Shown here in pieces: positions 1 to 50,968 of a stretch of 50,968 nucleotides of DNA. Position 1 is the first letter of the stretch; every line of letters starts with the position of its first letter. The DNA is from a virus (taxonomy: Duplodnaviria; Caudoviricetes), in the IMG/VR virus record IMGVR_UViG_3300017754_000556, positions 1-50,968 of that record, one strand, 5' to 3'. The translations under genes were made by a program, and so were the position numbers. The notes beneath the pieces are model-generated. The model saw nothing but the letters and a program-made list of their open reading frames with translations. It made no database searches and was not told the origin of the DNA.

Positions 1-2
1 AC

Positions 3-1736
3 CCTAGCGTTACGCACATCATGCGCAAAACAGAAAATGAACTGCGCAAACTACAAGTTGCCGGCTTTTATGCCGACATTGACTTGGGTGAACCCAACAA
101 TACCATTGATGAAGTAGAGAAAAAGATAGCCGAGAAGATGGGTTTCCGCGCCCAGACGGATGATCGCTACAAAATCCTGGAGATGAATGTAAATTTGGAC
201 CTTGAAGGGTTTGAAGATACAGACAAACATGGAGAAGAGACTGGAATTGCCCTGCCTTATATCGTTACGATTGAAAAAGGCAGCAATAAATGTCTGGCCA
301 TCCGCCGCAACTGGAACCAAGACGATAAGTTAAAGGCAAAACGCCAGCATTTTGTTCATTACGGCTATATCCCTGGCTTTGGCTTCTATTGTTTTGGCCT
401 TATCCACCTTATTGGAGCATTTGCCAAGTCTGGGACCTCCATTCTTCGCCAATTAGTAGATGCCGGCACGCTTGCAAACCTACCGGGAGGCTTTAAGACA
501 CGCGGCCTACGTGTAAAGGGCGACGATACCCCCATCGGACCAGCCGAGTGGAGGGATGTTGACGTACCCAGCGGGACAATTGCCGAGAATATCATGGCTC
601 TTCCTTACAAGGAACCAAGCCAAGTGCTGGCAATGTTGCTTGACAAGATCGTTGAGGAGGGTCGTAAGTTTGCGTCCGCTGCTGATATACAAGTTGCAGA
701 CATGTCGGCCAACTCTCCCGTCGGCACTACCCTGGCTATCCTTGAGCGCCAGTTAAAAGTGATGACTGCTGTGCAGGCGCGTATTCATTACTCGTTCAAG
801 CAAGAGTTAATATTGTTGCGCGACATTATTAGGGACTACACCCCTGATGAATACAACTATGAGCCAGAAGAAGGCTCGCCCAAAGCCAAGAAATCTGACT
901 ATGACTTAGTTACAGTTATTCCTGTCTCCGATCCTAACGCCGCAACGATGGCGCAAAAGATTGTGCAGTATCAGGCGGTCATTCAACTGGCTCAGCAAGC
1001 TCCGCAGATATATGACCTACCGCAGCTTCATCGACAGATGCTAGATGTGCTGGGCATTAAGAATGCAGAGAAGCTGGTTCCCCTTCCTGATGATGAGATG
1101 CCCATTGATCCTATTAGTGAGAACATGAATGCTTTGAATGGCAAGCCGCTCAAGGCGTTTATCACTCAGGACCAGCAGGCTCATATTGCAGCGCACCAAA
1201 TGTTCATGCAAGATCCTCTTGTGATGAAGACCATCGGCCAGAACCCACAGGCCAATATGATTATGGCTGCATTGCAATCTCATATTGCAGATCACCTTGG
1301 CTTCCACTATCGCACAATGATAGAGAAGCAAATGGGTGTACCTCTGCCGCCGCCTAATGAGCCATTACCAGATGATGTTGAAGTCCAACTATCACGGCTG
1401 GTTGCCCAAGCAAGCGCACAAGTCATGCAAGCAAATACTGCCGAAGCTCAACAAGAACAAAATCAACAGATGGCTCAAGATCCACTTGTACAAATCCAGC
1501 AGCAAGAGATGCAGATTAAGGGTGCGGAACAACAACGCAAACAACAGAAAGACCAGACTGATGCTCAGCTAAAAGCTTCTCAGCAACAGATTGAACGTGA
1601 GCGCATCCAAACTCAAAAACAAATTGACATGACTAGGATTCAAGTTGATGCAGCAAAATCACAGCAAACGTTGGATGCTAATAGTAAATTAGAGCAGCAG
1701 CGAATGATAAGTAACATTATTGGACGTAAACAATGA
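3..1736 (+). CDS. Portal protein, 5'-truncated by the window edge
   Basis: The frame is open from position 3, upstream of the ATG at 21. It is the first gene of the head module and has a helical, Gln-rich coiled-coil C-terminus like P22-type portals. Segments such as 'HFVHYGYIPGFGFYCFGLIHLIG' and 'LRQLVDAGTLANLPGGFK' resemble podoviral portals. Confidence 0.8.
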   Translation, partial: PSVTHIMRKTENELRKLQVAGFYADIDLGEPNNTIDEVEKKIAEKMGFRAQTDDRYKILEMNVNLDLEGFEDTDKHGEETGIALPYIVTIEKGSNKCLAIRRNWNQDDKLKAKRQHFVHYGYIPGFGFYCFGLIHLIGAFAKSGTSILRQLVDAGTLANLPGGFKTRGLRVKGDDTPIGPAEWRDVDVPSGTIAENIMALPYKEPSQVLAMLLDKIVEEGRKFASAADIQVADMSANSPVGTTLAILERQLKVMTAVQARIHYSFKQELILLRDIIRDYTPDEYNYEPEEGSPKAKKSDYDLVTVIPVSDPNAATMAQKIVQYQAVIQLAQQAPQIYDLPQLHRQMLDVLGIKNAEKLVPLPDDEMPIDPISENMNALNGKPLKAFITQDQQAHIAAHQMFMQDPLVMKTIGQNPQANMIMAALQSHIADHLGFHYRTMIEKQMGVPLPPPNEPLPDDVEVQLSRLVAQASAQVMQANTAEAQQEQNQQMAQDPLVQIQQQEMQIKGAEQQRKQQKDQTDAQLKASQQQIERERIQTQKQIDMTRIQVDAAKSQQTLDANSKLEQQRMISNIIGRKQ

Positions 1737-1930
1737 TTGACAACTATCTACAACATCTATCCAAAAAGATAGATGACAAAGTATCCCAACTCCAAGAGTT
1801 TCTAGCGGATGGCAACGCTAGTGATTATGCGGAGTACAAGAAGGCGTGTGGCGAGGTTAAAGGTCTGCTCACTGCGCGCTTATTTATCTCAGACCTACAG
1901 GAAAGATTAAAAACCCATGACGATGAGTGA
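1733..1930 (+). CDS. Small helical hypothetical protein (head module)
   Basis: 65-aa ORF with an ATGA overlap on the portal stop. Confidence 0.7.
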   Translation: MIDNYLQHLSKKIDDKVSQLQEFLADGNASDYAEYKKACGEVKGLLTARLFISDLQERLKTHDDE

Positions 1931-2336
1931 AGGAAATGTAGACTTGATCAAAGCTGTGGACTTGTCTCAAATACTGAACAAGGTCCCAGAACAAAAAGCT
2001 AAGCAGCTACCAAAGCCAGCTGGCTACCGCATTTTGTGCGCAATTCCAGAAGTGGAAAAAGAATACGAAAGTGAACTTGGATTACTTAAATCTGATGAAG
2101 CCATTCGTAACGAAGAGCTACTAACAACGGTATTGTTCGTTGTGGACCTAGGGCCGGATTGCTATAAAGATGCATCCCGATTCCCCTCTGGCCCATACTG
2201 CAAAGCAGGAGACTTTATCCTGGTTAGGCCACACGCAGGAACCCGGCTAATCATTCACGGCAAAGAGTTTCGTGTAATTAACGACGACTCAGTTGAGGGT
2301 GTAGTTGAAGATCCACGCGGTATCCGCCGCAAATAA
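1917..2336 (+). CDS. GroES/Cpn10-like co-chaperonin
   Basis: Cpn10-like motifs 'PAGYRIL', 'VVDLGPD', 'CKAGDFILV..HAGTRL.IHGKEFRVINDDSVEGVV'. The start may be at 1923. Confidence 0.85.
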   Translation: MTMSEGNVDLIKAVDLSQILNKVPEQKAKQLPKPAGYRILCAIPEVEKEYESELGLLKSDEAIRNEELLTTVLFVVDLGPDCYKDASRFPSGPYCKAGDFILVRPHAGTRLIIHGKEFRVINDDSVEGVVEDPRGIRRK

Positions 2337-2345
2337 GGAGCCAAT

Positions 2346-3257
2346 ATGTCTGATTACAAATTTCCTGATGAGCAGGATGACCCAAAAGATCTTGACGATG
2401 AAATCATCGTTGAGGTAGAAGATAAAACTCCTGCTGAAGATCGAAATAAAGTGCCCTTACCTGAGAAGATTAAGGAAGAGCTTTATAACGATGAGCTAGA
2501 GGATTACTCTACCAAAGTTAAAAAGAAACTTCTTCAAATGAAGAAGCTTGCGCATGACGAGCGCAGGGAAAAGGATGCGGCTATTCGTGAGCAAAACGAG
2601 GCCGTTGAGTTTGCTAAACGGTTAATGGATGAGAACAAAAGACTCAAGTCCAACCTGAATAGCAGCGAAAAAAATGTGCTTCTTTCGGTCACCAAGACTG
2701 TGGAAATGGAGCTTGATTCTGCCAAGAAAGCCTATCGGGAAGCTTACGACTCAGGTGATACCGATAAGGTAATGGAGGCCCAAGAGCGTCTTACAGAAGC
2801 AACACTTAAGGTTGATAAAGTAAGAAATTTCCGGCCACAGCCTGTTGAAGATGAAGAAACTGTGGTACAACCGCCACAACCCCGTATCCAGGAGGCTTCA
2901 AAAGATCCTTCAGCGGTTGCTTGGCAACAAGAAAACCCTTGGTTTGGGGAAGATGAGGAAATGACTAGCTTGGCTCTGGGTCTTCACGAGAAGATGCGGC
3001 GCGAGGGAGTTAGGATCTCATCGCAAGAGTATTACAATCGGCTAAATACAACAATCCGTAAGCGCTTCCCAGAGAGATTTGAGAACGCAGAGGAACAAGA
3101 TGACCGGCCCAGCCGGAAAAGCTCGGTGGTTGCACCAGCTACACGGACTACGTCCGCAAAACGAGTTAGGTTAACCCCTGGTGAACTTAACTTGGCAAAG
3201 AAGTTTAACTTAACACCGGAGCAATTTGCTGCGGAAAAAATCAAATTGGAGGCCTAA
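2346..3257 (+). CDS. Probable capsid scaffolding protein
   Basis: Acidic N-terminus and long coiled coil, located between portal and capsid genes. SD AAGGAG upstream. Confidence 0.6.
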   Translation: MSDYKFPDEQDDPKDLDDEIIVEVEDKTPAEDRNKVPLPEKIKEELYNDELEDYSTKVKKKLLQMKKLAHDERREKDAAIREQNEAVEFAKRLMDENKRLKSNLNSSEKNVLLSVTKTVEMELDSAKKAYREAYDSGDTDKVMEAQERLTEATLKVDKVRNFRPQPVEDEETVVQPPQPRIQEASKDPSAVAWQQENPWFGEDEEMTSLALGLHEKMRREGVRISSQEYYNRLNTTIRKRFPERFENAEEQDDRPSRKSSVVAPATRTTSAKRVRLTPGELNLAKKFNLTPEQFAAEKIKLEA

Positions 3258-3258
3258 T

Positions 3259-3708
3259 ATGGCTGAAAACAGAAAACCGCGTGAGCTTGAGGAACGACTG
3301 ATGACTGAGCGCCCTAAGCAGTGGGCACCGGCTGAATTACTTCCTGAACCAGACAAGCAACCTGGGTACAAATATCGTTGGGTGCGTGTTTCAACTTTGA
3401 ATACAGCTGACCCCCGTAATCTCTCGGCCAAACTCCGTGAGCATTGGGAGCCAGTTACAGTTGATGAACAACCCAAATTCCGACTGTTAGCCGACCCCAA
3501 TAGTCGCTTTAAAGAGAATATTGAGATTGGCGGGTTATTGCTTTGCAAGACTCCTGAAGAGTTTGTTGAACAACGTAATGCTTACTTTAATCGACATACA
3601 GTAGCTCAGATGGAAGCTGTAGACAATACCCTTATGCGTCAAAGCGATGCGCGGATGCCGCTCTTTAAAGAGAGCAAGTCTTCGAGTAGCTTTGGAAAAG
3701 GTATTTAA
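3259..3708 (+). CDS. Conserved-looking head-module hypothetical protein
   Basis: The ATG at 3259 (MAENRKPRE...) follows GGAGG and the upstream stop, so it is preferred to the ORF-track start at 3226. Confidence 0.7.
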   Translation: MAENRKPRELEERLMTERPKQWAPAELLPEPDKQPGYKYRWVRVSTLNTADPRNLSAKLREHWEPVTVDEQPKFRLLADPNSRFKENIEIGGLLLCKTPEEFVEQRNAYFNRHTVAQMEAVDNTLMRQSDARMPLFKESKSSSSFGKGI

Positions 3709-3724
3709 TTTTTAGGAGTCCTTT

Positions 3725-4549
3725 ATGGCTTATCCGGTTATTAGCGCCCCTTACGGGCTAAAGCCGATCAACTTGATCGGAGGTCAGGTATTTGCGGGTT
3801 CTACCCGTGATTACCCGATCACTAACGGTTACAGCACAGCAATTTTCTACGGTGATTATGTAGGATTGTCTCGTGGTGAAATCGTGCGTTTGTCTGTGTC
3901 TACTGGCACGGCTGGCAATCAAACAGGTATCTTTTTGGGATGCCGCTACACCAACCCCGTCACTAAACAGTTGACCTTCTCGCAATACTGGCCCGCATCT
4001 ACTGCGGCTGGTGATGCAGTAGCTATTGTTGCTGACGATCCTGACCAAGTGTTCAAGGGTGTTGTTTGTTCTGCTACTACCGCTGTTGCTTCTGGCGCCC
4101 GTGCAATGATCGGCCAAAACTTGGCTATGATCAATAACACAGGTAGCACTGCAACTGGTAACTCCAAGAACGCGATCTTGGCCCCTAGCGATACGCCTGC
4201 CACCACTTCGTCCTTGCCCGTTCGCGTGCTTGGCTTGGTGCCTGACACGGCTGTTAGTTTGGGAACCGTGACCTATACCAGCATCTCTACCGCTACAGTT
4301 ACTTGCTCGGCTTTGCCGTTTGCATTACCTGTTGGTACTGACGTTGGTTCGCTGGATTCAAACGGTCAATACGTTTCTTCCGGTTCGTTTGTTGACACCG
4401 CTGCTGCTGCCGGTGCTACATCGTTTATCCTGAATCAGGCCCCTGTTGCTACATTGAACACAACTATTGTGTTGATGCAGTACCCAGAGATTCTGGTTAA
4501 GATCAACTTTGGTCAGCACCAGTATTACGCTGGCACCAGCATTGCCTAA
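3725..4549 (+). CDS. Probable capsid decoration/cement protein
   Basis: Beta-rich A/T/G/S protein directly upstream of the major capsid gene. SD TAGGAG. Confidence 0.55.
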   Translation: MAYPVISAPYGLKPINLIGGQVFAGSTRDYPITNGYSTAIFYGDYVGLSRGEIVRLSVSTGTAGNQTGIFLGCRYTNPVTKQLTFSQYWPASTAAGDAVAIVADDPDQVFKGVVCSATTAVASGARAMIGQNLAMINNTGSTATGNSKNAILAPSDTPATTSSLPVRVLGLVPDTAVSLGTVTYTSISTATVTCSALPFALPVGTDVGSLDSNGQYVSSGSFVDTAAAAGATSFILNQAPVATLNTTIVLMQYPEILVKINFGQHQYYAGTSIA

Positions 4550-4562
4550 GGAGTAACTCAAA

Positions 4563-5471
4563 ATGGCTATTTCACGCGCACAACTACTTAAAGAGTTGCT
4601 TCCTGGGCTTAACGCCTTGTTCGGTCTGCAATATAAGACCTACGATCAAGAACACGACGAGATCTACGAAACAGAGACCTCTGAGCGTTCTTTTGAAGAG
4701 GAAACTAAACTGTCTGGCTTCTCTGCTGCACCTGTTAAAAACGAGGGCTCCGCTCTTGCTTATGACAATGCTCAAGAGGCATGGACTGCACGCTACAACC
4801 ACGAAACCATTGCTTTGGGCTTCAGCTTGACTGAAGAGGCTATTGAGGACAACCTCTATGACTCTTTGTCGGCTCGCTACACCAAAGGTCTGGCTCGCGC
4901 TATGGCGTACACCAAGCAGGTTAAAGCTGCTGCTGTTCTAAATAACGGTTTCTCCTCGGCTTATGTCGGCGGTGACGGCGTTTCTCTGTTCAACAGCGCT
5001 CACCCCCTGGTGTCTGGTGGTACTAACAGCAACATTCCTGCGACCGCAGCTGACTTGAATGAGACTTCGTTGGAAAACGCAGTTATTCAAATCTCTCTGT
5101 GGACGGATGAGCGTGGCCTGTTGATCGCTGCTAAGCCAAAGAAGCTGATTGTTCCTCCGGCTCTGCAATTCGTTGCCACCCGTCTGTTGGAAACCGAACT
5201 CCGCGTCGGCACCACTGACAACGATATCAATGCGTTGAAGAACAATGGTTCTATCCCTGGCGGTTACACAATTAACCACTTCTTGACCGACAGCAACGGC
5301 TGGTATTTGACCACCGACGTTCCTAACGGCATGAAGCACTTTGTGCGTAGCCCGCTATCGACTGGCATGGACGGTGACTTTGACACCGGAAACGTCCGTT
5401 ACAAGGCCCGCGAACGTTATTCGTTCGGCTGGTCTGACCCCCTGGGTATGTACGGTTCCGCTGGAGCGTAA
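4563..5471 (+). CDS. Major capsid protein, Mu gpT-like (HK97 fold)
   Basis: 302 aa with 'DGVSLFNSAHP', 'PKKLIVPP.L' and C-terminal 'YKARERYSFGWSDP.G.YGS' motifs. Strong SD AAGGAG, followed by a terminator. Confidence 0.9.
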   Translation: MAISRAQLLKELLPGLNALFGLQYKTYDQEHDEIYETETSERSFEEETKLSGFSAAPVKNEGSALAYDNAQEAWTARYNHETIALGFSLTEEAIEDNLYDSLSARYTKGLARAMAYTKQVKAAAVLNNGFSSAYVGGDGVSLFNSAHPLVSGGTNSNIPATAADLNETSLENAVIQISLWTDERGLLIAAKPKKLIVPPALQFVATRLLETELRVGTTDNDINALKNNGSIPGGYTINHFLTDSNGWYLTTDVPNGMKHFVRSPLSTGMDGDFDTGNVRYKARERYSFGWSDPLGMYGSAGA

Positions 5472-5502
5472 TCAGTAAGAGAGGGTTAACTATCCTCCCA
5501 CT

Positions 5503-5530
5503 AGGGCTCCTTCGGGAGCCCTTTTTATTT
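5503..5530 (+). terminator. Rho-independent terminator after the major capsid gene
   Basis: AGGGCTCC-TTCG-GGAGCCCT 8-bp stem with a C(UUCG)G tetraloop, followed by TTTTATTT. Confidence 0.9.
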
Positions 5531-5531
5531 G

Positions 5532-5560
5532 TTGCTAACCAACTAAAACCATGATATATT
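5532..5560 (+). promoter_or_regulatory. Sigma70-type promoter
   Basis: TTGCTA (5532-5537), 17-nt spacer, TATATT (5555-5560), with an extended -10 TG at 5552-5553. Confidence 0.6.
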
Positions 5561-5565
5561 GCAGC

Positions 5566-5642
5566 TAATCCGGGCTTTCCGGTGCATCAAACTGTCCCGG
5601 CAGACGACATACCGATTGATGCACTTCACTTGTATGTAAGGA
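5566..5642 (+). ncRNA. Structured RNA downstream of the gpT-like capsid gene (candidate Mu-gpT-DE-like motif)
   Basis: GTGCATCAA(5582-5590)/TTGATGCAC(5616-5624) stem. Two crossing pairings: CCGGG(5570-5574)/CCCGG(5596-5600) and ACATAC(5607-5612)/GTATGT(5632-5637). The position fits the described Mu-gpT downstream element, but identity is not verified. Confidence 0.6.
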
Positions 5643-5649
5643 ACTCATC

Positions 5650-6135
5650 ATGGGATTCGCAACTCACCTCGGTCCTTGGCTGCTTGGCACGGTTAAAAAC
5701 ACCACCGGCACTACCGTTGGAACCATCCGTAATATGGGCGCAACTGTTGTCGCTCAGACCGCCACAACCACCGTCAACGACACAACGGCTGTTACAGAAT
5801 TTGTCTTGCCTGCTGGCGCACAAATCATAGAATTTTTTGTGGACATTACCACCGCTTACGCTGGTACAACTGGTAATACCATCACTATTCAAACCGCCGC
5901 TGGTAACTCTTTGGCTACCGTTGGTGGTGCTACAACTACACCTTTGGCTGTGGGTCGTGCAACTGTATCTGTTACGGGCGCACAGATTGGTACGTATCTA
6001 AATGTTGGCTCAACTGATTTAGTTGTTCAGGCAGTTTACGCTTGCGCCGGTACAGCCAGCGGCGGTGCTGCTACGCTTACATGCGTGTACATCGTCAAAG
6101 GTTCTGATGGCGTTGCTAATCCTGCTTCTGCTTAA
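5650..6135 (+). CDS. Thr/Ala/Gly-rich probable virion structural protein
   Basis: 161-aa beta-rich ORF with SD AAGGA. Confidence 0.7.
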   Translation: MGFATHLGPWLLGTVKNTTGTTVGTIRNMGATVVAQTATTTVNDTTAVTEFVLPAGAQIIEFFVDITTAYAGTTGNTITIQTAAGNSLATVGGATTTPLAVGRATVSVTGAQIGTYLNVGSTDLVVQAVYACAGTASGGAATLTCVYIVKGSDGVANPASA

Positions 6136-6142
6136 TTAATCT

Positions 6143-6164
6143 CAGGGGCTTCGGCCCTTGTTCT
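6143..6164 (+). terminator. UUCG hairpin, weak terminator or processing/stability element
   Basis: CAGGGGC-TTCG-GCCCTTG followed only by TTCT. Confidence 0.45.
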
Positions 6165-6178
6165 AAAGGAGATTGATT

Positions 6179-6460
6179 ATGGGCATGCAAACTGATGTAC
6201 TAGCGGTTCACAGAGAAACTACAGGCACAGTAGTGTCGGGACGTAACAGAGTTAAGGGTCTGATTGTTACGCCCGGTGGCACTGCGGGAGACATTATTCT
6301 TAGAGATGGCGGTGCTTCCGGCACAGTCCGTCTTCAGTTTAATTTGTCTACCAACCAATCCGCATTTTCTGTTTTAGTGCCGGGTGAGGGAGTTTTGTAT
6401 CTAACTGATATACACGTAACCTTACCCACAGCTTCAAAAATCACGGTGTTCTATGGCTAA
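6179..6460 (+). CDS. Small beta-rich hypothetical virion protein
   Basis: ATG at 6179 after SD AAGGAG. Confidence 0.7.
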   Translation: MGMQTDVLAVHRETTGTVVSGRNRVKGLIVTPGGTAGDIILRDGGASGTVRLQFNLSTNQSAFSVLVPGEGVLYLTDIHVTLPTASKITVFYG

Positions 6461-6707
6461 AAAAGGCCCGGTTCTCTCTGTAGGCCGGGGCGAGAAGCTG
6501 CCGATCTCCAAGGGGGCGGGCTTGACTGCTAAAGGCCGTGCCAAGTACAACGCGGCAACAGGGTCTAACCTTAAGGCTCCGCAGCCCGAAGGTGGCCCCC
6601 GTAAGAAATCGTTCTGCGCTCGTATGTCGGGTATGCCCGGGCCAATGAAAGACGAGAAGGGCAAACCAACCCGGAAAGCCGCTTCACTTGCAAGATGGAA
6701 ATGTTAG
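6453..6707 (+). CDS. Small basic protein ('RKKSFCARM' type)
   Basis: 84 aa, Lys/Arg-rich, overlapping both neighbours. Confidence 0.7.
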   Translation: MAKKGPVLSVGRGEKLPISKGAGLTAKGRAKYNAATGSNLKAPQPEGGPRKKSFCARMSGMPGPMKDEKGKPTRKAASLARWKC

Positions 6708-6943
6708 ATTTAAACACCGCTTGGTCTGCCATCTTGTCCTTAGTGATTGGATTGTTAGGCTACATAATGAATGAAAAGTTCAGGGAACTGGCTCGTATTA
6801 CGATCTTGCTGAATAAAACTCGTGAGGAGGTTGCCCGTGATAACGTTACTCAAGCAGAAGTGGATCGAATTACGAATCACATTGACCAGCGCTTTAACAA
6901 ACTTGAAGCAAAGATTGACCAGCTTATTCAAGCGGGGCGATGA
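6695..6943 (+). CDS. Small protein with an N-terminal TM helix and coiled coil
   Basis: Hydrophobic 'AWSAILSLVIGLLGYIM' followed by a heptad-rich tail. Confidence 0.65.
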   Translation: MEMLDLNTAWSAILSLVIGLLGYIMNEKFRELARITILLNKTREEVARDNVTQAEVDRITNHIDQRFNKLEAKIDQLIQAGR

Positions 6944-7272
6944 TGCCCAGCACAAGTAAGAAGCAACACAATTTCATGGCGGCTGTGGCTAACAACCCAA
7001 AGTTTGCCAAGAAGGTAGGAGTCCCACAGTCCGTGGGTAAAGACTTTAACGATGCCGACAAAGGCAAATTTTCTAAAGGTGGTGATACTATGGCTAAGAT
7101 GAATGCAGGCATGATGGCAATGATGGCTAAGAAAAAAGATGCAGCAAAAGGAATGCCCATGAAGAAAATGGCTCAAGGCGGCTCGGCTTCTTCCCGCGCT
7201 GATGGCGTTGCCACAAAAGGCAAGACCAAAGGCACTATGATTAAAATGAACAAGGGCGGCATGGCCTGCTAA
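6940..7272 (+). CDS. Small Lys/Met-rich protein with GG motifs and the RADG..KGKTKG motif
   Basis: Contains FSKGG, MAQGG and MNKGG, plus 'SASSRADGVATKGKTKG'. Confidence 0.75.
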   Translation: MMPSTSKKQHNFMAAVANNPKFAKKVGVPQSVGKDFNDADKGKFSKGGDTMAKMNAGMMAMMAKKKDAAKGMPMKKMAQGGSASSRADGVATKGKTKGTMIKMNKGGMAC

Positions 7273-7283
7273 GGAGTATTAAA

Positions 7284-7760
7284 ATGATTGATGATGAATT
7301 AGAAAACGCTAATAAATCTGAAGATTTATCTCCAGTTGGCCCTAAACCATCTTCTTTTAAAGAAGCTTTTGCTGCTGCCCGTGGTAGTGGCGATAAAACT
7401 TTTAGTTACAAAGGCAAGTTGTACACCACTGAATTAGCTAGTTCAGCACCTAAAAAATCATCTCCTGCGTCTATGCGCCAAGAGCAAGCGGCTCCAACCA
7501 GCGCTTCCTCAATGACTAGTAACCGTAATAATGCTTCCGATATGTCTGTAAATGAACGCATAAAGAAATCATTAGCAAGCGCACGAGAAGGATCCGGCCC
7601 TACTGATTCTCGTTCAGTAAATCAACGTATCAAAGAATCTTTGGGCATGAAAAAAGGCGGAACAGTCAAAAAAATGGCTTCTGGTGGCTCAGTAAATTCA
7701 GCATCTAAACGTGGTGATGGTATTGCCCAACGCGGTAAGACCAAAGGCAGAATGTGTTAA
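7284..7760 (+). CDS. Low-complexity protein with a C-terminal GG / RGDG..RGKTKG motif
   Basis: SD AAGGAG. Contains 'SFKEAFAAAR..G.KTF.YKGKLYTT' and 'MKKGG..KKMASGG..SKRGDGIAQRGKTKGRMC'. Confidence 0.75.
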   Translation: MIDDELENANKSEDLSPVGPKPSSFKEAFAAARGSGDKTFSYKGKLYTTELASSAPKKSSPASMRQEQAAPTSASSMTSNRNNASDMSVNERIKKSLASAREGSGPTDSRSVNQRIKESLGMKKGGTVKKMASGGSVNSASKRGDGIAQRGKTKGRMC

Positions 7761-7763
7761 ATC

Positions 7764-7979
7764 ATGGCTAAAAATTACGAATACCCAGACTCTACTCCGG
7801 TAGATGAGCCGGTAGCTAAAAAGCCTAAGCCGGCCCCCAAGCCTAAACCTAAGCCACCAATCTACCCGGATTCAATCCCTGTAGATGAGCCGGTGAAGAA
7901 GATGGCTAAAGGTGGTTCTGCATCTAGTCGTGCCGATGGTATTGCTACTAAAGGCAAGACCCGTGGCAAAATTTGCTAG
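7764..7979 (+). CDS. Small Pro/Lys-rich protein with the GG / RADG..KGKTRG motif
   Basis: Internal repeat YPDS.PVDEPV occurs twice. Ends 'KKMAKGGSASSRADGIATKGKTRGKIC'. Confidence 0.75.
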   Translation: MAKNYEYPDSTPVDEPVAKKPKPAPKPKPKPPIYPDSIPVDEPVKKMAKGGSASSRADGIATKGKTRGKIC

Positions 7980-7988
7980 GAGATTAGC

Positions 7989-8237
7989 ATGATGGCAAGT
8001 CGAGGGATGGGAGCTATTTCTCAATCCAAAATGCCTAAAGGTGCGCGTAAGGCCCGCCGGGATAACACTGACTTTACCGAATACGCTAAAGGTGGAGAAG
8101 TATGGGATAAACCTAGGCCTAAAAATTTAGGTGCTTCCAAAAAGCTAAGCCCCGCAAAAAAAGCTGCCGCTAAAGCCTCTGCAAAAAAAGCCGGCAGACC
8201 TTATCCAAACCTTATTGATAATATGAAGGCTTCGTAA
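7989..8237 (+). CDS. Small basic protein
   Basis: SD AGGAG. Contains 'SRGMGAI', 'YAKGG' and an Ala/Lys-rich C-terminus. Confidence 0.7.
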   Translation: MMASRGMGAISQSKMPKGARKARRDNTDFTEYAKGGEVWDKPRPKNLGASKKLSPAKKAAAKASAKKAGRPYPNLIDNMKAS

Positions 8238-9169
8238 TGTCCACCACCGGAACCACAGCCTTTAACTTAGAGTTTACAGAACTTGCTGAAGAGGCTTGGG
8301 AGCGGGCTGGGCGCGAGATGCGTTCTGGCTATGATTTACGTACAGCGCGTAGGTCATTGAACTTAATGACCATTGAGTGGCAAAACCGTGGCATCAACAT
8401 GTGGACCATTGAAACGGGCACAATTACGTTAACCCAGGGTCTAAACACATATGCTTTGCCTACAGACACAATTGATTTGCTAGACCATGTGATCCGTACC
8501 CAGCCTAATGTTGCGTCCACCCAAGCTGATTTAAGCATCACCAGGATTAGCGTATCTACGTATGCAACCATCCCCAATAAACTGGCTCAAGGACGCCCAA
8601 TTCAAGTATGGATTCAGCGTTTGTCAGGTGAAGTTGGTCCTACTGTTGCTACCTTAAACGGCGCTATTACAGCTACGACAGACTCAATTGTGTTGAGTAC
8701 GGTTGTCGGCTTAGCTGGATCTGGCTATATCCGCCTGGATAGCGAAGACATCTATTACACGTACATATCAGGGAATACCCTAGGTGGAGTGTTTCGCGGC
8801 CAGAACAACACAACCGCAGCACCGCACACAACATTAACTGCTGTTAATGTTCCTCAGTTACCGGCTGTTACAGTATGGCCTACTCCTGATGGATCGCAGA
8901 CTTATCAGTTTGTTTACTACAGGCTGCGTCGGGTCCAAGATGCTGGCCGTGGCGTTGAAACGGCCGACATGAATTTTAGGTTTTTGCCTTGCGTAGTAGC
9001 GGGCTTGGCGTACTACATAGCCATGAAAGTTCCTGAACTTATGGGCCGGCTAGACATGCTAAAGGCAGTTTACGAAGAGCAATTTAAGCTTGCTGCCGGC
9101 GAGGACCGTGAAAAAGCTACACTACGCTTAGCTCCACGTATGTCATATATTGGTGGAGGTGGGATGTAA
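8237..9169 (+). CDS. Probable head-tail adaptor/connector protein with a beta-rich insertion
   Basis: N-terminal helical 'LRTARRSLNLMTIEWQNRG', 'Y..IPNK..QGRP', 'VWPTPD' and C-terminal helix 'FLPCVVAGLAYYIA' are typical of podoviral adaptor-like proteins. Confidence 0.6.
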   Translation: MSTTGTTAFNLEFTELAEEAWERAGREMRSGYDLRTARRSLNLMTIEWQNRGINMWTIETGTITLTQGLNTYALPTDTIDLLDHVIRTQPNVASTQADLSITRISVSTYATIPNKLAQGRPIQVWIQRLSGEVGPTVATLNGAITATTDSIVLSTVVGLAGSGYIRLDSEDIYYTYISGNTLGGVFRGQNNTTAAPHTTLTAVNVPQLPAVTVWPTPDGSQTYQFVYYRLRRVQDAGRGVETADMNFRFLPCVVAGLAYYIAMKVPELMGRLDMLKAVYEEQFKLAAGEDREKATLRLAPRMSYIGGGGM

Positions 9170-9579
9170 TGACTTCACCATATGCATCTGGCAAATATTC
9201 AATTGCCGAATGTGATCGGTGCGGCCAGCGTTTTAAGTTAAAACAATTGAAAGTTGAGGTCATTAAGACTAAACTATACCAATTGAAAGTTTGTCAAGAA
9301 TGTTGGGACCCTGATCAGCCGCAGTTACAGCTTGGGATGTATCCTGTTAATGATCCCCAGGCCGTATACCAGCCACGCCCGGATACAACTTATGTTGCTG
9401 CCGGCTTGAATGGATTGCAGTTAACAAATGGGGATCAAGGAACGCCAACTGGAGGTTCTAGAGACATTCAGTGGGGATGGTATCCTGTTGGTGGGTCTAG
9501 AGGGTTTGATTCGGTTTTAACGCCTAATTACTTGGTTATGAACACAAGTATTGGCACAGTAACAGTAACGGTTTCATAG
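9169..9579 (+). CDS. Hypothetical protein with a CxxC...CxxC motif
   Basis: 'ECDRCG' and 'VCQECWD' suggest a zinc site. TAATG overlap with the upstream gene. Confidence 0.7.
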   Translation: MTSPYASGKYSIAECDRCGQRFKLKQLKVEVIKTKLYQLKVCQECWDPDQPQLQLGMYPVNDPQAVYQPRPDTTYVAAGLNGLQLTNGDQGTPTGGSRDIQWGWYPVGGSRGFDSVLTPNYLVMNTSIGTVTVTVS

Positions 9580-9585
9580 GAGTTT

Positions 9586-9777
9586 ATGATGGCTAAAGAA
9601 AAAATGGATATGGCGCAAGATAAGGCTATGATCAAGAAGGCGTTCAAGCAGCATGACGCTCAAGAACACAAAGGCGGTAAAGGAACTACTCTTAAGCTAA
9701 AAAAGGGTGGACCTACTAGCCTGGACCGTAAGAAGTACGGCAAAAATCTGTCCCGTGCAATGAATCAAAAGGGGTAA
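9586..9777 (+). CDS. Small basic protein with an LKKGG motif
   Basis: SD TAGGAG, 63 aa, Lys-rich. Confidence 0.7.
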   Translation: MMAKEKMDMAQDKAMIKKAFKQHDAQEHKGGKGTTLKLKKGGPTSLDRKKYGKNLSRAMNQKG

Positions 9778-9780
9778 GTT

Positions 9781-10035
9781 ATGGCATACACAATGAAAAA
9801 GGGCGGCAAAGAAGTCGGCCCAGCTAGTGTTTACGCAAAGCCCCACACCATGTCTGGCGGCTCTGTTGAATTTACCAGTGTTACGCCTCCTAACATGAGC
9901 GATCCTGCCAACATGAATATGTCTTTAAACGACTACAGCAATAAACGTCCTCCGGCTGCAAAGACTAGCGGCATCAAAGTGCGTGGTACTGGTGCGGCTA
10001 CCAAAGGTGTTATGGCCAGGGGTCCAATGGCATGA
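9781..10035 (+). CDS. Small basic protein with MKKGG and RGTGAATKG motifs
   Basis: 84 aa with an ATGA overlap on the next gene. Confidence 0.7.
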   Translation: MAYTMKKGGKEVGPASVYAKPHTMSGGSVEFTSVTPPNMSDPANMNMSLNDYSNKRPPAAKTSGIKVRGTGAATKGVMARGPMA

Positions 10036-10682
10036 ACTACGCTGAGCTTGTAGTTGCAATCTCTGATTACACAGAGAACACCTTTCAAACGGTGGATATG
10101 GATCTGTTTATTAAACAGGCAGAGCAGCGCATCTATAACTCAGTTCAGTTTCCATCTATTCGTAAAAATGTTACTGGCTCTACTTCTGCCAATAACAAAT
10201 ATTTAGCATGTCCTAGCGACTTTTTGGCTCCGTACTCTATAGCTGTAATTGATGCTACTGGGTCATATGAATTTTTGTTAAACAAAGATGTTAACTTTAT
10301 TCGTCAGGCGTATCCAAAACCAACTAGCACTGGGATTCCAAAACATTACGCTCTGTTTGGAACTCAAAGCAATGACGAAAATGAACTTTCTTTTATTCTT
10401 GGGCCAACTCCTGACACCACGTATAGCGTAGAGTTACATTATTACTATTACCCACAATCTATTGTTACCGCTGGTACTACTTGGTTGGGAGATAATTTTG
10501 ATTCTGTTTTATTGTATGGGTCAATAATTGAAGCTTACACTTTCTTGAAAGGCGAAGCAGATATGATGGTTGCATACAATAAAAAATATGTAGAAGCATT
10601 AGCCCTGGCTAAACGCCTTGGAGATGGAATGGAGCGTCAAGACGCATATCGTAGTGGCCAAGTTAGAGTTGAGGTTAACTAA
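10032..10682 (+). CDS. Head-to-tail adaptor (tail tubular protein A-like)
   Basis: 'FIKQAEQRI', 'GIPKHYA', 'LGPTPD..YSVELHYYY', 'TTWL' and 'LLYGSIIEAYTFLK' match the common phage adaptor pattern. Confidence 0.7.
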   Translation: MNYAELVVAISDYTENTFQTVDMDLFIKQAEQRIYNSVQFPSIRKNVTGSTSANNKYLACPSDFLAPYSIAVIDATGSYEFLLNKDVNFIRQAYPKPTSTGIPKHYALFGTQSNDENELSFILGPTPDTTYSVELHYYYYPQSIVTAGTTWLGDNFDSVLLYGSIIEAYTFLKGEADMMVAYNKKYVEALALAKRLGDGMERQDAYRSGQVRVEVN

Positions 10683-11131
10683 TGTCTATTGCTCAAACAG
10701 CAACAACAAGTTTCAAAGTTCAACTGCTTCAGGCAGTACACAACTTTGGCCCAACATCACCAAATACATTCAAGATAGCTTTGTACACAGGTGCTGCAAA
10801 CATTGGATCTACTACTACTGCGTACACCACAAGTAATGAGTTGGTGGGTACGGGGTACACGGCGGGCGGAAACACTTTGGTGATTTCAACTTCTCCGACT
10901 TCAGGCACTAATAACAGCAACATTCCTACGGCGTACATTTCGTTCAACAACACAAGCTGGACAAATGCCACGTTTACATGCCGTGGTGCATTGATCTATA
11001 ACTCAACTGTTTCTGGCAATCCATCTGTTGCTGTGCTGGACTTTGGTTCAGACAAGACCGTGAACAACGACACGTTCCAGATCATCTTCCCAACCCCCGA
11101 TGCCAACAGCGCCATTGTGCGTATTTCTTAA
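10682..11131 (+). CDS. Tail-associated structural protein
   Basis: 'FKIALY', 'GYTAGG.TL' and 'RGALIYN...VAVLDFG.DK' form a beta-rich fold common in phage tail modules. Confidence 0.65.
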   Translation: MSIAQTATTSFKVQLLQAVHNFGPTSPNTFKIALYTGAANIGSTTTAYTTSNELVGTGYTAGGNTLVISTSPTSGTNNSNIPTAYISFNNTSWTNATFTCRGALIYNSTVSGNPSVAVLDFGSDKTVNNDTFQIIFPTPDANSAIVRIS

Positions 11132-11140
11132 GGATTCATC

Positions 11141-11707
11141 ATGGAATACAGTTCAGCAAAAGACCAAGTTTCCGCTGGTCTCATTACAAATCCCGTAGCT
11201 GGCGATATGGTTGGCGCTGGCGGTGTGTACACGGTTGAGTGCGTAGGCCCGGACGGTCAGGTTAAATGGACGGACTCTGCCCACAACCTAGTGGTCAATC
11301 AGGGTCTTGCCAACATGAACGCCGCATACCTTGCTGGTAGTGCGCAGACGGTTACGTGGTACATAGGTTTGGTTACTGGCCCCGGCTCTGGCACAACCTT
11401 TGCCGCTGGCGATACGTTGGCATCCCATGCTGGCTGGACTGAAAACACCGCGTACACGGGCAACCGCAAAGCAGTGACGTTTGGTTCGGCTACTACGGCA
11501 AACCCATCCGTTATTAGCAACTCAGCTTCTCCTGCGTCTTTTGCTATGACGGGCACGGCTACCATTGCTGGCGCTTTCCTGAGTAGCGTTGCCACGGGTA
11601 CTTCGGGCGTTCTGTTCTCGGGTAGCGATTTCACTGGTGGAGACAAGTCTGTTGCTTCCGGCGATACGCTAAACGTAACCTACACGTTTTCCCTGACCGC
11701 GACCTAA
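11141..11707 (+). CDS. Tail-associated structural protein
   Basis: Contains 'HNLVVNQG', 'WYIGL' and 'GDTLNVTYTFS'. Confidence 0.65.
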   Translation: MEYSSAKDQVSAGLITNPVAGDMVGAGGVYTVECVGPDGQVKWTDSAHNLVVNQGLANMNAAYLAGSAQTVTWYIGLVTGPGSGTTFAAGDTLASHAGWTENTAYTGNRKAVTFGSATTANPSVISNSASPASFAMTGTATIAGAFLSSVATGTSGVLFSGSDFTGGDKSVASGDTLNVTYTFSLTAT

Positions 11708-11713
11708 TAGGGT

Positions 11714-12736
11714 ATGTTCGGGGATGTAACCTTTGCACAAGCGCCATTTGCCTCCGCTGGGGGTAATGCGTTTGCGGTTGCTATTTCCGAATCAGGTTCT
11801 GTTGTTGATGCTGGGGACGCTCTGTTTATCGCAGGGGGGTTGATTGATGAATCAGCTTCTGCGCTGGAGTCCCAGTCTGTCCTTACTACTTTTGTAGCTG
11901 CAAACGTCGAGTCTGCATCTGGGTCGGACGTAATAGACACCCTCAACAATATCTTCAATGTCACCGTAGTTGATGCGGTAAGTGGGTTGGATGATATTTC
12001 TGCGGTGGGTACATACCCCGGCGACATCACTGAAGCTGCGTCCATTACAGATTCTGTGTTCTCGCTTGGAACTTACCCCGGCGACATAATGGAAACGGCA
12101 AGCGCCCTTGAAACGGTTGTCGGCAACTTCATCGCTTCTTTAGATATTGCGGAGTCTGCATCAGGTATCGACGCCGTAGCAGTCCAAGTTGCGTTTGCTG
12201 CTGCCATAGCTGAGAATGTTTCGGCACTAGCAGTCAGTACCGTCCAAGCTGATTTTGTTGCAGCTATCGCAGAAGCAATCAGTGGTATTGACGAGAACAC
12301 GGTTGCAGCTACGTTTGTGGCCTCAATTTCTGAGGCTTTATCGGGCGTAGATGATATTGCTGGCGGGCTACTGATTTCCGTAGACGTTGCCGAGGGTGCT
12401 TCGGCTGTAGACTCTGTTGCTACGCAGGTAATTTTTGCAGGTTCTATTGCAGAGTTTGTTTCCGGCATAGACGCAAATGTTGCCCTGTTGACGGTAAATG
12501 CGTATCCAGCGGGCATCCAGCTAATTGTTTCTATCGGGGATGTCCTTGTCTGGGCGGTAATAGATGACAGCCAGAACGCAAACTGGCAAAATATCAGCAA
12601 TGTGCAGGCCGCAGGATGGCAAAATATCAGCAATGCACAAACCCCCGGCTGGCAAGTTATTGGTAATGTCCAAGCCCCCGGATGGCAGAACATTGATGAT
12701 GAGCAAGCACCCGGTTGGATTAACCTGCCATCGTAA
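11714..12736 (+). CDS. Acidic repetitive virion protein (about 12 x 20-aa repeats plus 5 Trp-containing 11-aa repeats)
   Basis: I-x-E-x-x-S-x-x-D periodicity of about 20 aa. No Lys, Arg, His or Cys in 340 aa. Confidence 0.7.
   Translation: MFGDVTFAQAPFASAGGNAFAVAISESGSVVDAGDALFIAGGLIDESASALESQSVLTTFVAANVESASGSDVIDTLNNIFNVTVVDAVSGLDDISAVGTYPGDITEAASITDSVFSLGTYPGDIMETASALETVVGNFIASLDIAESASGIDAVAVQVAFAAAIAENVSALAVSTVQADFVAAIAEAISGIDENTVAATFVASISEALSGVDDIAGGLLISVDVAEGASAVDSVATQVIFAGSIAEFVSGIDANVALLTVNAYPAGIQLIVSIGDVLVWAVIDDSQNANWQNISNVQAAGWQNISNAQTPGWQVIGNVQAPGWQNIDDEQAPGWINLPS
12571..12733 (+). repeat. 33-nt tandem coding repeats (GWQNISN.Q..)
   Basis: TGGCAAAATATCAGCAATG occurs twice exactly, followed by three diverged copies. 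Confidence 0.8.
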
Positions 12737-12745
12737 GGATTCAAA

Positions 12746-15700
12746 ATGGCTTTAGTACTCAAAGATAGAGTTAAACAAACTGCTGCTGCACCGGGTACAG
12801 GCACGATTACGCTCAGTGGCTCGGCTACAGGGTTCCAGTCTTTCTCAGTGATTGGTAACGGCAACACTACCTACTTTGCTATTTACGACCCCGTGTCTGG
12901 TGATTGGGAAGTCAACTACGGCACGTACACATCTTCCGGTACAACCCTAACCCGTAACGCTACACCGCTGTCCTCATCTTCTGGCGGGTCTTTGGTTAAC
13001 TTCACCGGCACAGTAGATGTCTTTGTTACCTATCCATCAGAGAACGCAGTATGGAGGGACGTTTCTGGCGTTGTAGTTCAGCAAAGTTTTGGGGCAATCA
13101 CAGCCACTTCTGCTGCTCTGACTACAGGCACTATTTCTACGGCTCCAGTTAACAACACAGACATTGTTAATAAAGCATACGCTGACGCAATCGCATCCGG
13201 TATCCACTTCCACGAGGCAGTGGATTTAGCCACTACCACGGCGTTACCAGCAAACACCTATAACAACGGCACATCGGGGGTTGGGGCAACGCTTACGGCA
13301 AACGCTAACGGCGCTCTGTCTGTAGACTCAACGCTTACTGTTGCTGCAAACCGAATACTGGTCAAGAACGAAGCGGCTGGTGCCAATAACGGTGTTTACA
13401 CGGTGACACAGGTTGGCTCTGCGGGAACACCCTACATACTGACTCGCGCTACAGACTTTGATTCCGCCGGGACTGGAGTTGACCAGATTGACGAGGGTGA
13501 CTTTTTCTTAGTAACCAGCGGCACTGTTAACGTCAATACCGCTTGGGTTCAGCAGACTGCTCCCCCTATAGTAGTTGGAACTACGGCGCTTGTTTTTCAG
13601 CAGTTCTCAGCACCGATAACCTACACCGCAGGTACAGGACTAAACGAGTCCCCAACCTACACGTTCAATATTGCAACAACGGGTGTCTCTGCTGCCACAT
13701 ACGGCTCTGCTTCAACAAGCGCAACCATTGCAGTTAATGCGCAAGGGCAGATAACAAGCGCGTCCAACACGACCATTGCAATCAACGGGACACAAGTTTC
13801 GGGGAACATAACAGGTCAAGCAGGCTCTGTAGCTAATGCATTGACTGCTGGCACGTACCTAACTAGCGGGGGTACATACGATGGCTCTGCCGCTCGTACA
13901 TTTGCAGTTGATGCGACTGATGCAAATACAGCTTCCAAAGTAGTTGCACGAGACCCCAGCGGTAACTTCTCTGCGGGCACGATAACAGCTACCCTGAGCG
14001 GAGCAGCTACAAGCGCGGGTACTGCGACAAACATAGCTGGCGGCGCAGCCAACCAGATTCCCTACCAGACAGGCGCAGCTACCACATCGTTTGTCGTAGC
14101 CCCAACAGTTGCAGGCACATTCCTTAACTGGAACGGTTCGGCGTTTGCATACTCAGCCATTTCCTTGCCCAACAACGCTACCTTCAACAACGGCGGCGCA
14201 GGGGACGCATCGGGTACTACGTTTAACGGTTCTACTGCCCGGACTATTTCATACAACACGGTTGGTGCATCGCCACTGGCGGGCTCGTCTAGCCTGACTA
14301 CAACCGGCACGGTGACTTCGGGCACATGGTCTGCATCGTTTGGTGCGGTAAGCGGAGCCAACTTAACCAGCCTGACTGCGGGTAACTTGTCGGGGACAAT
14401 CCCTTCAGCGGTACTGGGCAACTCCACAGCCTATATTGGAACTACTGCCGTTGCATTGAACCGGGCTTCCGCTAACCAAGCACTGACTGGTATTTCCAGC
14501 GTCACGCTGCCCGGAGCAACATCAGGCACGGCCCAGATCACACCTAACGCAGTTGCAGGCACGGGTACGGTTCTGACTCTACCGGCTACCACAGGAACCT
14601 TGGCGCTGACTTCTGACCTACCAACGGTCAATAACGCCACACTGACGATGAATACGTCAGGTACGGGCCTGTCTGGTTCCCAAACTTTTACAGCTAACCA
14701 AGCCACTGGCGCAACATTTACAGTCGCTTCTAACGCGACCAACGCCAACACAGCCTCAACCATTGTGGCGCGGGATGCATCGGGTAACTTTAGTGCCGGG
14801 ACGATAACTGCAACTTTGAGCGGAGCAGCTACATCTGCTACCACGGCGGGCACAATCACAAGCCAAGCCAACAGCGCCACCATCACAGCTACAAGCGCAA
14901 ACACCGCCAGCCAAATTGTGCTGCGTGATGCCTCAGGTAACTTCAGCGCGGGGACGATTACTGCTACGCTTAGCGGTAATGCGTCTACTGCTTCTGCACT
15001 ACAGGGGTTAACTACTGGCGCAAGCGGCTCTATTTATACGGACGTAAATTGGTCATACCTGATACAGGGGTTTACTACTGGCGGAGCATTTGGCTGGAGA
15101 GCTACTTCTGCAACCGGCGTAGCATTTTCATGTACTGCTGCTGGCGCATTTTCAACAACTACTATTAACGGCTACACACCATCCGCAACTTCTGGCTTAG
15201 CCAATCGGCTCGTTGCTACTGATGCAAACGGCTACCTATTTAACAACTACTTTAACTCAACCGATAACGCTGTTACTTCCGGTGTTTCAGCAATAATGTC
15301 TAAAGCGGGTGATAACTACTACCGCTCAGCAAGTGCTGCGGCTGTTGCTACGTTTATTAGTGGTCAGTCGATGAGCATTAGTGGCAATGCTACCAACGTG
15401 ACGGGCACTGTTGCTGTTGCTAATGGAGGTACTGGGCAAACCACCGGGTACAAGTTATTTGATGTAGTATTTACGTCCAACATTAACGCTAATACAGATC
15501 GTACTGCTGGTTCGTACGGAAGCTACGCTTCTTCGGCTACAAATACTCCCACTGGCTCGGGTATTTTGTACAACTTTATGAGTGGTACAGGGGGCGCTGG
15601 TGACGGTGGGCAATTTTGGCAGGACTATGCAAACAACAATTTATATTTGCGCCAACGATGGGGTGGTGGATTTAGTAGCTGGCTAACCATATTATCCGCA

Positions 15701-16672
15701 AGTAACTACAACTCCTACGCTCCCACACTAACCGGTACTGGAGCTTCGGGTACTTGGGGAATTAATGTTACGGGTTCCGCGACATACCTTAACAGTTCAA
15801 ATTACATTAATCGAACGGGTTCATCCGGTAACTTAAATACAGATTTTAGCAACACCCCAGCGGGGTCTTTTAGGTATGGCGGGGACGATGCAAGTTTAAC
15901 AAATAGCCCCGGCGGCACATGGTGGATATATCAAAGTATGCGCCATTCCAATGGGAGTAGCCTTTGGGGTACGCAGGTAGCATGGGGATGGGAAGATAAC
16001 GCTAACAGACTTGCCACACGTAACGTCAGTGGAGGTGGTTTTGGTAGCTGGGTTTATTACTTAAACAGTAGCAACTACACCAGCTATGCACCATCCTTAA
16101 CTGGCTCCGGCGCTTCGGGTACTTGGGGGATTAGTATCACAGGTAACGCGGCTAATATAACTGCATACACTGTTAACCAAAGCGTAGGCACTGGAAATGC
16201 CCCTACTTTTTATGGTGTATATTCAAATAACTGGTTTAGGTCAAATGGTAGTACTGGGTGGTATAACGAAACATATGCGGTTGGTATTTACGCAACAGAA
16301 GCAGGTAATGTAAGGACGTATAATGGAGCTAGCTTTATTGCTGCTGGAAACGTAACCGCCTACTCGGACGAAAGACTTAAAACAAACTGGCGTGATATGC
16401 CAAGGGATTTTATTGAACGTTTATCTCTAGTAAAAAACGGTACATATGATAGAACAGACAACTGTGCTGCTAAAACGCAAGATGGTGTATCTGCTCAGTC
16501 ATTGCAACCACTTATGCCAAATTCAATTCAGACCGACTCAGATGGTATTCTCTCTATCGCATACGGTAGCGCAGCAATGGTATCAGCAGTTGAGTTGGCT
16601 AAGCGCGTTGTCGAACAAGATGCAAGGATTGCTAGATTAGAAGCCCTTGTTAATCAATTAATTGGAGATTAA
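12746..16672 (+). CDS. Long tail fibre with knob-like domains and a C-terminal intramolecular chaperone (peptidase S74-like)
   Basis: 1308 aa, T/A/S/G-rich. The repeat '[22 protein letters not shown]' occurs three times. The autocleavage motif SDERLK at 16364-16381 is followed by a terminal coiled coil. Confidence 0.85.
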
Positions 16673-16674
16673 TC

Positions 16675-18258
16675 ATGACCGTTCTCTACACAACCAACCT
16701 AGCCCTTGGGCAACCGGTTACCGGCACTGAGTCTGGTACATGGGGCGAGGATGTAAACAACGCCGTTACATCCTACCTGGACATTGCTATTGCTGGCGGT
16801 TTAGCTATCCCAATTACCACTGCTGATGTTACTCTTGCAATCACTCAAGGCACTAGCTCGGCAACAGGAATTATTTCTACCGGGGCAACTGGAAGCACGG
16901 CGCAATACGCTACTCTAATTATTAGTGGAGCCAAGACTGCAGCCCGTAACTTAAACGTACCAGCATCCAGCCGGAACTACATAATCAATAACACCGCAGC
17001 TACAGGAGGCTTCTTGCTAACTGTTCGCGGCTTGACTCTCCCAAGTACATTTACCACCGGCATTACCCTGGTTGATGGAGAGAAGGCGGTTATCTCTTGG
17101 AACGGCACTGACTACGTAAAAATTTCATCTAGCGTTGTGTCTAATTTGACCGGCACACTCCCTGTTGCCAATGGCGGTACTGGGGTTACAACCTCCACAG
17201 GTTCAGGCAGCACCGTACTCTCCACCAGTCCCACGCTAGTTACACCTCTATTGGGCACACCCACATCGGGCGTGCTAACCAACGCCACAGGGCTCCCTCT
17301 TACTACTGGCGTAACGGGCACTCTCCCTGTTGCCAACGGCGGTACAGGCTTAACGTCAACTCCTGCAAACGGCGCATTGGACATTGGTAATGGGTCAGGA
17401 TTTACCCGCGCTGTCTTGACCGCAGGTAGCGGAGTATCCATAACCAACTCAGCAGGCGGGATAACAATTTCCGCAACAGGTTTGGGTGGAACCATTACAG
17501 CAGTCACAGGCACGGCTCCGGTTGTATCTAGCGGTGGAACTACTCCTGATATCAGTATGGCTGCTGCGACCACTTCAGTTAACGGTTATTTAACCTCAAC
17601 AGACTGGAATACATTTAACGGCAAGCAGGCTGCACTTGTCAGCGGTACTAACATTAAAACGGTAAACAGCACTACCCTGCTTGGCTCGGGCGATGTCTCT
17701 GTAGGTGTTACAAGTGTTACCGGCACAGCCCCGGTAGTTTCAAGCGGCGGTACTACACCGGCTATCAGCATGGCTGCTGCTAGTACTTCAACCAACGGCT
17801 ACCTGACATCTACGGACTGGAATACCTTTAACGGCAAACAAGCAGCGGGTTCCTACGTAACTGTTGGTGGGGCGCTTGGTACGCCTTCATCGGGTACAGC
17901 TACCAACCTAACGGGATTACCGCTTTCAACAGGTGTTACGGGAACTTTGCCGGTAGCTAATGGCGGTACTGGAGTTACTTCTTCCACGGGTTCCGGTAAC
18001 ACTGTACTCTCAACTAGTCCTACACTTGTAACACCTTTGCTAGGTACGCCCACATCAGGCAACTTGGCAAACTGCACGTTCCCCACGTTGAATCAAAACA
18101 CAACAGGTAGCGCAGGCAGTGTAGTTACTACTGGCTTTTCAATCGTAGAATCAGCCGGTAAACTGTACTTTAAGTACGGGGCTACAAATATTGCTTCCCT
18201 TGATTCATCGGGTAACTTTATTGCCCTTGCAAACGTCACTGCTTACGGCACACCATAA
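16675..18258 (+). CDS. Second tail fibre protein
   Basis: Repeats [12 protein letters not shown] (x3), [17 protein letters not shown] (x2) and [15 protein letters not shown] (x2). Confidence 0.8.
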
Positions 18259-18269
18259 GGAGCTAAACC

Positions 18270-19208
18270 ATGACGATGCCAGCATCTGGCCCAATATCGT
18301 TGGGTCAAGCTAATACAGAACTTGGGCTGTCCAGCACGGCCCTTATTACCATGAACGATGCTGCCCTTAGAACGCTGGCTGGGGTTGGCGGTTCGGGCAC
18401 TACATGGTCGATGAACTCGTTGTATGGAAAAACTTATAGGGTAGTCGTTACTGTGACTATTGGATCAAACACTCAAAACTATATTGCAAATACTGCAAAA
18501 GTAACTGGGTATGTTGCAGGCAAAACAGATGTTACTTTTGTAATTAGTGCTGGGGTTGTAGTCGGGTCTGCCTCTACGGGCTCGTATGCTTTTACTGTAG
18601 ATACATCTTGGAATGCGGGAGATACAGTAACAGTATCCAATAGCGGAACAATTATTGGCGCTGGTGGAGGTGGCGGAGCAGGCGGGGCTTCTGTTAATCC
18701 TTCTACTACCAATGGAGTAAGTGGAAGCGCAGGTGGCCCTGCTGTATCTGTTGGAAGAACGGTTTCGTGGACTAATGCAGGTACTACTGGCGGCGGTGGT
18801 GGAGGCGGCGGCGGCGGCGGCGCTAATGCTTTTGATGACGGCAAGGGAAATACTACGGGTATTGCTGGTGGTGGCGGCGGCGGGGGTCGAGGTAACAACG
18901 GCGGTGCCGCTGGGGCTGGAGGAGCGTCTTCTGGGTGGACTACTTCATATCCCGGTTCTGCTGGTACGGCGGGAACATCAGCAAGCAATGGCAGTGGCGG
19001 ACTGGGAGGCAGTGGCTCAGTAGATAATGCTGGTGGGAACGGAGGTGGGTTAGGTTCTGCTGGCGCTACTGGTACGGGTAGCCCAAGTGTAGGTGGATAC
19101 ACTCCTCCCGGCTCTGGCGGCGCAGCGGGTGCTTGTTTAGTTGGTAAATCTTTTGTTAACTCTGGCGCTGGTATTACTGGCGGCACAACTGGTGGAGGTC
19201 AATCTTAA
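18270..19208 (+). CDS. Gly-rich receptor-binding adhesin, T-even gp38-like
   Basis: Poly-Gly tracts ('NSGTIIGAGGGGG', 'NAGTTGGGGGGGGGG', 'GGGGGGGRG') directly downstream of the fibre genes. Confidence 0.6.
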   Translation: MTMPASGPISLGQANTELGLSSTALITMNDAALRTLAGVGGSGTTWSMNSLYGKTYRVVVTVTIGSNTQNYIANTAKVTGYVAGKTDVTFVISAGVVVGSASTGSYAFTVDTSWNAGDTVTVSNSGTIIGAGGGGGAGGASVNPSTTNGVSGSAGGPAVSVGRTVSWTNAGTTGGGGGGGGGGGANAFDDGKGNTTGIAGGGGGGGRGNNGGAAGAGGASSGWTTSYPGSAGTAGTSASNGSGGLGGSGSVDNAGGNGGGLGSAGATGTGSPSVGGYTPPGSGGAAGACLVGKSFVNSGAGITGGTTGGGQS

Positions 19209-19519
19209 TGGACTATCGTATTATTGCCGCCGATGCAACTATCGGTCAAATTCAAGTAACGTACAGCAACGCTGGAACTGATATTGCTACCTATGCAATT
19301 GACGTACCTGTAGTGGACGGTGCGTTTTTAACAGGCGATTCACTTGCGGCTGAGATACAAACTCGTGCCCCCGTATGGCTTTTGGAACGCAAGACTGAAG
19401 TTGCTACGGCTACTGGGTTTGACCAGATTAATGCCTTAGTGCAGACTCCTAATATTCCCCCTACAGTAACTGTTGCCCCCCAAAATCAAGGGTTTGTCCT
19501 TGGGCAGATCACAGCATGA
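19208..19519 (+). CDS. Hypothetical protein (possible fibre assembly factor)
   Basis: 103-aa ORF, translationally coupled. Confidence 0.6.
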   Translation: MDYRIIAADATIGQIQVTYSNAGTDIATYAIDVPVVDGAFLTGDSLAAEIQTRAPVWLLERKTEVATATGFDQINALVQTPNIPPTVTVAPQNQGFVLGQITA

Positions 19520-20025
19520 TAACGACCAAGTACATCGTTTTTGGGTGGGCTATCCACCGCAATGTCCTTGCTGACGGGGAAGAAATGACGGGTACTTGGA
19601 TTAAAGATACCCCTATGGACATCGCTGCAAACTGGGCGTTTTGGACTAAAGGGGCGCGGGTTATAACCAGCTACCCATCAGACTTTGATGATGCCTTCTT
19701 TATCCAGCAGCGCGGGCTTTTTTTCAACAAAATTACCTTTGCAGGGCACGTTTACAAACGGGGGACTTACACCCTTAAAGCAGTTGGTGACACGGAGTTT
19801 TGGTGCTTGGATTATTTGTTAAATGGCGGCAGCGCACCTGACTTAGAGTTCATATTGTTACCAGCCGGTCAGACTTATACAACCTCTGTGGGACAATTAA
19901 TTTTGATAGCTTCAGGAGAAACTGATCTTGGCGCTGCGCCCCTGCCGGTTGAAATAGTTTCGCAGGACAAGGTTATTACAGCAAGCGCAGACTCTTCATT
20001 AATTATCTTTTCAAGGGTAAAGTAA
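19516..20025 (+). CDS. Hypothetical protein
   Basis: 169-aa ORF with an ATGA overlap, aromatic and beta-rich. Confidence 0.6.
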   Translation: MITTKYIVFGWAIHRNVLADGEEMTGTWIKDTPMDIAANWAFWTKGARVITSYPSDFDDAFFIQQRGLFFNKITFAGHVYKRGTYTLKAVGDTEFWCLDYLLNGGSAPDLEFILLPAGQTYTTSVGQLILIASGETDLGAAPLPVEIVSQDKVITASADSSLIIFSRVK

Positions 20026-20750
20026 TGTTGTACAAGACGTTTGACTATGTGATGCGTAAACTGGGCAGGAAGTATGCATTTGTAGATGTGTACGGCGATG
20101 TCCTGTCCTACAGGTACTACGTTTTCTTCACGGAAAACAAAGTGGCAAAAACATGGAAAGACAAGTACTTACCTAACTTATTCGTACATCATTTTGTTGG
20201 CGCAGAAAACAAGCAGTGGGTTGACAACGAGGTTTCTCATACGCACCCTTGGAACACGGTTAGCATAGTTATTAAAGGTGGCTACGTTGAAGAGGAAAAC
20301 TACAGCGGTGTAACCAAAGAGATAAATGCTCCTGCGGTAGTCTTCAGGGATTGGGAAGCAAGCCACCGGTTTACGCAGGTAACGCCAAACACATGGACAC
20401 TGTGGTTCCACGGCATCCGTAAAAGGGAAGGCAAGTGGGCTTTTGATATGCGCCCCCATGATGTAGTCTGCTCTGCTTGCGTTAAACATAACAACGGCGT
20501 CTGCATAAATGTGAAGCAGCTAAAGGAAATTGAAGACACACCGCCAAAATCTGCTCAAAGTTATAAGTGGCGGGAACACACGTGGATGCAGTGCAACGAC
20601 GATTTTGAAGAAACATTAGCTCAACGTAAAAAAGTACTAGCAAGGGCAAAAACTTACATCCCGGCTACTATTAAAGAGCGCTATGAAATAGCCAAGGAAA
20701 CTTTAGTTAAAGACCTTGTTAGAGAAAAAGCCGAAGTGAGCAAGGTATAA
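20025..20750 (+). CDS. Cupin-fold (HxH...H) metalloprotein
   Basis: 'LFVHHF', 'SHTHPWNTVSIVIKGGYVEE', 'SHRF' and 'TWTLWF'. Confidence 0.6.
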   Translation: MLYKTFDYVMRKLGRKYAFVDVYGDVLSYRYYVFFTENKVAKTWKDKYLPNLFVHHFVGAENKQWVDNEVSHTHPWNTVSIVIKGGYVEEENYSGVTKEINAPAVVFRDWEASHRFTQVTPNTWTLWFHGIRKREGKWAFDMRPHDVVCSACVKHNNGVCINVKQLKEIEDTPPKSAQSYKWREHTWMQCNDDFEETLAQRKKVLARAKTYIPATIKERYEIAKETLVKDLVREKAEVSKV

Positions 20751-20757
20751 ACTATGT

Positions 20758-21072
20758 ATGCGCTTGTTTCTGTTTTGTTTTCTGATGCTGGTAACAGTAT
20801 CTTCAGCGCAGGACAAGCTCATCCTATCCACGGAGCCGCCGCCGCTGCCCAAGAAGCTGCCAAAGCAAACAGGCTGCGCGATACAAGATTTGTACGTTAT
20901 TGGTTGGACGATGCACGACCCAGTGGAACGCCACAAGGCTATGATGGAGTGGCTGGATAAGACAAAGTGCAGCGGGGATGATTACGTCCTAATTTGGAAT
21001 GCCCTACCGGAGTGGGCAGGTACTTCAGATAGCCCTTTGTTACGGGCCAAGATTATGGAGAAGGCAAGATGA
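20758..21072 (+). CDS. Secreted/periplasmic hypothetical protein
   Basis: Signal-peptide-like 'MRLFLFCFLMLVTVSSA'. ATGA overlap with the next gene. Confidence 0.6.
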   Translation: MRLFLFCFLMLVTVSSAQDKLILSTEPPPLPKKLPKQTGCAIQDLYVIGWTMHDPVERHKAMMEWLDKTKCSGDDYVLIWNALPEWAGTSDSPLLRAKIMEKAR

Positions 21073-21299
21073 ACGAGTCATGGTTAGCCAAAAACATTCA
21101 GCCGGTTACGGTAGTGTTCCTGCTGTTCTCATACTTTTTCTTTGCGCTGCTTTCTGTCTTTGAGATGGAGACTAGGGGTGCATACGTTGACCTGCTAGGT
21201 CAGGCCATGATTATTGTTATTACCGCCATATTCGCCGGTAAGACAGCCGAGCGTATCGTAGATATTCGTACTAACAAAGGAGCGCCAGATGGCACTTGA
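21069..21299 (+). CDS. Two-TM membrane protein (holin/antiholin candidate)
   Basis: Two hydrophobic helices, located in the lysis cassette. Confidence 0.55.
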   Translation: MNESWLAKNIQPVTVVFLLFSYFFFALLSVFEMETRGAYVDLLGQAMIIVITAIFAGKTAERIVDIRTNKGAPDGT

Positions 21300-21696
21300 C
21301 CCAGTTACAGCCCTGTTTGAAGTTGGCAGCAAAGTCCTAGACCGCGTATTGCCTGACCCTGTCCAGCAAGCTGCTGCCAAGCTGGAACTGATGAAGCTCC
21401 AGCAAAATGGCGAATTGGCCCAGATTACCGGGCAGATGGAAATCAATAAAGTTGAAGCAGCAAGCTCCAGCCTATTCGTCAGTGGATGGCGTCCTAGCGT
21501 TGGCTGGGTGTGCAGTGCTGGCTTTGCCGTGCAGTTCATCATTGGCCCCTTGGCTGAGTGGGGCGCTGCGTTGGCAGGCCATCCCGTCAAGTTCCCGCAG
21601 ATGGACACCGGAACCATGATGCCTTTGCTCCTCGGTATGCTGGGCCTTGGTGGGCTTAGGACGGCTGAAAAACTAGCAGATAAGGCGGCAAAATGA
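21289..21696 (+). CDS. Holin of the 3TM (GTA-type) family
   Basis: 'INKVEAASSSLFVSGWRPSVGWVC' and 'LLGMLGLGGLRTAEK'. Confidence 0.85.
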   Translation: MALDPVTALFEVGSKVLDRVLPDPVQQAAAKLELMKLQQNGELAQITGQMEINKVEAASSSLFVSGWRPSVGWVCSAGFAVQFIIGPLAEWGAALAGHPVKFPQMDTGTMMPLLLGMLGLGGLRTAEKLADKAAK

Positions 21697-21917
21697 AAGC
21701 AAAACTTACCTTTTTCGTGACCCTGATGGTCAGCTTCACTTTGTGCGTAGTCATCCTCGGTATGGTGGCTGTGCTGATGGCGGGTTTGTTTGACCCCCTT
21801 GTGGACAACGCAGAAATCTTCAAACTGATTAGCCCTGCATTTCAAACCATTGTTGGTGGCTTCATTGGGCTGCTGGCGGGTGTAAAACTATCCCACGGCG
21901 AGGAGAATCTTAAATGA
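21693..21917 (+). CDS. Two-TM membrane protein (lysis accessory candidate)
   Basis: Two hydrophobic helices, between the holin and the lysin. Confidence 0.6.
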   Translation: MKAKLTFFVTLMVSFTLCVVILGMVAVLMAGLFDPLVDNAEIFKLISPAFQTIVGGFIGLLAGVKLSHGEENLK

Positions 21918-22435
21918 AAGACAACTGGGAAAAATCTTGTGACTTGGTGCTTGAGTCTGAAGGTGGTTACCAACTGACCACGCTTGTTGGCGACTCAGGC
22001 GGTCAAACTTATGCGGGTATTGCTCGTAACCCAAACCCTCATTGGGAAGGTTGGAAGTTGATTGATAAGGGTGAAACACCCCCAAAAGAAATAGTCAGGT
22101 CATTTTACAAGGCTAACTTTTGGGATAAGATTCGTGGCGATGAATTGCCTGCTGGCGTTGATTACTTGGTTTACGACTTTGCTGTTAACGCTGGTGTTAG
22201 TCGTGCAGTGAAAACTTTGCAGTCCGCAGTAGGTACAAACCCTGATGGCGCTATTGGCCCAGCAACCATTGCAGCAGTTAAATCAAGCACCGACTTGGTT
22301 GAGAAATTTAGCAATGTTAAAGAAGCCTTTTACAAGGGTATTGTTGAGCGTAAGCCAGACCAAGCTAGGTTTATCAAGGGTTGGCTAAATCGTGTTGCTC
22401 ATGTGCAGACGGCGGCGACCTCAATGCTGGCGTAA
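21914..22435 (+). CDS. Endolysin, glycoside hydrolase family 108 with a PG-binding C-terminus
   Basis: 'SEGGY', 'DSGGQTYAGI', 'YDFAVNAG', 'DGAIGPAT' and 'FIKGWLNR'. Confidence 0.9.
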   Translation: MKDNWEKSCDLVLESEGGYQLTTLVGDSGGQTYAGIARNPNPHWEGWKLIDKGETPPKEIVRSFYKANFWDKIRGDELPAGVDYLVYDFAVNAGVSRAVKTLQSAVGTNPDGAIGPATIAAVKSSTDLVEKFSNVKEAFYKGIVERKPDQARFIKGWLNRVAHVQTAATSMLA

Positions 22436-22438
22436 ATC

Positions 22439-22606
22439 ATGGCCATACAGGTTGTAAAAGCTGTGATAGCTGCTAAACTACCCTTCGACCAGATAATCCG
22501 CGAGTTTGACCGCTGGACGCACATTAGCATACCCAATGACCCCAATGGGAAACCCCGAGGCCAGACGCTAATTATTGATAAAGCCGGGACCCGCCCTTAC
22601 GCTTAA
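22439..22606 (+). pseudogene. C-terminal remnant of a peptidase M15A-type endolysin
   Basis: A 55-codon frame missing from the ORF track: MAIQVVKAVIAAKLPFDQIIREFDRWTHISIPNDPNGKPRGQTLIIDKAGTRPYA. It keeps the 'FDQ.I.E...W.H.S' segment but lacks the N-terminal SxH...A.D zinc ligands. Confidence 0.65.
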
Positions 22607-22612
22607 AGTACC

Positions 22613-25006
22613 ATGCCCTTACAGAAACTGACGCTCAAGCCTGGGGTTAACAGGGAAAACACTCGGTACACCAATGAAGGCGGCTGGTATGAGTCCGACA
22701 AGGTACGGTTTCGTCAAGGCACGCCAGAGAAAATTGGCGGATGGGTGCGTATTTCAGCGGCTACTTTTTTGGGCATTTGCCGCTCCTTGTGGAACTGGGT
22801 AACTTTAGCTGGCCAGAATTTGTTGGGTATTGGTACTTCGGAAAAGTTTTACATTGAAAACGGTGGAGCTTATTACGACATCACCCCTATTCGTGCAAGC
22901 GACACGCTGACTAATCCGTTTACTACAAACACTACAACCAATTCTGGTGGATACACAACGGTAATCGTAACAGCAGATCCGGGATTTTCTAACGGGGATT
23001 ACGTTACCTTTTATGGTAGCTTCGCTGTAGGAGGCATTACTGTATTGGGCGAGTATCAACTAACCTATATATCTTCCTCCACGTATTCAATTAGTGTTTT
23101 AGGGTCAGCATCTTCTTCTACTACCGGCGGCGGCACGGTCTACGCGGTCTATCAAGTTACAGTTGGTTCGGTTACATACGTTCCTATTGATGGATGGGGC
23201 GCGGGCCCTTGGAATGCTGGCGCATGGGGTATTGGCGGAACAGTTGAAGCTGAAAGCGCAGGCCTTCGTATTTGGAATCAAATTAACTGGGGTCAAAGCC
23301 TAGTTTATGGCCCTCGTGGGTTTCCTTTGTACTACTGGGATGCCGTTATAGGATATCAAGCTTCAGCCATCACAATAACAATTGCTTCTCCGTGTGTTGT
23401 TACGTCTGGCTTAGGCCTTGCAGATGGAACGCCATTCACGCTAGTTACAACTGGTTCGCTACCAACAGGGCTGCTTCCGGGCGTTACGTACTACGTAAAG
23501 TATTTAACTTCCAGTACGTTTAATTTAGCTACATCTGCTACGGCAAGCGGGACGTTGTCTGGTGTAACTATTACAGGTATAGCAGGCCAATTTAGTTGTA
23601 CTGCTTCAAGCCTTGATTTGGCCGTTGGTCAGTCAATAACAATCAGTGGCACATATGGTGGCACAGGATCTATTGCGGGCTACACCAACCCCACAACGTA
23701 CTACATCATTGCCACTAACGGTTCTACAACATTTACCTTGTCCACCACTGCCGGCGGCTCTGGAGTCACGACTACGGCTGGCACTCCAACAGGGCTTACC
23801 TATACCCTATCAACGACAATAAATACATCTGGTACGCAGCTAGGTACTCAGTCTATTTCTCAGCGAGGAGTTTTGCTATCTAGCCTTGCCGGGTCTGACG
23901 GTTCGTGCCCTTTGTATCAAAGCACGTTTACAGTATCCGATGCCAGTAGGTTCTTAATTGTGTTTGGCACAAACGACTACGGCAGTACTGTGTTTGACCC
24001 AATGCTTATTCGCTGGTCGGACCAGGAGTCTTTAACAACATGGTTCCCGTCAGTTACAAACCAAGCTGGCAGTGTGCGCCTGTCTCACGGCTCCGAGATC
24101 ATTACCACCCTACAAAGTCGCCAAGAAATTTTGGTGTGGACGGATTCATCCTTGTATTCATTGCAATACCTTGGCCCACCATATGTGTGGAGTACGCAGA
24201 TTCTTGCGGACAATGTTTCTATCATTGGCCCCAACGCTGCGGTCATGGCTTCAGGTGTAAGCTACTGGATGGGTGTAGACAAGTTTTACAAGTACGATGG
24301 TAGGGTGCAAACCCTGCGCTGCGATTTGCTACGTTATATTTATAACGATATAAATATTCAACAATCACAACAAGTATTTGGCAGCACCAACGAAGGCTTT
24401 AACGAAGTCTGGTGGTTTTACTGCTCTGAAAATAGTGTTGGAGATAAGGTGGACAGGTATGTTGTATATAACTATCTTGAAGATAATTGGTACTATGGAT
24501 CAATGGAGCGCACGGCATGGCTGGATACCGGGCTACGTAACTACCCACTTGCAGCAACTTATAGCAATAACATTGTTGAACACGAGAATGGTGTAGATGA
24601 TGGTGTTTCTTCTCCTGCAGCAGCTATTACCGCATTTATAACATCATCCCAGTTTGATATTGGTGACGGTCATAACATGGCTTTTGTATGGAGGATGTTG
24701 CCTGATTTAACATTTAATGGATCAACAGACGGAACGACTCCCGAGTTAACTATGCAGTTACTGCCATTACAGAATTCAGGCTCTGGATATAACAACCCAA
24801 AGTCGGTAGGCGGGACAAACGCAAATGCTTCCGAGTTGGTGGCTGCTACTCAGTCGTACCCCATAGATTTAGACACCTATAACGGGCAGATCTATATACG
24901 TATTCGCGGCCGGCAGATGGCTATGACAATTACGTCAAGCAAACTTGGCACCCAATGGCAGCTTGGCTCTCCTCGTATTGACATCAGGCCAGATGGACGT
25001 AGATAA
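22613..25006 (+). CDS. Tail protein (P22 gp10 / tail tubular B-like) with beta-rich insertions
   Basis: 797 aa with a beta-propeller-like pattern: 'IRWSDQE', 'NQAGSVRL', 'ILVWTD', 'YWMG...FY.YDG.V', 'NEVWWFY'. Confidence 0.65.
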   Translation: MPLQKLTLKPGVNRENTRYTNEGGWYESDKVRFRQGTPEKIGGWVRISAATFLGICRSLWNWVTLAGQNLLGIGTSEKFYIENGGAYYDITPIRASDTLTNPFTTNTTTNSGGYTTVIVTADPGFSNGDYVTFYGSFAVGGITVLGEYQLTYISSSTYSISVLGSASSSTTGGGTVYAVYQVTVGSVTYVPIDGWGAGPWNAGAWGIGGTVEAESAGLRIWNQINWGQSLVYGPRGFPLYYWDAVIGYQASAITITIASPCVVTSGLGLADGTPFTLVTTGSLPTGLLPGVTYYVKYLTSSTFNLATSATASGTLSGVTITGIAGQFSCTASSLDLAVGQSITISGTYGGTGSIAGYTNPTTYYIIATNGSTTFTLSTTAGGSGVTTTAGTPTGLTYTLSTTINTSGTQLGTQSISQRGVLLSSLAGSDGSCPLYQSTFTVSDASRFLIVFGTNDYGSTVFDPMLIRWSDQESLTTWFPSVTNQAGSVRLSHGSEIITTLQSRQEILVWTDSSLYSLQYLGPPYVWSTQILADNVSIIGPNAAVMASGVSYWMGVDKFYKYDGRVQTLRCDLLRYIYNDINIQQSQQVFGSTNEGFNEVWWFYCSENSVGDKVDRYVVYNYLEDNWYYGSMERTAWLDTGLRNYPLAATYSNNIVEHENGVDDGVSSPAAAITAFITSSQFDIGDGHNMAFVWRMLPDLTFNGSTDGTTPELTMQLLPLQNSGSGYNNPKSVGGTNANASELVAATQSYPIDLDTYNGQIYIRIRGRQMAMTITSSKLGTQWQLGSPRIDIRPDGRR

Positions 25007-25308
25007 TGGCACAGAAAAACGTAGTAGCCCCAAAATTACCTTCTGCAATAGGTAATAATTATGACCCTGCGCTCATAAATCAGCTAACAAACATATTGCG
25101 TTTGTACTTTAACCAGCTAGATAATGCGGGGCCGATGGTGGCTAGTACTCAACGTAATGGTTCAGCTATTGAGTCAGGATTAAGTTTTTTCCCCACGGCG
25201 GGCACAACGGCCCCCAGTTTGCCAACACAAGCAGATTTATCTTCCCTGCGGGTTGGGGATATTTATTATGATACCTCTGCTAGTAATGTACTTAAAGTAA
25301 AGACGTAA
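25006..25308 (+). CDS. Small tail-associated protein
   Basis: 'NILRLYFNQLD' helix and 'GDIYYDT' C-terminus. TAATG overlap. Confidence 0.65.
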   Translation: MAQKNVVAPKLPSAIGNNYDPALINQLTNILRLYFNQLDNAGPMVASTQRNGSAIESGLSFFPTAGTTAPSLPTQADLSSLRVGDIYYDTSASNVLKVKT

Positions 25309-25317
25309 GGATTAATC

Positions 25318-27222
25318 ATGCCCGGCAATAACAGAGAAGTAGCACCGAAGCCTTTATCGCAAACTCAAGGGTTTGGGATGGTTCCTGTTTATCAAGAAAC
25401 ACGCGGCGGTAGAGGCCCATTGTTGGGGTATCAATTTGATGAATCTGTTGCAGCGCGACAAGGAATAGTTGAAGCGCCAAAACCACCAGCTATTCTTGCG
25501 GAAGAACAACGTCTTGGAGGCAAAGAACTTGAGCCTGTTTATGCTGAAACGACAGTATCAAGAGGCCGTGGCGGAGCATCCGAAACAATAAAGTACGGCC
25601 CGCCTATTGGGTACCGTTACGATAATGGCAAAAGCGAATACGTTAACTTTAGTCCTAGTGGTGAATACCAAGGTACGGCAAAAAGACAAAGCGGGATTGA
25701 TCCCGCATTATTAGCTGTATTAGCAATGCCATTTATTGGGCCCGCTGCGTTTGAGGCTCTAGGGTTAACAGGTGCCGGTGCGGGCGCTGCGGGCGCTGCT
25801 GCTGCACCATTGGCGTTTACTCCAGAAATGATCGCGGCGGGTTTGACCCCTGGATCTATCGGTGCTGCTGGTGCTGCGTCTGGCGCGCTTACGGGAGCAA
25901 ACTTAGCCGCCGCTGGTGGTATTGGTTCACTAGGTGCTGGAGCATTGACAGGCGCTGCTGGTACCGCAGCCCTTCCCGCTTCAGAAGTTGCATCATTAGG
26001 TTCTGGCGCTGCTGGGTTTACTCCAGAAATGATAGCTTCTGGGTTAACTCCTGGTTCTATTGGTGCTTCTGGGGCTGCGTCTGGAGCTTTAACTGGGGCA
26101 AATTTAGCTGCTGCTAGTGGTATCGGATCATTAGGCGCAGGCGCTGCCGCAATACCATCTATAAACGAAATGATTGCTTCTGGCATGTCCCCGGGCTCCG
26201 CTGGCGCTACTGGGGCTGCATCTGGCGCGTTAACAGGAGCAGAATTAGCTGCTGCCACTGGAACTACCGGAGCAGGCCTTACATCACTAGCTCCTACCGC
26301 TGCAAAATCTGTAAACGAAATGATAGCTTCTGGAATGTCGCCCGGTTCTGCTGGTGCTGCCGGCGCTGCTAGTGGAGCTTTAACTCCGGCGCAATTAGCT
26401 GCTGCAAGTGGCGCAGTAACAGCAGGAGCAACTCCAGCATTGGTAGAGTTGGCTAATGCAGGCAAAGGGCTGCCAAGTGCTAATGAAGCTGTAGCTTCTG
26501 GTCTTGGGCCCGGTTCTGCCGGAGCAAAAGCGGCAGTTGAAGGAACACTTACAGCCCAAGAGTTAGCTGCTGCCGCGGGCACTGCCGGTGCCCTCAACAA
26601 AGATGGGATTACGGATTTAGTAGGCAAAGCCAAAGATGCATTAACCGATAAAGCTAAAGATGCATCATCTAAGACGAGTTCAGGATCTGGTATTGGCACT
26701 TTAGGTGCATTGGCTTTATTGTCCATGATGAACAAGGGCGGTGGCGGAACCCCAGCCAGCACGGCTACTATCCCGGAACTTACGGCCACCAGGACCCAAC
26801 TTCCATACGATGTAGATAAAAAAGGCGTAAACCCAAACACTCCCTACCGGCCTGGACAAGGTGGGGTTACCTACTTCTCTCCAACTACTTACACGCCAAC
26901 GCCCACTAAAGCAGCAAGAGGCGGTTTAATGTCGCTGGGTCAGCCGAACTTAGGTGGTTACTCTGATGGCGGAAGACTTCTCAAAGGCCCAGGAGATGGT
27001 GTCTCTGACTCAATTCCTGCCATAATTGGTAAAAAACAACCCGCCCGCTTAGCTAATGGCGAGTTTGTTATACCAGCAAGAATTGTTTCTGAGCTAGGAA
27101 ATGGTTCTACAGATGCAGGCGCTAAGCGCTTGTATGAAATGATGGCCCGAGTTCAACGGGTCCGCCGTAAAACCAAAAACGTTGCTGCCAACACAAAGGC
27201 ATCAAAGTACCTACCAGCATAA
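25318..27222 (+). CDS. Ala/Gly-rich probable internal virion (ejection) protein
   Basis: Five internal ~30-aa repeats. C-terminal 'GPGDGVSDSIPA...ARLANGEFVIPA' domain, preceded by AARGG and YSDGG. Confidence 0.65.
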   Translation: MPGNNREVAPKPLSQTQGFGMVPVYQETRGGRGPLLGYQFDESVAARQGIVEAPKPPAILAEEQRLGGKELEPVYAETTVSRGRGGASETIKYGPPIGYRYDNGKSEYVNFSPSGEYQGTAKRQSGIDPALLAVLAMPFIGPAAFEALGLTGAGAGAAGAAAAPLAFTPEMIAAGLTPGSIGAAGAASGALTGANLAAAGGIGSLGAGALTGAAGTAALPASEVASLGSGAAGFTPEMIASGLTPGSIGASGAASGALTGANLAAASGIGSLGAGAAAIPSINEMIASGMSPGSAGATGAASGALTGAELAAATGTTGAGLTSLAPTAAKSVNEMIASGMSPGSAGAAGAASGALTPAQLAAASGAVTAGATPALVELANAGKGLPSANEAVASGLGPGSAGAKAAVEGTLTAQELAAAAGTAGALNKDGITDLVGKAKDALTDKAKDASSKTSSGSGIGTLGALALLSMMNKGGGGTPASTATIPELTATRTQLPYDVDKKGVNPNTPYRPGQGGVTYFSPTTYTPTPTKAARGGLMSLGQPNLGGYSDGGRLLKGPGDGVSDSIPAIIGKKQPARLANGEFVIPARIVSELGNGSTDAGAKRLYEMMARVQRVRRKTKNVAANTKASKYLPA

Positions 27223-27231
27223 GGAATAATC

Positions 27232-28152
27232 ATGGCTACTACTCCAAGTACAGTTGATAACAATTTAGGTTCTGGCGGCACTAACGCCCAAGGCTTATCA
27301 GATTGGGCCGCACCTTACATTACAGATTACCTTGGTAAAGCTAAAGCTTTAGCTGGTACTGGTTATGAAACGTATAAAGGGCCACTTACCGCAGGTGCTT
27401 CTAAGATACAAGATAAAGTGTTCACTGGGATAGAGTCGCTTGATTTCCCGGGCAACCTTGGTAAAAGCTTTAGCTCTACTGGCGCGTATCAGCCGCCAAC
27501 TTATGGTCCAGACGGAAAGCCTATTGTTGCTCCTCCCACCATTGGCCCAGATGGACAGCCTGTTGCAGCAGCGCCCGCCCAACCAGGAGTTGCTGCTCAG
27601 TACATGAATCCATATCTGGAGTCTGTTCTCAACCCGCAATTGGAAGAACTGCGCCGTCAATCTATGATTACGCAAAACCAAAATGCTGGGAGGATGGCTA
27701 ATGCAGGCGCGTTTGGCGGGGGCCGGCAAGCAATTATGGATGCCGAGAACCAACGTAACTTGATGCAAGAGCAAAACAAGACAGTTGGCCAAGGCTACGC
27801 CAATGCCTATGACAAAGCTATGGGGCAGTTCAACACAGAACAGAACCAAGCCAAAACTTTGGCTGATTTAATGTCGTCAACTGGAGCAACCCAGCGAGGT
27901 ATTGAGTCAGAGGGCACTGCAGCAGATCTAGCTGAGTTTGAAAAGCAACGCCAGTTTCCTTATCAGCAATTGGAATTTCAACGCAACGCAATGACGGGGC
28001 TCCCAACATCGTCAGTATCAAACACACCAGCACAGATGAGCGACATTGGCAACATTTTGGCTACTCTAGGCGGTGGCACTAAGGTTGCAGAAGCACTTGG
28101 CTATAAAGATGTTAACGAATTGTTGAAGAAATTAGGCATTGAATTGCCATAA
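27232..28152 (+). CDS. Probable DNA ejection/pilot protein
   Basis: 'YMNPYLE.V', 'AGAFGGGRQA' and a Gln-rich helical body. Located after the tail genes. Confidence 0.6.
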   Translation: MATTPSTVDNNLGSGGTNAQGLSDWAAPYITDYLGKAKALAGTGYETYKGPLTAGASKIQDKVFTGIESLDFPGNLGKSFSSTGAYQPPTYGPDGKPIVAPPTIGPDGQPVAAAPAQPGVAAQYMNPYLESVLNPQLEELRRQSMITQNQNAGRMANAGAFGGGRQAIMDAENQRNLMQEQNKTVGQGYANAYDKAMGQFNTEQNQAKTLADLMSSTGATQRGIESEGTAADLAEFEKQRQFPYQQLEFQRNAMTGLPTSSVSNTPAQMSDIGNILATLGGGTKVAEALGYKDVNELLKKLGIELP

Positions 28153-28164
28153 AAGGTAACGAAA

Positions 28165-29745
28165 ATGAATCTGATACAAATTCAGGAACATCTTAAGGAT
28201 CTTCCTACTCAAGTGATCATGTCCTATGCAAATGGGCAGAATCCAGAGGTTCCTCCTTACATGGCTCTTGGTGAACTTAACCGCCGCAAAACATCAGAGC
28301 AGCGTAAAACAGAGCCGCCAACGCAATCTGTTAAAGAGAAGCTAGAATCTGAAATAGGTGGTCAAGGTATGCCCCAGGGAATGCCACAAGGCGCTCCGCA
28401 AGCTGCTCCACAAGGTATTGCTCAATTGCCAGCTGCTCAAGGCGCTCCACAAGGAATGCCTCCCGGCGCACCTCCACCGCCTCAAGGAATGCCTCCTGGA
28501 ATGGCCGCTGGTGGCGTAGCTGGTCTGCCTGTACGCGATGATATGTTTAACTATGCTCCCGGTGGTATTGTTGCTTTTGCAGGTGGCGGTGAACCCGGTG
28601 AAGAAACTGCTGGTGAAGATGAAGCTCGGGCCAATATGGATCAAAGCCAAGGACCTCCTTTAATAGGTCGAGGGATTCCATCTTTAGCACCTACTGGCGT
28701 TGACTTGCAATCACTAACCCCGGAAGCGGCGCTAAGATTACAAAAAATTCTTAGGGGAGAAAATCCTCCTCCCGTTGTACAAAGCAAAGAAGAAATACGC
28801 AAATCAATGGTTACTAAAGCTTTGGCTGAAGGTGATGTTGATAAAGCAAAAATGTTATCTCAAATTCCTGGAGAAGCATTAATTCCATTGATGGCTCAAC
28901 TTAAAGAACAAAATGAAGCCAGCAAAAAGCAGTTTGAAGAAAATCAAAAACGCCAAGGTTTGGGCGCTCTTGGCAACGCTTTGATTGCAGCCGGTGAAGC
29001 TACCCGTGGTCAAAAGGGTATTGGCGCAGCATTTGCCGGTTTTGGTAAATCTTATAGCGCATCTTCTGCTGAAGACATTAAGCGCCAACAAGCTCAACAA
29101 GCTGCTGTACGCGCTCAAACTATTGAGATGGCTACATTGCAAAGCAAGGTTGATGACTTGCGCTCTGCGTATGCTAATGGCACTGTTGATGATCAACAAG
29201 CAGCCCAAAAAGCTGCACAAGAGCAAGCCAAATACATGGAAGAAAGAGGAATGGGTGCTGCTAAAGATATTCTTACTCAAGCACTTAACATGAAACAAGC
29301 TAATGCTTTAGAAAGACATCAACGAGCCACGGAAGACCAATCTAAAGCACAACTTGAAGAGCTTAAACGCCAACATGAAGCTCAAAGAAAAAATTGGGCA
29401 GCAGAAGCATCTAATCGTGCAGAGCAATTGCAAATTGCAAGAGAGACTAGGCCGAGTATTGAAGACAAGGCTATAGGAAAAATACTGCAAACCATGCCTT
29501 CAAGGGTTAAGAGCTTAGAAAAAAGACAAGCAGATGTTGAGTTTGGCGGTGATGAATGGAATCAAATACAAGACACTATTGATAATATGTATGATCAGGC
29601 TTACCAAACCTATGGTTTAAAAGCTCCTCCAAGAATCCCTCGTCCTAAAGTTCCAGTGGTTCAAGAAAAGCCAGGATTCTTTAGCAGCTTGTTTGGTGGT
29701 TCTCCTGCTCCAAAGACTGTATCATTCGACCAGCTTCCAAAATAA
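28165..29745 (+). CDS. Probable internal virion/ejection protein
   Basis: QG(M/A)P repeats, MAAGG/YAPGG/FAGGG motifs and a long coiled coil. Confidence 0.6.
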   Translation: MNLIQIQEHLKDLPTQVIMSYANGQNPEVPPYMALGELNRRKTSEQRKTEPPTQSVKEKLESEIGGQGMPQGMPQGAPQAAPQGIAQLPAAQGAPQGMPPGAPPPPQGMPPGMAAGGVAGLPVRDDMFNYAPGGIVAFAGGGEPGEETAGEDEARANMDQSQGPPLIGRGIPSLAPTGVDLQSLTPEAALRLQKILRGENPPPVVQSKEEIRKSMVTKALAEGDVDKAKMLSQIPGEALIPLMAQLKEQNEASKKQFEENQKRQGLGALGNALIAAGEATRGQKGIGAAFAGFGKSYSASSAEDIKRQQAQQAAVRAQTIEMATLQSKVDDLRSAYANGTVDDQQAAQKAAQEQAKYMEERGMGAAKDILTQALNMKQANALERHQRATEDQSKAQLEELKRQHEAQRKNWAAEASNRAEQLQIARETRPSIEDKAIGKILQTMPSRVKSLEKRQADVEFGGDEWNQIQDTIDNMYDQAYQTYGLKAPPRIPRPKVPVVQEKPGFFSSLFGGSPAPKTVSFDQLPK

Positions 29746-29754
29746 GGGGTTGTC

Positions 29755-32700
29755 ATGGATGTATTGATGCCAGATGGCACAACTATAACTGGTGTGCCAG
29801 AGGGAATAACTCAATCAGATTTGCTTGCAAGATACGGCAAGTTTTCATCAAGCCAGCCGCAAGAGGCTGCACTTCCTGCTCAGCCACCAACTGGCTTAGC
29901 TTCTTTTGGCCCAGCAGTAATGCGTGGTGGGCGTGGGCTTGCTTCGTTAATGGGCGATGTCTTGCCGGCAATGGCAGGAAAAGCTGTAGGTGCCGATGAG
30001 TATGCCAAGAGGCAGATGCAGGAAGCTGCTGCATACGGCAAAGAAACAGAGAAGCTATATCCTTCTGCTGTTCCTTCTTACACCAACATTAAAGATGCTG
30101 GTAGCGCGTTAACTTATATTGTTGAAGCAGTTGGTGAAGCTGTACCTTCCTTGCTACCTAGCTTGTTTACCGGCGGCGTAGCAGCAGTTGCTGGACGAGG
30201 CGCAGTAGCAGCAGCCAGGGTTGCAGCAGAAAAAGCCGCAGCTACCAGTATTGCTGAAGGCGTAACCGCTGAAGCGGCCAAAGAAATTGCTATGAAGGCA
30301 GGTCTTAATGCCGCAAAACGTGAAGCATTAAAGTATGAAGTGGGCGGAGCATTGATTGGCTCAGCTGCTCAGAACGTACCTGACGTATACCAAGGGCTGT
30401 ACGAAAAAGGCTATGACAACATTCCCGCTGCTTTAATTTTTGGTGGATTTAATGCTGCACTAGATGCGGTTTTACCCATTAACTTGCTTCGTACATCTAA
30501 GTTGTCCGGCATCCCTGAGAACGAAATTATTGGTGCTTGGTACAAACGAGCAGGCAAAGGCGCAATTGAAGGCATGGTTTCTGAGGGCGCTACTGAGTCT
30601 ATTCAGGAAATGTCTAGTGCAGCAGCTGAAAAGTTTGTTGACAGCAACAACGAGTTTTTTACGCCACAAAACTTTGAGCGGTTTATCAATGCCGGCCTCA
30701 AAGGCGGTCTTGGCGGTGCTGGTATATCCGCAGCTACCAATGTGGCATTTGGCCGCAAAGAAGCTCCTCCAGAAACCCCTCCAGCCCCTCCTACTCCGGC
30801 TGGTATTGCGGGATTAACGCCACAAGCGCCAACTCCAGAAGAGCAAGGCATACCTACGCTTGTACCTCCCGCTCCGCCTGTTGTTCAGCCTATTGTTGAA
30901 CCTGTTGTACAAGAAGGACAAGCGCAAGACATAGAAGCCATGATGCGGGAGATAGAAGGATCTCAGTCTGAAACAACATTACCACCTGTTAATGTTATAG
31001 AACCTATTGTTGTTCAACCTCAAGGAGTGCCTAGTGCCACTGAAACCCCTGAAACCCAGCAAGCAGCGCCGCAAGAACAACAAGCGCCCGCAGCCTTTGT
31101 AACCTGGGACACAATTCAGCCCGGACAAGATGTAACTCTTTATCGCGGTGAGAATAAAGATAACCTCAAAGAAGGTGAATGGTGGACAACAGATAAAGCC
31201 AAAGCGGAAAAATTTGGTGAAGTAACAGAAGTAACTTTACCTGCTGATATAGTTGGAAAGCATTCTGTTCAGGGTCATGGCGGGCCTGATGAGTTTGTAT
31301 TCCCCACTCCAGGAAGCCGCCCAACTGATTTGGTTCAGAAGCCTGCTGAAGTAACTACGCCTCCTGCAATTACGGGAGGTCCATCTACGCCTAAAGGGCC
31401 GGTTGCTCCAGTAGAAAAACCTACAGAAGTTGCACCTACTCCTAAGCCTACTATTGAAACTACAACAGAAGAAAAGCCTGTTGTAACTCCAGAAGAGGTT
31501 GCGGCAGTTGAACCTAAAGGGCAAGTAACATTCACTACCTCTAAGGGTAGTGAATACACTATTGATGAAGAAAGTAAAACTTCAAGAACTAAAAAATCTG
31601 AAGGCAAAGGGCAAGGAGAAACTTATCCTCCCCATACAGTTTTGTATGTTAACCCCGGTGACCATACTGATATTTTGAGTGATATGCAAGGCGGAATGGG
31701 TGATAACTCCGTGCGCCTAGGATATGTTGCAAATAATAAATTTACACCTGTCCAAGCAATTGCAGAAATTCCTGAAGGTGCAAAACCAACTGTTATTGTT
31801 ATTAATAAAAAGAATAACCAAATTGTTGGTCAATATAACGCTTTAACAGAACCACAAATTGGTTTGCACCCAGTTGAAAAACGTTACGAAACAGATGGGA
31901 CGGCAAGCACCCACATTGGTAATGACATTGTAGAAATTAAAGGCAAAGAAGCAAAGATTGAAAATGTAGAAAAGCCAGTTGAAGGCAAGCCAGGGGGTAA
32001 GCCTGAAGTTACAGGCGGTCCCTCTGCGCCTGCTGGTGGTCCTGCTGCACCCACCGGCAAACCTGCTGCACCAGAAGGTGAAACAACAGGTGGCCCATCC
32101 ACTCCAGCAGGCGGTGCGCCAAAGCCTCCAAAAGTAAAGCTTACCGAAGAGGAAAAGGCAAAGGCAGAGGAAGAGAAAACCAAAGCCGAAGAAGAGAAGA
32201 AAAAAGCCGCAGAAGAAAAAGCTAAAGCTGAAGAGCAAAAGAAAAAGCTTGAAGAATTTAACAAGCAGCCTATGAAGGTTGCTATGGAAGAAGGCAACGC
32301 CGACGCTGTTGCATCTCTCCTGTATGGCAATGCTGTATCGGCGGACCTACTGCCAGTCATCTTCCCTGAAGAGGGATTGCTGCGCATACCCGTGGACATG
32401 GATAAAGTGTCAGACATTGAGGCCGCGCTAACTAAGTATGGCTTTAGGATTACTGATCGTTCTGTTCCCGCTACTACGGATGATCCGTCTTACAAAGGCC
32501 CAGAGCGCATAACTATCTCTGCGTTATACAAGCCAGAGAAGGTAAGTATCCAGGGCGGTGGCGCTGAATTTGGCGGCAATCGCAAAGGCAAAGTTACTGC
32601 GCCAAGAATACCCAAGGACGCTACAGATAGCCAGATATCAAAGATGTTGGCTGAAGTAAGCATAGACAAATTGCTTGACATCAATTCAAACGTAGAAAAC

Positions 32701-35700
32701 TCGTTTGGGTCAATGATGTACAAGGAAGGCATCGTAAGTTACGTTTTGCCCGCCTCTGACTATTTACTCAAGGCACTCAAAAACGTTTCTGGTCTTTACA
32801 TCTCAGAAAAAACAGGTAGCCGTCAAGCCATCAAGATTGCTTTGTCAAAAGGTAAAGAAGATGAAGTACAAAGACTCTTGCAGAGTTATGTTGAAGCTTT
32901 GCAAGGCTTGCAAAAAGTATTTGACGGTCACTCCCGCGTAGCTGAACTAGACCTTGCTCTAAGGGATAAATACCTTAAAGATGAAAATGCTGCAAGAGGA
33001 TCTGATAAGTACACGCAAGATGGACTTGGCTTGCGCGAAACGCTTAAAGCTAATAATTTACAAGTAATTTTTGCCAAGATGTATCAGTTGTTTTCTTCTG
33101 ATGAAAACTCAACTGACCAGACAAACCGGGTTGTTAAGAAAGAATCTGAGGTACCACCAGAGCTTGGCAACATTGTTCGCCGGGGTATGCGCGATCACCG
33201 CCAAGGCCGTGACGTTGATGTACAGGACTTTGTAAACACGTTTGGTCTTTTCCCAGGCGGTGTTGACTTTGGCAATTGGGTTAACCAGTCGGAGCGTGCT
33301 GCTCACTTAAATGCTATTTACGATGCCATGTATGACTTGGCTGATTTGTCTGGCATATCTCCAAAGATGCTTGGTCTTGGCGAAAAGCTCAAGATGGCAA
33401 TTGGAGCGCAAGGCCGAGGCGGTAAGACGGCAGCGCATTACATCCCCAGTCTAAATGAGATCAACCTTACAAAGACTAAAGGTGATGGCTCACTAGGACA
33501 TGAGTGGCATCACGGCCTAGACCATAACTTGCGTATGACGGAGAATGGTAGGAAGTTGATGGACGACACTGTATCTATGCTTACCGGCATGATAGGTGTT
33601 GATAGAGTAGAAGATAACCTGCGGAGTATTTTGCGCAATGTTTCTAACAGCGTAGAAAACCGCAACATGCCACCAAAGAAAGCTTTCTTTGAGGCAATTA
33701 GCAGCCCAGCATATTATCGACAAGCGCCAATCTACAATGACTCAACCAAGACAACTCAGTTTTGGTACAACTCGCGCAAGCTTGATACTGAAGAAAACAG
33801 AAGCCCTTACTACTGGAGTTCTCCTACAGAGATGTTATCTCGTGGGTTTGAGTCCATGTTGTTTGATGCATCAAAAGGCGGAACTCCATACCTAGTTGGC
33901 CCAACAACGGCTGATGGATACATATCTCCAAAAAATGGATATGGTGGAACGCCTTATCCAATCGGCGATGAGCGTCCTATGCTTAATGAAATATTTAAGC
34001 AGATGCTTTCGCAAATTGACCCAGACACTCTTAAGGTAAAGACCTATAAGGTGGAGGCTAAGCTTGTCTATGTTGAAGACTTGGGTTATGCGGTAATTGA
34101 TCAACACAATTTAAGCTCAAGAACTGATGGTGATTTAACTTGGTTCAAAGACCAAAAAGAAGCAGAAGAAGCTAAAAATCAGCTTGATGGAAAAGAAAGA
34201 GTCTTGACGCCAAAAGCTATGCAGTTGGGCAAAGTTAATGAGCGGATCATTAGCATGGCTAAACGTGTAGATGCCATCATGGAAGAGATGGGCCTGTTCA
34301 AGTGGCCGGAGATAAAGAACGGCTCAATGGCTGAGTCTATGTTCTATCACATGCGCCAAGGATGGTGGCCGAAGAGCAACCGTGACTTGGCTGAGTACGG
34401 CGTTAAAGCGTATCTCCAGACCCCGGAACTGCTTGGCTTTGACCCAACCAAAGATAAAAAAGAAATAGACGCATACAAGATTGCAGACTTTGAGGGTGAT
34501 AGGGTCAAGCTCAAGCAGACCCAGGAAGACTTTGAAGCTGCTGCTGTGCGCTACGTTAGCCAAGTCATTACTGATATGCGGGCGCAAGGCTCTGATACAA
34601 AGGCTATCTATGACTACATCGTTGGCTTGTATCAAACCCAACCTACGCTAGACGTTCAATCTGTCTTAAGCAAAACAAACAACGCCTACTCTACGCCGCT
34701 GCCTATTGCTTTCTTGGCTGGTGCGTTGGCTCGTGTTAAGTCAACTACGACTGTTTTTGACCCAACAGGTGGCAATGGAATGCTGGTAGTAGCAGCCAAT
34801 CCGCAAAATGTAACAACGATAGAGTTAGACCCTCACCGCGCTAACAATATGGAGCTAATGCAAATTGGCAACGTAATTGAAGGTGATGCGCTAGATGAGA
34901 TTAAGAACCTGAGAGATCAGGAAGTAGATGTTGTCTTAGCAAACCCTCCGTTTGGTGCTTTGTCATCTCCTCAAAATGTCCCATCTTGGGATGGACGAGA
35001 CTACAAAATTGGTACGCTGGACCAATTGATTGCGGCTAGGTCTTTGCGTACTATGGCTAACAATGGCCGTGCCGTATTGATACTTGGAGCGCACCCTAAG
35101 CCAGGAACAATAACATCTACAGACCGGGTGTTCTTAAATTGGCTCTATGGAAACTACAACGTAGCTGACCATTTTGAAATTGCTGGGAATTTATATCGTA
35201 AACAAGGTGCGTCTTGGCCGTTGCGCGTCTTGGTTATTGCCGGTAGGAACCAAACGGAAAACGCTTATCCCAATGACTTTGTTGTTAACAGGATAACTAC
35301 ATTTGATGAACTTTGGAGTAGATATGTTCAAGCCAGTAATCGTAGCGAAGAAGTCTTGGTGGGTACCGGAAAGAAACAGCCAATTACTGGCGGTGCAAAT
35401 AAACCTGCCGGAGGAATACCAGCAGGCGGTACGCTGGAAAATGGAGAGCCTAGCGGAGAAATTCGGACTGGAGAGGGCGTTGGCGTCGGCGAACCAGTAT
35501 CTGCGGGAGGACGGGGGGCTGGAACTCCCGACGCCGGAGGACGAGGAACAACTGGTGCAGTTCGTCCTGGAGAACAACAGCCGGATACTGGAGATGGTGA
35601 ACGAGGGGGACCCGGCGATATCGAAGCCGGCGGAGCCGAAGTCAGCGCTGATAGCAGTGGAGGACCAGAGCCTGAATTGGGAGGACTTTCTGACCTAGAC

Positions 35701-38700
35701 CTAGATGATATTTTTAATAACTTAGGCAAGCCAGAAAAACCAAAGGGTGGTCCACGCGCACCTTCCGGACCAAGCACACCCAAGGGCGAACCAAGAGCGC
35801 CACGCGGCCCATCAGTAAAAGGCCCAGCAGCTATTCCAAAAGAGTTGGAAGGGCTAGGGCTTGAGGATTTGTTGGGAGAGTTGGATGAAGCCTTGAATGG
35901 TAAAGCTCCAGAAAAGAAAGCTCCTAAAGAAGAGAAAGCTACAAAGGTAAGCGAGAAGCAAACCAAGATTCAAGAGGCTAAGCAAATTGCCTCCCAATTG
36001 AATATGCAAGGCTACTTGGATTTGATGAACCTTGAGTACATCAGAAACCAACAAGTAAAAGAGGCAATGGGCCGTATAGCCCAAAACGCAAAGAATACCA
36101 GTGATGATCCAGCTAGTGGGCTTTACTCAAGAAAGGGTGATCAGGACTATGCCAATATAGAGCCGATCATTCAAAAAGTATGGACTGCTCTTGGTGAAAA
36201 GATTAGCGATTTAACTCAACGCATTAAACAAGTTTATAACTTGTTGGTAAGTAAGTTTGGCGATGCTATTAAAGGTCACTTGCGCACGTTTATTGATAAC
36301 TTGCGTAGTGAAGTTAAAAGACGGCCTAAAAATCAGACACCGGTTCAATCTGAGCCTATTGATACTGAGTCGCGGGTTGTGTACCTTGGTAAGTCAAGGT
36401 TCTCCAGCGATGGCATCTACTTGCCTCGCGCTCAATCACAGTACGCTTATTCGGCTCTTGAGAAACTAGAAGCACAGGTAGGTGACATTGATGAGTTTGT
36501 AGCCAAAGAGTTAGGCTATGCCTCCGTTGAGAAGATGGCTAAAGGGTTGGCTGGCTATCAGATAGATGGACTAGCTTTAGCTATCCAAGCCAACAAACTT
36601 GGCAAGGGTTTTATCATTGGTGATGACACTGGTGTGGGTAAAGGTCGTGCAGCAGCCGCCATGATTGTCTGGGCAAAGAAGAACGGCAAGATCCCAATCT
36701 TTGTTACCGTTGGTAAAGACTTGTACTCTTCAATGTACGAGGACTTAAACAACATTGGGCATGGAGATATTAATATTGGCATGACCAATACTGACTCCAT
36801 AATCCAAAAAGACATTGGCAACGGTAAAACAAAAACTGTTTTTCAGAACGAAGGTAAGGATGGTGCAAACCTTATTTCTTACATTGCCAAAAATGGCGCA
36901 CTGCCAAAAGGCATGGATGCTTTGTTTACGGCCTACTCTCAGCTTAACGGTGGAGAAGGTTCTCCGGCTAGGCAAAACGCAATAGCCTCTTTAGTTGCTG
37001 CCGGTAAAGCTGTTTTGATTATGGATGAAGCCCATAACGCAGCTGGCGTTCCAACTAACCCAGAGTCTATGGGGCAGAACGCATTCTTCATGTCTTTGCT
37101 TACAGGTAAAAACTTGTTGGGTAAAGATAAAGATGCTCCAGAAGACTGGAAGCCACCATCAGCCGTGTATTTGTCTGCAACTTTTGCAAAGCGCCCAGAC
37201 AACATGCCTTTGTATATTCATACCAATTTAAGGTATGCAGCCAATACCCCAGAAGAGTTAACTCTTTTGTTTGGTAAGGGTGTTAAGACTGACGTACTAC
37301 AACAAGTGTCTTCCGAGATGCTGGTTGAGTCTGGCTCTATGTTGCGCCGCGAGAGATCGTATGAAGGCGTAACAATGGAATTTGTAACAGACATTGATAA
37401 CGCTCCACGCGACATTAGAGAGGTTGATAAAGTTACTGAAATCTTAAGAACACTGGTAAACGCAGATCGTGTTCTTAAAGAGTGGACAAAATCACCTGAA
37501 ATACAAAAATCACTTGTTGAGAATCTTGGCCCTAAAGGTTCAATGCTTGGTAAGCAGGGTCCAGATGCATTTACTCAAGCCAAAGGAAATGGCTTTACTT
37601 CTGTAGTCCACAACTACATTGGAACACTCTTGTTGTCTGCTAAAACTCAGACAGCAGTGGACATGGTTGTTGACAAAATGAACAACGGAGAAAAAGTTGT
37701 TATTGGCTTGCAGAACACAAATGGCAGTGCGTTAGAAGATTATGTCCAAAAGAATGGCATAAAACCAGGGGATGAAATACCTAACTTTGGCTGGCAAACT
37801 CTTATCCAACGTGCTATTGACTCAACAAGAAAAATTACGTTGAAGTCTGCTACTGGAAATAAAAAAGATGATGTCAAAGTAGAGATTCCCTACTCAATGA
37901 TGCCTCAGTTTGTCAAAGATGGTTATGACAACTTGGCAAAAATGATTAAAGACTTTCAGTCTGATTTGCCTGTTGCTCCAATTGACTACATGAGAGCAGA
38001 GCTTCAGAGTAAGTATGTCTGGACCATTGATGGAAAGACTCAGGTTGGGGATACACCTCCACCAGGAGTTAAAGCTAGGCACTTGGTAGTTAAAGAAGTA
38101 ACGGGAAGAAGCACTGGCGTAGATTACAGCGGTGATGTTCCTAAGTACATGGCGCTAGATAAGCCGGAGCGTGTATCCATCATTTCTTCTTTCCAGAACG
38201 GAGAAGACTCACAAAACGGGCCAATTGATGTATTGGTCATTAACTCTGCTGGAGCGACTGGTATATCCTTGCACGCCTCTGTTGAGGCATTTGACCAGCG
38301 TCCTCGCCACATGATTGTTCTCCAGCCACATGGAGACATCAGCGTATTTACTCAGCTTCTTGGCCGTATACACAGGACGGGCCAGGTTGAGTGGCCGTCA
38401 TTCACCATGTTGGCTACCGGCATCCCGGCAGAACGACGTATCTTGGCTATGCTCCGTAAGAAGCTGTCAAGCTTGAAGTCCAATACTTCAGGAGGATCTA
38501 GCAGCACCAAAGTTGAGGGTGTTGACTTTATCAATAGGTATGGTGACGTTGCTACCTCTGAGTACCTTAATGAGCATCCAGAGATTGCTGTATTTTTAGG
38601 CACGACTCAATACGTTAATCCAGAAGAGGCCGCAGGAACAGAGTTGGCGCACAAAGCTTCTGGAACGGCTGGTCTGTTGGCTTCCGTAGATCAGCAGGAG

Positions 38701-41700
38701 TTCTTTGACTCTATTGAATCTAGTTACTTGGCTGCAATTGAGTTGCGTAATGCCACAGGTACTAACGCCCTTGAGCGTCGCGTTCTTCCGCTTAACGCTG
38801 AAATGATCAAAGAGAACCTCATTGAGGAAGGCTTGGATAACTCCAACCCATTCTTGACTGATGTGGTTATGGCTCAGTTCAATGTGGATGTTATTGGCTC
38901 AATCCCAAGCAAGCAAAACATCCAGGATGATATTGCCCAAGCATTAAACGGACGTACTCCACAACAGGTTGTAGATGAGATTGATACTGACCTCAATACG
39001 GCTTTTGTAGAGGTAAGGAACCAAATCATCTTGAAGCAACAAGCTTTGTCTGAAGCTATTGCAAAACCTGAAGCTACTGAAAAAGATAAAACAGAATTTA
39101 CAAGACAAAAAGAAGCATTGGACATACAGTTTGCTACTCTTGGTGAACGTAGGACCAAAACGCTTGATGCTTTAAGAAATTTGTTTGCAATTGGCAATGG
39201 CTTTGAGATATTTGAAATTAACAATGTTCCGGCCAGCGCAGTTGTTATTGGCGTTAAGGTAGACAAGACCAGGATTGGTAAGTCAAAGACTGGTAACCCA
39301 TACTCGCCATCTAACTTCCAAGTTATATTGAAGCGCAACATTCCAGACGGAAGGGTTGCTCCTTCATTGGCTACTTTGGAAGGTAAAAGCATTAATCGTA
39401 GCGAACCAACTCGCCGCTATTCGCTGGATGATTGGTTTGCTCTTCGGTCAGTAACTGGTGGGCGTACTAGCCGTTACATTGCTCTTGGAAACATCTTAAG
39501 AGCAGCGCAACTGTTTGACGAAAATGGCGGTGAGGTTGCTAAGTTCACCATGCAGGGACAACTAGAGGCTGTCTCTGGCGTTGTCATGCCGGCTAAATAT
39601 AAACCTGTAGCCATTAGTTCGCAGCCGATTAGATTGCGTAGCCCTAATTCTGCGGTGCAATATGTTTTGGCTGCATGGAACCAGATGCTGCAAACCAAGT
39701 ATGACAAGACCCAAGTAGAGTCATACAAAGAAGTAATTGATAAGTTGCAGCCCCTTATGCTTCCGGGGTTGCCTGACTTTGCTCCGTTTGGAGAAGCCCA
39801 AAAGAATGCCTATGAGATTAATGTTGCTTATGGTGCGGATAGAAATTGGGTTCTTATATTAGATTCTTACAGGCCAACTAACTTTAAGCTGACCATCTCT
39901 GGTGATGCGCCAAAGAAATTTGTTACAGCGCCTGAGTTAAAAACTCTAGTTCCTAGCATGGCTAAGAAGCGGGGTGGCAACTATGAGATGGAAGGCGGAC
40001 GTTACATAACGGACCCAGACAAGTTAATCGCTCTCGTTAAGTTCCTGCATAAGAGCTATCCGGCTACTGTAGAGGCTGATGCTGCCCCACTTGCTCGTGA
40101 GGTTATGAATGTTGAGTTTAAGGACAGCGAATCCAAAAAGGGCATGTTGTCTCGTGGAGTTGCTAAGGGCGGGCAAACTGTTGCAGCTGTCCAGTCCCAG
40201 ATTGTTCCTATAGAAGGTATCACTGTTAAGGTTGTGCAGTCTTCTGATGGGCTTCCTGATACGGCTGCACCTTCTGATGTTGAGGGTGCTTGGTACTCCG
40301 GCAATACTGTTTATCTTGTAGCCGATAACTTGCCTAACGCCCAACGTGTGCAGGAAGTACTGGCGCATGAGGCAATTGGTCATGCCGCGCTGGAAGCCAT
40401 GCTTGGGCCAGAGATGATGAAGGAGTTGGTCAAGAACGTCCAGGCTCTTGAGAAGACCTCTAACATTGTTAAGAATATTGCTGCCCAAGTAGACCGCACA
40501 CAACCCGGCCTATCTGCTGAGCGCCGTGCTAAAGAGGTCGTAGCCATGATGGCTGAGCGCGGGCTTCAGAACGGCCTAATCAAGCGCATAGTCCAGGCTG
40601 TGCGTAGTTGGCTCAGAAAAGCCGGCTTCACTATCCAGTTCTCTGACGGCGATGTTTTGGCGCTGCTAAGAAACGCCGAGAAGTATGTTGGCGGTAGGTT
40701 CAATGTAAAAGGAGAGGGGCTCTACTCTGTAAATTACAGGGGCGCTCCTGCAACCTTGGCTACATGGCAAGCTGCGGACGAGCTAAAGCTGACAGACACT
40801 TTCATCCAAAAGTACGTTGACAAGAACATTGATACCAAGCGTGTCATTGAAGCCATTAAAAATGCAGAAGGCAACATCCGGGATGCTTGGAACCCCTACC
40901 TTAAGGAAGAGTTGTTTCACGGCAGGACTGCTAAGCAGACCATAGATTTCCTGAAGAATGATTTACGTCCTTTGCTAGAGGACATGGACAAGCGTGGTGT
41001 TAAGTTAGAAGACTTTAACAACTACCTGCATAACCGCCATGCCAAGGTTCGCAATGAAGTTATTGCTGAGCGTGACCCTACCAAGCCAGACGGTGGATCA
41101 GGACTCTTTAACTCTGAAGTAGATGAGTACATGGCGGCTCTGGATAAGACTCCAGAGATTAAAAAAGCATATGAAGAGCTTGCAACTAAGATTGATAGCA
41201 TAGTTGAGGAAACCCAAAACCTATTGGTGTCTTCTGGCTTGGAAAAGCAAGGCACCATTAATAACTGGCGCGAGACTTTCCCCTTCTATGTTCCTCTTAA
41301 CCGCGAGGAAGATGAACTTGACTTTGTCAATGCAAGCAGCGGCATGGGTCAAGGCTTTGCTGTTAGCGGGCCATTCTCCAAGGCGGCTATAGGCTCATTT
41401 AAGACTGTTAAAGACATTATTGGAAGCATTGCCCTCCAGCGTGAGCGTGCCATTGTGCGGGCCGAGAAGGCGCGTGTTGGGCGGGCGCTGTATGCCTTGG
41501 CTATACAGAACCCTAATCCAACCTTCTGGATGCCAGTTAACCCTGATGCCATCAAGAATAAAGCAAAGCTTATTCAAGAAATGGTTGACATGGGCATGTC
41601 TCCTGCTGATGCTGAAAGCATTATCCAAGAGCCAAAGGTCGGTAGGATTGATGAAAAAACTGGGTTAGTTAAGTACCAAGTAATTCCATCATTGCGAAAT

Positions 41701-43461
41701 TCTGACAATGTATTGCCGGTTCGCATCAATGGTGAAGACCGCTATGTGTTTTTTAACCCCGGCAACCCAAATGCCCAGCGAATGGTGGAGGCCTTAAAGA
41801 GCATTGATGCCAACCAAATAGATGAAACTATTAAAGGCGTTGCCGAGATAACTCGCTTTATTGCAGCTGCAAGTACACAGTACAACCCAGTGTTCGGCGC
41901 AATTAACTTTGTGCGTGACGTTCAAAGTGCTGCAATTAACTTGTCCAGTACACCTATTGCTGACCGCAAGATGCAGGTTGTCGGTGATTCTGCAAAAGCA
42001 GTCAGGGCCATTTATCGTAGTTTGCGCGGTAAGGAAGCTCTTACTCCAGCGATGCAAGAGTGGATAGATCTGTTTGAAAGATTCCAAAAGGCTGGTGGAC
42101 AGACGGGATTCCGTGATCAGTTTAGCCGGGGTAAGGGTAAAGAAACGATTGTGGCTCGTGAGCTTGCTCGTTTGGACCGAGGCAACGCCAAGAAAGCCGC
42201 CTACGCCGTATTTGATTGGCTCTCTGACTACAACGATGCAATGGAAAACGCCGTGCGTCTATCGGCATTTAAAGCTGCACTAGATAGTGGCATGTCTGAA
42301 GACCAATCAGCAAGCCTAGCCAAGAACCTCACTGTTAACTTCAACCGTAAGGGTGCAAACACTCAGACGATTGGAGCTTTGTATGCGTTCTTTAATGCCA
42401 GCGTACAAGGTACGGCACGTTTGATTCAAACGCTGTTTACCAAAGATAAAGAAGGCAAGATGAGCTTGAGTTCTGTTGGCAAAAAGATTGTTGCCGGCGG
42501 TATGTTAATTGGAGCCATGCAGGCAGTTATCTTGGCTATGGCCGGGTTTGGGGCTGATGATCCTCCTGAATGGGTCAAGTCTAAAAACCTGATCATTCCA
42601 ACTATTGATGGCGGGTACCTGACAATACCTATGCCATTGGGATTTAACATATTCCCCAATGTTGCCCGTATTGTTTCTGAGTACATGCTGGTTCAGTCTG
42701 GCGCAATGAGCGGTAAACGTGATCTTAAGAAGACTATCACTTATATTTCATCTGCAGTACTTGGGGCTGTTAACCCACTGGGTACAAGCACTTTTGCCCA
42801 GACACTAGCGCCTACTGCTGTAGATCCGTTCATCGGCATTGCTGAGAACAAAGACGCCTTTGGTCGACCTATCTCTAAGGAAGACAGGGCTCTTGCCCCT
42901 ACCCCTGGTTACCTACGCAGCCGGGACTCCGCAAATGGCCTATTCCAAGGTCTGGCTTACGGTATTAACTATCTCACTGGTGGAGGCGAGAAGGGCATTG
43001 GATTGGTTAGCCCAACTGCTGATCAGCTTAGCTACATCGCAGGTCAATATACCGGCGGCGTTGGTAAGCTTGTTGTTCAGACGGGTGAGTATGCTAAAGC
43101 CAAAGTAATAGGTGAAGAGTTACAGACGTATCAAGTACCTATTGCTGGCAAGCTGTACGGCGACATCAATACGCCGGCTGCTATTTCAGGTAAGTTCTAC
43201 GAGAACATCATTGAGATGTCCAAGCATGAGAACATCATCAAGGAAATGAAGGGTAAGGGCGTAAGTGAGTACTACAAGGAAAACCCTGAAGCCAGAATTT
43301 GGCAACGCGCCAACTACGTTGAGAATGAGATTGCTAAGATTAAGAAAGAGAAAAAAGCTCTGAAAGAACGTAATGCACCTGACGAGCAGATCAAACGCAA
43401 AGATGATCAAATTAAGAGAGTGATGGAAGCGTTTAACAAAGAAGTTACAAAACGCCAATAA
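29755..43461 (+). CDS. Giant polyvalent virion protein (DarB-like): zincin/LPD1-like, N6-adenine MTase, Strawberry-notch-type SF2 helicase, second metallopeptidase motif, LPD38-like C-terminus
   Basis: HEWHH at 33499-33513. FDPTGGNG near 34756 and NPPF at 34942-34953. GDDTGVGKGR at 36619-36648, DEAH at 37024-37035, SAT at 37174-37182, QLLGRIHRTGQ at 38353-38385. HEAIGH at 40366-40383. Confidence 0.85.
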   Translation: MDVLMPDGTTITGVPEGITQSDLLARYGKFSSSQPQEAALPAQPPTGLASFGPAVMRGGRGLASLMGDVLPAMAGKAVGADEYAKRQMQEAAAYGKETEKLYPSAVPSYTNIKDAGSALTYIVEAVGEAVPSLLPSLFTGGVAAVAGRGAVAAARVAAEKAAATSIAEGVTAEAAKEIAMKAGLNAAKREALKYEVGGALIGSAAQNVPDVYQGLYEKGYDNIPAALIFGGFNAALDAVLPINLLRTSKLSGIPENEIIGAWYKRAGKGAIEGMVSEGATESIQEMSSAAAEKFVDSNNEFFTPQNFERFINAGLKGGLGGAGISAATNVAFGRKEAPPETPPAPPTPAGIAGLTPQAPTPEEQGIPTLVPPAPPVVQPIVEPVVQEGQAQDIEAMMREIEGSQSETTLPPVNVIEPIVVQPQGVPSATETPETQQAAPQEQQAPAAFVTWDTIQPGQDVTLYRGENKDNLKEGEWWTTDKAKAEKFGEVTEVTLPADIVGKHSVQGHGGPDEFVFPTPGSRPTDLVQKPAEVTTPPAITGGPSTPKGPVAPVEKPTEVAPTPKPTIETTTEEKPVVTPEEVAAVEPKGQVTFTTSKGSEYTIDEESKTSRTKKSEGKGQGETYPPHTVLYVNPGDHTDILSDMQGGMGDNSVRLGYVANNKFTPVQAIAEIPEGAKPTVIVINKKNNQIVGQYNALTEPQIGLHPVEKRYETDGTASTHIGNDIVEIKGKEAKIENVEKPVEGKPGGKPEVTGGPSAPAGGPAAPTGKPAAPEGETTGGPSTPAGGAPKPPKVKLTEEEKAKAEEEKTKAEEEKKKAAEEKAKAEEQKKKLEEFNKQPMKVAMEEGNADAVASLLYGNAVSADLLPVIFPEEGLLRIPVDMDKVSDIEAALTKYGFRITDRSVPATTDDPSYKGPERITISALYKPEKVSIQGGGAEFGGNRKGKVTAPRIPKDATDSQISKMLAEVSIDKLLDINSNVENSFGSMMYKEGIVSYVLPASDYLLKALKNVSGLYISEKTGSRQAIKIALSKGKEDEVQRLLQSYVEALQGLQKVFDGHSRVAELDLALRDKYLKDENAARGSDKYTQDGLGLRETLKANNLQVIFAKMYQLFSSDENSTDQTNRVVKKESEVPPELGNIVRRGMRDHRQGRDVDVQDFVNTFGLFPGGVDFGNWVNQSERAAHLNAIYDAMYDLADLSGISPKMLGLGEKLKMAIGAQGRGGKTAAHYIPSLNEINLTKTKGDGSLGHEWHHGLDHNLRMTENGRKLMDDTVSMLTGMIGVDRVEDNLRSILRNVSNSVENRNMPPKKAFFEAISSPAYYRQAPIYNDSTKTTQFWYNSRKLDTEENRSPYYWSSPTEMLSRGFESMLFDASKGGTPYLVGPTTADGYISPKNGYGGTPYPIGDERPMLNEIFKQMLSQIDPDTLKVKTYKVEAKLVYVEDLGYAVIDQHNLSSRTDGDLTWFKDQKEAEEAKNQLDGKERVLTPKAMQLGKVNERIISMAKRVDAIMEEMGLFKWPEIKNGSMAESMFYHMRQGWWPKSNRDLAEYGVKAYLQTPELLGFDPTKDKKEIDAYKIADFEGDRVKLKQTQEDFEAAAVRYVSQVITDMRAQGSDTKAIYDYIVGLYQTQPTLDVQSVLSKTNNAYSTPLPIAFLAGALARVKSTTTVFDPTGGNGMLVVAANPQNVTTIELDPHRANNMELMQIGNVIEGDALDEIKNLRDQEVDVVLANPPFGALSSPQNVPSWDGRDYKIGTLDQLIAARSLRTMANNGRAVLILGAHPKPGTITSTDRVFLNWLYGNYNVADHFEIAGNLYRKQGASWPLRVLVIAGRNQTENAYPNDFVVNRITTFDELWSRYVQASNRSEEVLVGTGKKQPITGGANKPAGGIPAGGTLENGEPSGEIRTGEGVGVGEPVSAGGRGAGTPDAGGRGTTGAVRPGEQQPDTGDGERGGPGDIEAGGAEVSADSSGGPEPELGGLSDLDLDDIFNNLGKPEKPKGGPRAPSGPSTPKGEPRAPRGPSVKGPAAIPKELEGLGLEDLLGELDEALNGKAPEKKAPKEEKATKVSEKQTKIQEAKQIASQLNMQGYLDLMNLEYIRNQQVKEAMGRIAQNAKNTSDDPASGLYSRKGDQDYANIEPIIQKVWTALGEKISDLTQRIKQVYNLLVSKFGDAIKGHLRTFIDNLRSEVKRRPKNQTPVQSEPIDTESRVVYLGKSRFSSDGIYLPRAQSQYAYSALEKLEAQVGDIDEFVAKELGYASVEKMAKGLAGYQIDGLALAIQANKLGKGFIIGDDTGVGKGRAAAAMIVWAKKNGKIPIFVTVGKDLYSSMYEDLNNIGHGDINIGMTNTDSIIQKDIGNGKTKTVFQNEGKDGANLISYIAKNGALPKGMDALFTAYSQLNGGEGSPARQNAIASLVAAGKAVLIMDEAHNAAGVPTNPESMGQNAFFMSLLTGKNLLGKDKDAPEDWKPPSAVYLSATFAKRPDNMPLYIHTNLRYAANTPEELTLLFGKGVKTDVLQQVSSEMLVESGSMLRRERSYEGVTMEFVTDIDNAPRDIREVDKVTEILRTLVNADRVLKEWTKSPEIQKSLVENLGPKGSMLGKQGPDAFTQAKGNGFTSVVHNYIGTLLLSAKTQTAVDMVVDKMNNGEKVVIGLQNTNGSALEDYVQKNGIKPGDEIPNFGWQTLIQRAIDSTRKITLKSATGNKKDDVKVEIPYSMMPQFVKDGYDNLAKMIKDFQSDLPVAPIDYMRAELQSKYVWTIDGKTQVGDTPPPGVKARHLVVKEVTGRSTGVDYSGDVPKYMALDKPERVSIISSFQNGEDSQNGPIDVLVINSAGATGISLHASVEAFDQRPRHMIVLQPHGDISVFTQLLGRIHRTGQVEWPSFTMLATGIPAERRILAMLRKKLSSLKSNTSGGSSSTKVEGVDFINRYGDVATSEYLNEHPEIAVFLGTTQYVNPEEAAGTELAHKASGTAGLLASVDQQEFFDSIESSYLAAIELRNATGTNALERRVLPLNAEMIKENLIEEGLDNSNPFLTDVVMAQFNVDVIGSIPSKQNIQDDIAQALNGRTPQQVVDEIDTDLNTAFVEVRNQIILKQQALSEAIAKPEATEKDKTEFTRQKEALDIQFATLGERRTKTLDALRNLFAIGNGFEIFEINNVPASAVVIGVKVDKTRIGKSKTGNPYSPSNFQVILKRNIPDGRVAPSLATLEGKSINRSEPTRRYSLDDWFALRSVTGGRTSRYIALGNILRAAQLFDENGGEVAKFTMQGQLEAVSGVVMPAKYKPVAISSQPIRLRSPNSAVQYVLAAWNQMLQTKYDKTQVESYKEVIDKLQPLMLPGLPDFAPFGEAQKNAYEINVAYGADRNWVLILDSYRPTNFKLTISGDAPKKFVTAPELKTLVPSMAKKRGGNYEMEGGRYITDPDKLIALVKFLHKSYPATVEADAAPLAREVMNVEFKDSESKKGMLSRGVAKGGQTVAAVQSQIVPIEGITVKVVQSSDGLPDTAAPSDVEGAWYSGNTVYLVADNLPNAQRVQEVLAHEAIGHAALEAMLGPEMMKELVKNVQALEKTSNIVKNIAAQVDRTQPGLSAERRAKEVVAMMAERGLQNGLIKRIVQAVRSWLRKAGFTIQFSDGDVLALLRNAEKYVGGRFNVKGEGLYSVNYRGAPATLATWQAADELKLTDTFIQKYVDKNIDTKRVIEAIKNAEGNIRDAWNPYLKEELFHGRTAKQTIDFLKNDLRPLLEDMDKRGVKLEDFNNYLHNRHAKVRNEVIAERDPTKPDGGSGLFNSEVDEYMAALDKTPEIKKAYEELATKIDSIVEETQNLLVSSGLEKQGTINNWRETFPFYVPLNREEDELDFVNASSGMGQGFAVSGPFSKAAIGSFKTVKDIIGSIALQRERAIVRAEKARVGRALYALAIQNPNPTFWMPVNPDAIKNKAKLIQEMVDMGMSPADAESIIQEPKVGRIDEKTGLVKYQVIPSLRNSDNVLPVRINGEDRYVFFNPGNPNAQRMVEALKSIDANQIDETIKGVAEITRFIAAASTQYNPVFGAINFVRDVQSAAINLSSTPIADRKMQVVGDSAKAVRAIYRSLRGKEALTPAMQEWIDLFERFQKAGGQTGFRDQFSRGKGKETIVARELARLDRGNAKKAAYAVFDWLSDYNDAMENAVRLSAFKAALDSGMSEDQSASLAKNLTVNFNRKGANTQTIGALYAFFNASVQGTARLIQTLFTKDKEGKMSLSSVGKKIVAGGMLIGAMQAVILAMAGFGADDPPEWVKSKNLIIPTIDGGYLTIPMPLGFNIFPNVARIVSEYMLVQSGAMSGKRDLKKTITYISSAVLGAVNPLGTSTFAQTLAPTAVDPFIGIAENKDAFGRPISKEDRALAPTPGYLRSRDSANGLFQGLAYGINYLTGGGEKGIGLVSPTADQLSYIAGQYTGGVGKLVVQTGEYAKAKVIGEELQTYQVPIAGKLYGDINTPAAISGKFYENIIEMSKHENIIKEMKGKGVSEYYKENPEARIWQRANYVENEIAKIKKEKKALKERNAPDEQIKRKDDQIKRVMEAFNKEVTKRQ

Positions 43462-43732
43462 TCTCACGTTCAAACATAAGGCCGATAGTTTTGCGGTGTG
43501 CTTCCTCCCACATCTCAATTCTTTCGGCCTTGCTCATTCGTGTCCCCTGGTCCAGTTCGGCGTGACATTTATAACAGAGTGATGCAATCCTGTAGTCATG
43601 CGCCTTGAGGCCACGGCCTTTGCCGTCCCTCAGTTGGTTGCTGTGAGCCGCCACTACCGTACCGTCTTGCGTACCACAGTGCTGGCAGGGCAATTCACGC
43701 GCAGCGTCTAACAACTTACGATTCCTGTACAT
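43445..43732 (-). CDS. Zn-binding HNH-like nuclease (YbcO/DUF1364-like)
   Basis: MYRNRKLLDAARELPCQHCG...VVAAH...LCYKCH. The ATG at 43732 is preferred to the ORF-track start at 43825. Confidence 0.7.
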   Translation of the reverse strand: MYRNRKLLDAARELPCQHCGTQDGTVVAAHSNQLRDGKGRGLKAHDYRIASLCYKCHAELDQGTRMSKAERIEMWEEAHRKTIGLMFEREIIGVL

Positions 43733-43913
43733 TTTTCTTGCGGGCCTTCTTAATGGCCGCAATACCCTCTTCAGGCTTTCTTGATTCCATAAAGTAGTCG
43801 GCAATCTCAAAGGCGGTAGGGACAATTAGTTCCCCTTCCCTGTTCCTTATGATCAAGCCGGTCATGGCAAACATAGCTGCCAAGTCGCGCAGGTTTTCTT
43901 CATGCTCAGTCAT
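43716..43913 (-). CDS. Small 'LRD.(F/A)A..AM' family protein, copy 1
   Basis: 'LRDLAAMFAMTGLI...AFEIADYFMESR'. Confidence 0.7.
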   Translation of the reverse strand: MTEHEENLRDLAAMFAMTGLIIRNREGELIVPTAFEIADYFMESRKPEEGIAAIKKARKKNVQES

Positions 43914-44128
43914 TAGTGAATCTCCGTGTTCTGGCGGTTTTCTCTTGCTAAGCGCAGGGTGTGTATAACAGCGTTAACGGCCTGATTTTCATTGTCCATC
44001 TTGAGTTGGACCATCAACTCACACATCACAGCGCAGAGCGCCATAACGGCGTTCATTGGCTCTTTGCATTCTGTGTTGGCTATGGCCGCATAGATGGCAT
44101 TCTGCATGTTTTCGAATTCATCCATCAC
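43913..44128 (-). CDS. Small helical hypothetical protein
   Basis: Coupled ORF in the leftward operon. Confidence 0.6.
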   Translation of the reverse strand: MMDEFENMQNAIYAAIANTECKEPMNAVMALCAVMCELMVQLKMDNENQAVNAVIHTLRLARENRQNTEIH

Positions 44129-44397
44129 ATCTCCAAAGATTTAATATTGTCAGACAGTAGATCGTTAAGGTACTTATTCTTAACTGCGATGTGTTCAATC
44201 TCTTTAACCTCATCAATCTGCCGGATGCAGTCCTTCAGGGCTTTGTTGTAGCCGGCTTTAAAGGCATCATCACCATCAAGAATCATGCAGATGGCGTCAC
44301 GCACCATTGCTGATGCCTTGCGCTGCGCTGCCAAGACCTTTATCTTGTCGTGATACTCTACAGGCAGGTATACGCTGTAGGGGATTAGTTTCTTCAT
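44125..44397 (-). CDS. Probable ribbon-helix-helix DNA-binding protein
   Basis: 'MKKLIPYSVYLP' strand followed by two helices ('ASAMVRDAI'). The ATG at 44397 overlaps the upstream stop. Confidence 0.5.
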   Translation of the reverse strand: MKKLIPYSVYLPVEYHDKIKVLAAQRKASAMVRDAICMILDGDDAFKAGYNKALKDCIRQIDEVKEIEHIAVKNKYLNDLLSDNIKSLEM

Positions 44398-44816
44398 TGT
44401 TTCCTCCAAGCCTCAAAGCTTGCTTTAAGACGGTTAAATAAATCTCGGGCTTCTTCACTTGTCTTTAGCTCCTTGCGGGACTCTATGCCCAGATAGAAGA
44501 TCAGCCAAGAAGCACAAGCCTTTTCGTTCTTCTCCGTAAGCCAATCTTTCTTGTGTAGCCATTCCCAGAACTCGGGGTCGCGGCAGAGTATTCCAGCCAT
44601 CTTAACGGCGTGATCGCCTGGAAACTCGTGTTCACGGACCATCGGCTGCTCATCGTCGCCCAGCCGTACCATCACAACGATATAACGCGAGCCAACAAAG
44701 TCACGCATTAGGTCGTCGGGCAGATCATCAGGATGGACAGCTATGGTTAGAACATAGCCGTCCTTGGACTGTTTCAGCCCAGTCTTGATGCCCTCAAACT
44801 GAATTGGGTCGCTCAA
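44394..44816 (-). CDS. Hypothetical phage protein
   Basis: Probable TTG start at 44816 (SDPIQFEG...). Contains 'AGILCRDPEFWEWL...LGIESRKEL'. Confidence 0.65.
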   Translation of the reverse strand: MSDPIQFEGIKTGLKQSKDGYVLTIAVHPDDLPDDLMRDFVGSRYIVVMVRLGDDEQPMVREHEFPGDHAVKMAGILCRDPEFWEWLHKKDWLTEKNEKACASWLIFYLGIESRKELKTSEEARDLFNRLKASFEAWRKQ

Positions 44817-44988
44817 GTTTTGTCTCCAAATATTTGATAACGCCATGAGACATGACAAGCTGGTCCTCAAGCTTATCAATTTGTTTCCTCATTTTGGCTT
44901 CCTCATCAATCATTGCGTGAAGTGCTGCGCGAAGGTTCTCGCAAACCTTCTCCCACTCAATAGCTTTGGTTGGTTTCTTCTTAGTCAT
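44794..44988 (-). CDS. Small coiled-coil hypothetical protein
   Basis: 64-aa coupled ORF. Confidence 0.6.
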   Translation of the reverse strand: MTKKKPTKAIEWEKVCENLRAALHAMIDEEAKMRKQIDKLEDQLVMSHGVIKYLETKLERPNSV

Positions 44989-45232
44989 CCCAAGGGTCCT
45001 TTTGTTGTACTGGCTTTACGCTGCTATCAACTTTGAGGGAAACCATCCGGTTCCCGGCTTTATCTTTTTTCAACCAAGCACTAAGCTTGATTGCAACCTC
45101 TTCACCTTCGGAGCCATCAAGCACGGAGATTAAATAATCTCGCTCAAACTTGATGTTGCCCGTCATGTCTGGCGCAGTGTCTTTAACCTTGCGTGTGTTG
45201 GTAAGCAGTAAACCTGAGTTTGGATAGTCCAT
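44981..45232 (-). CDS. Small probable ssDNA-binding protein
   Basis: 'N..K....PD.TG.I...LSAW.K....G...SLKV' with an acidic/aromatic tail 'DPWDD', next to the annealase. Confidence 0.5.
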   Translation of the reverse strand: MDYPNSGLLLTNTRKVKDTAPDMTGNIKFERDYLISVLDGSEGEEVAIKLSAWLKKDKAGNRMVSLKVDSSVKPVQQKDPWDD

Positions 45233-45927
45233 TAAAATTTTCCTTTCGCTTCTTTAAACAAATCCATGATTTCAGCATGGACCTCGGGTGACGCTGCTTT
45301 AACTTTGTCGTAATGCTGGCGGTTGACTTTGTACATGTCCTTTACATCGTCCTCGGTTTTAGCCATCTCTAAGTTGAAATTGGTGGCGTCAACCAGAAGC
45401 TTGCTCCACTGAACAGGGTCTTCTGCATCAATCTCAATAGTCCACGGCGGGTTAGGCTCAACCCATTGCTTGGGCAGCGTATCGCCCTTGATGTACTTCT
45501 TAGGCGCTGCCTTTGGCTCTACTTTGGGCTCCTCCTTTGGAATTTCTTTTGGCTCCTCTGCCTTGGTAGAGTCAATAGCATCATGCTCTACGATCTCCAT
45601 AGCCGTCATCCAAAGATAGCGGCGCTGGTAAGTCTCCACTGCGCCTAGGTTTTGAATGGGATGTGCGCCTTTAAGTTCGGCCGCAGCCATAGGGCTAGAG
45701 ATAACAATCACCGTGCCGTCATCAGTATCAGTGATGGTTAGGGTGGCGTAGGCTGCGTCATAGGACACAACGCCACACAGGCCAAGATCGTTAAAAATGT
45801 TTTGAATCTCAGGCAAGAAGTCGCCTAGCTCAAAATACTTGTAGCCGGCAAACTTATTCTGTCCGCTCTTCTCTAGCCTTGTGCCTTGCAGACGTATCCG
45901 CGCAGCCATTAGTTTCTTATGTACCAT
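45232..45927 (-). CDS. ERF-family single-strand annealing recombinase
   Basis: 'KSGQNKFAGYKYFELGD' and the ERF motif 'IQNLGAVETYQRRYL'. Confidence 0.8.
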   Translation of the reverse strand: MVHKKLMAARIRLQGTRLEKSGQNKFAGYKYFELGDFLPEIQNIFNDLGLCGVVSYDAAYATLTITDTDDGTVIVISSPMAAAELKGAHPIQNLGAVETYQRRYLWMTAMEIVEHDAIDSTKAEEPKEIPKEEPKVEPKAAPKKYIKGDTLPKQWVEPNPPWTIEIDAEDPVQWSKLLVDATNFNLEMAKTEDDVKDMYKVNRQHYDKVKAASPEVHAEIMDLFKEAKGKF

Positions 45928-46027
45928 GCTCTTCCTTTGTTAATCTACCAATACGGAACCCAATCCAAACGCAAGCCGCGCAAAGAATGAGAAAACCGAC
46001 ACCTATGAGGATGTTAATTACTATCAT
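45917..46027 (-). CDS. 36-aa single-TM protein
   Basis: MIVINILIGVGFLILCAACVWIGFRIGRLTKEEHGT, read by hand. It overlaps both neighbours. Confidence 0.55.
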   Translation of the reverse strand: MIVINILIGVGFLILCAACVWIGFRIGRLTKEEHGT

Positions 46028-46431
46028 TTCGCCACCTTTGGCAGGGGATATGGAACCTTGTTAGTAGATTGGCAGTGCCCATCATCAGCCGCAAACGGTT
46101 TAGTCTTGAAATCTGAGTCTTCTAAGCAGCCCGTGTTGCCGGACACGGTAGAACACTTGACCTTTACTATCTTGTCCTTTGGCGGACTTACAAATTCCAT
46201 CGTGGCCCAACCGTCACCTTGGGGGCATACGTTGTCCTGAGTAGAGTCTCCGCGCCCAACAATGTCCCATCCCTTGTATAGGACGTTCTCTTGCCGGTAA
46301 CGCTGGGCATTCCACATTGCGTTTTCACGCGCTGTTCCTTTAGCCTCTTCCAATGATGCAAAGCTAACTTCATCTTTACCGCAGGCAGTAAGTGCGCAAG
46401 CGGCGGCGATTATTAATAGAGTGTGTTTCAT
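46024..46431 (-). CDS. Lipoprotein
   Basis: Start at 46431 after AAGGA. Signal peptide MKHTLLIIAAACALTA-C with lipobox LTAC, and four further Cys. Confidence 0.75.
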   Translation of the reverse strand: MKHTLLIIAAACALTACGKDEVSFASLEEAKGTARENAMWNAQRYRQENVLYKGWDIVGRGDSTQDNVCPQGDGWATMEFVSPPKDKIVKVKCSTVSGNTGCLEDSDFKTKPFAADDGHCQSTNKVPYPLPKVAK

Positions 46432-46441
46432 GCTTTTTCCT

Positions 46442-46609
46442 TTAAAAAAATCCGAACCAAACGCCGGTCCCGTGAATCCATGCGATTGGGAAAATGATCG
46501 CGCCAGCAATGAGAAATCCCCATTTACCTGCGCCCAAACAAACAACAACGTGCGTCAGCCACGACGCGATGATCCAGCCAACTATGGCTACTGGCAATAA
46601 CTCTTCCAT
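46442..46609 (-). CDS. 55-aa two-TM membrane protein
   Basis: MEELLPVAIVGWIIASWLTHVVVCLGAGKWGFLIAGAIIFPIAWIHGTGVWFGFF, read by hand. SD AAGGAG. Confidence 0.65.
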   Translation of the reverse strand: MEELLPVAIVGWIIASWLTHVVVCLGAGKWGFLIAGAIIFPIAWIHGTGVWFGFF

Positions 46610-46611
46610 GC

Positions 46612-47490
46612 TTACTCCTTAGTTTTTAAATAATCCTGGTACTGGTTGCACCATTTACTGACAGAGCAAAAGGTAGCGCAGCGCGTCCGTTCTCCTAGCC
46701 GCACTTCTATCTCGTACTCTTTCCCGTACTCCGCCACCTTGGCTAGAGCTTCCTCATTGGTGTCACAGACATTGCGTGCCTTGACGCCACCAATCTTTTT
46801 GACCGCGTAGGTCGTTTGCTTTTCCCACATCTCTTCAGATGTGCAGTGGGGTAACTCGTCGCCTGTATCAAGATCAAACAGGGCGTTGGAGTGGATCTCA
46901 ATGCGCTCCTCAATAAATGCTTGCTGGCGTTCGTAGGGCCACAATTGGACGGGTATAACCTTCACAGGGGCATCAGGGTAGGACGCCTTGATTGCGGCGT
47001 CCCTGCGGCTCCAATCGCGGATGATGGCTACGATCTCCAGCTTGGTCACATCGGTGTTCTTTACCTTGCGGACAAGCCAAGCGTAGATGTTTAATTGAAG
47101 CTCCCAGTCGATCTTCTCGTTCATCACTGACCATGCGCCTACAGTCTTGTAGTCATTAACAGTGATAGTGCCGTCCTCATTGACGATCTGCAGGTCTATA
47201 GCGCCCGAAATAGCCCAGCCGTCAACGCTGGTGTGCAGCCGCTCCTCTACTAGGTGGTGGTCATCCTTGCCGTGTTCCAGTACGCCGTGAATGGCCGTTC
47301 CAAAGATGGACCAGACCATATCGCTAACGTCCTGCTCTATCTCTTCAGCGTGCAGCTTGCGTAGCTGGACAATCCTGGGAGAGGAGATCAACTCGGTGGC
47401 CGATATGTTGGCCTTTCCCTTTGAGTAAGACGGGCGCTTTAAGACGTTAACAAACGTCTGCGGGAGGTTGTACTTGTTAGTGATGATCAT
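46612..47490 (-). CDS. PD-(D/E)XK exonuclease (Cas4/RecB-like)
   Basis: 'FGTAIHGVLE', 'SGAIDL', 'DYKT', 'QLNIY' and a C-terminal Cys cluster (HC...RCATFCSVSKWC). Confidence 0.85.
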   Translation of the reverse strand: MIITNKYNLPQTFVNVLKRPSYSKGKANISATELISSPRIVQLRKLHAEEIEQDVSDMVWSIFGTAIHGVLEHGKDDHHLVEERLHTSVDGWAISGAIDLQIVNEDGTITVNDYKTVGAWSVMNEKIDWELQLNIYAWLVRKVKNTDVTKLEIVAIIRDWSRRDAAIKASYPDAPVKVIPVQLWPYERQQAFIEERIEIHSNALFDLDTGDELPHCTSEEMWEKQTTYAVKKIGGVKARNVCDTNEEALAKVAEYGKEYEIEVRLGERTRCATFCSVSKWCNQYQDYLKTKE

Positions 47491-47693
47491 TCACGCTCCT
47501 CCAGCATGACGTCTGCCATAAAGTAAGCGTCTGCGGCAGTTTGTCTTGCAATATCGCCTACAGTTGACTGCCAATGATCCTTGTTAATAAGGGCCTGCAT
47601 CGCCTGGGCGGCAAAGTAGTCTCGCAAGCTCATGCCGCTGAATTGGACTCGGTTGTCTCCTGATGGGAACGCTGAATAACTTTCTTTTTTCAT
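47487..47693 (-). CDS. Small 'LRDYFAAQAM' family protein, copy 2
   Basis: Start at 47693 after ACAGGA. 'AFPS...GMSLRDYFAAQAMQAL...AYFMADVMLEER'. Confidence 0.75.
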   Translation of the reverse strand: MKKESYSAFPSGDNRVQFSGMSLRDYFAAQAMQALINKDHWQSTVGDIARQTAADAYFMADVMLEERE

Positions 47694-47729
47694 AAATTTT
47701 TCCTGTAAAATTAGGTGGTGGGGCCACAC

Positions 47730-47759
47730 ATTGTACCCATAGTATATCATGTCTTGCAA
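47730..47759 (-). promoter_or_regulatory. Leftward sigma70-type promoter for the recombination operon
   Basis: On the - strand: TTGCAA (47759-47754), 18 nt, TACAAT (47735-47730). Confidence 0.55.
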
Positions 47760-47777
47760 CCCCTTGGGAAAATATTT

Positions 47778-48092
47778 ATGGCGGTTACCACTACGCAGCG
47801 CAGCCTCAAGTACATGAGGGACAACGGCTTCTATGCCGAGGTGGTTGAGCGGTACAACTCTTTTACCAAGCGCAAGAACGACTTCGCCGGCTTCATTGAC
47901 ATCCTGTGCCTGGGCCAGGGGGCGGTAATCGGCGTCCAGACCACTAGCTGGGGCCACACATCAGACCGGCTAAAGAAGATCTTGGAGCATGAGAACCTTA
48001 ACATTGTTAGAGATGCCGGAATCAAGATAGAGGTTCACGGCTGGCAAAAGAAAAACAACCGCTGGGAAGTAAAAATTATTCATGTAGAATAA
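47778..48092 (+). CDS. Holliday junction resolvase-like PD-(D/E)XK nuclease
   Basis: 'MRDNGFYAEVVE...DFAGFIDILCL....IGVQTT'. The ATG at 47778 is preferred. Confidence 0.6.
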   Translation: MAVTTTQRSLKYMRDNGFYAEVVERYNSFTKRKNDFAGFIDILCLGQGAVIGVQTTSWGHTSDRLKKILEHENLNIVRDAGIKIEVHGWQKKNNRWEVKIIHVE

Positions 48093-48122
48093 AGCTGCTT
48101 TCTCCTTGGTCCTCGGACCCTT

Positions 48123-48149
48123 ACCCCCTAGGAAACTGGGGGGTCTTTT
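48123..48149 (+). terminator. Rho-independent terminator
   Basis: ACCCCCTAG-GAAA-CTGGGGGGT 9-bp stem followed by CTTTT. Confidence 0.7.
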
Positions 48150-48176
48150 AACATTAACAGGTGTTAAAGTAGAAAG

Positions 48177-48650
48177 CTAACACGCATGGGGATTGGTCTT
48201 ATCGGGAAAGCTGCCGGTGACCAGCAGACACATCGTCTGACAAACCAGTCTCCAGCCGTGTTGGTGTTAGCAAGATTGAAAAGAGCCGTAGGCATACGGC
48301 GACTGAGGGAAATTCAAGTTGGTAGGCCAACCCCAAGTAAATCCCAAGTAGCGTACCTCTAACCCTAACGTACATTGGGCGAAATGTGATCGAATGAGAG
48401 AGGCGATCAACCAACAACTAACACGCATGGGGATTGGCGTACCAGCGTTCAGCAAGGCGTAAGCCCCTATGAACACATACCAGTCCCCAGCCGTGTTGGT
48501 GAATGCGCAGGCTGATGCGCGACACACTTGGTTGCTCTTGTGTGATTGGACGAGGCGCTGACCGTGGGCAAATATGAACAAACACGGGAACCGGAGGCGG
48601 TCTAGAACGCCAAAGGATTGTCAAGCTGGAGATCAGTACCAGAAACCAAC
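48177..48650 (+). ncRNA. Array of repeat-bounded structured RNA cassettes (A1-B1-A2-B2)
   Basis: CTAACACGCATGGGGATTGG at 48177-48196 and 48418-48437 (identical). ACCAGTCYCCAGCCGTGTTGGTG at 48244-48266 and 48479-48501. The two repeats are mutually complementary. Confidence 0.6.
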
Positions 48651-48668
48651 AAATATTTTTAGTACTTA

Positions 48669-48697
48669 TTGCCGAAAAGCAAAAAGTGCTGTATAGT
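48669..48697 (+). promoter_or_regulatory. Sigma70-type promoter
   Basis: TTGCCG, 17 nt, TATAGT. The predicted start (~48703) coincides with the first hairpin. Confidence 0.65.
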
Positions 48698-48702
48698 GTT
48701 AA

Positions 48703-48823
48703 TCGTTGCCGTAGGAAGCGACGAGTTGAAGCCGTTTACACATGCATTCTGCTTTACCTAATGATGAGTCGCAGATTCATTAGGTAAAGTTCCTACCAGG
48801 GTGCAGTTGTAAACGGCTTTTTT
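48703..48823 (+). ncRNA. About 120-nt structured RNA or attenuator ending in a U-tract
   Basis: A 7-bp hairpin with loop CGTAGGAA, then a long hairpin of 12 + 9 + 13 bp with bulge TTCCTAC, followed by a T-run. Confidence 0.65.
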
Positions 48824-48834
48824 CGTTTCTATGG

Positions 48835-49170
48835 CTACCGGACTCCATCCGTTAGCAAGTGGTTGTATCGCCAGCGTGGAAGTAAAGACAAAAAACTCGG
48901 TGTGACCCGCACCTCCGAAGTAGCGTAAGCCAAAAGGAATAAACAAGGTTGTCGTAAAGACACATACCCTAGTACGCTGGGAGATGATCGACAAGCCGGT
49001 GAGAACTGGCTTTATCGGGATTCCAGGGGAGGGCGGCAGTCCGGTCTGCCGTTAGGCTGCATAAAAACCAGTCAAAACACCTTGATAAAGAGTCGTGAGC
49101 CATCCAACACCCAACAGCCGGGGGAGGGAGGGTCAACGGGTAAGAGGGCTTAGCTGTGGTGATACAACAG
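48835..49170 (+). ncRNA. Putative ~330-nt multi-helix structured RNA or origin element
   Basis: No convincing ORF. Several nested long-range and local pairings (see findings). Confidence 0.4.
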
Positions 49171-49200
49171 TTGACAAGCTATGGATTCATGTGGTATGAT
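49171..49200 (+). promoter_or_regulatory. Strong sigma70-type early promoter
   Basis: TTGACA, 18 nt, TATGAT, with an extended -10 TG. Confidence 0.75.
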
Positions 49201-49206
49201 ATTTAC

Positions 49207-49273
49207 GAGGGGAAAGCGGATGCTGATACAGGGGACTGAGGAACGTTGGTCAGTCAGCGCAGCGAGTACCCTC
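49207..49273 (+). ncRNA. Leader hairpin with a loop-E-like internal loop
   Basis: GAGGG-GAAA-GC...GC-GAGTA-CCCTC with an inner TGCTGA/TCAGCG stem. It starts at the predicted TSS and is followed by ACCTTTTT. Confidence 0.45.
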
Positions 49274-49298
49274 ACCTTTTTAACTTAGGAGAAAGCAA

Positions 49299-49550
49299 AT
49301 GACATGGAACATTTTTAAGAGAGTAGCTGAACTAGAGAAGGTAACCATAGACCTACATCAAGCGCTAAGTATGCTGCACAGCCAAATGCGTATTAAATAT
49401 TCCTCATCTAAGGCGGAAGAAGAGAAGGAAAAGAAACGTCTTTACCACCGTGAATGGCGTGCAAAAAACAAACTTAGCGAGGATGCTCGTGAGAGGAAGA
49501 ACGCCTACGCAAGAGCCTACTACGCCCGCACAAAAGGAGCAAAGAAATGA
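49299..49550 (+). CDS. Small basic hypothetical protein
   Basis: SD TAGGAG, 83 aa. Confidence 0.65.
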   Translation: MTWNIFKRVAELEKVTIDLHQALSMLHSQMRIKYSSSKAEEEKEKKRLYHREWRAKNKLSEDARERKNAYARAYYARTKGAKK

Positions 49551-49747
49551 GAAAAGTACGTTTTATGGAGTTGATGAAGGAGCCCTTCAAAAGACCCACA
49601 CCCCTTGAGATGATTGCTACCGAACTAGCCGATGCCCACATGGAGAAGTTGAGCGCAGAGACTGCGGTGGAGTACGCGCAGAGCATCGTGGACTACAACG
49701 TAACCCGCATTGAGCGGTTGAACAAACGTATGGAGGAATACAAATGA
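49547..49747 (+). CDS. Small helical hypothetical protein
   Basis: ATGA-coupled, 66 aa. Confidence 0.7.
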   Translation: MRKVRFMELMKEPFKRPTPLEMIATELADAHMEKLSAETAVEYAQSIVDYNVTRIERLNKRMEEYK

Positions 49748-49962
49748 AAGACACAAGAGAAATTGCAGACGCGGATTACGCCAAGCAGTACACCGACTGG
49801 CACGTAAAGACCGGAGGCTTTGCAAGGGACATGACCTTGCGTGACCACTTTGCGGGGATGGCTATGCAAGGAATTATTTATGAGGGTGCAGAGTCATCAG
49901 TTGAAGTTGCAAACTGGGCGTATGGAATGGCAGACGCAATGCTCAAGGAGAGAAACAAATGA
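49744..49962 (+). CDS. Small 'LRDHFAGMAM' family protein, copy 3
   Basis: 'DMTLRDHFAGMAMQGII...AYGMADAMLKER'. Confidence 0.75.
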   Translation: MKDTREIADADYAKQYTDWHVKTGGFARDMTLRDHFAGMAMQGIIYEGAESSVEVANWAYGMADAMLKERNK

Positions 49963-50180
49963 ACTGTTGTAACGACATGGGAACTTGCACACAAGGGCGT
50001 GACTGCCCTGTACGCAAGCAACGCGCCAAGGAAACCGATGATGCGTACATGAACAGGGGAAGCTGGGGTAGTGTTGCTGACCCATACGATGACGTTGCGG
50101 ATACCTTTAAGGCGCTTATCCTTGTAATCGCTGTTACCGCATTACTAACGCTGTTGGCTTTTTTTATTTGGGGGAAGTGA
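49959..50180 (+). CDS. Small protein with a Cys-rich N-terminus and C-terminal TM helix
   Basis: 'CCNDMGTCTQGRDCPVR' and a hydrophobic tail. Confidence 0.7.
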   Translation: MNCCNDMGTCTQGRDCPVRKQRAKETDDAYMNRGSWGSVADPYDDVADTFKALILVIAVTALLTLLAFFIWGK

Positions 50181-50425
50181 TGAACGATGTAGCACTATAT
50201 AGACTTTCTGAATCGTTACCGGTTTGCGCTGTGTGCAATAAGCCTGTGGATAAAGTTGAATCTATGTACCACCCTAATTACATGGGCAAATTGTTTCGCG
50301 TTTATTGTCACGGCAAAACTGAAGAGCAAATGCTTTCGGACTACGATGTTTGCAGTAGCTTACAAATAACATTTGACTTAGCATTTCAAAGACCATCAGG
50401 AATAACACATGAACAAATTTATTGA
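50180..50425 (+). CDS. Small hypothetical protein with CxxC
   Basis: ATG at 50180. Contains 'CAVCNK' and 'YCHG'. Confidence 0.6.
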   Translation: MNDVALYRLSESLPVCAVCNKPVDKVESMYHPNYMGKLFRVYCHGKTEEQMLSDYDVCSSLQITFDLAFQRPSGITHEQIY

Positions 50426-50516
50426 CTGGTGGTTTTCGGGTCGTTTTCTAAAACACCCGATGGTGGTGGCGGTAATATTTTATTTACTCGGATATGCGGT
50501 TGGGAGTGACACATGA
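50409..50516 (+). CDS. 35-aa membrane peptide
   Basis: MNKFIDWWFSGRFLKHPMVVAVIFYLLGYAVGSDT, read by hand. It fills the gap with coupled overlaps. Confidence 0.45.
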   Translation: MNKFIDWWFSGRFLKHPMVVAVIFYLLGYAVGSDT

Positions 50517-50611
50517 ATATTGTTGACTTTATGGATGCCCACTTTTGGGCGCTTTGGTTGCTGGTCGTTTGGGTGGCAGCTTGCATTGCAAATTGGGGGC
50601 CAAAAAAATGA
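50513..50611 (+). CDS. 32-aa membrane peptide
   Basis: MNIVDFMDAHFWALWLLVVWVAACIANWGPKK, with ATGA overlaps at both ends. Confidence 0.5.
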   Translation: MNIVDFMDAHFWALWLLVVWVAACIANWGPKK

Positions 50612-50859
50612 ACATCATTGAACTAGCAAAGCAAGCGGAATTTAGTGACCGAGAAATACAGATTTCACACGATAACTTTGCAAGGTTTGCCGCCTTGGTA
50701 GCAGCGCATGAGCGTGAGGCGTGCGTTAAGGAGTGCAAAAAGTTAATCAAAGTATTTTTATCTCCGCAATATAAAACCGGACAACCGCTGTCTAGTTTTG
50801 GAGAGCGCCATGCTGTTGCCGCTTGTATAGAGGCAATTGAAGCAAGGGGAACAACATGA
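50608..50859 (+). CDS. Small phage protein ('IIELAKQA...RFAALVAAHEREAC' type)
   Basis: ATG at 50608. The motif is common in proteobacterial phage early regions. Confidence 0.7.
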   Translation: MNIIELAKQAEFSDREIQISHDNFARFAALVAAHEREACVKECKKLIKVFLSPQYKTGQPLSSFGERHAVAACIEAIEARGTT

Positions 50860-50968
50860 CAGGATATTACTGCGTAGTATGCGGTAAGTTTTTACCAGCA
50901 GATGAGCATGGCGTTATCGTGCATGACGATGTGCCGCACCCTGTTGATATGGACTTTGGAGACGAGGA
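50856..50968 (+). CDS. Hypothetical protein, 3'-truncated by the window edge
   Basis: MTGYYCVVCGKFLP..., ATGA-coupled and open to the window end. Confidence 0.5.
   Translation, partial: MTGYYCVVCGKFLPADEHGVIVHDDVPHPVDMDFGDE

Follow-up and report, generated by a model that had tools for sequence, protein, structure and literature searches.

The window, a virus record of 51 kb analysed here over its whole length (50,968 nt, about 81% complete), carries capsid, adaptor and lysozyme genes and also encodes a polyvalent protein of 4568 aa (29755-43461) with strawberry-notch-like helicase, LPD1 and LPD38 domains. Two tandem units of constant repeats and variable inserts (48177-48650, + strand) lie inside a 1.2-kb region without long ORFs, bounded on the left by a 104-aa ORF (47778..48092, + strand) and on the right by small rightward genes. 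The 104-aa ORF, labelled nuclease- or resolvase-like in an earlier note on this DNA, has no sequence match in PHROG, Pfam or PDB and serves here as a position marker. Further left, on the - strand, are genes for an Erf-like annealing protein (45232-45927; profile match E 6.2e-26) and a PD-(D/E)XK exonuclease (46612-47490; exonuclease profile E 4.5e-48). The latter had been called a Cas4-like nuclease, a label that we do not retain: its CRISPR-associated match reaches E 6.4e-07, and a phage exonuclease beside Erf fits best. The earlier note had seen no link between the array and these nucleases, and we found none. Scans of 53 window ORFs gave no match to Cas, Nop-domain or reverse transcriptase proteins, and the TROVE (Ro60) domain was likewise without a match among the window ORFs.

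Each unit alternates two constant blocks, repeat A and repeat B, with two variable inserts, in slot 1 and slot 2. The first 20-mer begins at 48177 and the second 241 nt further on, at 48418; the 23-mers occupy 48244-48266 and 48479-48501, and GTTGGT at 48260 and 48495 has its partner ACCAAC at 48410-48415 and 48645-48650, all as previously described; the two variable inserts between 20-mer and 23-mer are also present, but measure 47 and 41 nt by the boundaries then used, not 48 and 42. With up to three mismatches, a 17-nt repeat core occurs three times in the window (two copies and a complementary arm) against 0.13 expected, and none of 100 shuffles reached three. Unit 1 (+ strand) comprises repeat A, the 5′ arm of a processing stem (48177..48195; predicted RNase III cut 48184/48185); a slot-1 insert of 50 nt with two hairpins (48196..48245); repeat B, the 3′ arm (48246..48266; predicted cut 48258/48259), the end of which is also the 5′ strand of a second stem; and a slot-2 RNA of 156 nt with GTTGGT/ACCAAC closing (48260..48415). 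Identical copies of this slot-1 insert occur in other phages beside different slot-2 partners, and at locus L471 a 99% copy of the slot-2 RNA precedes the slot-1 insert, in the order opposite to that of the window. A 20-mer from the second domain of unit 1 had no exact match in viral stretches; its homologue, with one change, does occur. Unit 2 (+ strand) comprises repeat A (48418..48436; predicted cut 48425/48426), a slot-1 insert of 44 nt common to three other loci (48437..48480; L002, L004, L387), repeat B (48481..48501; predicted cut 48493/48494) and a slot-2 RNA of 156 nt (48495..48650) with a tRNA-shaped frame, made of an acceptor-like stem and a variable middle. The frame has a D-like arm at 48505-48520 and a T-like arm at 48625-48643; bases 48643-48644 disrupt two pairs, one of the T arm and one of the acceptor stem, both of them intact in relatives.

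An extended -10 element proposed at 48162-48170 is not supported, as it lies inside a short hairpin (48147..48170, + strand) whose arms change together in an alignment of relatives and which is found in filled and cassette-free alleles alike. A better promoter candidate is the sigma-70-type site CTGGGA-17-TAGAAT at 48062..48090 (+ strand), which overlaps the end of the 104-aa ORF and is found in 23 of 26 related loci, most relatives having TTGGCA as -35; it was missed by a consensus promoter scan, and its conservation may be partly protein-driven because the -35 overlaps codons. A short leader (48096..48149, + strand) carries an anti-Shine-Dalgarno-like TCTCCTT at 48101-48107 and ends, at 48124-48149, in a terminator-like GC hairpin and a T run that is longer in relatives; a terminator scan made no call for this hairpin, and no antiterminator was identified. 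Eight sequencing runs, all consisting of contigs from relatives, covered the region in short or diverged pieces only. Eleven leader nucleotides (48096-48106) are complementary to 49287-49297, where the ORF at 49299 has its ribosome-binding region (P 0.34 judged on length only), and on this complementarity the leader could possibly be an antisense RNA to that ORF. The right edge of the variable site is marked by a promoter-like site at 48669..48697 (+ strand; promoter scan and relatives). It is followed by a long leader hairpin (48700-48825) that has a T run at its end and an inner part variable among relatives, and within which 48733-48813 also passes the RNase III-type scan; by a structured stretch of 340 nt without long ORFs, conserved in relatives (48830-49170); and by a strong promoter-like site (11/12) and then a stand-alone slot-2-frame RNA, constant GAAAGCGGATGC...GCAGCGAGTA with a variable middle (49171-49275), a frame family with 28 distinct copies among the fetched loci.

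Both A/B hairpins fold on the + strand as the earlier note had described (z -4.64 and -5.01; 0 of 200 shuffles each), the same hairpins giving z -2.06 (unit 1) and -4.56 (unit 2) on the - strand. The competition of the A and B stems for GTTGG is borne out as well: the pair probability of the second stem is at most 0.03 in uncut RNA, and 0.36 and 0.999 after the predicted cut. Folded alone, the second domains do not exceed shuffles in stability (z -1.29 and -0.23), and insert folding is modest overall, weakly above shuffles (median z -0.59 and -0.40). The A/B stem is nearly invariant at its top and next to a 2x2 loop, and its middle covaries (G-C 131, A-U 37; mutual information 0.60; 174 distinct rows). 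The second stem measures 7 bp, beyond which pairing drops from 0.85 to 0.45, the first columns being partly selected for. Slot 2 is built of nested frames, each with its own variable middle. In the tRNA-shaped frame of the window's unit 2, estimated to occur in about 1,900 viral stretches, 10 of 17 pairs are changed on both sides, a value that none of 500 shuffles matched and that related sequences inflate.

Sites cut by RNase III in E. coli consist of an 11-bp helix, in which the distal box is U-A then U.G (UG stringent) and the proximal box G-C, A-U/U-A, A-U and A-U/U-A, so that the cut has no G-C beside it (PMC1540722); the 4-bp gap between the boxes is derived from the numbering of that paper together with PMC3867540. 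Below its top pair, the stem of the window family reads U-A, U.G, four freely covarying pairs, G-C, U-A and the 2x2 loop (174 distinct rows). Distal U-A then U.G are present in 172 and 158 of the 174 rows and, where the 3′ arm was chosen freely, in 88 and 82 of 89; in these 82 units the U.G wobble is kept, not repaired. Proximal G-C then U-A are both found in 174 of 174 rows, for which the search pattern fixed the 3′ arm, and in 88 and 89 of the 89 units with a freely chosen arm. Nine pairs and the 2x2 loop occupy the 11 positions, proximal positions 3-4 being unpaired where the rule has A-U, so that one-strand cutting or weak cutting is possible; enterobacterial counterparts are fully or nearly paired. 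Pairing directly above the top pair is at background level (0.33-0.39). Inserts do not lengthen the helix, and the published numbering puts the distal box at the top; a first register, which had the cut at the stem top, was given up for these two reasons. In the register adopted, the 3′ cut is expected a single base ahead of GTTGGTG, which would remove the competing arm. The A/B stem is likely a host RNase III site by the rules of E. coli, which may not be those of the betaproteobacterial enzyme.

The layout has independent support in 114 loci anchored on the inner tRNA-shaped RNA, 53 of which have a strong upstream stem. Among 49 distinct stems in 23 sequence families, a paired AG lies at the expected distance in 15 families and 8 are without AG; the next commonest dinucleotide at that distance reaches 10 families and control windows 1 and 5, the 18-22 nt window having been chosen post hoc. 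At proximal position 2, those 15 families have A-U/U-A in 10.7 and G-C/C-G in 2.3. AG at that distance is found in 37 of the 49 with a stem versus 28 of 59 loci without a detected stem.

The earlier note had reckoned with repeats restricted to one genome, but many genomes carry them, with covariation. The exact 20-mer occurs in 32 IMG/VR stretches, with repeat B shortly 3′ in 32 of 32, and the repeat-B pattern in at least 120 (about 1,200 estimated). The set that was parsed held 154 sequences, the window and 153 loci (some from the same contig); 150 contained units, 193 in total, of which 179 are distinct and 145 have a closed second stem. Clustering the inserts of the 179 distinct units at a threshold of 0.4 (shuffled inserts, maximum 0.09) gave 104 slot-1 families, 64 of them singletons, and 99 slot-2 families with 76 singletons, the latter an upper figure because global clustering splits frames with variable middles. 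Inserts span 3-104 nt in slot 1 and 37-257 nt in slot 2, and recur as families: 31 of 35 multi-member slot-1 families have at least two slot-2 partner families, and 21 of 23 conversely. Repeat A is present in 1, 2, 3, 4 or 5 copies in 40, 64, 13, 1 and 1 of 119 metagenome loci picked by junction pattern. The pool of phage small RNAs that this suggests is large and unannotated, with about 100 families per slot in 179 units, most of them singletons, and is far from saturation.

The same site could be compared in 26 loci with a relative of the upstream 104-aa ORF. Among the 17 closest (83-97% identity; several duplicates), 6 have no unit, 8 have one, 2 have two and 1 has three; among more distant loci, 5-6 have variant stems or slot-2 RNAs alone and 3 have nothing similar. 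No target duplication was seen in empty alleles. Because relatives without cassettes exist, the array is dispensable. Switch points between alleles coincide with the constant blocks. The constant scaffold with exchangeable inserts proposed in the earlier note is supported by this comparison across relatives and loci. Of the two versions that it offered, recombination-shuffled cassettes have their pattern shown here, while processed small RNAs are shown for an E. coli counterpart in published data and would follow here by extension; both probably hold together.

Genes flanking the arrays differ widely between loci, and none is a constant partner, as expected if the cutting enzyme is the host's. 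In a survey of neighbouring ORFs (75 of 103 downstream and 71 of 93 upstream scanned, mostly same-strand), 44 downstream ORFs had matches, namely 11 small terminase, 9 large terminase, 9 replication enzymes, 5 Dps-like, 3 oxygenases and 7 other; among the best 5 matches of each of the 146 ORFs there was no Cas, reverse transcriptase, Nop or Ro protein. In GTDB, 7 of 39 repeat-B pattern matches are genuine units, carried by four Burkholderiales MAGs, one Nitrosomonadales MAG, a Polynucleobacter isolate and a 2-kb contig in a Flavobacterium bin; the other 32 are without repeat A and were set aside as chance. The taxonomy of the carriers suggests that the hosts of the array phages are probably betaproteobacteria.

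No Rfam family reached its cut-off in the window, with chance-level matches only at E<=10, and scans of 60 related loci returned only tRNAs, two tRNA-like slot-2 RNAs and one neighbouring abiF. This abiF RNA (L129 417-453; 55.2 bits, over cut-off) lies directly 3′ of a cassette, and some arrays have a tRNA gene or a tRNA-like sequence immediately 3′ of them (L008 1689-1763, L390, L404, L003 896-1060). No tRNA cloverleaf with an anticodon arm was found in the window (ARAGORN, RF00005). Two slot-2 RNAs score as tRNA across their exact span (L124 315-422, 44.2 bits; L137 315-418, 40.1 bits). In both, canonical D and T arms are retained and a larger domain replaces the anticodon arm, making them natural tRNA-scaffold RNAs. 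A T-like arm stacked on the 7-bp stem occurs in 20 of 144 slot-2 RNAs (null mean 3.5, maximum 8), the remaining 124 being without it. Another very common slot-2 frame, GGGTTAGCGCC ... CACTGCTTTATG, has 38 distinct copies among the fetched loci, L010, L024, L141, L206 and L216 included, and no Rfam match. At E<=10 the STnc100 model RF02076 finds nothing in the window.

CRISPR arrays have one repeat, unique spacers of uniform length and cas genes; TIGR-Tas arrays have box C/D motifs in their repeats, short fixed spacers and a Nop-domain gene; bacterial Y RNAs have a Ro60-binding stem, with a Ro60 gene nearby. The array is not CRISPR, as the earlier note had held: its inserts are uneven in length and recurrent, and no Cas match was obtained from this 81%-complete record. 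TIGR was rejected with box C in 0 and box D in 1 of 179 units and no Nop match, and bacterial Y RNA with no Rfam match, a crude motif in 0 of 179 units and no TROVE match in the window. Exact-match searches for insert complementarity within the window's own genome gave nothing clearly beyond shuffles (best P 0.05 among 12 tests); with no own-genome target above chance and no partner gene, the suggested guide role is unsupported.

The tRNA-shaped frame of the window's unit 2 also matches enterobacterial phages, P1 among them, in which the same anatomy is found with a related stem. P1 carries several units around its tRNA-Asn/Thr genes, and a P1 stretch has matches in 1,381 of 5,426 E. coli genomes, the middles being swapped in P1-like plasmids. 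CUS-3 has one unit directly 3′ of its Q gene and a promoter-terminator-like stretch, and one ep3 unit matched 268 phage records. Klebsiella phage Magnus has several units in a 3-kb stretch 5′ of its tRNAs (4 matches versus 0 in 20 shuffles). This stretch of about 3 kb (L196 1800-5000), annotated as tiny hypothetical ORFs, resembles a long array of stem-closed RNAs and includes an STnc100 match.

A rule-based RNase III scan of 38 kb from two K-12 prophages made 12 predictions, of which one, in Qin, has the acceptor-like GTGGTG after it; here the cuts were predicted after 1641216 and 1641172. An rnc-dependent double cleavage in vivo has been mapped there, with first downstream bases 1641215 and 1641171 and a log2 fold change of 8-10 (Altuvia 2018, PMC6212723, Tables S5a, S3), so that both predicted cuts equal published rnc-dependent cuts to the base. 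The freed Qin RNA closes a 9-bp stem. For those of the other 11 predictions whose gene names were checked, no row among those listed matches. An RNase III cut upstream of DicF, at 1649182/1649251, is also on record (PMC6212723); it frees a 131-nt RNA with an 8-bp GTTGTGGC closing stem and a D-like first arm. Layout and register at this site are as in the window apart from the first distal pair, which differs. The DicF sites escaped the scan. At the dicF-dicB site, an STnc100-like RNA is released out of an extended stem.

We conclude, with a probability of roughly three in four, that the locus holds a pair of exchangeable RNA cassettes in which a stem, likely cut by host RNase III, would release the slot-1 and slot-2 RNAs and the constant blocks are likely points of recombination. 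Transcription would start from 48062-48090 and pass the hairpin at 48124-48149 by read-through or antitermination. RNase III would then cut at 48184/5, 48258/9, 48425/6 and 48493/4, and GTTGGT, once the competing arm is cut off, would refold with ACCAAC, so that each unit could yield a short hairpin RNA of 68-74 nt from slot 1 and a 7-bp-closed, sometimes tRNA-shaped RNA of about 160 nt from slot 2. Inserts may be reshuffled between phages by crossover at the constant blocks, for which the leftward Erf/exonuclease block (45232-47490) is a candidate machinery. By analogy with DicF and PasD, the released RNAs might be trans-acting regulators or decoys directed against RNAs and proteins of the host or of rival phages, a role to which we give about even odds.

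The stems could also be RNase III sites that matter for the surrounding mRNA, cutting or stabilising an operon, with inserts that are mostly passengers or selfish RNA modules. We regard this as unlikely. Units do often lie a few bases from flanking genes, terminase genes included, empty alleles occur, insert folding is weak overall, and the unit-2 RNA of the window has its two pair-breaking changes; but a lone processing site would have no need of 2-5 units in tandem and about 100 recurring families of inserts, identical copies of which are kept across different gene contexts, and the tRNA-shaped frame covaries. Much less probable is a C4-type antisense nature of the slot-2 RNAs, with RNase P as the main maturation enzyme and a phage gene under cis control. 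C4 is an RNase P substrate (PMC5320573), and the T-like arms and the two slot-2 RNAs that score as tRNA accord with such maturation, yet most slot-2 RNAs lack the T-arm geometry and no cis target was found by exact matching in the window's own genome. The C4 model RF01695, which finds P1 c4 at 68.8 bits, has no window match at E<=10, and the unit-2 RNA is not C4; the true C4 of P1 is of different sequence and without an upstream stem.

Less credible again is that the repeats act as DNA only, as recombination linkers, integron-like sites or single-stranded hairpins, or that a - strand protein is encoded. Switch points fall at the constant blocks, the CUS-3 counterpart lies between annotated boundary sequences and unit 2 folds about equally well on the - strand; against this, the conserved U.G wobble pairs exist only in + strand RNA and the RNA of the E. 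coli counterpart is cleaved in vivo (PMC6212723). The - strand ORFs, which the earlier note had kept in view, give no sign of being conserved proteins: they have no family matches, close relatives are without this DNA, and insert lengths are spread over all frames (71/56/52 in slot 1, 54/46/45 in slot 2). That the array encodes guides for an RNA-guided nuclease of CRISPR or TIGR type, perhaps the nearby Cas4-like protein, is the least probable reading and is largely refuted, since two alternating repeats with variable inserts and one weak CRISPR-associated match stand against recurrent inserts of very uneven length, the lack of Cas, Nop or reverse transcriptase matches in the window and among the best 5 matches of each of the 146 neighbouring ORFs, and a far better match of that protein to phage exonucleases.

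A wider and more tentative reading, which we hold at somewhat less than even odds, is that proteobacterial phages share a combinatorial, integron-like library of small RNAs, in which RNase III adapter stems excise hundreds of effector RNAs and double as crossover points. If so, effectors such as tRNA mimics, sRNA sponges and decoys against anti-phage enzymes would be gained, lost and reordered as cassettes, the neighbours of DicF and STnc100/PasD would be isolated known members of the shared library, and a predictable rule would give the start and end of each RNA. Because P1 and E. coli K-12 Qin carry the same design, laboratory strains offer an immediate test of it.

Likeness to known systems is of several kinds. 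Like CRISPR and TIGR-Tas, the array alternates constant repeats with variable inserts in phage DNA; it differs in that no effector gene, box C/D motifs or, within the window's own genome, targets were found, and in inserts that are long, structured and recurrent. The RNase III sites of T7 separate mRNAs and, to our knowledge, carry no exchangeable non-coding inserts. In the T7 early mRNA hairpins (R1.1), the box layout is the same, with the distal box beside the top of an 11-bp helix (PMC1540722). The lambdoid moron or boundary-sequence slot after Q-pR′ (AgvB, AsxR) likewise places small RNAs that vary after a promoter and a terminator, with conserved recombination blocks on its flanks, whereas the AgvB/AsxR anti-sRNAs are primary transcripts of 51-60 nt, constant in their 3′ part and variable at the 5′ end (PMC4104026), and differ in this from processed cassettes with two slots. 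C4 of P1/P7 (RF01695) and the Acinetobacter Group 1 sRNAs share a constant structured frame, variable loops and release from a precursor, but C4 has another sequence, is matured by RNase P (PMC5320573) and shows no upstream RNase III-type stem at P1 c4. A related but different design is described in PMC3029335.

Closer still are STnc100 (RF02076) and PasD, phage RNAs in which an acceptor-like stem encloses a first arm, a middle that varies and a last arm (PMC8550237). RF02076 scores 33.9 bits (under cut-off) on a slot-2-type RNA of P1 and 52.9 bits (over it) on one of Klebsiella phage Magnus. PasD is expressed and Hfq-bound (PMC8550237) and reported to be structurally related to STnc100 (bioRxiv 10.64898/2026.05.13.724894), which has been detected in vesicles (PMC12370729); the descriptions of the two RNAs drawn on here are silent on RNase III and on any cassette arrangement (PMC8550237; bioRxiv 10.64898/2026.05.13.724894). 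RNase III release of phage RNAs and single members of the slot-2 class are thus already known. For a tandem, two-slot, freely recombining cassette library, the literature searched holds no description that we found, and it appears to be new, though large motif catalogues could contain it.

The nearest counterpart is K-12 Qin (the dicF region and the essQ-cspB spacer), where a hairpin of about 19 bp with a variable tip is cut 11 bp below its top (PMC6212723) and the freed downstream RNA begins (G/A)TTGTGG and closes a 7-9 bp stem. Qin units are single and fixed, and are described as processing sites (PMC6212723), whereas those of the window family are strung in tandem, up to 5 at a time, draw on about 100 exchangeable families per slot, and differ in the sequence of the stem and in having a 2x2 loop where the cut is predicted. 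One design would connect DicF processing, STnc100/PasD and the non-coding stretches beside phage tRNA genes.
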